A stretch of DNA of 64,000 nucleotides from Paragordius varius (GCA_964247055.1 OZ176050.1:6572001-6636000), one strand, 5' to 3'; shown: positions 1 through 64,000, counted from the stretch's first letter. A program made the numbers and translations. Notes: a model not told the origin generated them from the letters alone.

Positions 1-1750
1 AGTTGGCGTCCTTTAGAAAGGTAGTTTGGAGGCGCTTTAATATAAATATGGGATCAGTTGTGCTGCAGCCTTGACGGAAGGCACACTGCATGTTATTAAT
101 ATTAACTATATCTCTTATTTTCTGAGCTAAGATTGATTCACAAACTTTCATAGTATGTTCCAGAAGTTTAATTGGGCGATATTATGTAGTTTTTTCATTG
201 GATTAGTAATACTGTTTTGCTAATAGGATGGAGTCTTATTATCAATTAATATTTTGTTGAAAAGGGTTGTTAAAATGGGGCTAGGTTTATATAATAAGTC
301 AGCTGAGAGTTCGGACGGTCCTGCCGCTTTATTGTTTAACATTTTTTTAATGCGTTGCCTATGTCGAGATATCGTTGATTAGTGGTGTGGGGCCAATGTT
401 AAAAAGCAATTTTGGCAGTTCGTCGACGTTTGTTTTAAAACTCCCTTCAAATATTCAAACCAAGTTCGTTTCACGTCGTCAGGTGTGGTCATAGTTTTAC
501 AGTCTTTATCATTAATATATTTATTGGTTGGTATATCTTGCTTATTTTGTATTCTATTTTACTTTATAAATATTCTCAAATTAGATGTATCTTTAATTTC
601 ATCAGCTATTTTGCTCCTCTTGTTCATTTGGACTAACATATTTTTCATATTCCAAATAAGGTAACTTATCTTTATCGAAACTGATTTTTTCCATTTTTAA
701 ATTAATTCCAATTTTTTCTATGGAAATTTAATTTCATTAGGCCACCACCATTTCTTTTGTGGCCTACTGCCATATTTTTTTCTGCCGCAAACTTAAAATG
801 CAGTCTGCCCCATTTTTTAAATGGGTCCATATTTTTTCAACACTCATATTTTCATCTATAGCTATATTGGCTGTCTCATTTTGAGAGAGGTTTACCTGAT
901 TTGGAGAGAGAATTACTATTTATTTTTAAGACTTTATTTCATAATTACTATTTTTATGTAGTTCTGCTACTATCAAAGAACGTTGTGGTTCACATGCATA
1001 AGTCTTTTTTATATTCCTTATACACGGTGCTTTTGGTAGATTAGGACGTAATTAATCATTGATTCATTTTCATTGCTACGATAGGTGATTAACGCCTTAT
1101 TTTGTTTTGTAAAGAAAGTGTTAGCTACAACTAATTTTAAGAAATTGCGGAAATCAAGTATTGCCTCTCCTTCAGCATCTCTAACGCCAAAACCATAATT
1201 ACCATGAACATTCTCATAATCTTCGTTTTCTGCTCCAAGTCCATTTAAATCGCCACCAATTATAATATCATCTGTTGTCCTGTTGCATATATTGAATAAA
1301 TGCTCCAAAAAGCAGTTTTGTCAGATTGAGTTCTACCTTTCTGTGGAGCGTATGCTGATATTACGTTAAATATCTGTTTACTGATGGCTAGCCTAAGTTG
1401 TAATAATCTGTTTGAATGTCTGGTTATAGATACTATATTTTTTGCTAGTTCTACTTTCAAAGTGATAGCGACCCCTTGACTTGTTTATCCCCTTGATGAA
1501 ATAATATATACCTCTCAATGACTACGTTTCGTCCATATTTGATTCGTGTCTCTTGAAGGTAACAAATTTCTATGTTTTTGTTTGTGAGCTTGGGGATGAT
1601 AAATGGGGTTTTTCCTTTAAGAGATCCTATATTGTAAGTGGCAAACTTAAATTTTAACTGGATATTTTTATTTCTAATGTGTGATGGAAACGTATTCATG
1701 GTGGTTTGTTTAAAGATGTATGTTCATAATAACACTTGGGTGCTAGTAAT
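1..1750 (-). mobile_element. Decayed RTE-clade LINE (AP endonuclease plus start of RT), running off the window start
   Basis: ORF pieces 1457-1699 (KFATYNIGSL, CYLQETR), 1260-1460 (NVISAYAPQ) and 1018-1308 (IIGGDLN, LVVANTFF) are APE motifs. The reverse complement near 290-340 reads LNNKAAGPSELSAD, and near 50-85 reads FRQGCSTTDPI (RT N-terminus). Multiple frameshifts. Confidence 0.9.
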
Positions 1751-2221
1751 GCGCTGATTTTGTATAGTCATATTACCATTAATATTAAAGTTAATAAAAT
1801 AAAATGGATAAATTATGTATATAAATATATAATTTTTTCAACGTTTGTAAATATAGTAATAAAATAGAGAAAATGTTAAAAAATTTGTTGTAGTATAGAT
1901 AAAGATTTGGTTGCATGCATCATATATTATTATTAAGCAAATGTTTTAATATATCAACCTCTAGTTCCGAGGAGGAAATAAAGATATTCGGCGTTTACAA
2001 CCTAGGCGCCTTACCAAAATGGAGTTCCCTCTCCACATTTTAGTTTAAAATAATTCTGGAGTTGGGGTCTTGCATTATTATATATTGTCATGTTTTTGAC
2101 AACTGGTCAAAGCGCCAGAGAGCCCACTTGGTGTTTCGTGTGAATACAGGTATTGTGGCATTTTATGGGTTTTGACTTGTCAGAAGCCAAAACCACCACA
2201 CCCCACACATTCTTGACACCC

Positions 2222-2265
2222 CTTCCGTTAGTCAAAGTCCAGGGTGCACGACGAGGACGTGGAAG
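2222..2265 (-). ncRNA. HDV-like ribozyme core (P2-P3-L3-P1'-P1.1-J4/2) with no upstream P1 5' strand; minimal P4
   Basis: The minus strand reads CTTCC ACG TCCTCGT CGT GCACCCT GG ACTTTGA CTAAC GGAAG. P2 is CTTCC/GGAAG, P3 is ACG/CGT, L3 is TCCTCGT, the GG can pair with the L3 CC, and J4/2 is CTAAC. It lies about 570 nt upstream of the RTE ORF at 1699 on the same strand. Confidence 0.7.
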
Positions 2266-2788
2266 AAGGAAGCCATTTTCAGTACAATTTCATTTTAATA
2301 TTTTACTTTTTATGGTATTTTTATTTCCCAAAGCCATATTTTCGCTTAAGCTATTGGGCAAACTTAAGAAATGAATTCTTTAGCTTAGGCGCATTGTAAA
2401 AAAAATCTTCATCACAAACTTTTCACCGCCATTTTTATCTTTGGCTTTTTTAAAATCGCAACAATACGCAAATAGATGTTTAGGGTAAAATGTATTAAAA
2501 ACATTTAGCACCAATTTGATTTCAAAATCAACTCTTAAGGGGTTTTAAAGCTACCCAAATAATTGACTCTAGAGGTTAAAACTTTTATGGTTTTTACCTA
2601 ATACAATAGAACAATCTTTGATTAAATTTTAGTTTAAAACAAATCTCAAAATATCAGGTTTACAAAATTAAGCCTTACAGTACAAAATTACCCCAAAATG
2701 TAATGGTCAAAAAAGAGGTAATGAGGTATCAAAGCTGCAAATTATAAAATCGTAATTCGATTAATAAAATAGTAAACCCTGTCTGTAT

Positions 2789-5474
2789 TTAAGTTGCAAC
2801 GATCGTTTGGACGAATGCATTATAGAGGAGGCACTGTCTATTTTAAATTTTAAACTTTACAACATATTCCGGTAACCCATGCTATTTTACATAATATGTC
2901 AAAGTTTCATTTGAAAATTAAAATAATTATGTATTTTTCTTATAATTCTCATAATTTCGACGTTAACATTTTTAAACGGGTAATACTCGTCAATTTAATT
3001 TTAAAACTGTTATAAACTTTTTAGGGCCCTAAATTCGGTGTAAAAAAGATTTTACAGCAATACCTTATCATCATAACCAATCCATGCGCCCAAAAGTGAT
3101 CCGGTCATACTTGCAATGGTGTCGGTATCACCGCCACAACTAACACATTCAAAAATTGTGTCTAAAAACAAAGTGGATTCCAGGTTCTAATATAATATTT
3201 ATAGATATTATTAAGTATATTTTTGATAAGAAAATATTTTAGCGCATGGAAAATCATAGTTAGCTGGGATTAATACCCTAAATTATATCAAAACGGTAAC
3301 ATTTTTTTACTGATAAATTTTTAGTAATAACACAAATTTAATTGACTCTTCCAAGGGATAAATACCATAATAAAACAAATTCATTCAGATATTGAGTAAT
3401 TTTTGTTTAATTATAAATTATTCTTTTAGTATATTAATATAATGTTAGTAGTAATACAAAAACAGCTTACAGTTGAATTTTTTTGAGCATCAAAAGCTGA
3501 AACAAGAGCTTTAATAAAAAAGTATATAGCGATGGGAACAGATTCATGGGCACAAACACCGTTACCTGTAAAATAATTTGATAATATAAATAAAGGGTAC
3601 CAAAACATATTATCTATTAAAAATACCTAAAATATTAACTAGATTGATCACTGAAATTCTCTCGTTTTTACATATTATTTCGGTGATTTTATCGATTTTG
3701 TTTAAGTATGTATCAATCGCTTCTTGGCATAATCTATAAATAGTATTTAATATTATTAAAAAATAGTGGATTTCAAAACTAGTCATTCGTTAAAAATACA
3801 TTAGTTTTAAACTGAGTAAATCGCTCTTTTCCAGTCGGAGATTTGGCATCAATGATTTCAGGCACAAAAATCTCAAGTGAATAATTGGATGAAGATAAAA
3901 GTTGAATTTGTTCTTTTATGATTTTGCATGTTTCAAGGGCTAATGATTTCCCATTAACTATACTTGTACCATGTTGTACAGGAGGTGGTAACACCAATGC
4001 TTGTCGTAATGTAAAAGCTTGTAAAAGAGCCCCATATATTGCAATAGGATGGGCGTGTGTAATTAATGATGTTTCCACGATCGGCTAAATTGTTTAATTT
4101 AATAGAAAATATTTAGGTTTTCCACCAATTAAATAGTTTCATATAATTGATTCGATTATTAATTATATTAAGTGGTATTTTTAATATCATATATCATTGG
4201 CTTTTTTAAATCCAATGCTAGAAAAGAACCCTCGATATTTTAGCCCAAAAAACATAAATTTTAATCAATGATTTATACAACCAATCCCTAACAATGCGGG
4301 GTACAAATGGTATTTTGTATTAATATATATATATATATATATATATTTTTATGGTTGCTTATTTCACACTTCCGTTGAGCTATTTGCAACACAGTAGTGT
4401 ATGGAAAAAATAACAAAATATTGAAAAAACAATTTTCTTTCTTTTTTCTATACATTATTGTGTTGCAAATCGCCCAACTATAGTGTGAAATAGCTACCAT
4501 TAATATGCACTGTATATTTTATACATAAATAAATATTGCAGTGAAAAATAAATTAATGGCAATTTGTAATTGGATAATAATTAGCCAGTTGTCAAAATAG
4601 AACAGATAGTAGGTGTTTGACTACAATTATGATGTCAGGTTCATAAACTAAACGGAATATCAATAAAAAACCTATTATAAATAATATGTAAATTTCGTTC
4701 CTAGTAATATCTTAAATCTGCCCACTATTCATTTACCAATTTTTCATTTATTTCTGCAAATTAAAAACTTATACGTGTTTGGCTTTAATAATTAAAAAAA
4801 ATTTCATTGCTAATATATTCTGTATTTGCAAATATTAGGAGGAAGTACATTTTGAACACTATTATTCTCTAAAAATTATAAACCAATGACGATAAAAAAA
4901 TCGCGCTTAAAATATTTAAATTATGATTATTACAGCTAAAATATCATTCTGTGTATAAAGCTTTTAAAAACCTTTATTATGGATTCAAAATCATTGTCAA
5001 AATAAAACAAAGTTATTGGTGCGATTCTCATTGCAGCGCCGTTGCCCATAGAACCTTGTCCATCATAAAAAATTTTCGCTTCCCTATATATATCGTCTAC
5101 AGTTTGCGATAAATTGTTTACAATTTTTTTAATATTTTTTCCATAGGAACGATAAGGTTGCGAACTGATTCTATTTTTAAAACTCTATTTAAAAATATTA
5201 TACGTGTCAAAAATAGATATGATATCTAAACCTTTATTTTTTATTAATGATTTTCCAATATCAAATGTAAAGGCAGTGTCATCACTATACTTTAACAAAC
5301 TATGACCTTACAAATATAATTGTATATACTTGAAAAAAATTTACTGCTAATTATTTTGAATGACAAAAAATTATTTTCGTTTTCATATGGATATCCAATG
5401 CAATCCCCAATATTAACACCTAGAAGGGACCCCAAGAACTTTTTTACTGTAAAATTATCCTTGGGATTATACAT
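2789..5474 (-). CDS. ADPRS: ADP-ribosylglycohydrolase, ARH3/ADPRHL2-like (spliced)
   Basis: Exons at about 5474-5330, 5306-5204, 5182-4972, 4084-~3818, ~3735-3627, 3565-3471 and 3186-3064, with a tentative last exon at about 2882-2789. Motifs: LGSLLGVNIGDCIG, YSDDT, PYRSYG, GSMGNGAAMRIAP, SLITHAH, LGNGVCAHESVP and GGDTDTIASMTG. The catalytic acidic motifs are intact. The 3' end is uncertain. Confidence 0.9.
4351..4500. mobile_element. Small MITE-like inverted repeat in an ADPRS intron
   Basis: TGGTTGCTTATTTCACAC...GCTATTTGCAACACA on the left pairs imperfectly with TGTGTTGCAAATCGC...GTGTGAAATAGCTACCA on the right. Confidence 0.55.
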
Positions 5475-6291
5475 ATGCCTTTTTGATCATCTGTAATAGG
5501 GCTTTGCGCATATAAAGCTGTATAACACTACGTTCAAAATCGGGTAATATAAAAATATCCTGAGAAATATATATATATTTTATTAAATGGTAAAATTTGA
5601 GCACATTTTTTAAAATAAAATTTTAAGGTTACTAGAGGCTTCAGTCCAAAAAATATCACAAAATAAATAAAAACCAGATATAAAAAGCAAAACAAAAAAA
5701 TTATAATTTTTAGATTTGGGCTCCAAAAGTCCCAAATTTTTTCTCTTTGAAAATGACCTAGTTCGCTTAAAATAACTCCAAAATGTCGGGATCGCGGGAT
5801 AAATATTTTAAATATATGTATGTTTTAATATCATATAAAAATATTTTTTAAAAATGCATTGTTTTTTCAAAAAAAAATTTAGCATTTTGTTGAAAAGTAT
5901 TTTTTTATTTTTTGAGGCATGACGGAAACGGTATAAAAACGCTCTATGACAATATAAAACTCTTTTTCTACATTATTTATGATGCTGAACTTCTCTATCA
6001 CCTTAAAATTTTAAGGTTCGTTTGCATGCCATTTTTGGTAAATCTTTGTAAAAAACCCAATTTCTATCATTATCTTTTAATTCTTAATTTTCACTTTTTG
6101 CCCAATTTTGATTTTCTTTTAATATTTCAAAACTAGATCTTCAACAAATGAAAAAATTTCGACAAATGAATTCGTTGGTCATAAGCTATCTCATGAAAAA
6201 AAATACGTTAAAAATTTTTTTGCTCACAATGTATATATTTCATCAGAAGCAGTGGAATTACATCAATTTGCCTGTTGTATTTACTATTTAT

Positions 6292-6769
6292 AACTTCGAT
6301 TCAAATTGGGTAAAATGACTCCAGACCATATATAAATGGTTATTGGAAAACTACTTAATTTAAATTTATGCATATATTATAAAAAATTATATAAATAAGC
6401 CAAAACATCTTAAAAGAGCTAAATTTTGGAAAAAATCTCCATATCAAACTACGTCGACGCCATTTTTATTTCATATCATTTTCCAAATTTATCGTGTTTT
6501 TTTCATTCTAACGCTAAAAACAAAGTATATATATATTTCTTTTTAAAATCATCTATTATTAATGTAACATAAACAGAAAAGTGGTTTAGGCAATAATTTT
6601 ACACTAAGATAAGTCGCACATCTCATGTTATTTAAATTTTTACCTTCAAATTTATCCAAAAAATAAATAATAATAAGTTTTTTGAATGAATTTTTTTTGT
6701 ATATTGGTTTATCAATGTAACATATCAAATTTTTGCAATGGTTTTAAATAAATGTGCTGTATCCAAGTG
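6292..6769. mobile_element. TTAA-target MITE (about 0.5-0.6 kb family), degenerate copy
   Basis: Starts ACTTCGATTCAAATTGGG and ends GTATCCAAGTG|TTAA; the internal sequence is shared with the other copies. Confidence 0.7.
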
Positions 6770-6781
6770 TTAAAGCTTTAA

Positions 6782-7946
6782 CACTTGGATACAACACATT
6801 CATTTTAGTTCTTCGATTCAAATTAGGGTAGTACCCCAGCCCTGTTTAAAATTAAATTCTTTAAAAAATATGGAAGGAATCGAAACCATGGCAAAATTTT
6901 GGCCTTATATAACATTAATAAACCGAAATATAATAAAAATTTTATTCAAAAATACTTGATTTGATATTACTTATTTTAACACTTCGATTCAAATTGGGGT
7001 ATCTAAATACCTTAGACTAAATTTAAATTAATATTTTTAAAAAACTACTGAAGGAAACGGTCCCAATTTAAATTTATGCTTCTATCCTGATAAAAATTAT
7101 ATAACTATGCCAAAATATCCTAATAAAATTTTGTTTTGAAAAAAACGTTCCATCTCAAACTACTTCGACGCCATTTTTATTTTACAAAATTTATGCAAAA
7201 TATCGTCTTCATTTAATTTTAAGGGTAAAACTAAAGCTAATTTTTTATATAAATTATATCTAACATTAATAGAAATAGAAAAAGCGGTTTATTTTGTATT
7301 ATTTTAATTTTATAATTTGACACATGTCACGTTGACGAAATTTTTACCTTTCGGTTTTAACTTAAAATAAGTAATATCAAGTATTTTTGATTAAAATATT
7401 TTATATATTTTGGTTTATTAATGTTATATAAGTGCAAAATTTTGCCATGGTTTCGATTCCTTCCATACTTTTTAAAGTATTTGATTTAAACAGACCTGGG
7501 GGATCCAACTACCCCAATTTGAATCGAAGGACTAAAATGAGTGGGTTGTATCCAAGTGTTAAGCTAAAACCGAAAGGTAAAAATTTGGTCAACGTGACAT
7601 GTGTGCACTGGTAAAATTGAAAAATAATACAAAATAAACCGCTTTTTCTATTTCTATCAATGTAAGATGTAATTTAAATAAAAAATTAGCTTTAATTTTA
7701 CCCTTAAAATTAAATGAAGACGATATTTTGCAAAAATTTTGTAAAATAAAAATGGCGTCGAAGTATTTTGACATGAAACTTTTTTTTCAAAACAAAATTT
7801 TATTTAGATATTTTGGCATATTTATATAATTTTTATTTGGATAGAAGCATAAATTTAAATTAGGACCGTTTTATTCATTAGTTTTTTAAAAATCCTAACT
7901 TAAATTTTGTCTGGGGTATTTAGATACTCCAATTTGAATCAAAGTG
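6782..7946. mobile_element. TTAA-target MITE (outer copy) containing an oppositely oriented copy of the same family
   Basis: TTAA|CACTTGGATAC ... GAATCAAAGTG|TTAA; interrupted at a TTAA by the inner copy at 6980-7558. Confidence 0.85.
6980..7558. mobile_element. TTAA-target (piggyBac-like) MITE, 579 bp, inner copy
   Basis: TTAA at 6976-6979 and 7559-7562. The uninterrupted copy at 57087-57665 has a single TTAA at the equivalent site (TTTTAAGCTAAAACC), so this TTAA is a true target-site duplication. Confidence 0.9.
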
Positions 7947-8720
7947 TTAAAATTACATTTTAGCAGCAGGTTTCTAATTATCATGTCGAAATCAGGAGCC
8001 TAAATTGGGAGGTATAAAAAGGAATCTGATAAAATTTTTATATTCTGAATTGTCATAGTGCTTTTTTTGGTTAAGAGTGATTTAACATAAATATTTACAT
8101 TTTTATAGTAACTGTTCCATATCAAAAATCGCAATTTAAAACATCCTATTTATTCCTATATTTTGGAAAAAACTTATGTTTTATAAATACTCAAAAAACT
8201 TACATTTAATAAAATTTGATGTTTTTGCAAATTTTACTCCAAATTCGCGGGCCGCACATAATGTTTTTGGGACACGTGTTAGACATAATATGTTTAAAAT
8301 CTATTTTTAATCTCGTGTGTATTTCATATGCGGCACTTCAGATTTTTTGAACAAAAAATGCGACCCGCGAAGCCATTTTTGTAGCATACCGCTGACTTGA
8401 ATCAATAACATCATTCACCTTTGAAACCCTTATTAACATCTACTCTATTCAATTTATATGTAAATTATATCATAATAATGAATTTTCAAAATAACCTAAA
8501 TAAACACTATACTTCTTATAGCATATTTAACATTAAACTTGCTATAACATTAAAAAAGTTCATTATAAATTAACCTTAATACAGCTGTGTGCTTAAATAT
8601 AATTTTTTACCAGGATTGCTATCGGCAAATTCAATGAAAAGTTGGCATTGCATTTTTCATAGTTACTGCATATCTACGGTGAAGAGATTTTCAAATGGAA
8701 AAAGCGGGACAACTCTAAAC

Positions 8721-10371
8721 CAAGGCTTCTTAAACTATGGGTCTCGACCCCGTTTGGGGTCGCGAGTGATAAAAATACAATTTAACAAAAAATGTTTTTT
8801 AACTTGTAAAGTTATTGTTTTAAAGAAAAATAACAATCATCGTAGATAAATATATCATAAAATCTTCTGGTTCAGAAAGACTGTTTATACCAGCGCTTTT
8901 ATTCCGATCATTATAATATATATAATTATAAAAAGGAAATAACTGGCTTTGTGATCTGTTTTCGGAAAACCGGTAGACCCATTCAAATCCAAATGTTGAA
9001 AAAAATATAATCATTGATGAATCCGACAATAGCTTCGCCCTTTTTTGAATTAGGTTCCCAGTTCGGGCCTTACCCCATTGTAAAAAACAAGTTTTTTTGA
9101 AAACAGAAGCCCAAAATAATCGTGTCTTTGAGACAATTTTCCGGAAAACGTATTGGACCATTCGGTTTCGAATTACTTTTTTTCGATTGCGACGAACCTA
9201 CTCGGCTAACATTTTTTAATTTAGGCTCTCTTTTTACCCTTTCCCCCCGTAAAATGCCATTTTGTTCAAAAAAAATAAATAATTTTTTGCCCAGGCTGTG
9301 AAACCGTTAAAATTCCTTGAGGATTCGAGTTATTCTCTGTTAAAAGGTAAAAATTTTAGTCTTGCGTTTTTTTTAATATTGGCTGCTGGTAAACAGATAG
9401 CCGCTAAAACTGCGCCACTATTGCGTTGTTTTGGAGCTAATTTACAGTAAAATTATGAAGCCATATGAGCTTATTACATTCTTGAAATATTACCCTTAAC
9501 TAGGTAAAAATTAAGGTAGGGTTTTTTATTAGCCGTTCATTTGGGGCCTTTATGCCCTCCATCATATAACGATTATTTAGTGTTGAGGTCGAATTACCCC
9601 TGAGACGATGGTATCAAAGATGATTTCAAGTATTTGCCCTATAAAGGCAAAGAGCAGCGCTTTTCCATATAGATCTATGGGTAAGGGTTTACCGGTTTAA
9701 AACTGAGACGCCATACAGATAGGCGTAGTTTTGGAGCTAATTTTCAACAAACTTAAGAAGCCATAGGAGTTCAGTTAATCACGTTTCTGGGGAATTTGTA
9801 TAATATCATTCTTCTTTTAAAAAGATACCACAAATGATTTACTTTTTACATCCCTTGATCCCAGCTGTATAAACACAATTTAAAATTAGAACTTTTATAC
9901 ATGATTTCGTAACTAAAATCTTAAAATGAATCCAATGATAGTTGAAAACTCGAATTAGGGACAGATTAAATATGGTCAATTTCGAGTACACAATATTTCC
10001 GCCTATGCAAAAACTCTTAAAAGAATAATTAAAGACATTCTTTTTATTAAATATGTTTATTAATATTTTTTATATCCATTACCTCTATTTAAATTATTAA
10101 GAATAATTATCGGTGAGACTACGCCACACCGAAGCGACAGGGCCAGCTATTATCTTGTGTAAATTTACTATGAATCGGTATTATAGTAATTTATAAAAAA
10201 TGTAGATTTATTTTTGTCAATCTCTTAAAACCGAAATAATCCTGATAAATATTATCAACAAAATATGTAAGTGTTATTTCGAAGAAACTATTATTTTTCT
10301 TTTATATTTGTTGGGGTCGTTAATAAACTCGCAATATGGGGTCGGGAACTGCAAAAGTTTAAGAAGCCCTG
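8721..10371. mobile_element. Non-autonomous hAT element inserted in the Blackjack end
   Basis: TIRs CAAGGCTTCTTAAACT / AGTTTAAGAAGCCCTG; 8-bp TSD CTCTAAAC / CTCTGAAC (1 mismatch); subterminal GGGGTCG motifs. Confidence 0.85.
8914..10150 (+). mobile_element. Non-autonomous Helitron (same family as 14476 and 39933)
   Basis: Reverse-complement homology to 40540-40955. The 3' end CCGAAGCGACAGGGCCAGCTAT resembles a Helitron GC-rich CTRR end with one substitution; the 5' end is degenerate. Confidence 0.7.
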
Positions 10372-13017
10372 CTCTGAACGGAAGGGGGGGGGGGGGTTTA
10401 CTATCAAAATTTTCTAACAAAAAATAATATTGTAATATTTTTTTTATTTTTAAAATAATACATTTGATAAGTATAAAAAATGTAAAATATTTCATTGCTT
10501 GATATATTTTTTTGAGTGAATTTGTTTGTGCAGGTTGTTATCATTTATTTATAAAAATCTTCACAAGAATTTGTTAAATTATATTTGACACATAAAATGG
10601 CTTTTAGAGTTTCAATATTTTGATTTTTTGATATCCACACTTGATTTAGTGTAGAAAAAACGCGTTCCGTTCCAGCGTTAGTTCCAGCTAAAGAGAGTGC
10701 GAATACCACAATTTTTAAAATATTATTGTTTGTTTAAAAATAATGAAATATTTCGTCCTCTACTATTTTTTTCTGATGCCTAATATTTTAGCTTTTCCTT
10801 ATTAATATGTTTTTTAACCCATGATAATTCTTTAAAAAGATCATTTTCAGAAATATTACTATTTGGCATTCTTGAAAAATATAATCAAAGGATTTTTGAA
10901 CATCGTACCTATTCTGGTTTAATGTAATCCAATAAAATGATCAATATATTGAATTGTACCGTCCAGTCTTCTTAATAACCTTTGCAGTTGGTTGAACATT
11001 TTTATATGGTTTATGATATCCTGACGGTTTATTGCACCTTACTCTTCGAGCTCGTTTATACTATTGCGGATAATAAATGGCATAAAATTATTTTCTAACC
11101 AAGACATTGGTATTTTAAATTATTGACTTCATTTGCTAAATCGATCGCAGATAATTTGTCACCTCCAGTAGGTTTAATTGAAAAGAGCAACTTGATTTTG
11201 TAGAAACTCTAACCATATTTTTGAAGATTTACTTTCAAAATTTTCTAAAATTGTTGAACATTTGTCTTGCCATAGAAAGTAGGATTTTAAGGGATCATCT
11301 AGATTCTTTCGATAGATGGCAGAAGAGCTAACCAACGCGTTCAGGATCCGAGTCTTTTCTGATACTCAATTTCTGCATTTTCACAAAATTCTCTAAGCAT
11401 TTCAACGCGTACAGTGTATATATACAAATAAGAATATTTTTTATTAATAATATTTTCCATATCTACTGGTAACAAGTCAGCAGTTGTTTAAATACCGCTA
11501 TGTATTATATGCGCTGCACACCCAACACCAATAATATTTTGCTCAGATCGTACGCTAATTTGTAAAAAATATTATTTGTGCCTCTTCGCTTTTCCCTCGA
11601 AATTAGTATTCGCATTGTCTGCACAGTATGCGATAATTTTTATTTTAATTCTAAAAATTATTTTAGAAATTTCACCGGGTAAAACGAAATCTAAAATTTA
11701 ACTTTAAACCCCAGTATCTGAATCAAAATATCTTATGATGGTTGGAAAATATTTTATTTCTTTATGATCAAATGCGTCAGAATATATGGTTATAATATTA
11801 TTTTTTTAAAATTATTTTTTATTTTTGAAAATGAATATGGGGAAAACACATTACATACTATTGCCCCGGTCTTGTTCTAGCACTGGTAAATTTTTTATTA
11901 AATAGCTTTCTGATAACTTAAGATGTATCCATAGATCTGAAGGAATGATTGTGCAGCGTGAAATGATATAAGTCTTTCTGCTAATGCTAAATTATTTCTT
12001 CTCCAAGTTGTTTTTTGAAAAAAATCTTTATTTTTGAAGATGATGCAGCAGTATTTAAACATCTTTTATGTTTCTGTGTCTCCAAACGCTTTGAGTATCA
12101 TTCTTTCCGCCGTACAAATACTGAATCCCTTGCATATTTGACATTTAACTATGTTGTCCTTTTTGGATTTTTTATATAAGGAAATTCAATTCTTAAATGA
12201 TCTGTGAGTTTACTTCCTCCTTTTATACTCATTTTGTTAAAAATCTAAAATAAATTCTATTAATTTAAATAAATTACTTATTATAATTTTCTATAATAAG
12301 CGTAAGTAGCAGACTTGATTTGACTGTTCAGTTAGCAGTGTTAACACAAAAAGGCGCAAAACAATGTATAAATTTTATCTGGATTCTAAAAGTCGAGACT
12401 TTTAAAAAAAGTGGCGGGACACGGGACCTAAAAAATCGGGTCTGTCCCGCCAAAAGTAGGACGTTCATCCTATGCATATCCTAATGTAAATCGATGAGTT
12501 CCGTACATTTTGGGATTTTAATAATAAAACTCATTACATTACTTGCCTTGGGCCCTTCAAGAGAATTGGATTTATTTTCAATGGCATATTCAGTATCGTA
12601 CATTATCCATGCAAGCTTTAGAGCTTTCTAGCCTGATGCAAATGTAACATTTTTATATTACAGCAGTTATTTTACTAAATATTAACAGTTTATTTCATAA
12701 TATATTGCCAAATTAAATGTTTCATAATCCGCAACTATAGCAAGTTCATCAGGTCTTAGATTTAAGGGGGACCAATAAAATGTGTAATGACTAGTGTATG
12801 ATTGAGATACCTTCCACACAATAATGCATTTAGTGTCTTCCCATTTATGTTTAAAATTTCACCAAATCTTTGAGAGACAATAATTTTCGGTTTCTTATAT
12901 CTTTTTCTTAAATTGAAATTATTATTATTTGAAATGTAATATCTAATATTTAAACAACAATATTTTGATTTGGAACTTAAATGAAATTTCAGATAAATTC
13001 ACTTTATACATATTAAC

Positions 13018-14049
13018 CAGAGGTGTCCAACATGCGATCCTCTATGACAAATTCTGCTGCCCGCAAAAAATTGATTAAATACAAAATAGATTCTATAATT
13101 TACAAAAATATTTTATTTGCAAAATCTTTAATAAATATTAAAATTTTTATCAGTTTTTCATATTTTTTTGGTGTCTATGTCTTAATTCACTAAAAAATAA
13201 ATACGTCAATTTCCTATACACCATTGATTCATCGTTAAATAATTAAATTAATTTTTTAGGCCATTAAATATTTATTGATTGAAGGTACATCGATTGGGGT
13301 TGGGCATTTGACTGCTTTTTCAAAAAAGTCCGGTCAGACCCAGTCAGACCATGGTCATGACCGTGGTCATGACCACATTTTACTTAAGTAAATATCATGC
13401 GATATTGGATTGTGAAAATAATGTTCGTACGACACTAGCGTTTCACTAATAATATCATGTTTTTTCTTAAAAGTTTATTATACATTTTTTTAATATTTAT
13501 TATTTACAAATATTTTCAATCTAACCAAGAATTTTGTTTTCAAATTTTGCCACATGTTTGTGGCCTTCTGAATCTTCAAATACATAGCTTTTAATATTGG
13601 ATATTTCAAATTAAATTATATAGTTTATTTTACACTTTCTTTCATCAATGAATTAATATCCAAATATAAGATGTTTTCTCATTTTATTGGTTATGGAATA
13701 ATTGCATGTTTTGCAAAGTGCTTGATTGTTTTTTTTTGAAGTAACTGGATATGCTTGAATGCTAATATTATAACGATGCGTGTTTAACAATTTTATATTG
13801 TTAAATAAGCACATTTAAATATTTAATTTATATTTTAAAAAATATATTAAAAAACACTGAAATCTTACTATTTCAAAAAAAATTTACCAGCAATTTTTTT
13901 AAAAACAGCTGTTTTATAAGTGACTATGGTCAAAAAATAAATAGTCATGACTTGGTCAGCACAACCCTATCATCGATTCTTTGTGTTTTGCCCGCCGGTT
14001 ATTTAAAGCCGAAAATGCGGCCCGCAAAACCTTTGTGTTGACACCCCTA
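13018..14049. mobile_element. Non-autonomous hAT element
   Basis: TIRs CAGAGGTGTCCAAC / GTTGACACCCCTA; TSD ATATTAAC / ATATAAAC; subterminal GCCCGC motifs. Confidence 0.75.
13295..13969. mobile_element. Non-autonomous hAT element nested in the previous one
   Basis: TIRs TGGGGTTGGGCA / GCACAACCCTA; TSD ACATCGAT / TCATCGAT; subterminal GTCATGACC repeats. Confidence 0.75.
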
Positions 14050-14260
14050 ATATAAACTATACATTTAAATATGTGTAATAGGTAAGTTATTGATAGGTAA
14101 ATGAATATCTAAAAAAAATGTATCAGTCCACTATTGTACCAATATAATTTGTACAATCTATTTTTATAATAATAATTATTTATTAGGTCAAATTACCACT
14201 TAAATACTAGGGTCAATATGTACTGAATAATATTTGATATATTTTCTAGGAAAATATTAC

Positions 14261-14301
<41 letters not shown>

Positions 14302-14475
14302 GTATTTTAAACTAAAACCCTTTAAAAGCTACAAAAATTATTATGATTATCTATATATTAGTGATAAATTATATTCTATTCCTCCATATTCAGCAATCCT
14401 ATTCAGGTATAGTTCTCATAAAATTTTATGCAGTTTATTTTATCCAATAAAATATTATATATTTTAATATTGATA

Positions 14476-15045
14476 CTAGCATAAATCGCAGCCCGAGGAA
14501 GTCTCTCGGACTTGGGGGGGCTATTTGAAAACAGGGAAAATAAAATGATCCACATATGTGGATTATTTCAAACATCATTTAATAGCTATGATCTCATAGG
14601 AATTTTAAAAGGGTGCATTCCTACTAATATATTGTTTACTTGAAGGAAAAATAGATTTAAAAAATTGTGGATTTTGTTTTTTGAAAAAATGGCATTTTAC
14701 GGGGGTAGCGGGTAAAAAGAGGGCCTAAATCAAAAAAGTGACTCGACTATGTTCGGCGCAATCGAAAATAAGTAAACAAAAATTATATTTGAAATTGAAT
14801 GGTCCAACACGTTCTTTGGAAAATTGTCTCAAAGACACGATTTTTGTGGACTTCTGTTTTTCAAAAAAACGCGTTTTTTACACGGGGTGGGCCCGAACTG
14901 GTGGCCTAATTAAAAAAAGGGCGATGCTATTTTCTGGTCATTCATTAATGATTATATTTTTTCGATGTTTGGATTTGATGGGTCTACCGGTTTTCCGGAA
15001 ACAGATCACAAAAGCCAAAACCTTCCATTTTTATGAAAATATAGA
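14476..15045 (-). mobile_element. Non-autonomous Helitron, 570 bp
   Basis: The plus strand reads A|CTAG...ATAGA|T, i.e. 5'-TC...CTAG-3' on the minus strand inserted at A|T with no TSD. There is a GC-rich hairpin (CCGAG...CTCGG) near the CTAG end. Confidence 0.85.
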
Positions 15046-15269
15046 TTACCATAAATAATGTTTTATTATCCATATAATTTTTAACATCCTATACATTTGA
15101 TAGATAAATAAATAATAAAACAATAAACTAATACGATTTTATGTTTAAATCAATAAAGTCTGATTGATCTTTTAATTGTCTCGTTTGAATATTAAGAAAT
15201 TTTATTTAAAATGAGCATAATATATTTTTGATTTTATAAGCAAATTTTGTTATGTCGCAAGTTTTAAAA

Positions 15270-16165
15270 TGATTCACATAGTGTCATAAGTTTTCTGAAA
15301 TTTGGCTTCAAAGGCATGCTGTATCGATATGATGGCGCAGTTGTAGGCGGGTAGCCCCCTATCCAGAATCTCATATAAAAATGTAGTTAGATAAAAATTT
15401 TGCCTTTATATCTGGAATCATCGTATTCCTAATAGTTTATGGAAGAATGGCTTCAAAACTCAATAATAATTCAATGATAGCGCATTTTTTGGGGAGTAAA
15501 GGACTTATTTAATGGCTAATTCAAAAAATCCGCTCGACTAAAATATTTGACTTTTTACGGATAATACTTTGAGCAGCTATTGAACTCATATGGCCTGATT
15601 GGTTTTCTGAAATTTAGCCCCAAAAGCACGCTATATCGATATGACGGGTCAGTTTTTTGCGAGTAGCTCCTTACTCAGCAGCTATCATCAAAGAAACGCT
15701 TGACTTTTTTTGACTTTAATCAGGGAATACGTGGAATCCATATTGAATTTTTACGGTCTCATACCTAGGGCGAAAAATAGATTTGAAAAAATTATTTTTG
15801 TGGACTTTGTTTTTTGAAAAAAATGGCATTTTACGGGGCGAGCGGGTAAAAAGAGGGCCTAAATTAAAAAAGCGACTATGTTAGGCGCAACCGAAAATAA
15901 CTAAACAAAAATCATTTTTAAAATTGAATGGTCCAACACGTTCTCCGGAAAATTCAAAGACACGATTTTTGTGGACTTCTGTTTTCAAAAAAACGCGTTT
16001 TTTCACACGGGGTGGGCCCGAACTGGGGGCCTAATTTAAAAAAAGGGCGAAGCTATTGTCGGGGAATTCATTTATGAATATATTTTTTCGACATTTGGAT
16101 TTGAATGGGTCTACCGGTTTTCCGGAAACAGATCACAAAGCCACCACTTTCCATTTTTATAAATA
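15270..16165 (-). mobile_element. Partial Helitron copy of the same family
   Basis: Shares the GGGGTGGGCCCGAACTGG and GGAAACAGATCACAAAGCC blocks with 14476-15045; 15540-15780 is the reverse complement of about 9300-9800. No CTAG end was found. Confidence 0.7.
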
Positions 16166-16866
16166 TATGCATTTCATTATTTCTAAGGCATTACAGAAAA
16201 AACTATTTTTCTATAATTTTTATCAATTAATAATATTTTTTGCCAAACATTTAATACATAATAAACGGACCAATAAAAAAATTTTATTTAAACAATTCTT
16301 AATTAATAATCTGTTAATACACCATGAGCCATTAGCTTTTTCTGATGCATTTGAAAGCCGAAAAAATAGTAGCGATATTATTGGCCCTTTCAATTTTAAA
16401 TTGTTAAGGATATTTAATTTACATGTCTGTTATGAAGATTTTCAAGGAAATTTTGTAGCGGCTGAAATCCACAAATATTATGCTATTATTTGATAGGGGA
16501 AAAATTGAATTAGGGAAATATTTAAGTTAGCAAACTTCTTAATCTTTATCCGTGATACAAAATTCTAGCAATGTTTTGTTCAAAAATCCTCATCTAGGGA
16601 AGGAAATATAAGTATATTATGGTTAAAAATGTTTAACTAAAATAGCTTTTAAATAATATTTTAGAAGCAAATTTTATTTTATTTTCAGCTGTCCCAATTG
16701 TAGACTCTGGAATTCAGAAAACTATAAAGAATATAAGCATTTTTTTGAAATACAGGAAAACTATTTTGATAAGGATTAAATTTTGATTAAAAAACTTCCA
16801 AAACAATTGTTTATTCATAGGTTTTAACTCTTGGGTAAAAAACCCCAAAATACGATCGCCTATTAA

Positions 16867-17401
16867 AACTTTGATTAGAATTGGGGTACCTAAATGCCCT
16901 AGACTATAATTAAATTGATATTTTTAAAAAAACTACTGAAAGAAACAGTCCCATTTTAAATTTATGCTTCCATCCTAATATAATTTATATAAATAAGCCG
17001 AAATATCCAAATAAAATTCAATTTTGAAAAAAAGTTCCATATCAAACTATTTCAACGCCATTTTTATTTTAAAACTAGTAAAGCTAATTTTTTGATCAAA
17101 TCACATATATCATTGATAGAAGGAGAAAAAGTCATTTATTGTGTATTATTTAAAATTTAGCTAAACACATGTCATGTTGAATAAGTTTTTACTTTTGAGT
17201 TTTACCTTAAAATAAATAATATTCAAGTATATGAATGAATTTTTTAATATTTTTTTTCATGAATGTTATGTGGTAAGTGCAAACTTTTGCCATGGTTTCA
17301 ATTTCTTTCATATTTTTTGAATTATAATTTTAACAAGCCTGGTGTATCCAACTACCCCAATTTGAATCGACGGACTGGAATGAATATGTTGCATCCAAGT
17401 G
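16867..17401. mobile_element. TTAA-target MITE copy
   Basis: TTAA flanks; ends GCATCCAAGTG|TTAA; internal homology to 6980-7558. Confidence 0.8.
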
Positions 17402-17919
17402 TTAAAAGAGGGTAGTGAAAACCCAAAATATTTTTACCCATTAAAGCAAGATGTTTGGGATTTGTATTACAATTATTACGATTTTATGAGAATAGCAAAA
17501 TTTTGACAGAGCATTTATAAATTAGTTACAAATATAAATTTGTTTACAGTAGCGTATGACATAAAAATGTTGGTATATAATTAAATAAAAATAAAATTAA
17601 AACATAGGAAATAATTGTTAAATCTAACCATTTGTTTTTTGTTACCATACTGTATATTTAATAATTTAAATATCCAGTGCAATATTATATTGATGAAGCG
17701 TAAAATATATTTTTGCTTATTATGCTATTAGAGGGTTTAATACATATTCTACCAAAATTAAAATTTCTCATTATGATTAAATGGAAATTCAGTGTTTTTT
17801 ATAATTATGTAACTAATAGATAGAAAATTTTGATACATGTTAAATGACATGCAAATTAAATACCCTTCATTAACAAAAAGGGCACTAATAGCTATTTAGT
17901 CTATACCATTTTTCATTAA

Positions 17920-18540
17920 AAACAACACTTTTTTCAATCAAACGCAGGTTTTTTTACACAAACGCAATATTTTTCAATCATGACAACATACAGTAAAAAA
18001 AAAGGTTTTTCAAAAAAACAAGGGGATATTATAGATATGTGTATTTACAACTAGGATTGTTTTTTTTAAAAAACACTTTTTTATTCTTTTATGGACTAAT
18101 ATTGTTTTAATCCATTGTACAATAAAAGAAAGACAACGCATCATTAAGAAAATATTTAATATTTTGTAAATTCAACGGTAAACCTACAATAGGTTTAATT
18201 TGTTTACTTAAAAAAATTACTTTTTAAAAAAAATATTATCTTCAAACAAAAAATGTTGCGTTTGAATGAAAAATATTTTTTTAAAAAATACTAATGTATT
18301 ATCTTTAAATAAAATAATATTGCATTTGAATGAAAAAATATTGTCTTTTAGAAAATGTTGCATTATAATAAAAATATGTTGTGCTTGAATACAAATGTTG
18401 CGTTCGAATAAAAAAGTGTTGCATAGGAAAGAATAAACGGTGCATTGCATAAAAAATCATGAGTTAGAATAAAAATTGCATTTGAATGAAAAGATGTTGT
18501 GTTTGATTATGGTGTTTGTATGATTGTTGTTTTTTAAAAA
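17920..18540. repeat. Degenerate tandem motif (GTTGCGTTTGAATGAAAA-like), with inverted copies at the left end
   Basis: Several imperfect units at 18250-18510 and reverse-complement units (TTCAATCAAACGCA) at 17930-17990; probably the subterminal repeats of a decayed DNA element. Confidence 0.45.
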
Positions 18541-18819
18541 TGGTATAAAAAGCACAGTCTACCAAAAAGACTTATAAGCAAATCTTTACTTCCATGAATA
18601 TTAACTCTATTATATTCTCGAAACCAAAAAAAACGAGAATCGGTCAAATAGTTAAATCTCACATAAATATACTTACAGCGCTGGTAACAGTTTTTTGATA
18701 ATTACTTTGGAAGTGGTATCATTTTTTTAAAACCAACATTTGCAGACTACCTTGATGCAAACCCGAACCACATCTTTAAATTAACTGCTTTAAAACCGGT
18801 TAAATACTTTTATATAAAT

Positions 18820-18861
18820 AAGGTTTGCGTCCCGCCAAAAGCGGGACGTCTGGTCACCTTA
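18820..18861 (-). mobile_element. Solo Blackjack hAT terminus
   Basis: GTCCCGCCAAAAGCGGGACGTCTGGTCACCTTA is the reverse complement of the TIR at 56925; no partner end was found. Confidence 0.65.
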
Positions 18862-20913
18862 TGCATGCCCTATATATGTATGGGGCTAAACCTGTTTTCT
18901 CATTATTCTCACCCCACACACTTGATAAAATTAAAAATGCTTAGGTTTTATCATTTCTTTTATAACCGACAAATATCAAATATCTCCATTTTTTAATTGT
19001 TTGCCATTAATAATTAAACTATTAAAAGCGATATGTATGTCTAATTCCGGCTTTTATTCCGTTTCGTAGATTTCTAACAGTGAATAACTGATATAACCAT
19101 AATACACAATAAGCAGTAGACCAGATTATCTTTCGAATGATCCAAAAAACCCTCAGTTAAGATGTTTTAAAATGAATATAAGAAAGAATGTGCTCATTAT
19201 GTATTTTACCCTTTTTTTCAACAAAACTCAACACTTTTCCAATCAAACTCAGTTATTTAAAAATAATTTTTAAGACTTTGAAATCATACTTGGCATTTTT
19301 TATTGATATTTATTTTGTTTAATGCATAAATATAAAGTCCCTCCTATAAAAAGCGTGAATTATTTTAACATAATCCCCTTAAATAAAATTTAGATTAAAT
19401 ATTTTGCTTTAAAATTAAAAAATAAGGAAATAAATTAACTAAACAAATTATATTTAAATGGACTATACATCCCTTATTGATAAAAGTGATGAGTTAGGTT
19501 GAAAAATTGTTGAGTTTGATTAAAATGTATCGAGTCATGATCTAAAAAATTTGCCTTTTAATTAGATATAATTTAGATTACGGGTGTCAGCGGCCCTCCG
19601 AAATATTTCTGTAGCCCGCAAGATATCTCAAAAATATCAAATAGAAAAATTTATGCTATTTACAAATTTAAGTAAAATTGATATTTGTCAAAAAAAATTT
19701 TCTCACCAAATTTTGGCATCTAAATAAATGGTAGTTATACTGTGTTTAAATTTTTTACAGTTGTATGTTATAAATGTAAAAGATTGATTGATGCACATAT
19801 ATTCTGCAGCCTGTCGGATTTTTCAGTTGTGTTGGTCACCTCTGATTTGGATGGTGCAATAAAAGTATAGTTTTCAAATCAAAACACCCCTTTATTTAAA
19901 TCGCCCAAAGCATAAAAACATGCCATATCCGCTATCCCATCCAGTGTGCCTGGGCAAATTTTGAAAATTATTCCAACGTCTTCAAATGATAAAACAATAT
20001 AATGCAAGATTTTATTATTATTTTAATTATGTGCTATTTTTATTTAATAGAAGGGATGTTTGAAAGTGCAGCAATGCCGCTCAAAAAAACAATTCCAGTG
20101 ATGAGAGGTTGATTTTAGCATTTTTATTTATACTAATTACTGTATAAATATATAGGATTGCAAACCCTTGTGTTTTGTTATAAATAAATATTTTATCTTA
20201 AATAAAGGCAAAAATTTAGAGATTCAATAACTTTTTAATATATAATATTAGATGACAACATAAAAAAGTTATTTTTGAAAAATGCATACTTAGGTTGTGT
20301 TAACTTGTAATAAGATGAGGAGATAATATAAGGAAAATGAATTTATTCGGTTTTTTTAGGGTTTATATATACTAATTTTAGTTGTACATAATTTGCATTA
20401 TATCAATAAAATTTCAAGTAACAAAGGATATAATATTTACATAGTACACAAAAAATATAGAAAATAATACAATTCAAATAACGCTGAAAATACAACCAAA
20501 GTATGTATTTCACATTTGCATGTACACAGAAAATCATGATATAAAAATGATATGATGTTATATAATATGCAACAAAACATAAATATATTTTATATATTAC
20601 TTTGCTATTCAATGCATACTTATAATACTTTTCTGTTATTAATAGTTTACGTGACATGTTATATACTACGTGACAAGTTTTAGACTACGTGACTGTTTTT
20701 ATAAATGCACACTCATCATTCTCAGAAATTTGTATATGTTAATGCACGATAAAAATATATAATAATATCCGTATACATTTCTCGGAATTAAATATAACCT
20801 ATATAAACAACAACTTCTTTAAGTCCATTGCATTACTGTGTTTTCCCATTATTGTGTTATAATAAATTATACCCAACTGATATTGGCGACGAGAAAAAAA
20901 TTTTTTCTGCCTA

Positions 20914-21495
20914 ATGGAAAATCCTGGAGATACATCATTTAGTAATGCACAAAATCCTCTAAATCGAATAATTCTTGAACCATTTGACGAATGTTACAAT
21001 TTCAAAAATTATGTCAAGCTCATAGAAAGGGTACTCGCGGCCAGGGATATTCCTGTCACGGATTCCAATATAAAAAAATTATTTTTAGCTTTCGGTGGTA
21101 TTAAAATTTTGAACAAAATTGAAAATATTCTATATCCTGATACCATCGAAGATTTGGGATGGCCGGAAATCTATAAAATTGCAGTTCAAATCTATGCCCC
21201 AGACAAAAGTCTATGGGTGAATAGATGTGCATTTTATCGTATTCGTCGTGGTGATAATGAATCTATTCTTTCGTATTTAGAACGTTTGAAAATTTTGGCC
21301 GACAATTCTGGATTTGATTCGGACATTTCTAACAAAATCAGGGATATATTTTTGATTGGATTAAATCAACCCAGATTAGAAAGAGAACTCCACATAAAAT
21401 ATCCGCTCGGTAAGTTAGATGACAAACCACTGACACTACAAATGTTGGTCGATATGGCTTTAAGTTTTGAGGAAGCCGATAATCTTCCCTCGTAA
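20914..21495 (+). CDS. Ty3/gypsy Gag (193 aa, truncated before the zinc knuckle)
   Basis: Follows the PBS directly; has the retrotransposon gag pattern NRCAFYRIRRGDNESILSYLERLKILADNSGF...IRDIFLIGL. Confidence 0.8.
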   Translation: MENPGDTSFSNAQNPLNRIILEPFDECYNFKNYVKLIERVLAARDIPVTDSNIKKLFLAFGGIKILNKIENILYPDTIEDLGWPEIYKIAVQIYAPDKSLWVNRCAFYRIRRGDNESILSYLERLKILADNSGFDSDISNKIRDIFLIGLNQPRLERELHIKYPLGKLDDKPLTLQMLVDMALSFEEADNLPS

Positions 21496-21884
21496 ATCAA
21501 TAAGCTTAAAGTGGATAGATCCAGAAATGTAAAACCTCTTGGAAGTTTTAACAAGGGCCATTATAACAATAATAATTATAAAAACAATATAGTTCGGATT
21601 CGCGTGGCTACTAGATGTTAACTTGTAATAAGATGAGGAGATAATATAAGAAATGTGAAATTAATTTATTCGGTTTTTTTAGGGTTTATATATACTAATT
21701 TTAGTTGTACATAATTTGCATTATATCAATAAAATTTCAAGTAACAAAGGATATAATATTTACATGGTACACAAAAAATATAGAAAATAATACAATTAAA
21801 ATACAACCAAAGTATGTATTTCACATTTGCATGTAACACAGAAAATCATGATATAAAAACAAAGTATATATTTCAGATTTGCAT

Positions 21885-22365
21885 GATGGTAACTCTAAAA
21901 TCGCTGCAAATTCTTACCTCTCCATTCGCTTTGAGCACATTAACGGTGGGCGTGGCCCATGTCAGAGGTGTAAGGTTGGGATCTATAGGCTCCAGAATGT
22001 CTAACTTTTGTAATCTTAGTAATTCATTTTCAACTTTTGCTCTTAGGGGAAACGGTACTCAGCGGCAAGGCCAAACTTTGGGGGAGGCATTGGGTGCTAT
22101 ATGAATTGTAACTGGCTCAATGTAACAACCTAATTCCTCTTTAAATAGATTAGGGATCAATAATTTTATCAAGTTTAAGAAAGTTAATTCGTACTTTAGG
22201 AATGTCGATATTGAATCTCGCGATCCAAATTCAAGCCACAAATGAGCGGTGCCTTTTTCACATCTCTTATTTTTTTCTCATCTTCAAGTTAACATCATCA
22301 AGTTAACATCTAATAGCCAAGCGAATCCGAACTAATCTAACACAACAGTGGAACCCCCGGGTTCC
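21885..22365 (-). pseudogene. Inverted gypsy pol fragment (protease-RT linker and RT N-terminus)
   Basis: The minus strand reads LFKEELGCYIEPVTIHIAPNASPK, VPFPLRAKVENEL and WATPTVNVLKANGEVRICSDFRVT, with stops and frameshifts. Confidence 0.85.
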
Positions 22366-25094
22366 AAACTCGGATGGTGGAGATAGAGTCCAAAGTGCAA
22401 CAACCATGACAATGTCAATTGCCAATATCACCAGCATGTCCAGTAAAAAATATAATGATAATACCAATTATAGCAATGGTAATAATTTTAATCGATCACA
22501 ACAATCAAAACCTCTGACACATTCGTGCAAGGGTTATGGGAGTGTTCATAAACAAATGTCCCCCCTGGAACCGCAATTGCAAATGCGGAAAACCCAACCA
22601 CTTCGCTAATGTAGATAAAAAAACACTGCCAAAAATATTTTCAACCGCCAGTGCACTGAAAGCGAACGGGCTAAGAATCTATAGCGACTTTGGAATCATT
22701 ATCAACAAATGGCTGGGGAGTACTCCCACATCATTCAACATTTGATGGATGGGTAAGTAAGATTGATTGGCGTTGTCATGTTTGATCGGATATCGGTAAG
22801 ACCTCCACTAGCACTAGCTTAGTTCGGTACTCGTCTTGGCCACCAGATGTTAACTTGTAATAAGATGAGGAGATAATATAAGAAATGTGAAAATGAATTT
22901 ATTCGGTTTTTTTAGGGTTTATATATACTAATTTTAGTTGTACATAATTTGCATTATATCAATAAAATTTCAAGTAACAAAGGATATAATATTTACATAG
23001 TACTCAAAAAATAAAAATAATACAATTCAAATAACGCTGAAAATACAACCAAAGTATGTATTTCACATTTGCATGTACACAGAAAATCATGATATAAAAA
23101 CAAAGTATATATTTCAGATTTGCATAACAGGTTGAAATTATAAATAAAAACGTTATAAAAATACCTTACTTCAATGTAAACATTTCTATCATTTAAGAAT
23201 TCTTAATAAAAAATTTGTTCACCTTTAAACTTAGGTAGTCTCTAATTTAAAATACATTTTATATTAAATTTAAATTTGAAGACGTAAAAATCTAAGTAGA
23301 TGGATGTTTTTTTGCTATTGTATATACCAAGTATTATTTAATGTTTAAAAAAATATTCTACGCTATTTGCTAAGAAGGATAATAGGATAAACTTTATAAC
23401 GAGATTAATTTATGATATTTAAAACAAAAAAATTTTTTTACCGCTTAACAAGTTTTATTCGAATTTCACGCCAAGTGCAATTTTAGCCTAAATTAATGTA
23501 AGGAAATTGTTAAGTTTTTATCGATAATCCTTTGCTCTTCGAATAATCCTTTGGCATACGTTAACAAAAAATGTAGTAGACTTGTTTTCTCTATCTTGGA
23601 TTAAATTTTATATGCAGTGTGGGATAAAAATGCAATTTTTGATTTCGGCTAACAAGAAAAATTAACTTTTTTATAGAATTTTAACCGTATTTATCACTTT
23701 GATATTCATCATCCTGAAGCTTTTAGAGCCATCTAATGATGTGTGATTTATAATTTATTTTTATCACCATTTTACCCGTAGAGTGTAGTATTATTTTCCA
23801 AACTATCCTCTGCGACAAAAATAAATCCCAAATGTATTCGTCAATATAATTCCAAAGGTGATGAAGTTTTAATGATTATAAGGCAATAACTCTATATAAA
23901 ATCCAAAGACATACAAGTGTTAAAGTATCATACCATTTGTGGGCAGATTTTACCCAAGGGCAATTTGAACACGGTCAATTTATCAAACTTTTAACTCCAA
24001 CTATAAAAAATATTTCAAAATTTGTGCAGCCAAATATTTCATAAATTTTTCAAAATTTATAATAAAAAGGTATGTGCAACCAAGTCAAATATTAACTGAG
24101 TTTGATTTTTTATTTCTCGATAAATATTGAATCAAGCAATGTTAAATTTAATTAAATTTAAAAGATATCCATAAAACATCTACAGAAATGGAAATAAAAA
24201 ACTCTTTGACATATCATACCTATTTTTTGTCAGGTTCTATTTATACTTAACAAATATTCATAGAAATTCATACTATGATAGAATTATGCGTAAAATATTT
24301 ACGAAACATTATGTGAAAAAGTACATGAGGGATATAGTTCCGGATTGGTGGTTAATATTTAATAATTTCTAATGTATATTGCCTTATTCAAAACACTCAT
24401 AATATAACCCTTACTGTTTTATCCAAAATATAAGTCGGAGGTAGGGTAATGATTGAATTTAAATCTAGTGGGTACTATGAATATAACAGCTTTGAACTGC
24501 AACAGTTATGGTTATATGCTAGTTTAATAGATAATCCAATAAATCAAATTATTTCTTAAATAACCTGTCAATAAAATTTTTCACGTCAATTGTAAAACTC
24601 TATCAATAGCACTTTTAAATATTAAAGCAAAAAGTATTTGTTAGAACAAATACATAACAGGGTAAACCAATCATGTAAGGGTAAGCATATTCGTGTAATG
24701 CATGAGCCTATAAAACCTTTCGTTGCCTTCCAATGATTGCGTACATTCGAAATAAAAAACTAAATTTACTATTTTAAATAAGCATCCCAGCCCTTGCTGC
24801 AACCTTTATTTTTTTAGCGCATACTCTTAAGTGTTATTGTACATTTTTAAAATGAATGTTTACGCAGAAGGATGTTAGCGTTTTCTTTCAATCGTTAACC
24901 ATTTTATCTGGCACGTTGTTATGATCCTCTATTGATTCAGGTTGCTAATCATATCAAATTACTGTATGATGTTCCATTTAACACATTGTTATTGGTTTAT
25001 ATGACCTTTAGCATAAATCAAATGCAAATACTATATAAGGATGTAAAATATTTTCAAAATAATTATTTGTGAGTCCTAAAATTTTCAATTAATT

Positions 25095-28000
25095 ATGTTT
25101 ATTCAATTACTTATACTAACAATGGTTACTTTATCAAGTAAAAGTTATTTGTTATAACATGCATTATTGCTAATTTATTATTATAGGGGAATTAGAGATT
25201 GATAGGAAAACCCGTAACATGATTATGAGGCAACACAATATGTATAGAAAAAATGTCAGCCCTCCCTCAGACCTAATGATGAGACTGGTAGGTAACATTA
25301 TATTTTTTGCAAAACAATATCACAACCAATGTCTCCTAAAATTTTAAACGGGAATTTTTTTTATAAAGTAGTTTATGATTCTACTTATATACCGCAAATT
25401 TGCATAAAATTACACCGATCCAGAATATTAGATTGATTATATTATTGCATATTTATAATAGTATATGATAATTAACTAGATTTTATATATATATTTAAAT
25501 AAAATATAATTAAGAGGTTATTTTAAGTATTAAACTATATAAATACCAAAATGTTTTTTGTAATTATTTATTTATTTTGCATTTAAGCTATGGATATAAT
25601 ATATAAAGTCTTGTTAGTCATAATTAAAATATGTAGATTTACTAGGAACCAATCGAATTTATATTTTTAAGATCGAACCCGATTCACGCATAGGAGCCAC
25701 TCGAATAGATTTACTTTTTACAAAGTTTGAAAGCTCACTTTTAAAAAATGCAATTCAAGGACCATGAATTTAACAATATCCATTTTATTCTAAAAATATA
25801 TTATTACTACAAAAAATCATTGAAAGTCAAATGGACAAATTTTACCCAAAATTTACTCTGAGAATTGACAAACGATTGTCTGTATATGAAATAGATAATT
25901 TTGCAACTTAAAGTTATCAAAATATTGCATATATATATTTATGTTTAGAAATGGTCAGATGAAGGAGCTGAGAAAGCCAGCAGGCATGCTGCAACTTGTT
26001 CCAGCGCTCATGATACAAATGAAGCAAGGGCAATTAAAGGTTCGTGCATATTTCGGAAAATAATTTTTTTTCCATAGTTAATTAATCTAACATACATTCT
26101 AAGTTATAAAATTTTATAAAATTTAATATCATCGATACCGTTTCGTAAATTTAGAACTATTCACTTTTTTGGAACCGCATAGGATCCAAAAATGATTCCA
26201 GAACTGTGGCTTCAGACGGTTTTGATTAATATCAAGATTTTTTTGATTTGATAACTCAGCATATTTTTTAGAGTGATTTTAATTTTTTGATTTTAAGTAC
26301 ATTTCAAAGTAGCAATATTTTTTGGCTATTCATTAACATTATAATAATCATGGGTAAATTAAAAAAAGTCTAACGTCGTTAGCATATTTCAACAAAAAAA
26401 TGTGTGTAGGATATCAAAAATTAAAACGGAACGGCATTTGTACGGAATCAAAAGCCAAAAAAATTAACTCGGAACTGGAATCAACTATTTCTATAAATTT
26501 TCACGCTTTCCAAGGAAGGCGTATTCACCATTATGTTGAAACCACTGCTATATAGGATTGATCATTTAAATTTAAAACCTAAAAAAATGAGTAATTTTAT
26601 TTTGAAAAATGCCACATATTCGTAACAGAATATAAAATCAGGGCAATGACCACAATGAATGATTTTTATCTAATGATAATTAACAAATCTTGTACATAAT
26701 AAAATAAACAAATTTAATGTTGTAAGTTATGTAAAAATTGCTTAATTTCAACCATTTGGTTTTTACCCATACGCTAATGTATTGCTAATTGGCCAAAATA
26801 AATTTGCATACTATATCACTGTGTGCAAAAGAATTTTTTAGCAAATTATTTTTATCAAGCTTATACAATTCATTTGCCGCAAAAATTTTTATTTATTGAC
26901 GACCTAGTTTTTGAAATATGGAGAGAAAATCGAAATTAGGCAAAAAGTAAAATTTAATATAATGAACTATAATGTAAAAATAATGATAAAACTCGAGATA
27001 TCAAAATTTATTATAATTTTATCAGATATTTATAATTTATAAATAGCCTAAAATCATATATAGGTTTTTATAAAATCTCAGATCAAAAATCGTGGTTTTT
27101 CCTTTAATATCAATACAAAAAATTTTTGAAAATATATATAGAAATAATTTTTTATAATTATTTAAAAGCTAAAATCTTTATTAAAATTTTAGCATTCATA
27201 TTCTATACAGTAAAATATCTTATATATCAAAATAAAATTAAAAAATATTGTTTTTTATTTTTCATTTTTTTGTCATCTGGTTTTTGAGGGTATAATAAAT
27301 TCCTTAGGATTTACAAGTAGTGGATTATCAGCGAACTATTCGTACAAATCCAATTGAAAGTATTAGTTTATGTCAAAACAAACTTAATTGCGATTTGTAC
27401 GGATTGTTGCCTGATACGCTACTTGTAAATCCTATTTTGTATTAATTTTACTTTGTAATTCCCACTGTAAGACTCCAAAAAGTAAATTTATAATACCCTC
27501 CTAAATCAAATGAAAAATAAAAAACAATATTTTTTAACTTTATTATGATATATAAGATATTTTACTGTATAAAATATGAATGTTAAAATTTGATAGTGAA
27601 TCTAGCCAGTAAATAATTATTTAAAAATTATTTTATAATTTCATCAAAAAAATTGTATATTAAGTATGTTAAATGAAACACGATTTTTCGATCTGGAATT
27701 TTATAACCCTAATTATATCATTTTAAGCTAATTATAAATTGTAATATCTGATAAAATAATAATCTTAATATCTTAGGTTTTCATTATTTTTTAAATTATT
27801 ATTAATACTCCTTAATTTTGACTTTCCCCATTTCTATTTTCTCTCAATATTTCAAAAACTAGGTCGTCAATAAATAAAAAATTTGAGCCAAATAAATTCT
27901 CTGGTTGTTAGCTATATTTAACAATGAAAAAAGTATTTATAATATCATTAAATGATACGATTCCCATAATAACACTAAATAATTTTTTTTGTGATTATGG

Positions 28001-28543
28001 CTAGTATAAGTGTCTTTAAATTATAATGTAAATTATACGGTCCAAGTGCGATATTTTAATTTATCAGTCCGAAACATTTGTTCATAATAATTTTAAGAAA
28101 TCTAAGAATATGACATTTAATACATATGTCGGAATTCAAAGATAGTTGGGCTGAAATTGTTTTTATGTTTTTAATTAACTCAAATTTATATTAATAATAT
28201 GTTTCATATCTAATTATTTTAATATTGATGGCATAGATGTATTTTTGTGGCAAAACCGGCCCAACTGTTTGAAAAAGTTTTGACTTTGTAATTATTAATC
28301 CAGCTCCTAATTTTTGTCATATTCGATTCTATTTTTATATAGTATTCGGTTATTTATGTGAAATTAAATTAATTTTGTTTGCGTAAATTCGACCCAATTT
28401 TTTTGCAGAGGAAACAGAGACTATTACAAATTTGAACCCTACTCAGTTTCCAATAAATCTTCATGCGACGGCTGTGTCATAAATAAGAAGTGTTCTACTA
28501 AAGTTCCAAATCTTCTAGAGAGATGTGGTATGTTATATTTAGT

Positions 28544-28580
<37 letters not shown>

Positions 28581-31500
28581 ATCAATCAAATTATTTTAAT
28601 GATAATAATATTTATTCATTAATATGTTACAAAAGTATTTTATTATCATTAATTTTTGGCATATTTTTATAAATTAGTTTGACGGCGCTTTATTTAACTA
28701 TATCTGTGGCGTATGGAGCCAGTGTTTACAAACTAAGTAATAAATTAAAAGATATCTAAAAAGTATACATAAAGTAGATGAACCATATGATAAATTAGAT
28801 ATCTACATATAAACAGAACCATTTGACTGTAATTATGAGATTATGTTATAATTGGAGGGAGTAATTAGAAGAAGTATTAAAAAGTATAAAAATAATTATT
28901 TTGGTTTTAATTTTAGGCCTTCCTAGTATTATATGAAAATTAACCTAAAACACTGTGCGCAAAAAAGGGGGGTAAAAAATAACAAACATGATTTTTATCT
29001 AGAATAATAAGAAATCCCTTGGAAAAGGAGACCCCAAAAATTTTGGGGCAAAAATGCGCCCCAAAATAGAAATCTTCCATTTTTTCATTTTTGACTAGAA
29101 ATAGATTTTTGTCCATATTTTTAAAATTTATTGAGCAAACATGATAAAACTTTTATATATTATATAAAACCTATATTCTTAAGAAAAATACATAAAATTA
29201 TTTTAAAGTATCAATAATTTTTTTTATTCCACAAAAATAGAAATTCGTAAATTTTATGACATTGTCAAAATATATTATAAAAAAATTATTTGTAAGAACT
29301 CCATATTGTTATTATTATTTAAGTTTATGACTTATATATAACATACTAAAGAGTTATTATATATAATAAAGGCTATGTATCCTTTTAAGTCCTTCAAAAA
29401 ATTTGTATTTTTTGAAAAATTTTCGCGAGTTTTGTTACATTTTCCTCACATGCTTCTCACTGTTTCATAAATACAGTATCAGTAATCCGCAATTTTCAAA
29501 TGCGAATACTGAAAAAACCAATAAAGCTTCAAGATTATGAAATTCCCTTTACTTTGGATAAAAGTATATATATATATATATTATTTAATAACATAGTTAA
29601 TAAATTCAATTGCAAATTGAATAAAGACCTTTTCTGCTATATATGTGGAAGGTAATCGCCCTACAAATTTGATGAAAATAACTGAACAAATAATTACCTA
29701 TTACAACATGTATTTTGCTGGGAAATTAGTTCATTACAAGGAAATATGAGCCCACAGCAAGGTAATTACTCTAATTCCGGTGGAGGGCTACAGACCAGGA
29801 TGGAGAACGGTTCCATCAAACGCTCAAACATATAGAAAAAAATTATACAAGTTCCAATAGTTGGTGAATACTATTGGAACATTTTATGTCTGACTAATAT
29901 ATTCATTTATAAATAAATTTAAATTCTTATATGTATTTTAAGTGTTGTTGTTGGGTTAGACTTGAAGAGATGTTGCAGGAGCAATTTTTGCAAACGAAGT
30001 TTGTATTTGACAATATCTTGATAAGACCGGAACATTTTTATTTTAAAATTTTGTAGAAACCTAATTAAATATTCTTATTGTAAAAGAATGCCAAAAATTC
30101 TATCGAATAAAAATAAATCCATTTATTATCAGTTTTTCAATATATATAATTGTAATAATTGTTAGATTTATAATTTGGCAATAGAGTTTCTGGAAGTAGA
30201 TTATTTACAAACGTCAGAATAATTTTGGTGCAAGAAAAATTCTATTTTGTAACTAAAATTATATGAAGAAAATATACGTGAACACAAATAGAATTTTACT
30301 TAAAAAGCTAAATATAGTGTATATAGCAAAAAAAGTATTTATATTTCCGATGCTGCTTTCTGCACATCAAGAGGTCTTTAATTAAATTTATTATTTATAG
30401 ATTAAATATATAAACATTTATCCAAAGTAATGTAATGGGAATTTCATAATCTCGAAGTTTTATTGGATTTTTCAGTATTCGCATTTGAAAATTGCGGATT
30501 ACTGATACTGTATTTATGAAACAGTGAGAAGCATGTCAGGAAAATGCAACAAAAATCGCGAAAATTTTTCAAAAAATACAAATTTTTTGAGGGACTTAAA
30601 AAGATACATAGCCTTTATTATATATACCAACTCTTTGGTATGTTATATATAAGTCATAAACTTAAATAAAAAAACAATATGGAGTTCTTACAAATAATTA
30701 TTTTATAATATATTTCGACAATGTCATAAAATTTACGAATTTCTATTTTTGTGGAATAAAAAAAATTATTGATACTTTAAAATAATTTTATTTATTTTTC
30801 TTAAGAATTAATTAGGTTTTATATAATATATAAAAGTTTTATCATGTTTGCTCAATAAATTTTAAAAATATGGACAAAAGTCTATTTCTAGTCAAAAATG
30901 AAAAAATGGAATATATCCATTTTGAGGCGCATTTTTGCCCCAAAATTTTTGGGATTTTCTTTTCCAAGGGATTTTTATTATTCTAGATAAAAATCATGTT
31001 TGTTTATTTTTTTGTGCGCACTGTGAAAGGGAAAAAGATATCAACGGCTCCTCCACACCAGATGTAAAACACCGAATAGCATTAGAGAAGTCAGCTGCAA
31101 CCAGATGACTGGAAAAGTGAAGATATCACTATGAAAACTAAGTGAGAGTAATGAAGTTCATGTTTTTCCGGTAGCGACTTATGCTGCAGAAAGTTGGGCA
31201 TTGAAAATGAATGATAAATAAGGATTGCAGCATTTGAAATGTGATGTTGGAGGAGAATGTTGAATATAAGGTGGTATGCTGGATTAAGAATGAAACAATA
31301 AGAAAAATAAATATTGAGAGACACTTAATGGGAGCTATAATAAAAAGAAAGTTTATGTACATAGGGCTCATTTTAAGAAGTTCATTCATTGATAAAGATT
31401 CGATTTTAGGGAAAGTTGAAGGGAAAAAGAAAAAGGAAGACCGATATTAAGAGGCTCACTATAAAGAAGGAATCAGGTAAGATATAGCTTGGGAAATAGA

Positions 31501-32056
31501 CAACTGGAAGCAGCTAGTAATTTTAATTTCCAAGGGGTCGAACACGACTAAGGAATTACCTACCTACCTATGTTACAAACCTAAATTAAATGTTTATCCC
31601 AAAAGTTTCATTATGCCTTTGTTATTCACAAATTTTGAATTTGATTGTTGTCATTAATAGACAATAATCAAAAACTTAATAAATTTGTAACTCTTTATTC
31701 TAATTATCGCAAAAGCTGATGAAAAACAATTAAAAATATCCCAATTATCCTATATAAAATGTTTTTTTTCCTACACAGATATCTGTTTTGATAAATGGGA
31801 TAATTGTAAACAATATGACTTCTGCGAGAGCCAAGACGATAAGTGTAAGAGGACATGTACACCGGCTTGCAAAAATCAAAAATGGCCGCGGTATAATCCC
31901 CAATACCCCGATCTTAGTGCTTCATTTAAATCAAAAACTAGCAATCCCAATACTAATAACAATTTGAACAATAATTTTACTCCCACTTCCAATTATTATA
32001 ACTATAATAATAGATATCCGAACAACAATGGTTATTACTCTTACTATAGATACTAA
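25095..32056 (+). CDS. Secreted CAP/CRISP (venom-allergen-like) protein with C-terminal ShK-like domain; middle exons unresolved
   Basis: Phase-compatible GT-AG exons: 25095-25137 (MFIQLLILTMVTLS, signal-like), 25187-25287 (HNMYRKNVSPPSDLMMRL) and 25949-26039 (KWSDEGAEKASRHAATC). Then 28409-28527 (GN...EPY...CDGC...C...C, hinge) and 31779-32056 (CFDKWDNCKQYDFCESQDDKCKRTCTPAC plus an N/Y-rich tail). The GEN and CAP1/CAP2 exons were not cleanly found. Confidence 0.8.
26817..27890. mobile_element. About 1-kb palindromic (foldback) element inside the CRISP gene
   Basis: The arm at 26881-27290 is the reverse complement of 27490-27890 (e.g. TTGACGACCTAGTTTTTGAAATAT), with an inner palindrome at 27305-27434. 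The left end begins CACTGTG. Confidence 0.8.
28951..31025 (+). mobile_element. Chapaev3-like (CMC) non-autonomous transposon with about 600-bp TIRs
   Basis: Termini CACTGTGCGC / GCGCACTGTG with AAA on both flanks. Arms at about 28951-29555 and 30420-31025. The spacer at about 29605-29770 encodes the remnant CKLNKDLFCYICG...KITEQIITYYNMYF...AH, matching the FCYICG N-terminal motif I associate with Chapaev3-type transposases. Confidence 0.7.
31030..31572 (+). mobile_element. RTE LINE 3' fragment
   Basis: Reads STPDVKHRIALEKSA and FPVATYAAESWAL; ends in a (CCTA)n tail at about 31558-31571. Confidence 0.75.
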
Positions 32057-32603
32057 ACATAAATATGTACTGGGGTTGGCAATCAAAAATTATATTTTTT
32101 ACACAAATTTTTTTTGGGGATAAATTAAATCATCAATGTAATTTCTTAATGTTGAATTAGCTATAATAATTTAATTTGAATAATAATATTATCGACGCTT
32201 ACATATTATCCACCCTATTAATTTTAAATTATGAATCTAAATTATTTAATTATACAGTAATAATGAATCAAAATATATTTATTATAAATAAGCAATCATA
32301 CGCAAAATCAGTCTAATATTGGTGTGAGCTTAGATATATATATATAATATATTAAGCATGTGTATCAGAGCCGAAAATCCAAAATATTTAATAATTTAAC
32401 TAATATAAATATTTGATAATTAACTAAATTCAAATAATAAATGATACATAACTTAGACACACATATAGTATATTTGAGAGATTTTGAAATACAATAAAAT
32501 TCTTTAAATGCACGACTTTTACTTTTCAGCAAGCGGTAAGTTAAAAATTTGGAAAAGTTATCTATAAATTTGATTTCAACCAATCTCATTCAAATTAATT
32601 AAA

Positions 32604-35600
32604 TTAATAAAAAGCTCGACCCAATATTAATGCATCTGGTGGATAATCTTGCAACATCGTCAACTCGTAAAAACCAAGAAGTTTACAATAGAGATCTTGT
32701 TCATTAATATTTCGCAATGGAACCGTGGTAAATACACCCGTTGACCCTATAAACAAAATTAAAATAGATTATTTAATTTGGATTTTAGATATTTTTGGTT
32801 AAATCATTGGAACAGTAATTGGCTTAGGTTCCGGATCGGTTCCACATATTTAAAAACAGCTTACGGTTTCGGACAAAATGATTCGGATCTAAGTTTTTGG
32901 CAAAAATATTTGCTCCCTGTTGGGTTCCACATTTAAAATAACTTAAGTATAGTAAAACTATAAACAAAATTGCTAACTCTGTTATTCAACTAAACATGGC
33001 TACAAATTAAATAAAAAGCAAAATCATATTGTAATAAAAAGATAAAATTAATTGTTTTAAACCGGGTAATATTTAAAATCGGCTACGTCGTTAATAAACT
33101 TTTTCTTAATTCAACGGTTCCAAAAAAAATAATAGTTTCGGATTTAAAAAGTGCAGTTCCAATTCCTGAAAATAATCAAGTTATGAGGGCAAAAAATTGA
33201 TATATATATATATATATATATACCGTATAATTTCAGGACTGACATGAGACATGCCAACATACGTTTTGGCATACTAAAATCCATGAGCGCTGGTGAAAAC
33301 GCACATTGTATGATAGAGGGGTAATGTTGCAACAGTTTGTAGGGTAAATAACGTTTATACTTCATAAACTTTGATTCTATTATGCTCTGTAAATGATATC
33401 ATGAAAAAGTAAAAAAGCATATAATACACACATCGTACGTTAAAAACAAAATATACAGTTTATAGCTCCGTTTCCTTTTTGTAAATAAAAACAAATCATG
33501 AGTATAGCCTGACTAGAGCCGACAATGATCATAAAAATTGAGTAGTTTCGCGATTTAAACTCTGGCATACACAAACACACGAAGTGCAAATTCGAAACCT
33601 TGATACATATCTAATCTACAAAAGCTTACTTAATACCAGCTTTAATTTTAATTGATGATGAATATTATTTAGTTTAATATCCCTCGAACAATTCAAATAC
33701 CCTAAAAATAAATATGTGTTTTCGGGATAAAATTACTCATCATTAACATGAAATATATTTTTACGACTTATTATTTTTCAGCATTATATTAATTTTAACC
33801 AGAATTGCATATTTTATATATATTAAATAAGAGTAATTTTTAATCTTAAAAAACACACAATTTATTTTAGGGTTAATTTGAATTGTTCAAGGGTGTGAGC
33901 TGTAAATGGTATATTACAACCATGAAGGCTTAAATACGTCTCTCAAGAATAATAAAGATATAAAATATTGCAGTTGTCATAATTTGGTTTGTAAAAAAAT
34001 TTTAAAAAATTTGCTTTGTAAATAATGTTTTGTAAAAATATAGAAATTATCTGAAACCAATATTAAAATAAAATAACCCTATTTTGTTATCAAATAAAAA
34101 AATATCAGTTGGGAAATATATTTTAAATGGATATAATATTGTTTATATAATGCGTATAAAACATAAAATTGAAATTAGTGAACTATTAATAATGTTAAAC
34201 CTTGAACTATTAATTAGCAAAATGAAAATTTTATTAACCTAAAATCGAATAAAATAAAAAAAATTGTTATTACACGGTTTAAATACAAAAATCTGAAAAA
34301 AACATTTTATATAAAAAATAACCTAAAAAACTCTTAACATAAATTTTAATTATATATTTTACGTTCTACAAGGTAAACCTGCAAAATTTCATTTGAAAAT
34401 TTTAGGGATTTCAAACACAAAAAATTAATAATCAGTTATCCATATTTTCAACGTTGAACAAAAAACATAAAATATATTAAGGTTAATCTTGAAATATATG
34501 AGACTTTATTAGTTACTTATAGAAAACGCTTTAACATTTATATTTATAAAAGATAAGCGATTAAAGTTCCACAATAAGCGAATTTTTTATGCAGAACCAA
34601 AATCAATTTTAATTTAACTAACTAACTGGGTTATATATGTGGTATATATTATAATATATATATATATGTATAAGAAGATGCAGACCTATAATTTACTTGA
34701 GTCATAACAGTTTATAGTAAAAAGAATTAAATCATACCTGTGCAATTTTATCATTTTCATCATAATCATTATTTGGGTTAATCGTTTTCTCGTCGAAATC
34801 TCTTTCAAAACGATCCGCAAGGTTCGATTCCTGCTTTGTAATCTAATATCACGAAATAACAAATTTGTCATATTGTACATTCTAAGATATCATTTTTCAA
34901 CACTTTTATGATACATCAATAAAAAATAACACAATTGGAAATTAAAAGCATACTTTATATTTGTTAACCATTTCTGGTAGTACTGACATTTCATAAGCAG
35001 ATAAATATTTTTTACTATCAGGTGCACATAACATGTAACCAACTATAGATGACGATGTTTCTGTCGCGTTTTGGCTAAACAGTTTAAACACATATTAATT
35101 TATATCGATTATATATTAAAGTAGCTATATTTATTTAATATATTCATTTAACGAGTAAGCTACTTGGTATTAATTTTGTGTGTGGAACAAAACGGATTAA
35201 TCTCTTCAATGACAAAACATGTGGCAGGACAAAGAGCCAAAAATCCACCGACCAAACTATATATTTAAATATATATATTTCTTTTTTGAACAAAAAAATG
35301 CATCAAAATTTAAAATTTTGTAAACGGAGAAAACATACTAATCTCCTGGGAGTTCGGAATAATTTTTAAACCATTGATTTCCGTTTCTACCATCATCAAA
35401 TGTCATCCTAGCAATATTGTATATGGCCATCTATTGTCACAAGCAAAAGTAATTAAGGTTAAAAAAATACTGTCAAAATATAAATTACACGGAAAAGGCG
35501 TAAAAATGTAAAGACATATATATTTTATACAAAGAGTGCGGTACTTTTTTAAAAGTGTATTTTTTAAAGTAGATAATTATTCAATGCAAAGTATATAATA

Positions 35601-38600
35601 GAGATGTATATTAGTAATTAATTAAATAATTTATATAGGAAAAAATAAGGTTTAAAAAGGTATGATTGTAATTTCAATTTTTACTGTAAAAAAAACTTTC
35701 CATTTAATTTTCCTTTTAAAGAAAAAAGAAATTATAATAGACCTCATCCTCGTCAGAACTTGGGTTAAATAATCGGATGCGATACGTGTTTTTAACCGGA
35801 GGATACGGAGGTCTATGGCAAAACAAATCTATACATGTATCAAGTGGTAACATTCGGTGAAATTCTGCCTGTAAACCACCTCTGAGAAGAGTTGGTTCCG
35901 ACGATGATCTATAAAACATGGTGGTTAGATTGGGGATTACAAGAGATAATTAATAAAATTAAACTTTTCTTTACTATGTAATTACATTAAATGAAATAAG
36001 TCGGTAAATACATTAAAGTACAATATTAACATTATATTTGTTTAACCAAAAAAACTAAAGTTATAGAAAAAATATGTGTTAGAACCACATATTTTTAAGT
36101 CTTAGTGCCACCTCCCTGCGGTGTTGGCTGGGGCACAAAAATGCGCTAACGGCAAAGGCTAGTAAAGGGCATATGTTACGTAAAAAATCGCCTCAATTAA
36201 CCATGAAGTATAAATTTATTAATATATTTTGTGGAAAAAAAACTCCAAATCCGGAGTCCTGAAACAACCTGATTATTTTTATGTTGAAAATGTTAAAAGT
36301 AGTTTTATGTATATATAATAATAATATCAAAACTCTCAAAAAATACTTGATTTCTTTTTGCGCTTTGGTTTCTTCAGTATTGGAATCTTTTTTGGAATCC
36401 TTAATAGGTTTTTTAGTTTTATTTTTGTTTAATGCCGTGTGATTAGGCGTCTCCTTGTTTGAGGTAAACGATAAAAATGGTAAAGCTTTGGTTAGCATTG
36501 ATTGGGTCGTGAGATCTATGTATTAATATTAGACTATAAATTGTTTAAAATATAAATTAAGAAAATTATTATAACAAAAATATACTAGAATAACCATTCC
36601 AAACCTTAATAATTTCACCAGTTATTAAATAATATAATAAAAATTTAAATTCAAAAAAATGAAATAAAATTATGCTTAAAAGCATTCTTTTAAACATCTT
36701 ATAAAAATGACAGCAAATTCCAAATAATATTATACGCTTAAGAAATTAAATATGTAAAGGGTTAGCCTTAAACATCAGGGTAAAAATTATATTTGCGATA
36801 TATAACACTCAATATTGATAAGATTAGTACTTAACGTTTGGAAAATTTTTACATGCTGTCTTTATATGTTTAATTAATGCAAATATTAATACTAACACAT
36901 TTGAAATGAGTAAATCATGTATAAAAACTACCTTTTGAAGAAACAACATTTTCTATTGCGGCGTTAGAAACGACGTTGATAGATGATTTAGCGGGTGAAC
37001 TGGGAAACATGGGTGTAGGAGGAGGTTCAATATATCCGCCATTATGACTGTCAAATTCTTCGGAATCCATATGCATCACTTCGTTACTTTTTAAAAAATT
37101 TATTTTTTATTATCATGCAATCCAAAATTATTATTTTAATGGGTAATTTTATTATTATAAAAAATATTGTAAATTGTTTGAAATTTTTCTAAAAAATACC
37201 TTTCTCCATTTCCTTGACTAGATTTGTTGAAGTTCGCATTTTCTGTCAAAGAAACGTACAAAAAAATTAATATTAATAATGTAAAATGTTTAATGTTATA
37301 TGCGATTATAGCAATCAAAGAGGGAACAAAAATATTTCAATAAACATTTGTTATTCAAAATGCAATCATTTCTATCAAGTACCTTTTACAAGATTGGGCT
37401 TAGCGTCTCCATTTCCCTTTTCCCGCCCTTTTGTATCTTCTGCGATCGTCATTTCATGATCTCCGACAATAGTGTCGTCATATTCTCCATTAAAAATTTT
37501 TGTGTTATTATTTAAAGTTTGTTGTTCGTTTGCATTTTCAGTTCCCGCCGCAGTAGTGTTTGAGATGTTGTCCTCAACATTTTTTTCTTCAACAATGTTG
37601 TCTTTTACGTTTGTTTCTTTAATTATTTCGCTTCTTTTGATGTTAATCGTGTCTGTGTTATTCGATGATGTGGATGATGAATTAGAATCTGTACTAGTTA
37701 TTGTACTTTCGTCAGTAGTTATACTTTGTGTTTCAGGCAAAGTTTTAGCAATGATGATATTATCTTGTGTATTATTACTATTGCTTGTTGAGAAATTGTT
37801 TATGGTGGTGAGTGTACTTTTAGCCACAATGCTAAAACCTTTGCCATAGTATGCATTCCAACTGTACCGTTCCTCCAACAATTCACACAATTGATTCTTG
37901 AAAGCTGTTTTTTGTTTCTCGTTAACTTGCGTTTTATCCTTTTTCGTATGATTTTTATTACTTTCTTCATATGTAGTAGTACGTTGGCTTGTTGTTAAAC
38001 TTGAATCTTCATTTTTATTTGTAAGTTCATTGGTAATGTTATCCTGTAAGGTGTCAATAAAATATTATAAAAATATACCTTACAAATTAATAATATAATA
38101 TGTGTTTAAAAGTTTAACAATAAAAACTTTTATTTTGTGAATCAAAAAAACGTAAGATATTGATTGATTAATATGCTCAAATTTAAAAAAATATTTATAT
38201 AAAATTAATTTTTATACCAAAAAATAGTTTTAATGTAATTTGACTATAATTAACGCTTTTATCACTAAGTCTTACGGTTTGGTTAATCAGACTTACTTTC
38301 GAAACAGTGCTGTTGTTATCTTTAAGAGATTCGGTGGTGGTAATAGAAGGTGAAGGAACAATATAATAATCATCTTCATCGGAATAATCTGCAAAAAATT
38401 ATCGATAAAAATTAATTTACCAATTATTATTAATATCATTAATATAATAACTTTTAAAAAAAATTGGTAAATTAGCCATAATATAGTTTAAATGATAAAA
38501 AAATATTATATTTTATATAATATTAATTGGAATTATGTAAATTCAGCAATAATCGAATGTATTTATACAGTAATGAGATATTATTGACCATTTCAATTTT

Positions 38601-41600
38601 TTAAATGGCTAAAAGGGGGATTTAATTTACATGTCTGTTACATGTATGAGATTTATTTTTATCAGTTACATATCTAATTAAAATTGTGGAAAATTACAGT
38701 GGCGCTTGTTCGCAATAAGGTGGATAATTTATTTAAGTTTCACATTTCAAATTTTCATAGTCTTTAGCATTGATTAAATATGTTAAAATAAAATAATATG
38801 GAGATTCGCCATTAAGTAAAAATAAAATTAATTCATTGATCAAATTTTGCCAAAAAAGTATCGTCAGATTCAATAATTAATATAATATTATTCGTTAATA
38901 AAAAAGATAATTTAAATTTCAAAACCTTCTTAATGTACAAGAAACGGTTACAAATTTTCATTTTAATTTTACAAATTTTAGTTATAATAACTTTAGCTTA
39001 AATATTTTATTTTTATTGATAAAATTGCTAACATGATATTTTACTAACAAGCGCCACTATTTTTCCCCTTAAAATTTTTTATAAAAATTATAAGTATAAA
39101 AAATTCATCATACCAACAAAAATGTAAATTAATCCCTTTTTTGCAAAGTAAAATAGCGTGATGGCCAATAATAGCTCTGGTTGATGTAGTTTTTGTTCTC
39201 ATAATTTTTTTATAAAATATATTATTATTTTGATATATACCATTTGCACTTCAAGAGTGTCTTTGAACACTTCAAGTTGGTCCTGGAAAACTTCAAGTTG
39301 GTCCTTGAACGTTTCAAGTTGATCCAGGAAAACTTCAAGGTCCTTGAACGTTTCAAGTTGGTCCTTGAACATTTCAAGTTGATCCTTGAACACTTCAAGT
39401 TGGTCTTTTGACTTTCTTGTTTTGTTTTTAACTTTTATCAATCAAATCGAAAATAATTCATCTATTTTATTGTTTTTAACCTATTTTTTATTATTTAACA
39501 TAAATTTTAAATCGGGCCAACAAAGTTCTATTGCCACCTCCCCGTGGTGTTGGCCGGGGCATGAAAATCCGCCAACGGCAAAGGCCAGTTTTCTAATGAT
39601 CTGTAAAATCATTAGTTGTACACAAGGGCATGTGATACGTAAAAAATTGCCTCAATAAACCATGAAGTATAATAATATGAATATGAAATAACACTAAAAC
39701 CTTATCAACATCTCAAATAACAATAATAATGTAATAATTATTTTGATAATATTTTTTATTTACACTTTTATACACTTGAATAAAAAAAATTACCAAAATA
39801 ACTATGAAAATATATAATACCCTTAGTAATAATAATAAAACACTTCTGAAATTTGCCACATGGAATGTGGGTACCCTAGTTAACAAAATATTAATGGTAA
39901 CAAACACTCTTAGCCAAAACAATATAGATATACTAGCGTAAATCTCGTGCTGCTACGCAGCCCGAGGAACTTCGGACTTCTGGGGGGGGGGGGGGGGGGG
40001 GGGCTATTTGAAAGGAGGGACAATAAAATGATCCACATATGTGGATTATTTCGAAACATTATTTAATAGATATGATTTTATAGGAATATTAAAACGGTGC
40101 ATTCATACTAATATATTGTTTAATTGGGGGAAAAATAGATTTAAAAAATCATTTTTGTGGACTTTTTTGAAAAAAATGGCATTTTACGGGGGTAGCGGGT
40201 AAAAAGAGGGCCTAAATCAAAAAAGTTATTTGAAATTGGATGGTCCAACACGTTCTCCAAAAAATTGACTTAACCCATTTTTCACACGGGGTGGGCCCGA
40301 ACTGGGGGCCTATTTTAAAAAAAGGGCGAAGCTATTGTCGGGGCATTCATTAATGATTATATTTTTTCGATATTTGGATTTGAATGGGTTCACCGGTTTC
40401 CCGGAAACAGATCACAAAGTTACATGAGGAATCAGTTTTTGCGGGTAGCTCCTTACCCAGCAGCTATCATCAAAGAAACGCCTGACTAAAATTTTTGCAA
40501 CAGGGAATACGTGGAATCCATATTGAACTTTTACGGTCTCATAGCTAGGGCAAAAAATAGATTTAAAAAACTATTTTTGTGGACTTTGTTTTTTGAAAAA
40601 GGTGGCATTTTACGGGGGGAGCGGGTAAAAAGAGGGCCTAAGTTAAAAAAGCGATACGACTATGTTAGGCGCAATCGAAAATAACTAAATATAAATCATA
40701 TTTGAAATTGAATGGTCCAACACGTTCTCCGGAAAATTGTCTCAAAGACACGATTTTTGTGGACTGCTGTTTTCAAAAAAAACCCGTTTTTCACGCGGGG
40801 TGGGCCCAAACTGGCGGCCTAATTCAAAAAAAGAACGAAGCATTGTCGGGGCATTCATTAATGATTATAATTTTTCGAAGTTTGGATTTGATTGGGTCTA
40901 CCCGTTTTCCTGTACCAGATCACAAAGCCATTTTCCATTTTTATAAATATATAGATGTTGCATCCAAGAGGCCAGAATGAAAGGAGAGGGATTGAAAAAC
41001 TTAGACGATTATACATTATTCTATAAAGGAAATGACAAGGGACAAGGTGGTGTTGCGATTTTCATAAAAAACATCTATCGTGATAACATAATTGATGTAA
41101 TAAGACATAATTCAAGAATGATTCAAATAAAAATATTGATGAATGATAATGTAATAAATATAGTTTCAACTTACGCACCACAATCTGGTCTAAGCGAAAC
41201 ATCAAAAAACGAATATTGGGAAGGGCTCTATGATTTGATGAACAAAACTTCTTCTAGCGAACAAACTTTTGTTGGTGATGATTTTAATTGCCATATTAAT
41301 AATGATAGTAATGAATACCATGGCGTACCTGGTGGAAATGGCGTTGGAGCCCTCGATAAGATGGGCGAGAGTTTGCTAGACTTTTGCATTGCAAATCAAC
41401 TCATAGTCGCAAATACCCATTTTAAGAAAAAAACCAACCAGCATAAAACATATAATTCTGGTGACCGCTCATCTATGATAGACTTCATATTAATTCCAAA
41501 AAACATTAGGAAACATCTAACAAACATCAAAACTTATTATCAATAAACTTACCAACACAAGCTAATAACAACATTTCTAATCATTGAGATAATCCGTAAG

Positions 41601-44600
41601 ACCGCATTCCAACCTCAAAAAATAAATATAGCAAATTTAAAGGATTCAAAATTATTAACCGAATATACTCAAAAACAGATTTACATATACCGGAACAAAA
41701 CAATGTCGAAACTCTATGGAAAATTTTTAAAACCACAATTCTTACATCTGCCAAAAAACATTGCGGCTTTACTAAACCAATGATGCAACGGAAAAGCTGG
41801 TGGTGGAAAAATGAAATAAAACCATTGTTGCGTGAAAAATGCGAAGCATATAAAAAATGGAAAAGTTCCAAAAATAATGATGATAAAAAAGTTTATGATG
41901 ATAAAAAACGAGAGGTCCAAAAGGCCATTCGACACGCTATGAATGAAAAATCCGTTAAAATCGCTGAAAGTTTAGAAAAAGACTTTAAAAACCAAACGAT
42001 TTTTAAAAGATTCAAAACCTTAACAATAGTAATAAAGATGTTAAAACCATAAAATGTATTATAAAGATGATAATGATAATATAATAACGAATTCCTCGAA
42101 AGTCAAAGAAATTTGGAAAACGAACTTAGAAAAACAACTCAACCAAGTAAACCCGACCAAACAATTTAGCACGGTTTCACCAGTAGCTGGTCCCATACAA
42201 GAAATCACCATAGATGAAGTCACAACTGCAATCAATAAATTAAAAAGCAACAAAGCTCCAGGCCCAAGCAGCCTTTCAGTCAACACTGCAGAGTATCTGA
42301 CAAAACTCTTTAAACAAATAATAATTACAAACCAAACTCCCAGCGATTGGAAAAACAGCATATTAATCCTTATTTATAAAAATAAAGGCGATCGACTAAA
42401 AACATCGTCTTACAGACCTCTGAAACTTCTGGAACATACACTCTAACTATTTGAAATTATATTAGAAAACAGGCTGAGAAAACATATAAACATAGATTCG
42501 AATCAGTTTGCATTCCGTCAAAACAGTAGCACAATAGATCCCTTGTTTGTCCTAAGAAGGTTACAAGAAAAATATTTGCAAAAGAAACAAAAGCTATACC
42601 ATGTCTTTGTAGATCTGGATCGTGCGTTTGATCAAATACCACGCTCAACAATTCAATGGGCACTGCGTAAAAACGGAATAGAGGAACATACAATACAAAT
42701 CTTACTACTTCTTTACAAAAATACAACAACCAACATTAGAACCAACATCGGCAATACAACCAATTTCCCAACCAATGCTGGGCATCAGGGTTCTGTCCTA
42801 AGTCCACTCCTTTTTATAACTATAATGGATGCGGCAACGCAAGACATAAGAAGTGAATGCCCTTGGGAAATGTTATTCGCCGACGACCTCGTGATAACGA
42901 TACGATCATGGGATCAACTGGTAAATAACTATACCAAGTGGAAGAAATGCCTTGAACAATATGGAATGATTATAAACGCCACAAAAACAAAAATAATGAT
43001 AACGGGTGAAAGTGAAACACCCAGATACCCCTGTTCCATTTGCAGTAAAGAAGTACGTTCAAATTTCATTAAATGCATATCATGTCAAATGTGGGTACAC
43101 AAAAAGTGCTCTAAAATAAAATACAAATTAACAAATGTAATAAATTTTAAATTGTTTAGACCCAAGTAATAATAATTTTAATCGACCAAAGCTACTTTAC
43201 ATTGATGGACATAACATCGAATTGGTAGACTCTTTTGTTTACCTAGGAGATGTCATATCATCTCAGGGAAGCCCACAAAAGGCTATCAAAAGAAGAATAC
43301 AACAAGGTTGGATAAAATATAATCAGTTAAAATATGTTTTCCAAAACAAAAATGTTAACAATCGTAATAAATGGTATCTTTAAGGCAGGAATAAGACCTG
43401 CTCCTACCTATGGTTCTGAAACCTGGGCGTTAAACAAAACTAATCAAACAAAACTCCTAACTAGTGAGAACCGAATACTCAAAAGCTGCTTTCGAAATAC
43501 CAACTTTCATTAAAAAAACAGACAAAATCGATTATATCATTCAAACTAATAGATTGCGTCTCTACAGTCATACTCAGAGAAGAGACGCCACCCATCCTTT
43601 AAAAACTGTTGAAAACATTAATGTTGATGGCAATAGAGGAAAGGGACGACCTCTCTTTTCTTATAATGATAATATAAAAATGGACTTGAATCAACGTAGC
43701 CATTCCACAGAACAATGTAAAGATCGTAATTTATGGAGGAAATTACTTCGTGGATACAAAACTCGGAATATTGAGTCCTAATATTATCCATCCATCAAAT
43801 TTTAAATCGATATCAACTTTTAATCTTTGAGAAACCGTATATCTTTATTAATTTCTTAAAATTTTGGATAATAATAAGATTTTAACAAGAAATGAAAAAA
43901 TATATAAGTTTTTTGGGTTATTAATTACAATTTTTAGAAAAAACTTTTAAAAGTTAATAATTTGTTGAATTGAAAAAAAAATAGTTTAAAACAAAAAAGT
44001 GGCTTTTCAATAAAATATTTCTTTAAATGAATAAATATATATTAAAGAAAATTAGGTTAATAAATAATAAAATAAAAAAATAAATGCAAAAATTTTGGTT
44101 AAATTAAATCTTAAAAATTTTAAGGACCATCTTAAAGTGTTCAAAGACCAACTTGAAATGTTCAAGGACCAATTTGAAGTGTTTAAGGACCAACTTGAAG
44201 TGTTTAAGGACCAACTTGAAATGTTCAAGGACCAACTTGAAGTGTTCAAGGACACTCTTGAAGTGCAAATGGTATATGGTGGCACTTTTTCAATGGGTAA
44301 AATAAAAATAAAATGAAAATAGTAGATCAAAGTTGGGAACAATTTCTCAATAACTTACTAGTTTGTGGATAGTCTAAAACCCTCAATATGATCCAAAAAT
44401 AATAAGTTAAATTAATTAATTTAACATTATTTTTTCGAATATCTTTAGGATATCAATTTTAATATTTATGTAATAAAATTTAATATTAATAAATTTAAAC
44501 AAAAAATTTTATTACTTTTTTCAAAAGGGTAATAAAGTAGCGTATGGTATTGTCCATTAAATTAATTTTTTGTTTTTTACCATATGCTACTGTAATGCTA

Positions 44601-47600
44601 ATAATAAACAACTATGCGTTTTTTCCACAATCAATGCCATTATGGAGCGGATCCCGTGTGATAAATTTTTCAATAAATAAACCAGAATAAAACAAAAAAA
44701 TTAGGTTATATTTTCAAATTGATTTTAAAAATAGCAACAATATTATTACATAAATTATTCGTAGACTTTGTCAATAATAATAATATTTTTTAGATCCAAA
44801 CATACCTTTATCATCATACATGTTAATTAACATGGTAGATGTGTTACTGAAAAATGGAGAACCATTTATGACGGCCGAAGTCAAAGGCTCACTTGGAAAT
44901 CGTCCAATTTCTAACCACGATATAAAGCCGCGAGCCAGAGTTACTACCTATTATTTATAATAAAGCAAAGAAATTTTACAATTTTTAAAATATTTAGTTC
45001 AAGATGATATCTTTGTATGGAATTGGCAAATATATTGATAGAGAAAAGTTATAAAATATATTGATTTTAACCAGAGGTGACAAAATCAATGGTTATAATT
45101 TAAAAACAGATATCATTTTAACTTTACAAGTATTCGTCTTAATTTATCGATTCTTAATAAGATTTAAGTAACTTCCAATATAATTCTGTAATATAAAAAC
45201 AGTTATCTTAATAAGATTCTATTTAGTAAAATCCTAATAAAATTAATAAAGTGAATAAAACATTCAAAAGACCTTCAAAGCATTAAAATATCATAATAAT
45301 GGTTAGATGCATTATTATAATTCATATTATTGTTCTAATATATGTTAAAATTATTTTATAAAACATTTGCAAAAAAATAATAACCCCTTTCAAATCATAA
45401 ACGTAGGGAAAGTATTCAAAAAGTGCCGCTTTATTCTTCGCCATCATCATTTTGGTGCACATTGCAATGATTTGATCACAAAAAGCAAAAAACTTTTGAG
45501 CTTTTTCATCCCATTCCTTGTATTCAGCCGTATAATTTAATTTGGGATCAGGTTTGCTCTCATTGTCGATATACTGCTGTTTAGTGTTGTTTTTAGTTTG
45601 GGATGTATCGTGATTCGAACCTTAAACAAATATATATTTTATTCATGTTTTAAGCTGTACTGTTTGTTATCTTGTAATTTATTACTCCCTCTACTAGTAA
45701 AATGCAACAATATATATTAAAACATGATTTATTTTTAGTTGTTAAAAAGTTTAGTAGTGTTTCATACTAAAAACTAATATTCTACAGATAGATTATCAAG
45801 GCAGTTATAAATAGTCAATTATAAAAAATCCAACCAAACAATGTATTGGTACCATAGGTTGAAAAAATATCAGTGAGTAATTTTTGCGAACAATCCTATT
45901 AATATACGTAAAAATCGAACCAATCTTTCAAAATCTTTATCTTTTTAACTTACACTGGTAATAATAATTTATAAACAGGATAAAACCTGTATTATTTTCC
46001 GATGCCGCCGAAGCTTTTTTCGATCTAAAATAACTTGTCCATTTTTTTATGCGTGGACCACTGCTCAATGTTTTCGTGGCGTTATTATTACTTTTTTTAT
46101 TTGTTTTCTCCTTTACACTACCACTGTTTGTCTCATTATTATTCATGGATTTGGATTCATCATTATTCTCATAGTTTTCTGGTATGATATTTGCATCCTT
46201 GGTTGGATTTAACAAACATTTGTAAGCATTCGCTTTTAACCAATGGAAGGAATCAAGTAACTTCTGTCCTTGTGGGCCATGTTCGAATGGCAAATAGAAT
46301 AGGTCACTTAATAGTAGCGCATCTTTTAGCGTAAACCGGATAGCTGGTGCGTGTCTTAACGTTTTGCGTTGTTGCGAAATCACAGATCCATTATTGTTAA
46401 TATTTTGTAATTTTTTGAAATCCTTGCCAACTGTTTGATCGTGAACATTTTCGCTGCATGATATAAGCGTATATTCAGCCAAAATGTGTGGAAAATATTA
46501 GGCTAAAACTTCTTTTTTCAAATAAATTTAATATCTTTTTGTGGCAAAAATTTTTTTTTATATTTTTGTGCACTAATTTATTTCTAATAATAAATTAAAA
46601 ATGAAATTAAATATTTTTAACTATGACGTTAATTCCAGCATAATAACCATGAATAAAAAACTTTTGTATACAACGATTAATTGTATTTAAAATAAAATAA
46701 ATATGCTGACGCAAGGAGATTATAATAGTTTACCCAATAGTTGAAGAATGGATAACATTGGTTATATTTTCATTTAATGTTTTGTTATTTATGTTCTCAT
46801 TTATAACAACACTATTATTTTTTATGAAATCTGTTGCATTGTGGTTTGATTCATCGTCAGAGTAAGCGACCAAAGACTTCGGGCCCGCCTTAAAATCTAT
46901 CAAAAATCATAAGAAATTTTATAAATTTTCATAAAAAATATCCAAAAAAATAAACAGCTAATAATAAAATGTTTGATAAAACTGGTTTAGAAATACTAAT
47001 CATTAACAGAAGCAAATTTATATAGACAAATCTTAGCCCCCGGCTAAGCTATTAAAGCGAGACTAACCTTTTTCGGAAACTTCTTCCGTTATATCCATCC
47101 TGCCTTCATCATCAATAAATGGAACTGCCGATTCTGTAAAAATATAGTTATTAAAGTATAATGACTTAATTATGATAATTCTATATTAAAATTCAATAAT
47201 TAATAAAATATACTCAATCAGATAAAAACTTTGAAATATATATCATTTAAAATTTCAGATTAAAGTTATCATATAAAAATTGTTATGAAAACGTACAAAA
47301 GCCTGGAATATCATACATGTATGATATGGATTAAAGTTTTTTAATTGTGTTCCAATATCGCTATAATTTTAATTACTATTTAACTACACAGGCTGGCATT
47401 ACTGCGCCAAACTATTTTGAATATGCGGCAACCTCATAAAGAAAATATACTTTCCAACAAATAAAAATCAAAGCTGACATAACAATAAAAATGCGATTTC
47501 ATTTAAAAGATAATGAGTTTTTTACTAAAAATTAATAATACTCAATGACATGGTCATGATCTTTAAAACTAAATCAGACTTCACATTTTTTAACCTAAGG

Positions 47601-50526
47601 TCGATAATCTACTTCTAAACTCCTGCTTAGTTACTATATTATATGTATATAAATATCCGATATTTTGGTCAAAAAATTTACATAAAATACGGAGTAAAAC
47701 ACTTTCACAAAGAAGAAAGTAAATATGGAGTAGCTCTTTGCTTAGTCTTGCATGCATTTATAACTAAATGTATGCGGGCAATTTAAAAAATGTTAAAACA
47801 AATCAATGTAAGCATAAGCGCTACTATTTAATATCCAAATTCATTCAACGTAGACTCAGGTACTACGGTCACATGCAAAGATTAGATAAAGATAATTGGA
47901 TAAAAATAAATTTCAAGCCAAACAAAAACAGAGTTTGTCATCCAGCAATAACATGGGACCATATTAACATTACCCAAGACGAGACCTATAAACTTAAAAC
48001 ATAAAAGCCGGTGATTGGAAAAACAAAAAATTCTTTAATAACATAGAACAATAGAGAAAAAAATATCACGACGAAAGATCAAGAAATTCCTTGACAACAG
48101 TAGTTTATCTATCTATCTATCTAGCACATCAGTTAAATACATTAAATAATTGATTTATTGCATTATGTAAAATCAACCATAAATAAAAATATTATTAGAT
48201 CAAATATAATAAATATTATAATTATTATATATATATATTTATTTATTTATTTATATATTTATATATTAACTTAGCAACAATCTAATAACTTGATAAAAAA
48301 TTTCAGTGTGTTTAAATATTAATATGTGGAAATAATTAGGTAACATAATATTTCTTTATTGATTTAAGAAAATTTAAATTTATACCATTTTTGTGCTGCA
48401 CGCTATGTTGGCTATTAGGATGTGAATCGAGGTGCATGGGTTCAAACGTTTCGTAATGAATTTTAAATGTTGCAGAGTTATTTGTTTGTTTGATTTGACT
48501 ATGACATATAACAAAAATTTTTATTTAAGATTAACTCAATATAAGACGCATATATATATATATCTTATTTATTGCACAATATAATAACTATCTATTTGGA
48601 TATGATTAAAATAAATACTGATTAATTTTGGAACAAAATGCAATAGAAAAAAATAAACAAGGCCTGTATGACATTTATATCCAATATTTAATGATCAAAA
48701 TGGCCTTAAATTAGCATAACGCTCCCAGAAAAAGATTAAAAAGGATATTAAAAATAATGAGTCGATCTAAAAAATGTAATTATAAATATTTTGCTAACAG
48801 CAAAAATTGGCTTTTAAATATTAACAAACGTATAAAAAAATATATATTAATAATATACCATTAATTCATACCATTGTAAAGTCCCGAATTCGTCTAACCT
48901 TTTACTCTTATAACTCACCAGATCCCATTTTAAAATGGCATAAAATTATTATAATTAAGTACCTTTGATTAGTTCCATTGTCGGCACTAATTGTTAAAGT
49001 ATGTGTTTCGTTATCGTTATAGCCTGTATTTTTAGTTTCATCATTAATATTATTATTTGCATTAATTTGCGAATCTTTTTGATTAATTTGATCGACGGCA
49101 TCTGATATCGTTTGTGCCTTATAATAATCAAGAGTTCCTTTAATCTCCCGTTCAAATTCCATATCACATTCTAGCCCCTCGGTAGGGGTTTCATTAGCCA
49201 ATATTGTTACCAGCTTAGAAGATAAAATAATTATCAAAAAAATATATTTTATGGAGTTAAAATATATTTGTTTTTAAAAATAAGTACTTGTCGGTTATTA
49301 TTCTCCATCAAGAAAGTTGAATTATTCACGTTGGTTGAGCTTTTTGTGAGATTGTTTTCATCTTGAACATTGAATTGTAAATTGGTGGTGACATGAGAAT
49401 TGTTTGCACCAGAAAACATAGTTTGGTCAACCAATGAGGCTAATGGCGTTAAATTGGCTGGACTGAGGACATCTAAAATGTAATATTTGTTTCGAAAGTT
49501 AGAGAACAGGACAAATAATTTAAAGAATCCTATAATATACTGATATCGTGGAGCACGAGTATGTGTAATCTTATATAATTTTTGGATAAATTTAAAAAAA
49601 AATTTGGTAAGTATAAGGCTTTAAATTTAAAGATCAATAGAAGTAGTAAACAAAATATTTATGTTTTTATTTTATAAAAGTAGTTTGGTTCATAGCCAAA
49701 TTTTCAAATCAAAATCTATTACAAACCAATCCGTCGCCCCCTATTTACATAGCCCGAAAAGATTATAGTACTGGTACAATGTATATTTCCATAATCTCAA
49801 AAAAAGTTTATTTTGACTTACTAGATCTATCATTAGAATCTGGATATTCATTGTTAAGAGTAGGAAAATTTTGGTCAATAATTTGATTGGTTAAATGCAT
49901 ATTCACATCATCGAACAGCGTGTTTGGTTTTGAGGTCGTTGAATCAATGGCATAATCCATTTTTTCAATTTGTTCTGTTTAAAAGACGATTTATAATAAT
50001 TAGTTTTAATTGATAACTGAAAAATGAGTTTGAGTATAAGTATTTCTGGTTTGTTACAAATCTGGTTGATGTATAGCTTTAAAACGACCAAATATAAAAA
50101 GAACTTAAGAAAAATTTCAAACTACCTTTTTTGGTTGCTGTACCCTTAACAATTTCATCAATGTGTGGGAGAGGAGCGACAATTGTATTATCGCCATCAT
50201 TTTCAGTACAAGACACAGAACCTTGAAAAGATGGTTCAAAAATTTTGATTGGTGAAGTAGGTGTAATAAAAGTGTTTGAAACAGTGTTATCCTTATTAGT
50301 CATCACAAAATTGTGTTGATGTTCAAATTCACTCGAACTGGCTGGAAAATGAATTTCTGTATTCTGTTGACTATAGAATATAAAAAGCATTTTAGGAAAC
50401 ACACAAATCATATATAAAAATTATGGTAATAAATACTTTGTGGTATTATTATTATTATTTTCATTTTGCACCATTGTGTTGGATTGAACGTCATTATTAT
50501 GATCCATTAGGGTTAAAACTTTGTCT

Positions 50527-50561
<35 letters not shown>

Positions 50562-53500
50562 TACTAGATTATTAAATTTTTACAAAAACATGCCAAATTT
50601 TAATAAATAAAAAGATTATGGTTCTAAAAATTTAACGATATATATATATATATATATAGAAAAATTCGGTCCAAAAGGCTCGGAATGTTATTTCGGGTAA
50701 GTTTGATTTAATATAAAACATAAATGAATAATATTGGCATTTAGGTATTCTTTTACTTTTATGTTCTTGCAATGTATGGGAATTCCGTTTATTAATTTAA
50801 AAATTACTGTAATAAAGCAGGGTATGTCCAGTTTTATGCAAAACAAAAAATTAAAATCAAAATAAGAATCTTTCCAACATATATTTCTTCCCCTAGTGTT
50901 CAATTATTTGGCATAAACAGTTAATGTTTCAAAAAATGATTATTCAAAATCATTTTTGAACAAAATATTAATTACATATATACCAATGTTTGAATCAGTT
51001 TGCGAGGGCATATGAGAATTATTTACAATTACATTATTATAGGCATTTGTAATGTGTGTTGTAGTTGATTTAGTTTTAGATTTAATTTTTGGGATAATTA
51101 TGTTAACATTTTCATCCTTTAACTTTTCCACCAAACTATTGACTGGATGCATGTGAAGAGATGGGAGAATGTAATAAGATTTTTCACACAATCGATAACG
51201 TTCAATGAAACTCAAATTGAGGGCAGACGCAGCGCTGGTATAGAATGATGATGAGGCATTGGTACAACCCTAGAATCAAAATATATATAGTATGTTTTGG
51301 TAAAAACGGAACGTATTCACACTCTTACACGCACAAATGTTGTTAATATAATAATATATTTAGACAGTATTTTAAACGTTACAAAATGGCGTCAAAATAT
51401 ATTTTTTGACAAAAAGTGAGAAGTAAACTTAGAAAAATAGTCCGTAAAAAAGAGATGTGATTGTATATTCAAATCTGATATTGTAAAAAGAAAACAACTT
51501 TATTGTATTGACAAAGATTATCCATATTAGGCTAAAAAGTGTGCATAATTAAATCAGGTATCTTCTTTAAGCGATTGTATATAAGATTTTACAACCTGTT
51601 TGATTATTTTTGTGACTAATTATGCAAAAAGTTAAATTCTACTTAACAATCATTGATACAAAACCACTAGTTTTTAGTGATTTTGTCATAGCAACTAATC
51701 TGAAACAACTAATAATTATTTAAAATTACATCATGATAGGAAATATCAATAATCATCCTGAAAATTAAAATACACATGAGTTTTTTTCAAAAAAATAACG
51801 CTTTAAAACCAATTTTTTCAAGTTTCTTGCACTTTTTTGTAAATCAGGAGTTATAGATTTCATGTTATATTCGTTTGAAATTGCATGACCAAAAAAAATT
51901 AAAAATAAAATAGAAAAATCTTAAATAAATAAAAAATGAAATAATTTAAAATAATTGAGCCACATATATTTTTCCCTCCCATTGTTTTCTATAATGATAC
52001 CTAATTTTCCACAATAATATAACCAATAGTATAAATCAATTGAATGGTAATAAAATAAATATAGATACTTTAATGTATTTTTGAGAAAAATGGAAATTTC
52101 CCTCTTCGTCAGAACTTTCATCGTTAGAAACAAGGACATGACCATCATAACCTCCAGGTCCATAGTATATATTATCGGCTATTACGCATATATACATATG
52201 GATATAAATATTTTATTATAAAAGTTAGGTATTTTATATAAAATATAAATTTTTACAATTGTTTTCAAGTTGATTGATTCCTTCTTGATTCGGATGATTG
52301 GGTAGTTCACTATAACAAAAATTATTATGTAAATTAAATAGTTTAGATATATCTGAACAATCATAAAAATAGAATAATTGAGGGATTCGATTCGCATCTA
52401 TAAATTTAACAATATTTTGACCTCAAGAGATATGAATAATGTTGATTATATTGATAATGGCTTTTAGGCCCAATATTTATTTTATTGAATTATAAATACC
52501 TTTCATATTCATCTTCACTAAAACTGGTACTTAACATGTCACAATTATCATCATTTCCACTCGTGGTTTGAATACTCTATGTTTTAAATAAAAAAATTAC
52601 TTTAAATATAGCAAAACATTAATAAATAAAATATTCCATAATATAATCAGCCTAACAATAATATTAGCTGTAAAAAATCAATTATTAAAATTCCCAAATC
52701 TTTGTACATTATAGAGTGTTTTTTGGCTTACTGCGCATATATATTTAGCGATAAATTTATATTTTTATTTTATTACGTTAGAGATTTAGAGTTAAAGGCA
52801 TAAAAAAGAAAAGATGGCCTAAAAAATAATTATTTATGATTAATTAATTACACTCTATATTTGTATCTAAATATAAATATTAAAGTTAGAACTTGGGCTC
52901 CCTATAAAAATTATGATAACAGCGTTTTTGGGATTTTATTTAAAAGTGAAAATTTATTGACGTTTGAAATTAAATTCTTCAGATATATATAAGTCTATTA
53001 AAAGTTTGTGTTTCATGTGCCGTGGCATAAATTCGGTATTAATCTTTAAAAAAATATAATTAATATTAAAATTTATGCATATTAATATATTTTGAATAGG
53101 CTGCAACGGAGAATTCAAATCAGTAAGTAAACTTAAAAAAGTGCATTTAAAAGTTTCAGATAATTATAACGTGGTTGTATTCAGAATTATAGAAAAGGTA
53201 TAACCTATGAATTTAAAAAAAATATTGAAAATAGTCCGATATTTCTAAATACACACAAATCAGACCTTTTAAATTATCCTATATAAAAATTTCCTAGATA
53301 ATAACGATAGCTATTTGGGATATTTCAATTTCCCCTTATTTTAAGGAACATATGCATATTAAGTAAAAATACTAATATTAATTTCTGTAAGCTTTAGTTA
53401 TCCTATAATTATAAATAAAATTTTAAATAGGATCATCACTAAACTTTTTGAGAATAATACCTGAGACACGGATATGTGTTGAGGATCATGATAATAGGAA

Positions 53501-55707
53501 GATATGTTAGCTGCATTGTAAGATGAGTAAGATGATTTGTAATATGGAACGTTTGTTTGGGTACTTGTGCTATATTAGTTAAAAATAAGACTGTCAAATA
53601 TTTTGATTGATAAAAAATAACAACATAATAATTCAAATAGCTGATTGAATTTTTTTTCTTAAAAGGAACAATTTAAAAAAGTTATTTTACTTTGATTTTA
53701 TTTTAGTAACTTCGGCTGGTTTTACACTGGTTATCTTTGGACCATTTTTCGAAGGAGATTTTTCTTTAGATTCATTATTAGCTATTTTCGATTTTGCCGG
53801 TGAATCTGTTGCAAGTTTTTCAGATTCAGCTGGTTTAATTTTCTCCCCATTGCCGCTCTCTGTATTCACAATGGCATTGGTATCAGTGGATATTATATCA
53901 TTTACATAGGCCGTATTGGTGTTATTGGCATTGAAAATGTTGACTTTGTTTGAATACTGTGAAGCATTAACACACCTTGGGATTTGTACTAGATAAGGTG
54001 CTCTCGAGTTAACATACGGTAACCATGCTTTGAGAGCCATTATAAGCGCATTCCTGGCATCATAATCTGTGTGTAAAGTGAGTTGTTCATTTCTCACCAC
54101 ATTGATTGTATCGGGACTAATATGTGAAAAAATATGAAATGTACACTAAACATTTTCATATCATCCGAACTTTTTGGATGAATGATCTTTTTTGTTATAG
54201 ATTTCAGGATATGTTTGAAGATATATAAAAAAATATAACACAGCATATTTTTAGGATAAGACATCTTACTGAATTTCAGTATTTATCATACACTTGAAAT
54301 AATAAGATAACAAAAATATCAATCATTCAGTTGATGTGAAGAGTTTTACCGAAATATATTATATCACAATGTAAATGTAATTTACCTTTTCTTCGCTTGA
54401 CTCCATTGGGCCAATGTATGGAGTGCCACAAAATTGGCCTCAAATTCGCAGTTGGGATTCGATAAAACACCATCCAAAGGCCCTCCACGTCCCTCAAAAA
54501 ATGATTTGTTGGTTTTTTCTTGTTCATCCGTAGGCGATGTTACCACACAAGTATTAATAATGTCCGGTTCCCGACCAGTAAATGGTCCCAGAAATATACG
54601 TTTTGGATCATAATCATTGGCATGTATGTTATCCCAAAGTATGAGTGGATGTCCTTGGTTAAAAACACCCTTGAGCTCATCTAAACCGGAACGGGTAACG
54701 CGCTTTGAAACGACACGAGGCCCTGTCCACATAACAGCAATGGCCGGATCCAAAATTCGAGATAGCGTCCGCAAATATTCGGAACCTTTGACGTTTGGTA
54801 CAGCGCGACACACACAGTATTCTACGATGGAAAATTTTTATTAACACTGGTGGAAAATAAAATGTTAATAAAGTTTCAAGTAAATCATAAATGAAGGGAC
54901 CTATAATAAAATAAAGAAAGACTTATACGGTCAAGAAATTATCAAATTTTTATTATATTAAGCCTTTCACGGTATTAAAGACGGAGGGTTGCCGCTAATG
55001 AGAAGGGTTAGGGTTAGCAAAAATATAAATTTTTACATAAACTATAATATAGATGTGTTAATAAAACGATTTAGCTATAAATGGTCAATGAATGTCATTA
55101 ATATACCTGTTGGACAAAACATAAACTTTGGTTTTCCCATATGAGAATAAATTTCATTAGTAATCATTGCTTGAGCTTGAGCAAACGATTTAAATTTTGC
55201 CTTATCAGCATCACATAATTCGGCATCGATATCATCAAATAGAAGCGCAAACGCTGTGCACCCAAAACCCGCTACCTAAATTTTCAAAAAGTAAGTTAGG
55301 ATAAACATACTTGATCCATTTTTTTCTGAATTGCATCTATATCTCTCTGTTTAGAGAACGTTATATTTAATCCAGGAGACAGTGCATAATAAAAATCAAT
55401 ATCATTTTCTTTGGCCATTTTGATCAACTTAGCAAGGCATTCTGGAGATTAAAAACCAATACCTCCTTCAGTTTCAGAATATAATTCACGCCAATATGTC
55501 CGATGTTTGGTATCGTCCTTAGGAGCATACATATAAGTGTTAAGTTGCAAACTTTTCATTCTAAAAATTATTAAATATATACAACCGTTTAAATAATTCT
55601 TTACGCTGGCCCACAGTCCATGGTCTTCCATAAAAACCTTATATAAATAAAATGCAAAAACCCTCAACGATCCCACACAAAAATGTTTTTTGTTGTGACG
55701 AATCCAT
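32604..55707 (-). CDS. OGA: O-GlcNAcase (GH84 catalytic domain, stalk, C-terminal HAT-like domain) with large low-complexity insertions
   Basis: N-terminal exons give [63 protein letters not shown] and [10 protein letters not shown]. The stalk gives [14 protein letters not shown] (about 46250-46320), [16 protein letters not shown] and [15 protein letters not shown] (about 35830-35885). The HAT-like domain gives LVGGFL, HYPSII...[15 protein letters not shown] and LILGRAFY* (stop 32604-32606). Linker exon boundaries are approximate. Confidence 0.95.
36097..36215 (+). ncRNA. 5'-truncated HDV-like ribozyme / RTE 5'UTR remnant in an OGA intron (antisense to OGA)
   Basis: TGCC ACC TCCCTGC GGT GTTGGCT GG G GCA CAAAAA TGC GCTAAC GGCA at 36106-36154, followed by AAAAATCGCCTCAATTAACCATGAAGTATAA, homologous to 39630-39672. 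The P1 5' strand is absent. Confidence 0.75.
38698..39059. mobile_element. Small TIR element in an OGA intron
   Basis: CAGTGGCGCTTGTT / AACAAGCGCCACTA inverted repeat; TSD not clear. Confidence 0.5.
39515..39581 (+). ncRNA. Complete HDV-like self-cleaving ribozyme at the RTE 5' end
   Basis: P1 GGCCAAC (39515-21) / GTTGGCC (39549-55); P2 TTGCC (39531-35) / GGCAA (39577-81); P3 ACC/GGT; L3 TCCCCGT; P1.1 GG (39556-57); P4 GCAT-GAAA-ATCC (1 mismatch); J4/2 GCCAAC with the predicted catalytic C at 39572. Confidence 0.9.
39933..40955 (-). mobile_element. Non-autonomous Helitron (1023 bp) inserted in the RTE endonuclease codons
   Basis: Removing 39933-40955 rejoins GAT ATA|TGT TGC ATC CAA GAG (NIDI/CCIQE) in frame at an A|T site with no TSD. 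Termini are 5'-TC and CTAG-3' on the minus strand, with the hairpin GCTGC-GTA-GCAGC near the CTAG end. There is an internal duplication of about 400 bp. Confidence 0.92.
47775..48125 (+). mobile_element. LINE (RTE-like) 3' fragment in an OGA intron
   Basis: Reads [21 protein letters not shown]; (TCTA)n tail at about 48107-48123. Confidence 0.7.
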
Positions 55708-56397
55708 TTCTCATGGATCAGATGTTTGAATTTTAAAGTATTACGAATGATATAATAACATATGATATCTTATTCAAACTGGTTAGTATAGGGCTATTAT
55801 AGATAGATAAAGGGCTCTATATTTAATGCACCTGTTTTAATTTTATGTTATAAATTTCTGACCTTTACATGGGAATAACACTTAATGTAGATCCAGGTTT
55901 TATATTTTAAAGCGATTTTGAATTCCGTTCGGACTAAATATAAAAAATGAAATCTTTTGACATTTAAGCGCATTATCAAAATAAAATCAACTCTTATTTT
56001 CCGCATATTTCATGGTTAATAATATTTTTTTAAGGAATTAATTGCTTTTTGACAGTGAAATGAGCTCGATGCTAGCAAAGTAATTTTTAATTTAATACAA
56101 TACAGGTTCACAACAAAATATCTGGAAATATATATATTCTGATCGGAAAATGTATCAGGATGATTATAGTGCTTTTGGTTTCAGTTCATACATTAAGTTA
56201 TTTGCACTTTTCTGGCATTGATATCAAAAATGACAAAATTTACGCACTCTTTTTAAATAATATTTGTTTTATGAAATAAATGCTTCTTTCTAAATAATTG
56301 AAATATATCATAACCTACATATAAAAACCGGAAAGTTTATACAAAATTTTAATTTTTAGATGGGTGCTCCGAGATTCCCAAATTTTTTCCCTCTTAA

Positions 56398-56899
56398 CAC
56401 TTGGATACAACATTTTCATTTCAGTCCTTCGATTAAGATTGGGGTCGTTGGGTACACCAGGCTTCTTTAAAATTAAATATTTCAAAAATATACAATAAAT
56501 TCAAACCATGGCAATTTTATATAACATCTATGAACAGAGATAAAAAAAAAATTATTCAAAAATACTTGATATTACTTTTTCAGAGGTAAAACTCAAAGGT
56601 AAAAATTTAGCCAACATGACATCATAAGATAAATATAAAAATTATGCAAAATATACCACTTTTCTGTTTATAAATGTTGAATGTGTTTTAATAACGATAT
56701 TATGCAAAAATGAATGTAAAATAAAAATGGAGTTAAAAAAGTTTGATACGGAGCTTTTTTTCTAAACTAAATAATATTTAGATATTTTGGCTTATTTTTA
56801 TAATTTTTTTAAGTGTATAATTATAAAAAAATTGGAACCTTTTCTTTTAGAATTTTTTAAAAACATCAAATTAAATATTGTCTGGGTTTATTCGAAGTG
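56398..56899. mobile_element. TTAA-target MITE copy upstream of OGA
   Basis: TTAA|CACTTGGATACAAC ... TTCGAAGTG; homologous to 57087-57665. Confidence 0.75.
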
Positions 56900-57086
56900 T
56901 TCAACGCAAAAATGCCTATATTGCTAAGGTGACCAGACGTCCCGCTTTTTCACACTTTGTCCCGCGTCCCGCTACGTTTTTAAAATGTCCCGCTTTTTCA
57001 CGATTATATAAAAAAAATTTTTAATACAAATAATTTTTTTTCATCCGTTTATCATTAAATATTTTTAAAATCTATATCAATTTTAA

Positions 57087-57665
57087 CACTTGGATACAGC
57101 ACATTCATTTTAGTCATTCGATTCAAATTGGGGTAGTTGGATACCCCAGGCCTGTTTAAAAATAAATTCTTTAAAAAATATGGAAGCAATCGAAACCATG
57201 GCAAAATTTTGCACTTATATAACATTATTAAACCGAAATATATAAAAAATTTATTCAAAAATACTTTATATTAATTTTTTTAAGCTAAAACCGAAAGGTA
57301 AAATATGGTTAACGTGACATATGTTCGATGGTAAAATTGAAAAATAATACAAAATAAACCTCTTTTTCTATTTCTATCAATGTTAGATATTGTTTAAATA
57401 AAAAATTAACTATAATTTTACTCTTAAAATTAAATGAAAACGATATTTTGCAAAAATTTTGTAAAATAAAAATGGCGTCCAAGTAGTTTGACATGGAACT
57501 TTTTTTCAAAACAAAATTTTATTTAGATATTTTGGCATATTTATATAATTTTTATTAAGATAGAAGCATAAATTTAAATTGGGACCGTTTCCTTCAGTAG
57601 TTTTTTAAAAATCCTAACTTAAGTTTAGTCTGGGGTATTTGGATACCCCAATTTGAATCGAAGTG
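57087..57665. mobile_element. TTAA-target MITE (579 bp) inserted in the Blackjack element
   Basis: TTAA|CACTTGGATAC ... GAATCGAAGTG|TTAA. Confidence 0.9.
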
Positions 57666-58013
57666 TTAAATTAAAATAAATATTTTTAATTTAAAAATAT
57701 TTATTTTTTTCGAATTTTTATCGTATGATTCCTACTACTACTGTCATCATTATCAAAAAGTCATGTTAATATACCACAAATGGTAGCTTAAAAGACAAAT
57801 TGATACCACAAATCGGTACCTTACACTTTTATTCCAGAAAATTAAGGTAATATATATTAGTTTTATTACTTGCCAAAATTATTAAAAAGCCAAATTAATA
57901 CCACAAATCGGTAGCTTAAAAGACAAATTTATACCACAAATTGATACCTTACACGTTTATTCCAGAAAATTAAGGTAATATAATATTTATTATACTAATA
58001 GTAGTTTATAAAT

Positions 58014-59855
58014 ATGAGCACAAAAAGAGGTTGTAAATTCAACTATGAATTAATGAAAGATTTTCCTTTTATTAAAAAAACGAAGAATGAATCATTTTTT
58101 AAATGTCTTATATGCGAGCGGGAATTCACCCTAGCACATGGCAGCAAGCATGTATTACAAAGCATATGGAAACACAGAAACATAAAAAATGTTTAGATAC
58201 GGCATCATCTTACAAAATGAGCGATTTTTTCTAAAAACCGCTTTTGGAAAGGAAGAAAAGAATTTGGCACTAGCTGAGGGCGTGTTATCTTTTCACGCCG
58301 TTAATTACAATCATTCTTTTAGATCTATGGACTGTACCTAACAGGTTATTCGCAGGCTATTCCATGAAAAATTTACATGTGCCCGTACAAAGGCTTAAGC
58401 CATTGTGTGCAATGTCCTTTCGCCACATGCATTTTCTGAAATACAAAAAGATTTGCTGAAAATTAATTTCTTATCACTATACTCTGATGCATCAAATTAC
58501 CATAAAACAAAATTATTTCTCACTTTAAGATATTTTGATTCAGAAACCGGAGTAAAAATTAAAATTTTAGATTTAATTTCTCTACCCGGTGAAAATTCCC
58601 AAATAATATTTACTTCAATAATACATATTCTAGAAAAAAATAATTTAAAACACAAAATTATCGCATATTGCGCTGACAACACCAATATAACTTTGGTGGA
58701 AAAGCAAGGAGGGGAACAAAAATATTTTTCATAAATTTACAGATAATCTTAATCAAAACATTATTGGCGTTGGGTGTGCAGCGCATATAATACACAACGC
58801 TATTCAAACAGCTGCTGATTTGTTACGCCTAGATGTGAAAAATGTAGTTGTTAAAATATATTCCTATTTTTATATATACACGGTACGTGTTGAAACGCTT
58901 AAAGAATTCTGTGAAAATGCAGAAGTTCAATATCAAAAAATGCTTGGATATTGTAAAACTCGTTGGTTACCTTTTTTGCCAGCTATCGAAAGAATTTTAA
59001 AAATTTATGATCCTTTAAAATCTTTTTTTATCACAGGACAAATGTCCTACAACTTAAAAAAGTTTTTTGAAAGTGATTCTTCAAAACAATGGTTAGAATT
59101 TTACATAATCAAGCTTCGCTCTTTCAAAATGTTATTAAATTTATAGAAGGTGACAAAATTTCGGCAATCGAAGTAGCCAATGAAGTTAGTAACCTAAAAT
59201 TCCAGTGTCAAAAACGGTTAGAAAATAATTTTATACCATTAACCATAGGTAATATAATAAATAATTTAAAACAAGGCTTAATATATCGCCAAGATATCCT
59301 GTACCATATAAAAATGTTTTATACCTGTAAAGATTATTTGGAAAACTAGACGACGCAATTCAATGAAATTGATCATTTTCATTGGATAACATTAAAATCA
59401 GAATCTAATTGGTGCGATGTTCAAAATTCATTTAATTATATCTGCTCCCAAAAAATCTCAAAAAGTAATCTTTCAGAAAATGATCTTTTTTCTGAAGTAT
59501 CATCAGTTAAAAGATATATTAATAATGAAAAACTTAAATTATGGACAAAAAAATATACAGTAGAAAAGAAATGGTTGGAAAAATTTCATTATTTTGAAGC
59601 CAACTATATTAGATACAAAAAATTGTGAAATTCGCACTATCTTTACCTGGAACCAACGCTGCTACTGAGCGCGTTTTTTCCACAGTAAATCAGGTGTGGA
59701 CATCGGAAAAATCAAATTTAATTGAAACTTTAAAGGCCGTTTTATCTGTCAAATATAATTTGACAAATTCTTGTGAAGACTTTTACAATATTTTAAAAAA
59801 TGAGGACAATTTGCTAAAACGCATTCACTCAAACAAAAAATATAACAATGAATAA
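58014..59855 (+). pseudogene. hAT transposase pseudogene
   Basis: Pieces include FKCLICEREF...H (BED-like finger), LYSDASN, YCADNTN, GVGCAAHIIHN, CKTRWL and LSLPGTNAATERVFS (dimerisation motif), broken by multiple frameshifts and stops. Confidence 0.9.
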
Positions 59856-61519
59856 AATATTTTCTTATATTTATAAAGTTTTTATGTTTAAAAATAAACA
59901 AAATTACTTAAAATATTGTTAAAGTCTTCATAATTTGTCAAATTATATTTGAACACATAAAATGGCTTTTATTCAACATTTAAATTTGATTCCGTATCCT
60001 TACTTAATTTACTGTGGAAACACACGTTCAATAGCAGTGGTTCAGGTGAAGATAATGCAAATTCTACAATTAAAATATTTTGTATGGAACATAATTTGTT
60101 TAAAAATGATTATTTTAATCATTTCTATCCTACGTATTTTTTTCTGTTGTCCATAATTTAAGTTTTCATTCAATATATTTATTTAATAATGAGACTTCAT
60201 AAAAAGTGTCATTGTGCACCGTCATTGAGCCTTGTTTTTTTGGATGCTTTATAATATTGCGATTAGGTAATGGTATAAAATTATTTTCTAACCTTTTTTG
60301 ACTTGGAATTTGGACCTTTGACCTGTGATAAAAATAGGATTCTAGGAGATCACATTTTTACAAATATTTCAATAGCTGGCAAAAGAGCTAACCAACAGTT
60401 CTACAATATCCAACCATTTTAACATCTATATTTTCGACATCCAGGGGTAAAAATCAGTAGCTGTTTGAATAGCGTTGATCTGCCAATAATGTTTTGATTA
60501 AGATTATTCGCGAAATTGTTAAAAATATTTTTTGTGCCGCTTCTTGCATCACCCAGCGCACTTTGTGATGATTTCGTATTATTTTTTTTCCAGAATATTA
60601 CAATCACTTTCTAATGTATTTGTGTTAAAAATAAATAAATATTACAATAAATTTTTTGAATAAAAACTTTTGGTTGTACCCCCCAATAAATTCCCCCCTT
60701 CTATTCCCGCTTTTTCCTTCAAAAAATCTGGTCACCTTATATATTGCGCGCTAAAAAATTTAAATATGTGCTAATAATATCAACTTACAAAATAAATGCA
60801 TACTTTAGCACAATTTCGCTGAAGCGTACTTCATATTTTTAGGCGTGGGTATATGAAAGCTTTTAAATATAACTTTTTCTATATGATTCAAAGATGCTGA
60901 AAATTTCGAAAAGTTTTGACTAAAATACATCTTGTAAATGGTGTTAAATATAATTATGTTTCATACAAAATTACACTGAAACTTGGAAGCAAAGGAATCT
61001 TTATAATGAAGGAGATAGAAATGTTGAGCATCATCGAATTCAAAAAAAATAATATCTTAAGGCGTTTTTACTTTTACATCTTGCGTCAAAGTAGTAAGAA
61101 ATACTACGCTTCAATAAAAATTTTCCAACAATCAAATTTTGAAAAAGATATAAGCATTTTTTAAAATATTTTTTTATATCAAAATGTAGCATATATTAAA
61201 AAATTTCATCGATTAATCTCACGAATTTTGCGTCTATCATAAGATAATTAACCCATTTTAGAAGAGCGAAAAAATTCGGGTTTTTCGAAGCTACATCTAA
61301 AAATTAAAATTTTTAAAAATATTTTTTTATGTATGTAGTTTATAATATATTTTTGATTTTTTTGGAATGCATTTAGCTCCCCAAAAAAATTTGCTTCGAA
61401 AAATATGCGCACATTTTGCCATTTTTTGATATTAAGCAAGTTACTAGAAAAGTGATGAGAATATAATATAACTCGTAAGAACCAAAGGCGCCATGATAAT
61501 TCTGAATTTTCCTATCAGA

Positions 61520-61563
<44 letters not shown>

Positions 61564-64000
61564 CAGCAGGATATATATTACCCTCCCCAATTTCGGACGC
61601 AGTGTAATTTGACAGTAATATTTTACAACATTATTGATAATCTCCGTTTTTATAAGCTAAGGATTTTAATTACCACAATGTCATATATAGACGTAAAATG
61701 AAATTGTAAATCTATTTTTTACAAACATAAAAAACATGTAAGCTTTAAAATAAATTAATCTTATAACTCACAGACCGTTTTAATCTAAAAGATTTTTTTA
61801 TAAATACTTGAAGGATGGTTATCCAAAATTTTGGGTTAATGAATAATAATTCATGTCTTCTAGATCTTTTCTTTTAAAGGGTCTTTCAATTATTTATAAT
61901 TTTCTTTTTATTTATTATCCCTTTGATCACTTCCTTAATTAAATATTTTTACGAATTATTTTTCTGATCCTATTCTTCAATGTCATTCCAGCCATCCACT
62001 ATTTCATTCAAAGACTATGGGGTCTGTTTTTTTTTATTCAAAATATGGTTGCTAAGATAACAAAAAATTATCATTTTTTGGTCATCTTTTGTCAGTTCTT
62101 TTTTGAAGTAGTATAAAAATGATATATAATTTTATCTCTTGATATTTTTTACTAAGTTTTGTCAGTTAATAAATATTTAACCTTGTTTTAATGAGTGCAA
62201 GAGCTATCCAATTTATAGACAACAAAACCGTATAACATAAAGGTTTTTAGTCCATAAAGGATTAATAGTTGTATTATGGAATTACTAACTCTACTCTATG
62301 GTGCAAAGAAAAAGTATGTTTTATTCATATAAAGTTTATATATGTTGGATCAAAAATATTTTACTAAAATTTTAATTATGTAATTTGAAACAAAATATTA
62401 TATTTTTCACCTTTAACAGTTATTGATACAATTTTCCATAATTGAATTCGCCCTTCAACCCTTGTTAACTAAATCGTTATTATCAATAATTATAGGGTTA
62501 ATTTACAATTCTCCACATTTTCCACAAATCAACTACACTTAGAAACAAATTTTTCCTTCACTCAAGTTTTTTATCCTTTCTGATATTACTATCATTTTAA
62601 CAGAAAATCAATTAAGAATTCTGATTCTGTAATTTTTATTGATTTTTTATAAGCATCCCTTCTTTATCAAAATTCAAAAATATTTTTATTTAAAATATTA
62701 ACAAATGCTCATTTATTCGAAAGAGTTATAAAAACTCTATAAAATGCATACTAATGTTTTACATTAATAGTTGATATTGGAGATGGGAAGCGACAAACCC
62801 GCGAAGAACATTTTTGTCAGTAAATTTCTTTCAAAACTATTGGATGTAAATAGCTCAAACTTTGTGCAGATGGTAATGAATGTCTAAAAAAGATAAGACA
62901 AAAATGTTTTCCTGATTAAAACACCTATTTATTGCTTTTAAGTCATGCAAAGCAGCATTTCTAATAAAGATGAAGCTTTATAGACGTTTAGACGCTTCAT
63001 AAAGTGACCTTTTACTAATCGAGAATATAAATAAATATAAAAATACTTATCATTTCCACTTTGTTCTCTTGAAAGTTTCTCTTTAATTTAAAATAATTTA
63101 TTCATCAACTAGACAGATGTTTCAGAACCTGCATATTTTCCAGTTGTCCTAAAAATGGACATTTGTCATATGTTATATGAAGGTCAAATATTAAATTTGG
63201 AAACACGACTGAATCAGATATCATCACATATGATTACTTTATTGAAAGTTTCAAAACCCGAAAAAGAATTAACATAGGGAAAGCTTAGGGAAAAAATCTA
63301 TTATATTTAAAATAATATCTTCAACGTTGTTTAGCAATATAGTTCTTGCATCAACCAAAATTTCAAGGTATTCTTTGCAAACATATAATTCAGGACCTTT
63401 TTTGCCTAACAATAAGAATTCTTTAATCCACATTCAAGACATCAAATTCATAAAAACATTGAGACCCCAAATATAATAAACATTATTATAAACAATCGAT
63501 TGTTCATATAATTAAAAATGATTTATTCTAATTTAATTTAATTGAATAGGTTGGATTAAAAATTTAAACTATACCTTTTCTTATTAAGATATAAATTAAC
63601 TTTAAATAATTATGAGTATACTCCTAGGATATTGTTTTTTGAGAACACAATTATATATCTCATTTTTTTATTTTTATAATATAGATTATTAATTGGAAGC
63701 TCATTCAAAATTCACATATTTAGGAAAAGGAATGTAATTATTGAAATTTGAATTAAATATAGCGCAGGGATATTTTTCATTATATATCCTAATGTGATGA
63801 ATCTCTGATTATTTTAAAATTTTATAATTATTCAGATTCTGAAAAATGGCAATTCTTTTGAAATATAACTAATTTTCTAATAAATTGGTTTATACATTTG
63901 GAGTTAACCATAAAATATAGGTAAAAACATAATTGGAAAAATTTAAAATGTGAATAGGTATTGGGAATCTAAAAATTGATATCTTTAGCTTTTTAGGTGC

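What the first reader, a model, noticed from the sequence alone, without database searches (positions are those of the whole stretch)
55276..55661. Cluster of ultra-short spliceosomal introns (24, 25, 21 and 35 nt) in the OGA catalytic domain
Seen, on the minus strand: GTTTTTGCATTTTATTTATATAAG (55638-55661, 24 nt, in-frame TAA) splits the invariant CGIVEG|FYGRPW. GTTGTATATATTTAATAATTTTTAG (55561-55585, 25 nt, frameshifting) splits KELFK|[31 protein letters not shown] (55442-55462, 21 nt, in-frame TAA) gives YSETEGECLAKLI, gap-free against human YSVEEAEQLMTLI as I recall it. A 35-nt intron at 55276-55310 carries CTAAC only 11 nt from the donor. All are GT-AG and each removal restores orthologue register, so chance or assembly error is unlikely. 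Established: most animal introns are longer than about 40-50 nt; introns of about 20-30 nt are known mainly from ciliates, nucleomorphs and a few reduced parasites such as dicyemids. Inference: this animal-type genome has a spliceosome that handles 21-nt introns while also splicing multi-kb TE-filled introns in the same gene, implying both extreme intron-definition and exon-definition modes. Default aligners and gene finders would mis-annotate such genes.
Basis: partly seen in the sequence, partly recalled or inferred. Interest (0 to 1): 0.9.

Follow-up and report, generated by a model that had tools for sequence, protein, structure and literature searches.

The report
Tiny introns in hairworm OGA gene
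The first four introns of the O-GlcNAcase gene of this horsehair-worm genome are only 24, 25, 21 and 35 bases long. They sit where other animals have introns of 0.5 to 15 kilobases, which would make hairworms a further animal group with introns shorter than 30 bases, though no RNA was available to show the cutting here.

Summary
On the minus strand, four GT-AG segments (55638-55661, 55561-55585, 55442-55462, 55276-55310) interrupt an O-GlcNAcase (GH84) gene. Removing them gives a reading frame that aligns with human OGA residues 48-207 (E 5e-66).

They are almost certainly real spliceosomal introns:
- All four, plus the 285-nt fifth intron, lie at the same codon and phase as introns of the Limulus OGA gene (4-15 kb). 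Three of the four are shared with the leech Helobdella.
- Exons 2-5 are 52, 98, 131 and 169 nt, as in Limulus.
- The nearest relative found is the hairworm Gordionus montsenyensis. Its annotated introns at the same four sites are 41, 43, 46 and 51 nt.
- The spliced frame is under strong purifying selection (dN/dS 0.06).
- Independent DNA runs contain the segments, with a +1 and a +3 indel inside two of them.

No RNA covered this gene, so splicing itself is inferred.

The gene spans about 23 kb and has a roughly 7-kb intron carrying a LINE, so tiny and very long introns coexist. The held literature reports animal introns under 30 nt only for dicyemids and myxobolid myxozoans. This scan has already noted the same class on other DNA of this genome.

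The parts
55638..55661 (-). Micro-intron 1: 24 nt, GT..AG, phase 1, splits the Gly codon of VEG|FYGRPW
   Evidence: Same codon and phase as a 9972-nt Limulus intron and a 41-nt Gordionus intron. Absent in Helobdella. One SNP lies inside it, at 55651 in run X1.
55561..55585 (-). Micro-intron 2: 25 nt, GT..AG, phase 2, between LFK and RMK
   Evidence: Same site and phase as introns of Limulus (14869 nt), Gordionus (43 nt) and Helobdella (529 nt). Spanned by contigs of X1 and X5.
55442..55462 (-). Micro-intron 3: 21 nt, GT..AG, phase 1, between TEG and ECLAK. A 22-nt allele exists.
   Evidence: Same site and phase as introns of Limulus (4168 nt), Gordionus (46 nt) and Helobdella (750 nt). A +1 insertion behind 55452 is carried at about half the depth in X1 and is also present in X6.
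55276..55310 (-). Short intron 4: 35 nt, GT..AG, phase 0, between MDQ and VAGFGC, with CTAAC at intron positions 12-16. A 38-nt allele exists.
   Evidence: Same site and phase as introns of Limulus (5000 nt), Gordionus (51 nt) and Helobdella (506 nt). A +TTA insertion behind 55295 is seen in X6.
55662..55707 (-). Coding part of exon 1 (46 nt), starting at ATG 55707
   Evidence: An in-frame TGA lies at 55713-55711.
55586..55637 (-). Exon 2, 52 nt
   Evidence: Same length as Limulus and Gordionus exon 2.
55463..55560 (-). Exon 3, 98 nt
   Evidence: Same length as in Limulus, Gordionus and Helobdella.
55311..55441 (-). Exon 4, 131 nt
   Evidence: Same length as in Limulus, Gordionus and Helobdella.
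55107..55275 (-). Exon 5, 169 nt
   Evidence: Same length as in Limulus and Gordionus. Its donor follows CCAACAG.
54822..55106 (-). Intron 5: 285 nt, phase 1 (FCPT|EYC), of ordinary size
   Evidence: one search's table puts the exon 5 end at 55108 and this intron at 286 nt; the donor sequence it prints moves the boundary one base, giving 55107 and 285. Orthologous to introns of 5697 nt (Limulus), 7561 nt (Gordionus) and 440 nt (Helobdella). Non-3n indel variants lie inside it, at 54857 and 55090-55091.
54386..54821 (-). Exon 6, 436 nt, second half of the GH84 catalytic domain
   Evidence: The only indel variant seen in it is 3 nt long, at 54529.
32607..55707 (-). Whole OGA gene, about 23 kb, as mapped with the Gordionus protein
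   Evidence: tblastn of P0307 against the window. The last exon ends with ...ILGRAFY at 32607.
40977..43781 (+). Antisense non-LTR retrotransposon ORFs inside the OGA intron that lies between about 44834 and 37914
   Evidence: Pfam Exo_endo_phos_2 (40977-41546) and RVT_1 (42543-43169). No OGA-like exon was found between 44834 and 37914.

Best explanation
These are genuine U2-type (GT-AG) spliceosomal introns of the O-GlcNAcase gene of a gordiid horsehair worm. They are ancient bilaterian introns that have shrunk to 24, 25, 21 and 35 nt. The spliceosome removes them from the pre-mRNA to give a normal, conserved OGA catalytic domain.

A relative in another hairworm genus has 41-51 nt at the same four sites. 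The extreme shortening is therefore either a further step taken in this lineage or an ancestral state that re-expanded in Gordionus; the polarity is not resolved.

The likely branch site is a YTNAY motif whose A lies 14-15 nt from the 5' end in all four introns. That leaves only 7-20 nt to the 3' AG and no room for a polypyrimidine tract. Recognition would then be by intron definition, with the branch point measured from the 5' splice site (inferred).

The same gene also has ordinary introns and one of about 7 kb that carries a LINE.
For: Shown directly:
- GT..AG ends. Removal gives a frame that aligns with human OGA 48-207 with no gap at any junction, E 5.4e-66.
- Intron position and phase are identical to Limulus at all five sites, with exon lengths 52/98/131/169 in both.
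- Helobdella shares sites 2-5.
- The nearest protein in 1.84 billion representatives is Gordionus sp. m RMFG-2023, XP_065319632. Its locus has annotated introns of 41, 43, 46 and 51 nt at the same four sites, followed by one of 7561 nt.
- Over 157 gap-free codons spanning all four junctions, dN/dS is 0.058, with dS saturated at about 2.2.
- Variants in the conserved core are all synonymous.
- DNA contigs of three runs contain the segments, and none lacks them.
- Variants inside the segments include a +1 indel (21 to 22 nt), a +3 indel (35 to 38 nt) and a SNP. The only exonic indel is 3 nt long.
- A YTNAY motif with its A at 14-15 nt from the 5' end occurs in all four.

From the literature: in myxobolids and Dicyema the conserved A's lie further from the AG the longer the intron is (PMC13644364). 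I read that as a fixed distance from the 5' end, which matches the pattern here.
Against: There is no RNA evidence at this locus. The RNA-like run X12 of the same species label laid no contig, and no cDNA-derived near-identical protein was found.

The branch-site reading rests on four AT-rich sequences and was made after seeing them.

Splicing efficiency is unknown. In Microsporidia very short introns are spliced poorly (stated in PMC13644364).

I did not check whether RNA supports the Gordionus models.
Confidence: 0.9

Rival explanations
1. Assembly or sequencing artefacts: short spurious insertions in an otherwise intact exon.
For: None found. The idea arises only because 21-25 nt is unusually short for an animal intron.
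Against: Contigs of other runs contain them. X1 record 7 spans introns 1-2 at depth 341. X5 record 15 spans introns 1-3 with no difference. X6 covers introns 3-4. Each segment starts with GT, ends with AG, and sits at a conserved intron site.
Confidence: 0.01
2. A decaying pseudogene: the segments are insertions that disrupt a dead OGA copy.
For: Unspliced, the frame is broken four times. No transcript was seen.
Against: dN/dS against Gordionus is 0.058, with synonymous sites saturated. Core-domain polymorphisms are all synonymous. The whole 23-kb gene is colinear with the Gordionus protein to its last residue. Gordionus has introns at the same four sites.
Confidence: 0.02
3. The segments are removed at the DNA level in somatic cells, as with ciliate internal eliminated sequences or nematode programmed DNA elimination, rather than from RNA.
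For: Intron 1 is flanked by a 7-nt direct repeat, GGTTTTT. No RNA data exist for this gene.
Against: No DNA contig skips them; there were no joints in three DNA runs, although contigs show presence better than absence. The ends are GT-AG, and the positions are those of spliceosomal introns in Limulus, Helobdella and Gordionus.
Confidence: 0.02
4. They are real introns but are spliced inefficiently. Retention would truncate the protein, and the stops they carry may then trigger NMD, so the cluster would act as a throttle on OGA dosage rather than being neutral.
For: Each retained segment gives a stop or a frameshift. Poor splicing of very short introns is reported for Microsporidia (cited in PMC13644364).
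Against: No expression data exist. Stops in two AT-rich 3n introns are expected by chance nearly half the time each (my estimate). The same class is reported by this scan in many unrelated housekeeping genes, which argues against a role specific to OGA.
Confidence: 0.05

Closest known systems
Ultra-short introns of Dicyema japonicum and of myxobolid myxozoans such as Henneguya, Thelohanellus and Myxobolus (Hadjez et al. 2026, PMC13644364)
   Same: These are GT-AG introns of about 20-27 nt in animals, at conserved intron positions between conserved exons. There is no room for a polypyrimidine tract. A candidate branch A keeps a constant distance from the 5' end. The hosts are parasitic lineages.
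   Different: In those lineages the tiny size is the genome-wide norm (median 22-27 nt), and the paper describes myxozoan genomes as compact. Here only the first four introns of a 23-kb gene are tiny. The others run from about 80 nt to about 7 kb, and one holds a LINE. The lineage is an ecdysozoan phylum, Nematomorpha, for which I found no report on intron length.
Orthologous introns of the Gordionus montsenyensis OGA gene (LOC135927530, locus L002)
   Same: The four positions, the phases and the exon lengths are the same. The introns are AT-rich (80-88% AT). The pattern is also the same: four short introns at the 5' end followed by kb-sized ones.
   Different: The Gordionus introns are 41, 43, 46 and 51 nt, within the usual 'minimal intron' range of animals. 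Here they are 24, 25, 21 and 35 nt. Intron 5 is 7561 nt there and 285 nt here.
Tiny introns of ciliates (Paramecium about 20-30 nt, Stentor 15-16 nt) and of nucleomorphs
   Same: These are canonical GT-AG introns near the physical lower limit of splicing, and they are AT-rich.
   Different: They belong to protists, and tiny introns are the only size class there. Ciliates also use reassigned stop codons. The comparison rests on PMC13644364 and on my own knowledge, and was not tested here.
Polarised intron sizes of schistosomes and cestodes (small 5' introns, large 3' introns)
   Same: Small introns cluster at the 5' end of genes that also have long introns rich in transposable elements.
   Different: As I recall, the flatworm small class peaks at about 30-36 nt, not 21-25.

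Membership tests
U2-type GT-AG spliceosomal intron | GT at the 5' end and AG at the 3' end | tested here: met
   All four segments.
U2-type GT-AG spliceosomal intron | Removal restores one open frame colinear with orthologues | tested here: met
   No gap at any junction against human OGA 48-207, E 5.4e-66. 81.5% identity to Gordionus over 157 gap-free codons.
U2-type GT-AG spliceosomal intron | Same position and phase as introns of orthologous genes | tested here: met
   Limulus 4 of 4, Gordionus 4 of 4, Helobdella 3 of 4. Exon lengths are identical.
U2-type GT-AG spliceosomal intron | Absent from the mature mRNA | not testable with these tools
   The RNA-like run X12 laid no contig. X1, X5 and X6 behave as DNA and show no joints.
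U2-type GT-AG spliceosomal intron | Branch-point motif and polypyrimidine tract | tested here: inconclusive
   YTNAY with its A at 14-15 nt from the 5' end in all four. No pyrimidine tract is possible in 7-10 nt. The sample is four AT-rich sequences.
U2-type GT-AG spliceosomal intron | Evolves as non-coding sequence | tested here: met
   A +1 indel, a +3 indel and a SNP lie inside the segments. The exons show only synonymous SNPs in the core and one 3-nt indel. No sequence similarity with the Gordionus introns is evident by eye; this was not aligned.
Animal ultra-short intron class (under 30 nt; Dicyema, Myxobolidae) | Length under 30 nt | tested here: met
   24, 25 and 21 nt. The fourth, at 35 nt, is outside the class.
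Animal ultra-short intron class (under 30 nt; Dicyema, Myxobolidae) | Tiny size is the genome-wide norm (median under 30 nt) | tested here: not met
   In this one gene the other introns range from about 80 nt to about 7 kb. A genome-wide histogram cannot be made from one window.
Animal ultra-short intron class (under 30 nt; Dicyema, Myxobolidae) | Compact genome poor in transposable elements | tested here: not met
   A LINE lies inside an OGA intron, and there are further transposon-like ORFs in the window. The related Gordionus genome is 63.8% repeats.
Animal ultra-short intron class (under 30 nt; Dicyema, Myxobolidae) | Reduced splice-site motifs (GTa ... AG only) | tested here: inconclusive
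   The 5' ends are GTTTTT, GTTGTA, GTATTG and GTATGT. The 3' ends are TATAAG, TTTTAG, CTCCAG and ATTTAG. Four sites cannot give a logo.
O-GlcNAcase (GH84 plus stalk plus HAT-like domain) | GH84 catalytic domain and colinearity with animal OGA to the C-terminus | tested here: met
   PDB human OGA hits. PF07555 on all relatives. tblastn of the Gordionus protein covers the gene up to ...ILGRAFY.

The most novel reading that the evidence does not exclude
Horsehair worms (Nematomorpha) are a further, independent animal lineage with spliceosomal introns under 30 nt, down to 21 nt. [quoted passage not shown] Unlike dicyemids and myxobolids, this occurs in a large, repeat-rich genome, where the tiny introns are confined to the 5' ends of genes that also carry multi-kb introns containing transposable elements. 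Intron miniaturisation would then be uncoupled from genome compaction. Two hairworm genera (41-51 nt against 21-35 nt at the same sites) would give a natural series for finding the lower limit of U2-type splicing. A corollary to test is that such introns defeat standard gene finders and inflate the gene loss reported for this phylum.
Probability: 0.7. Interest if true: 0.72.

Novelty: new member of a known kind. Interest (0 to 1): 0.62.

Why it matters
A 2026 survey of 51 animal genomes (PMC13644364) concluded that introns under 30 nt occur in only two animal lineages, for which it noted obligate parasitism and small body size, and it described myxozoan genomes as compact.

This gene shows the same extreme in an ecdysozoan worm whose genome is repeat-rich. 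A 21-nt intron and an intron of about 7 kb carrying a LINE lie in one transcript. That weakens the idea that genome streamlining drives intron miniaturisation. It also raises a concrete mechanistic question: how does one spliceosome handle a distance of 14 nt from the 5' splice site to the branch point and 7 nt from the branch point to the 3' splice site?

There is also a practical side. As I recall, common aligners and gene finders use minimum intron sizes of about 20-40 nt. Genes like this one would then be mis-modelled, which is worth testing against the low BUSCO scores (71.6% for Gordionus) and the 'rampant gene loss' claimed for Nematomorpha.

The Gordionus comparison gives orthologous pairs for studying how far an intron can shrink.

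Tried and rejected
- **RNA proof.** Both run searches found only runs that behave as DNA on this gene. The RNA-like runs of the same species label held none of the sampled words. The single read-laying run (X1, X5, X6, X12 at 85% likeness) gave no joints and no X12 contig.
- **cDNA-derived proteins.** Searches with the spliced 167-aa N-terminus and with exon 6 gave nothing above 60% identity. A search with Gordionus residues 1-260 found no other hairworm protein and no annotated protein of this species.
- **Look-ups that failed.** Exaiptasia P0009 and Gordionus isoform P0158 were not on record in the look-up of encoding contigs. The longest isoform, P0307, worked.
- **Literature.** Searches for intron length in Nematomorpha found nothing relevant. 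The Gordionus genome preprint and a comparative hairworm preprint never use the word 'intron'. Cunha et al. 2023 is not held. The supplements of PMC13644364 are not held, so I could not see whether a hairworm was among its 51 genomes.
- **Rfam.** A scan of the window gave no hit.
- **NMD signature.** Rejected as uninformative with two cases.
- **U12-type introns.** Not pursued further, because the 5' ends (GTTTTT, GTTGTA, GTATTG, GTATGT) do not match the U12 consensus as I recall it.
- I first placed the exon 5 end one base off and corrected it to 55107.

Full report
**What is there.** On the minus strand an ATG at 55707 opens an O-GlcNAcase gene. An in-frame TGA lies two codons upstream.

| Segment | Length | Effect if read through |
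|---|---|---|
| 55638-55661 | 24 nt | in-frame TAA |
| 55561-55585 | 25 nt | frameshift |
| 55442-55462 | 21 nt | in-frame TAA |
| 55276-55310 | 35 nt | frameshift |

With the four removed, the 167-residue product aligns with human OGA residues 48-207 at E 5.4e-66. There is no gap at any junction; the only gap is one residue near the end.

**Are they introns?** I tested this by intron-position homology.
- *Limulus polyphemus.* The OGA locus (L001) was rebuilt exon by exon so that its translation equals the annotated protein exactly. Its first five introns lie at the same codons and phases (1, 2, 1, 0, 1) as the four segments plus the next, 285-nt intron of the window. Exons 2-5 are 52, 98, 131 and 169 nt in both species. 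The Limulus introns are 9972, 14869, 4168, 5000 and 5697 nt.
- *Helobdella robusta.* The leech (L003) shares sites 2, 3, 4 and 5, with exons of 98 and 131 nt, and lacks site 1.

These are therefore old bilaterian intron positions.

**Whose genome, and what a relative shows.** A profile-free HMMER search of 1.84 billion representatives with exon 6 gave one outlier. This is a 1,887-aa protein of Gordionus sp. m RMFG-2023 (G. montsenyensis), with 78% identity over the matched stretches. Earlier notes of this scan had suggested a hairworm, and this is my own test of that lead.

The Gordionus locus (L002) was rebuilt exactly from the 1,888-aa isoform, giving 21 exons. It has introns of 41, 43, 46 and 51 nt at the same four sites and phases, followed by introns of 7561 and 4218 nt.

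The two species are not close:
- Exon nucleotide identity is 73-79%.
- Synonymous sites are saturated (dS about 2.2).
- dN/dS over 157 gap-free codons spanning all four junctions is 0.058.

The spliced frame is thus under strong selection, which makes sense only if the segments are removed. By eye the intron sequences show no similarity between the two species beyond AT-richness; I did not align them.

**Raw-data check.** One read-laying run on 53600-56100 gave the following.
- Runs X1, X5 and X6 cover exons, introns and upstream DNA alike, so they behave as DNA. None gives a joint.
- Their contigs span the tiny introns. X1 record 7 covers 55453-55781. X5 record 15 covers 55429-55703 without a difference.
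- Variants inside the segments are a one-base insertion behind 55452, a TTA insertion behind 55295 and a SNP at 55651. The one-base insertion makes a 22-nt allele of the 21-nt intron; it is at about half the depth in X1 and also occurs in X6. The TTA insertion makes a 38-nt allele.
- The only indel inside an exon is 3 nt long (54529).
- Exonic SNPs in the conserved core are all synonymous. Non-synonymous ones fall in a lineage-specific insert and in the disordered linker.

This excludes assembly error and argues against a pseudogene. The RNA-like run X12 of the same species label laid nothing, so there is no RNA evidence either way at this locus.

**The rest of the gene.** tblastn with the Gordionus protein maps the gene from 55707 to 32607, ending ...ILGRAFY.
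- Downstream introns that I could delimit are 285 and 269 nt, and roughly 430, 310, 82 and 125 nt.
- Between 44834 and 37914 there is no OGA-like exon. There is an antisense non-LTR retrotransposon with endonuclease and reverse-transcriptase domains.

The tiny ones are the first four, the same four that are shortest in Gordionus.

**How it probably works.** Each of the four has a YTNAY motif whose A lies 14 or 15 nt from the 5' end, whatever the intron length. That leaves 7, 10, 10 and 20 nt to the 3' end. The two indel alleles keep such a motif.

Hadjez et al. (PMC13644364) report that in myxobolids and Dicyema the conserved A's lie further from the AG the longer the intron is. I read that as the same geometry. 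I therefore infer canonical U2-type splicing by intron definition, with a minimal spacing of about 14 nt from the 5' splice site to the branch point and no polypyrimidine tract. This is an inference from four AT-rich sequences, made after seeing them.

**Compared with what is known.** The held literature says that animal introns under 30 nt are known only from dicyemids and myxobolid myxozoans, and it predicts that more lineages will turn up. I found no statement on intron length in Nematomorpha.

The present case shares the size, the canonical ends and the conserved positions. It fails two features of that class: tiny size as the genome-wide norm, and a compact genome. I file it as a new member (a new lineage) of a known kind, with an unusual bimodal, 5'-biased setting.

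This scan has already reported the same class on other DNA of this genome.

**Verdict.** These are real micro-introns with about 0.9 confidence. Splicing itself is unshown. Interest is moderate to high because 21 nt is below the shortest median intron length reported for any animal genome, and because the genomic setting contradicts the compaction explanation.

Noticed in passing
window 5183-5329 (minus strand): An ARH3-like (ADP-ribosylglycohydrolase) gene has two candidate micro-introns near its 5' end: 5307-5329 (23 nt, frameshifting) and 5183-5203 (21 nt, 3n, with a stop). A 33-nt alternative for the second fits ARH3 less well. A spliced model hits solved ARH3 structures at E 2e-13.
   Followed up: partly
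window 45325-45621 and 44834-44947, against L002 exons 14-16: Intron positions differ between the two hairworms. The window has an intron of about 430 nt after ...YDLKG that Gordionus lacks. Gordionus has a 3755-nt intron after ...TKMIK where the window reads straight through. A further intron of about 125 nt in the window (about 35090-35210) interrupts what is a single exon 19 in Gordionus.
   Followed up: partly
window 55631-55668 (minus strand): The 24-nt intron is flanked by a 7-nt direct repeat (GGTTTTT at the exon 1/intron boundary and again at the intron/exon 2 boundary). Microhomology deletion there would remove the intron precisely. Gordionus has no such repeat.
   Followed up: no
window 39500-43800 (plus strand): A non-LTR retrotransposon (Exo_endo_phos_2 and RVT_1 with a PHD-like zinc finger) lies antisense inside an OGA intron.
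   Followed up: partly
window 54386-54821 and L002 11272-11940: Hairworm OGA carries a low-complexity insert inside the GH84 domain, between GPF.GR and [14 protein letters not shown]. It is about 25 residues here and about 110 in Gordionus. The Gordionus protein is 1,888 aa, against roughly 900-1,150 aa in most animal OGAs returned by the searches. The polymorphic non-synonymous sites and the 3-nt indel fall in this insert.
   Followed up: no
runs X5 and X6 (organisms B and C), laid on window 53600-56100: Runs filed under two other organism labels hold this locus at 95-100% identity and low depth (2-16). They could be infected hosts, mislabelled samples or very close relatives.
   Followed up: no
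window 55712-55714 (minus strand): An out-of-frame ATG lies 7 nt upstream of the OGA start codon. It opens a 17-codon ORF that overlaps the start and runs into micro-intron 1.
   Followed up: no
window 58405-59146 (plus strand): Two adjacent ORFs (109 and 108 aa) with a transposase-like look gave no Pfam hit.
   Followed up: partly
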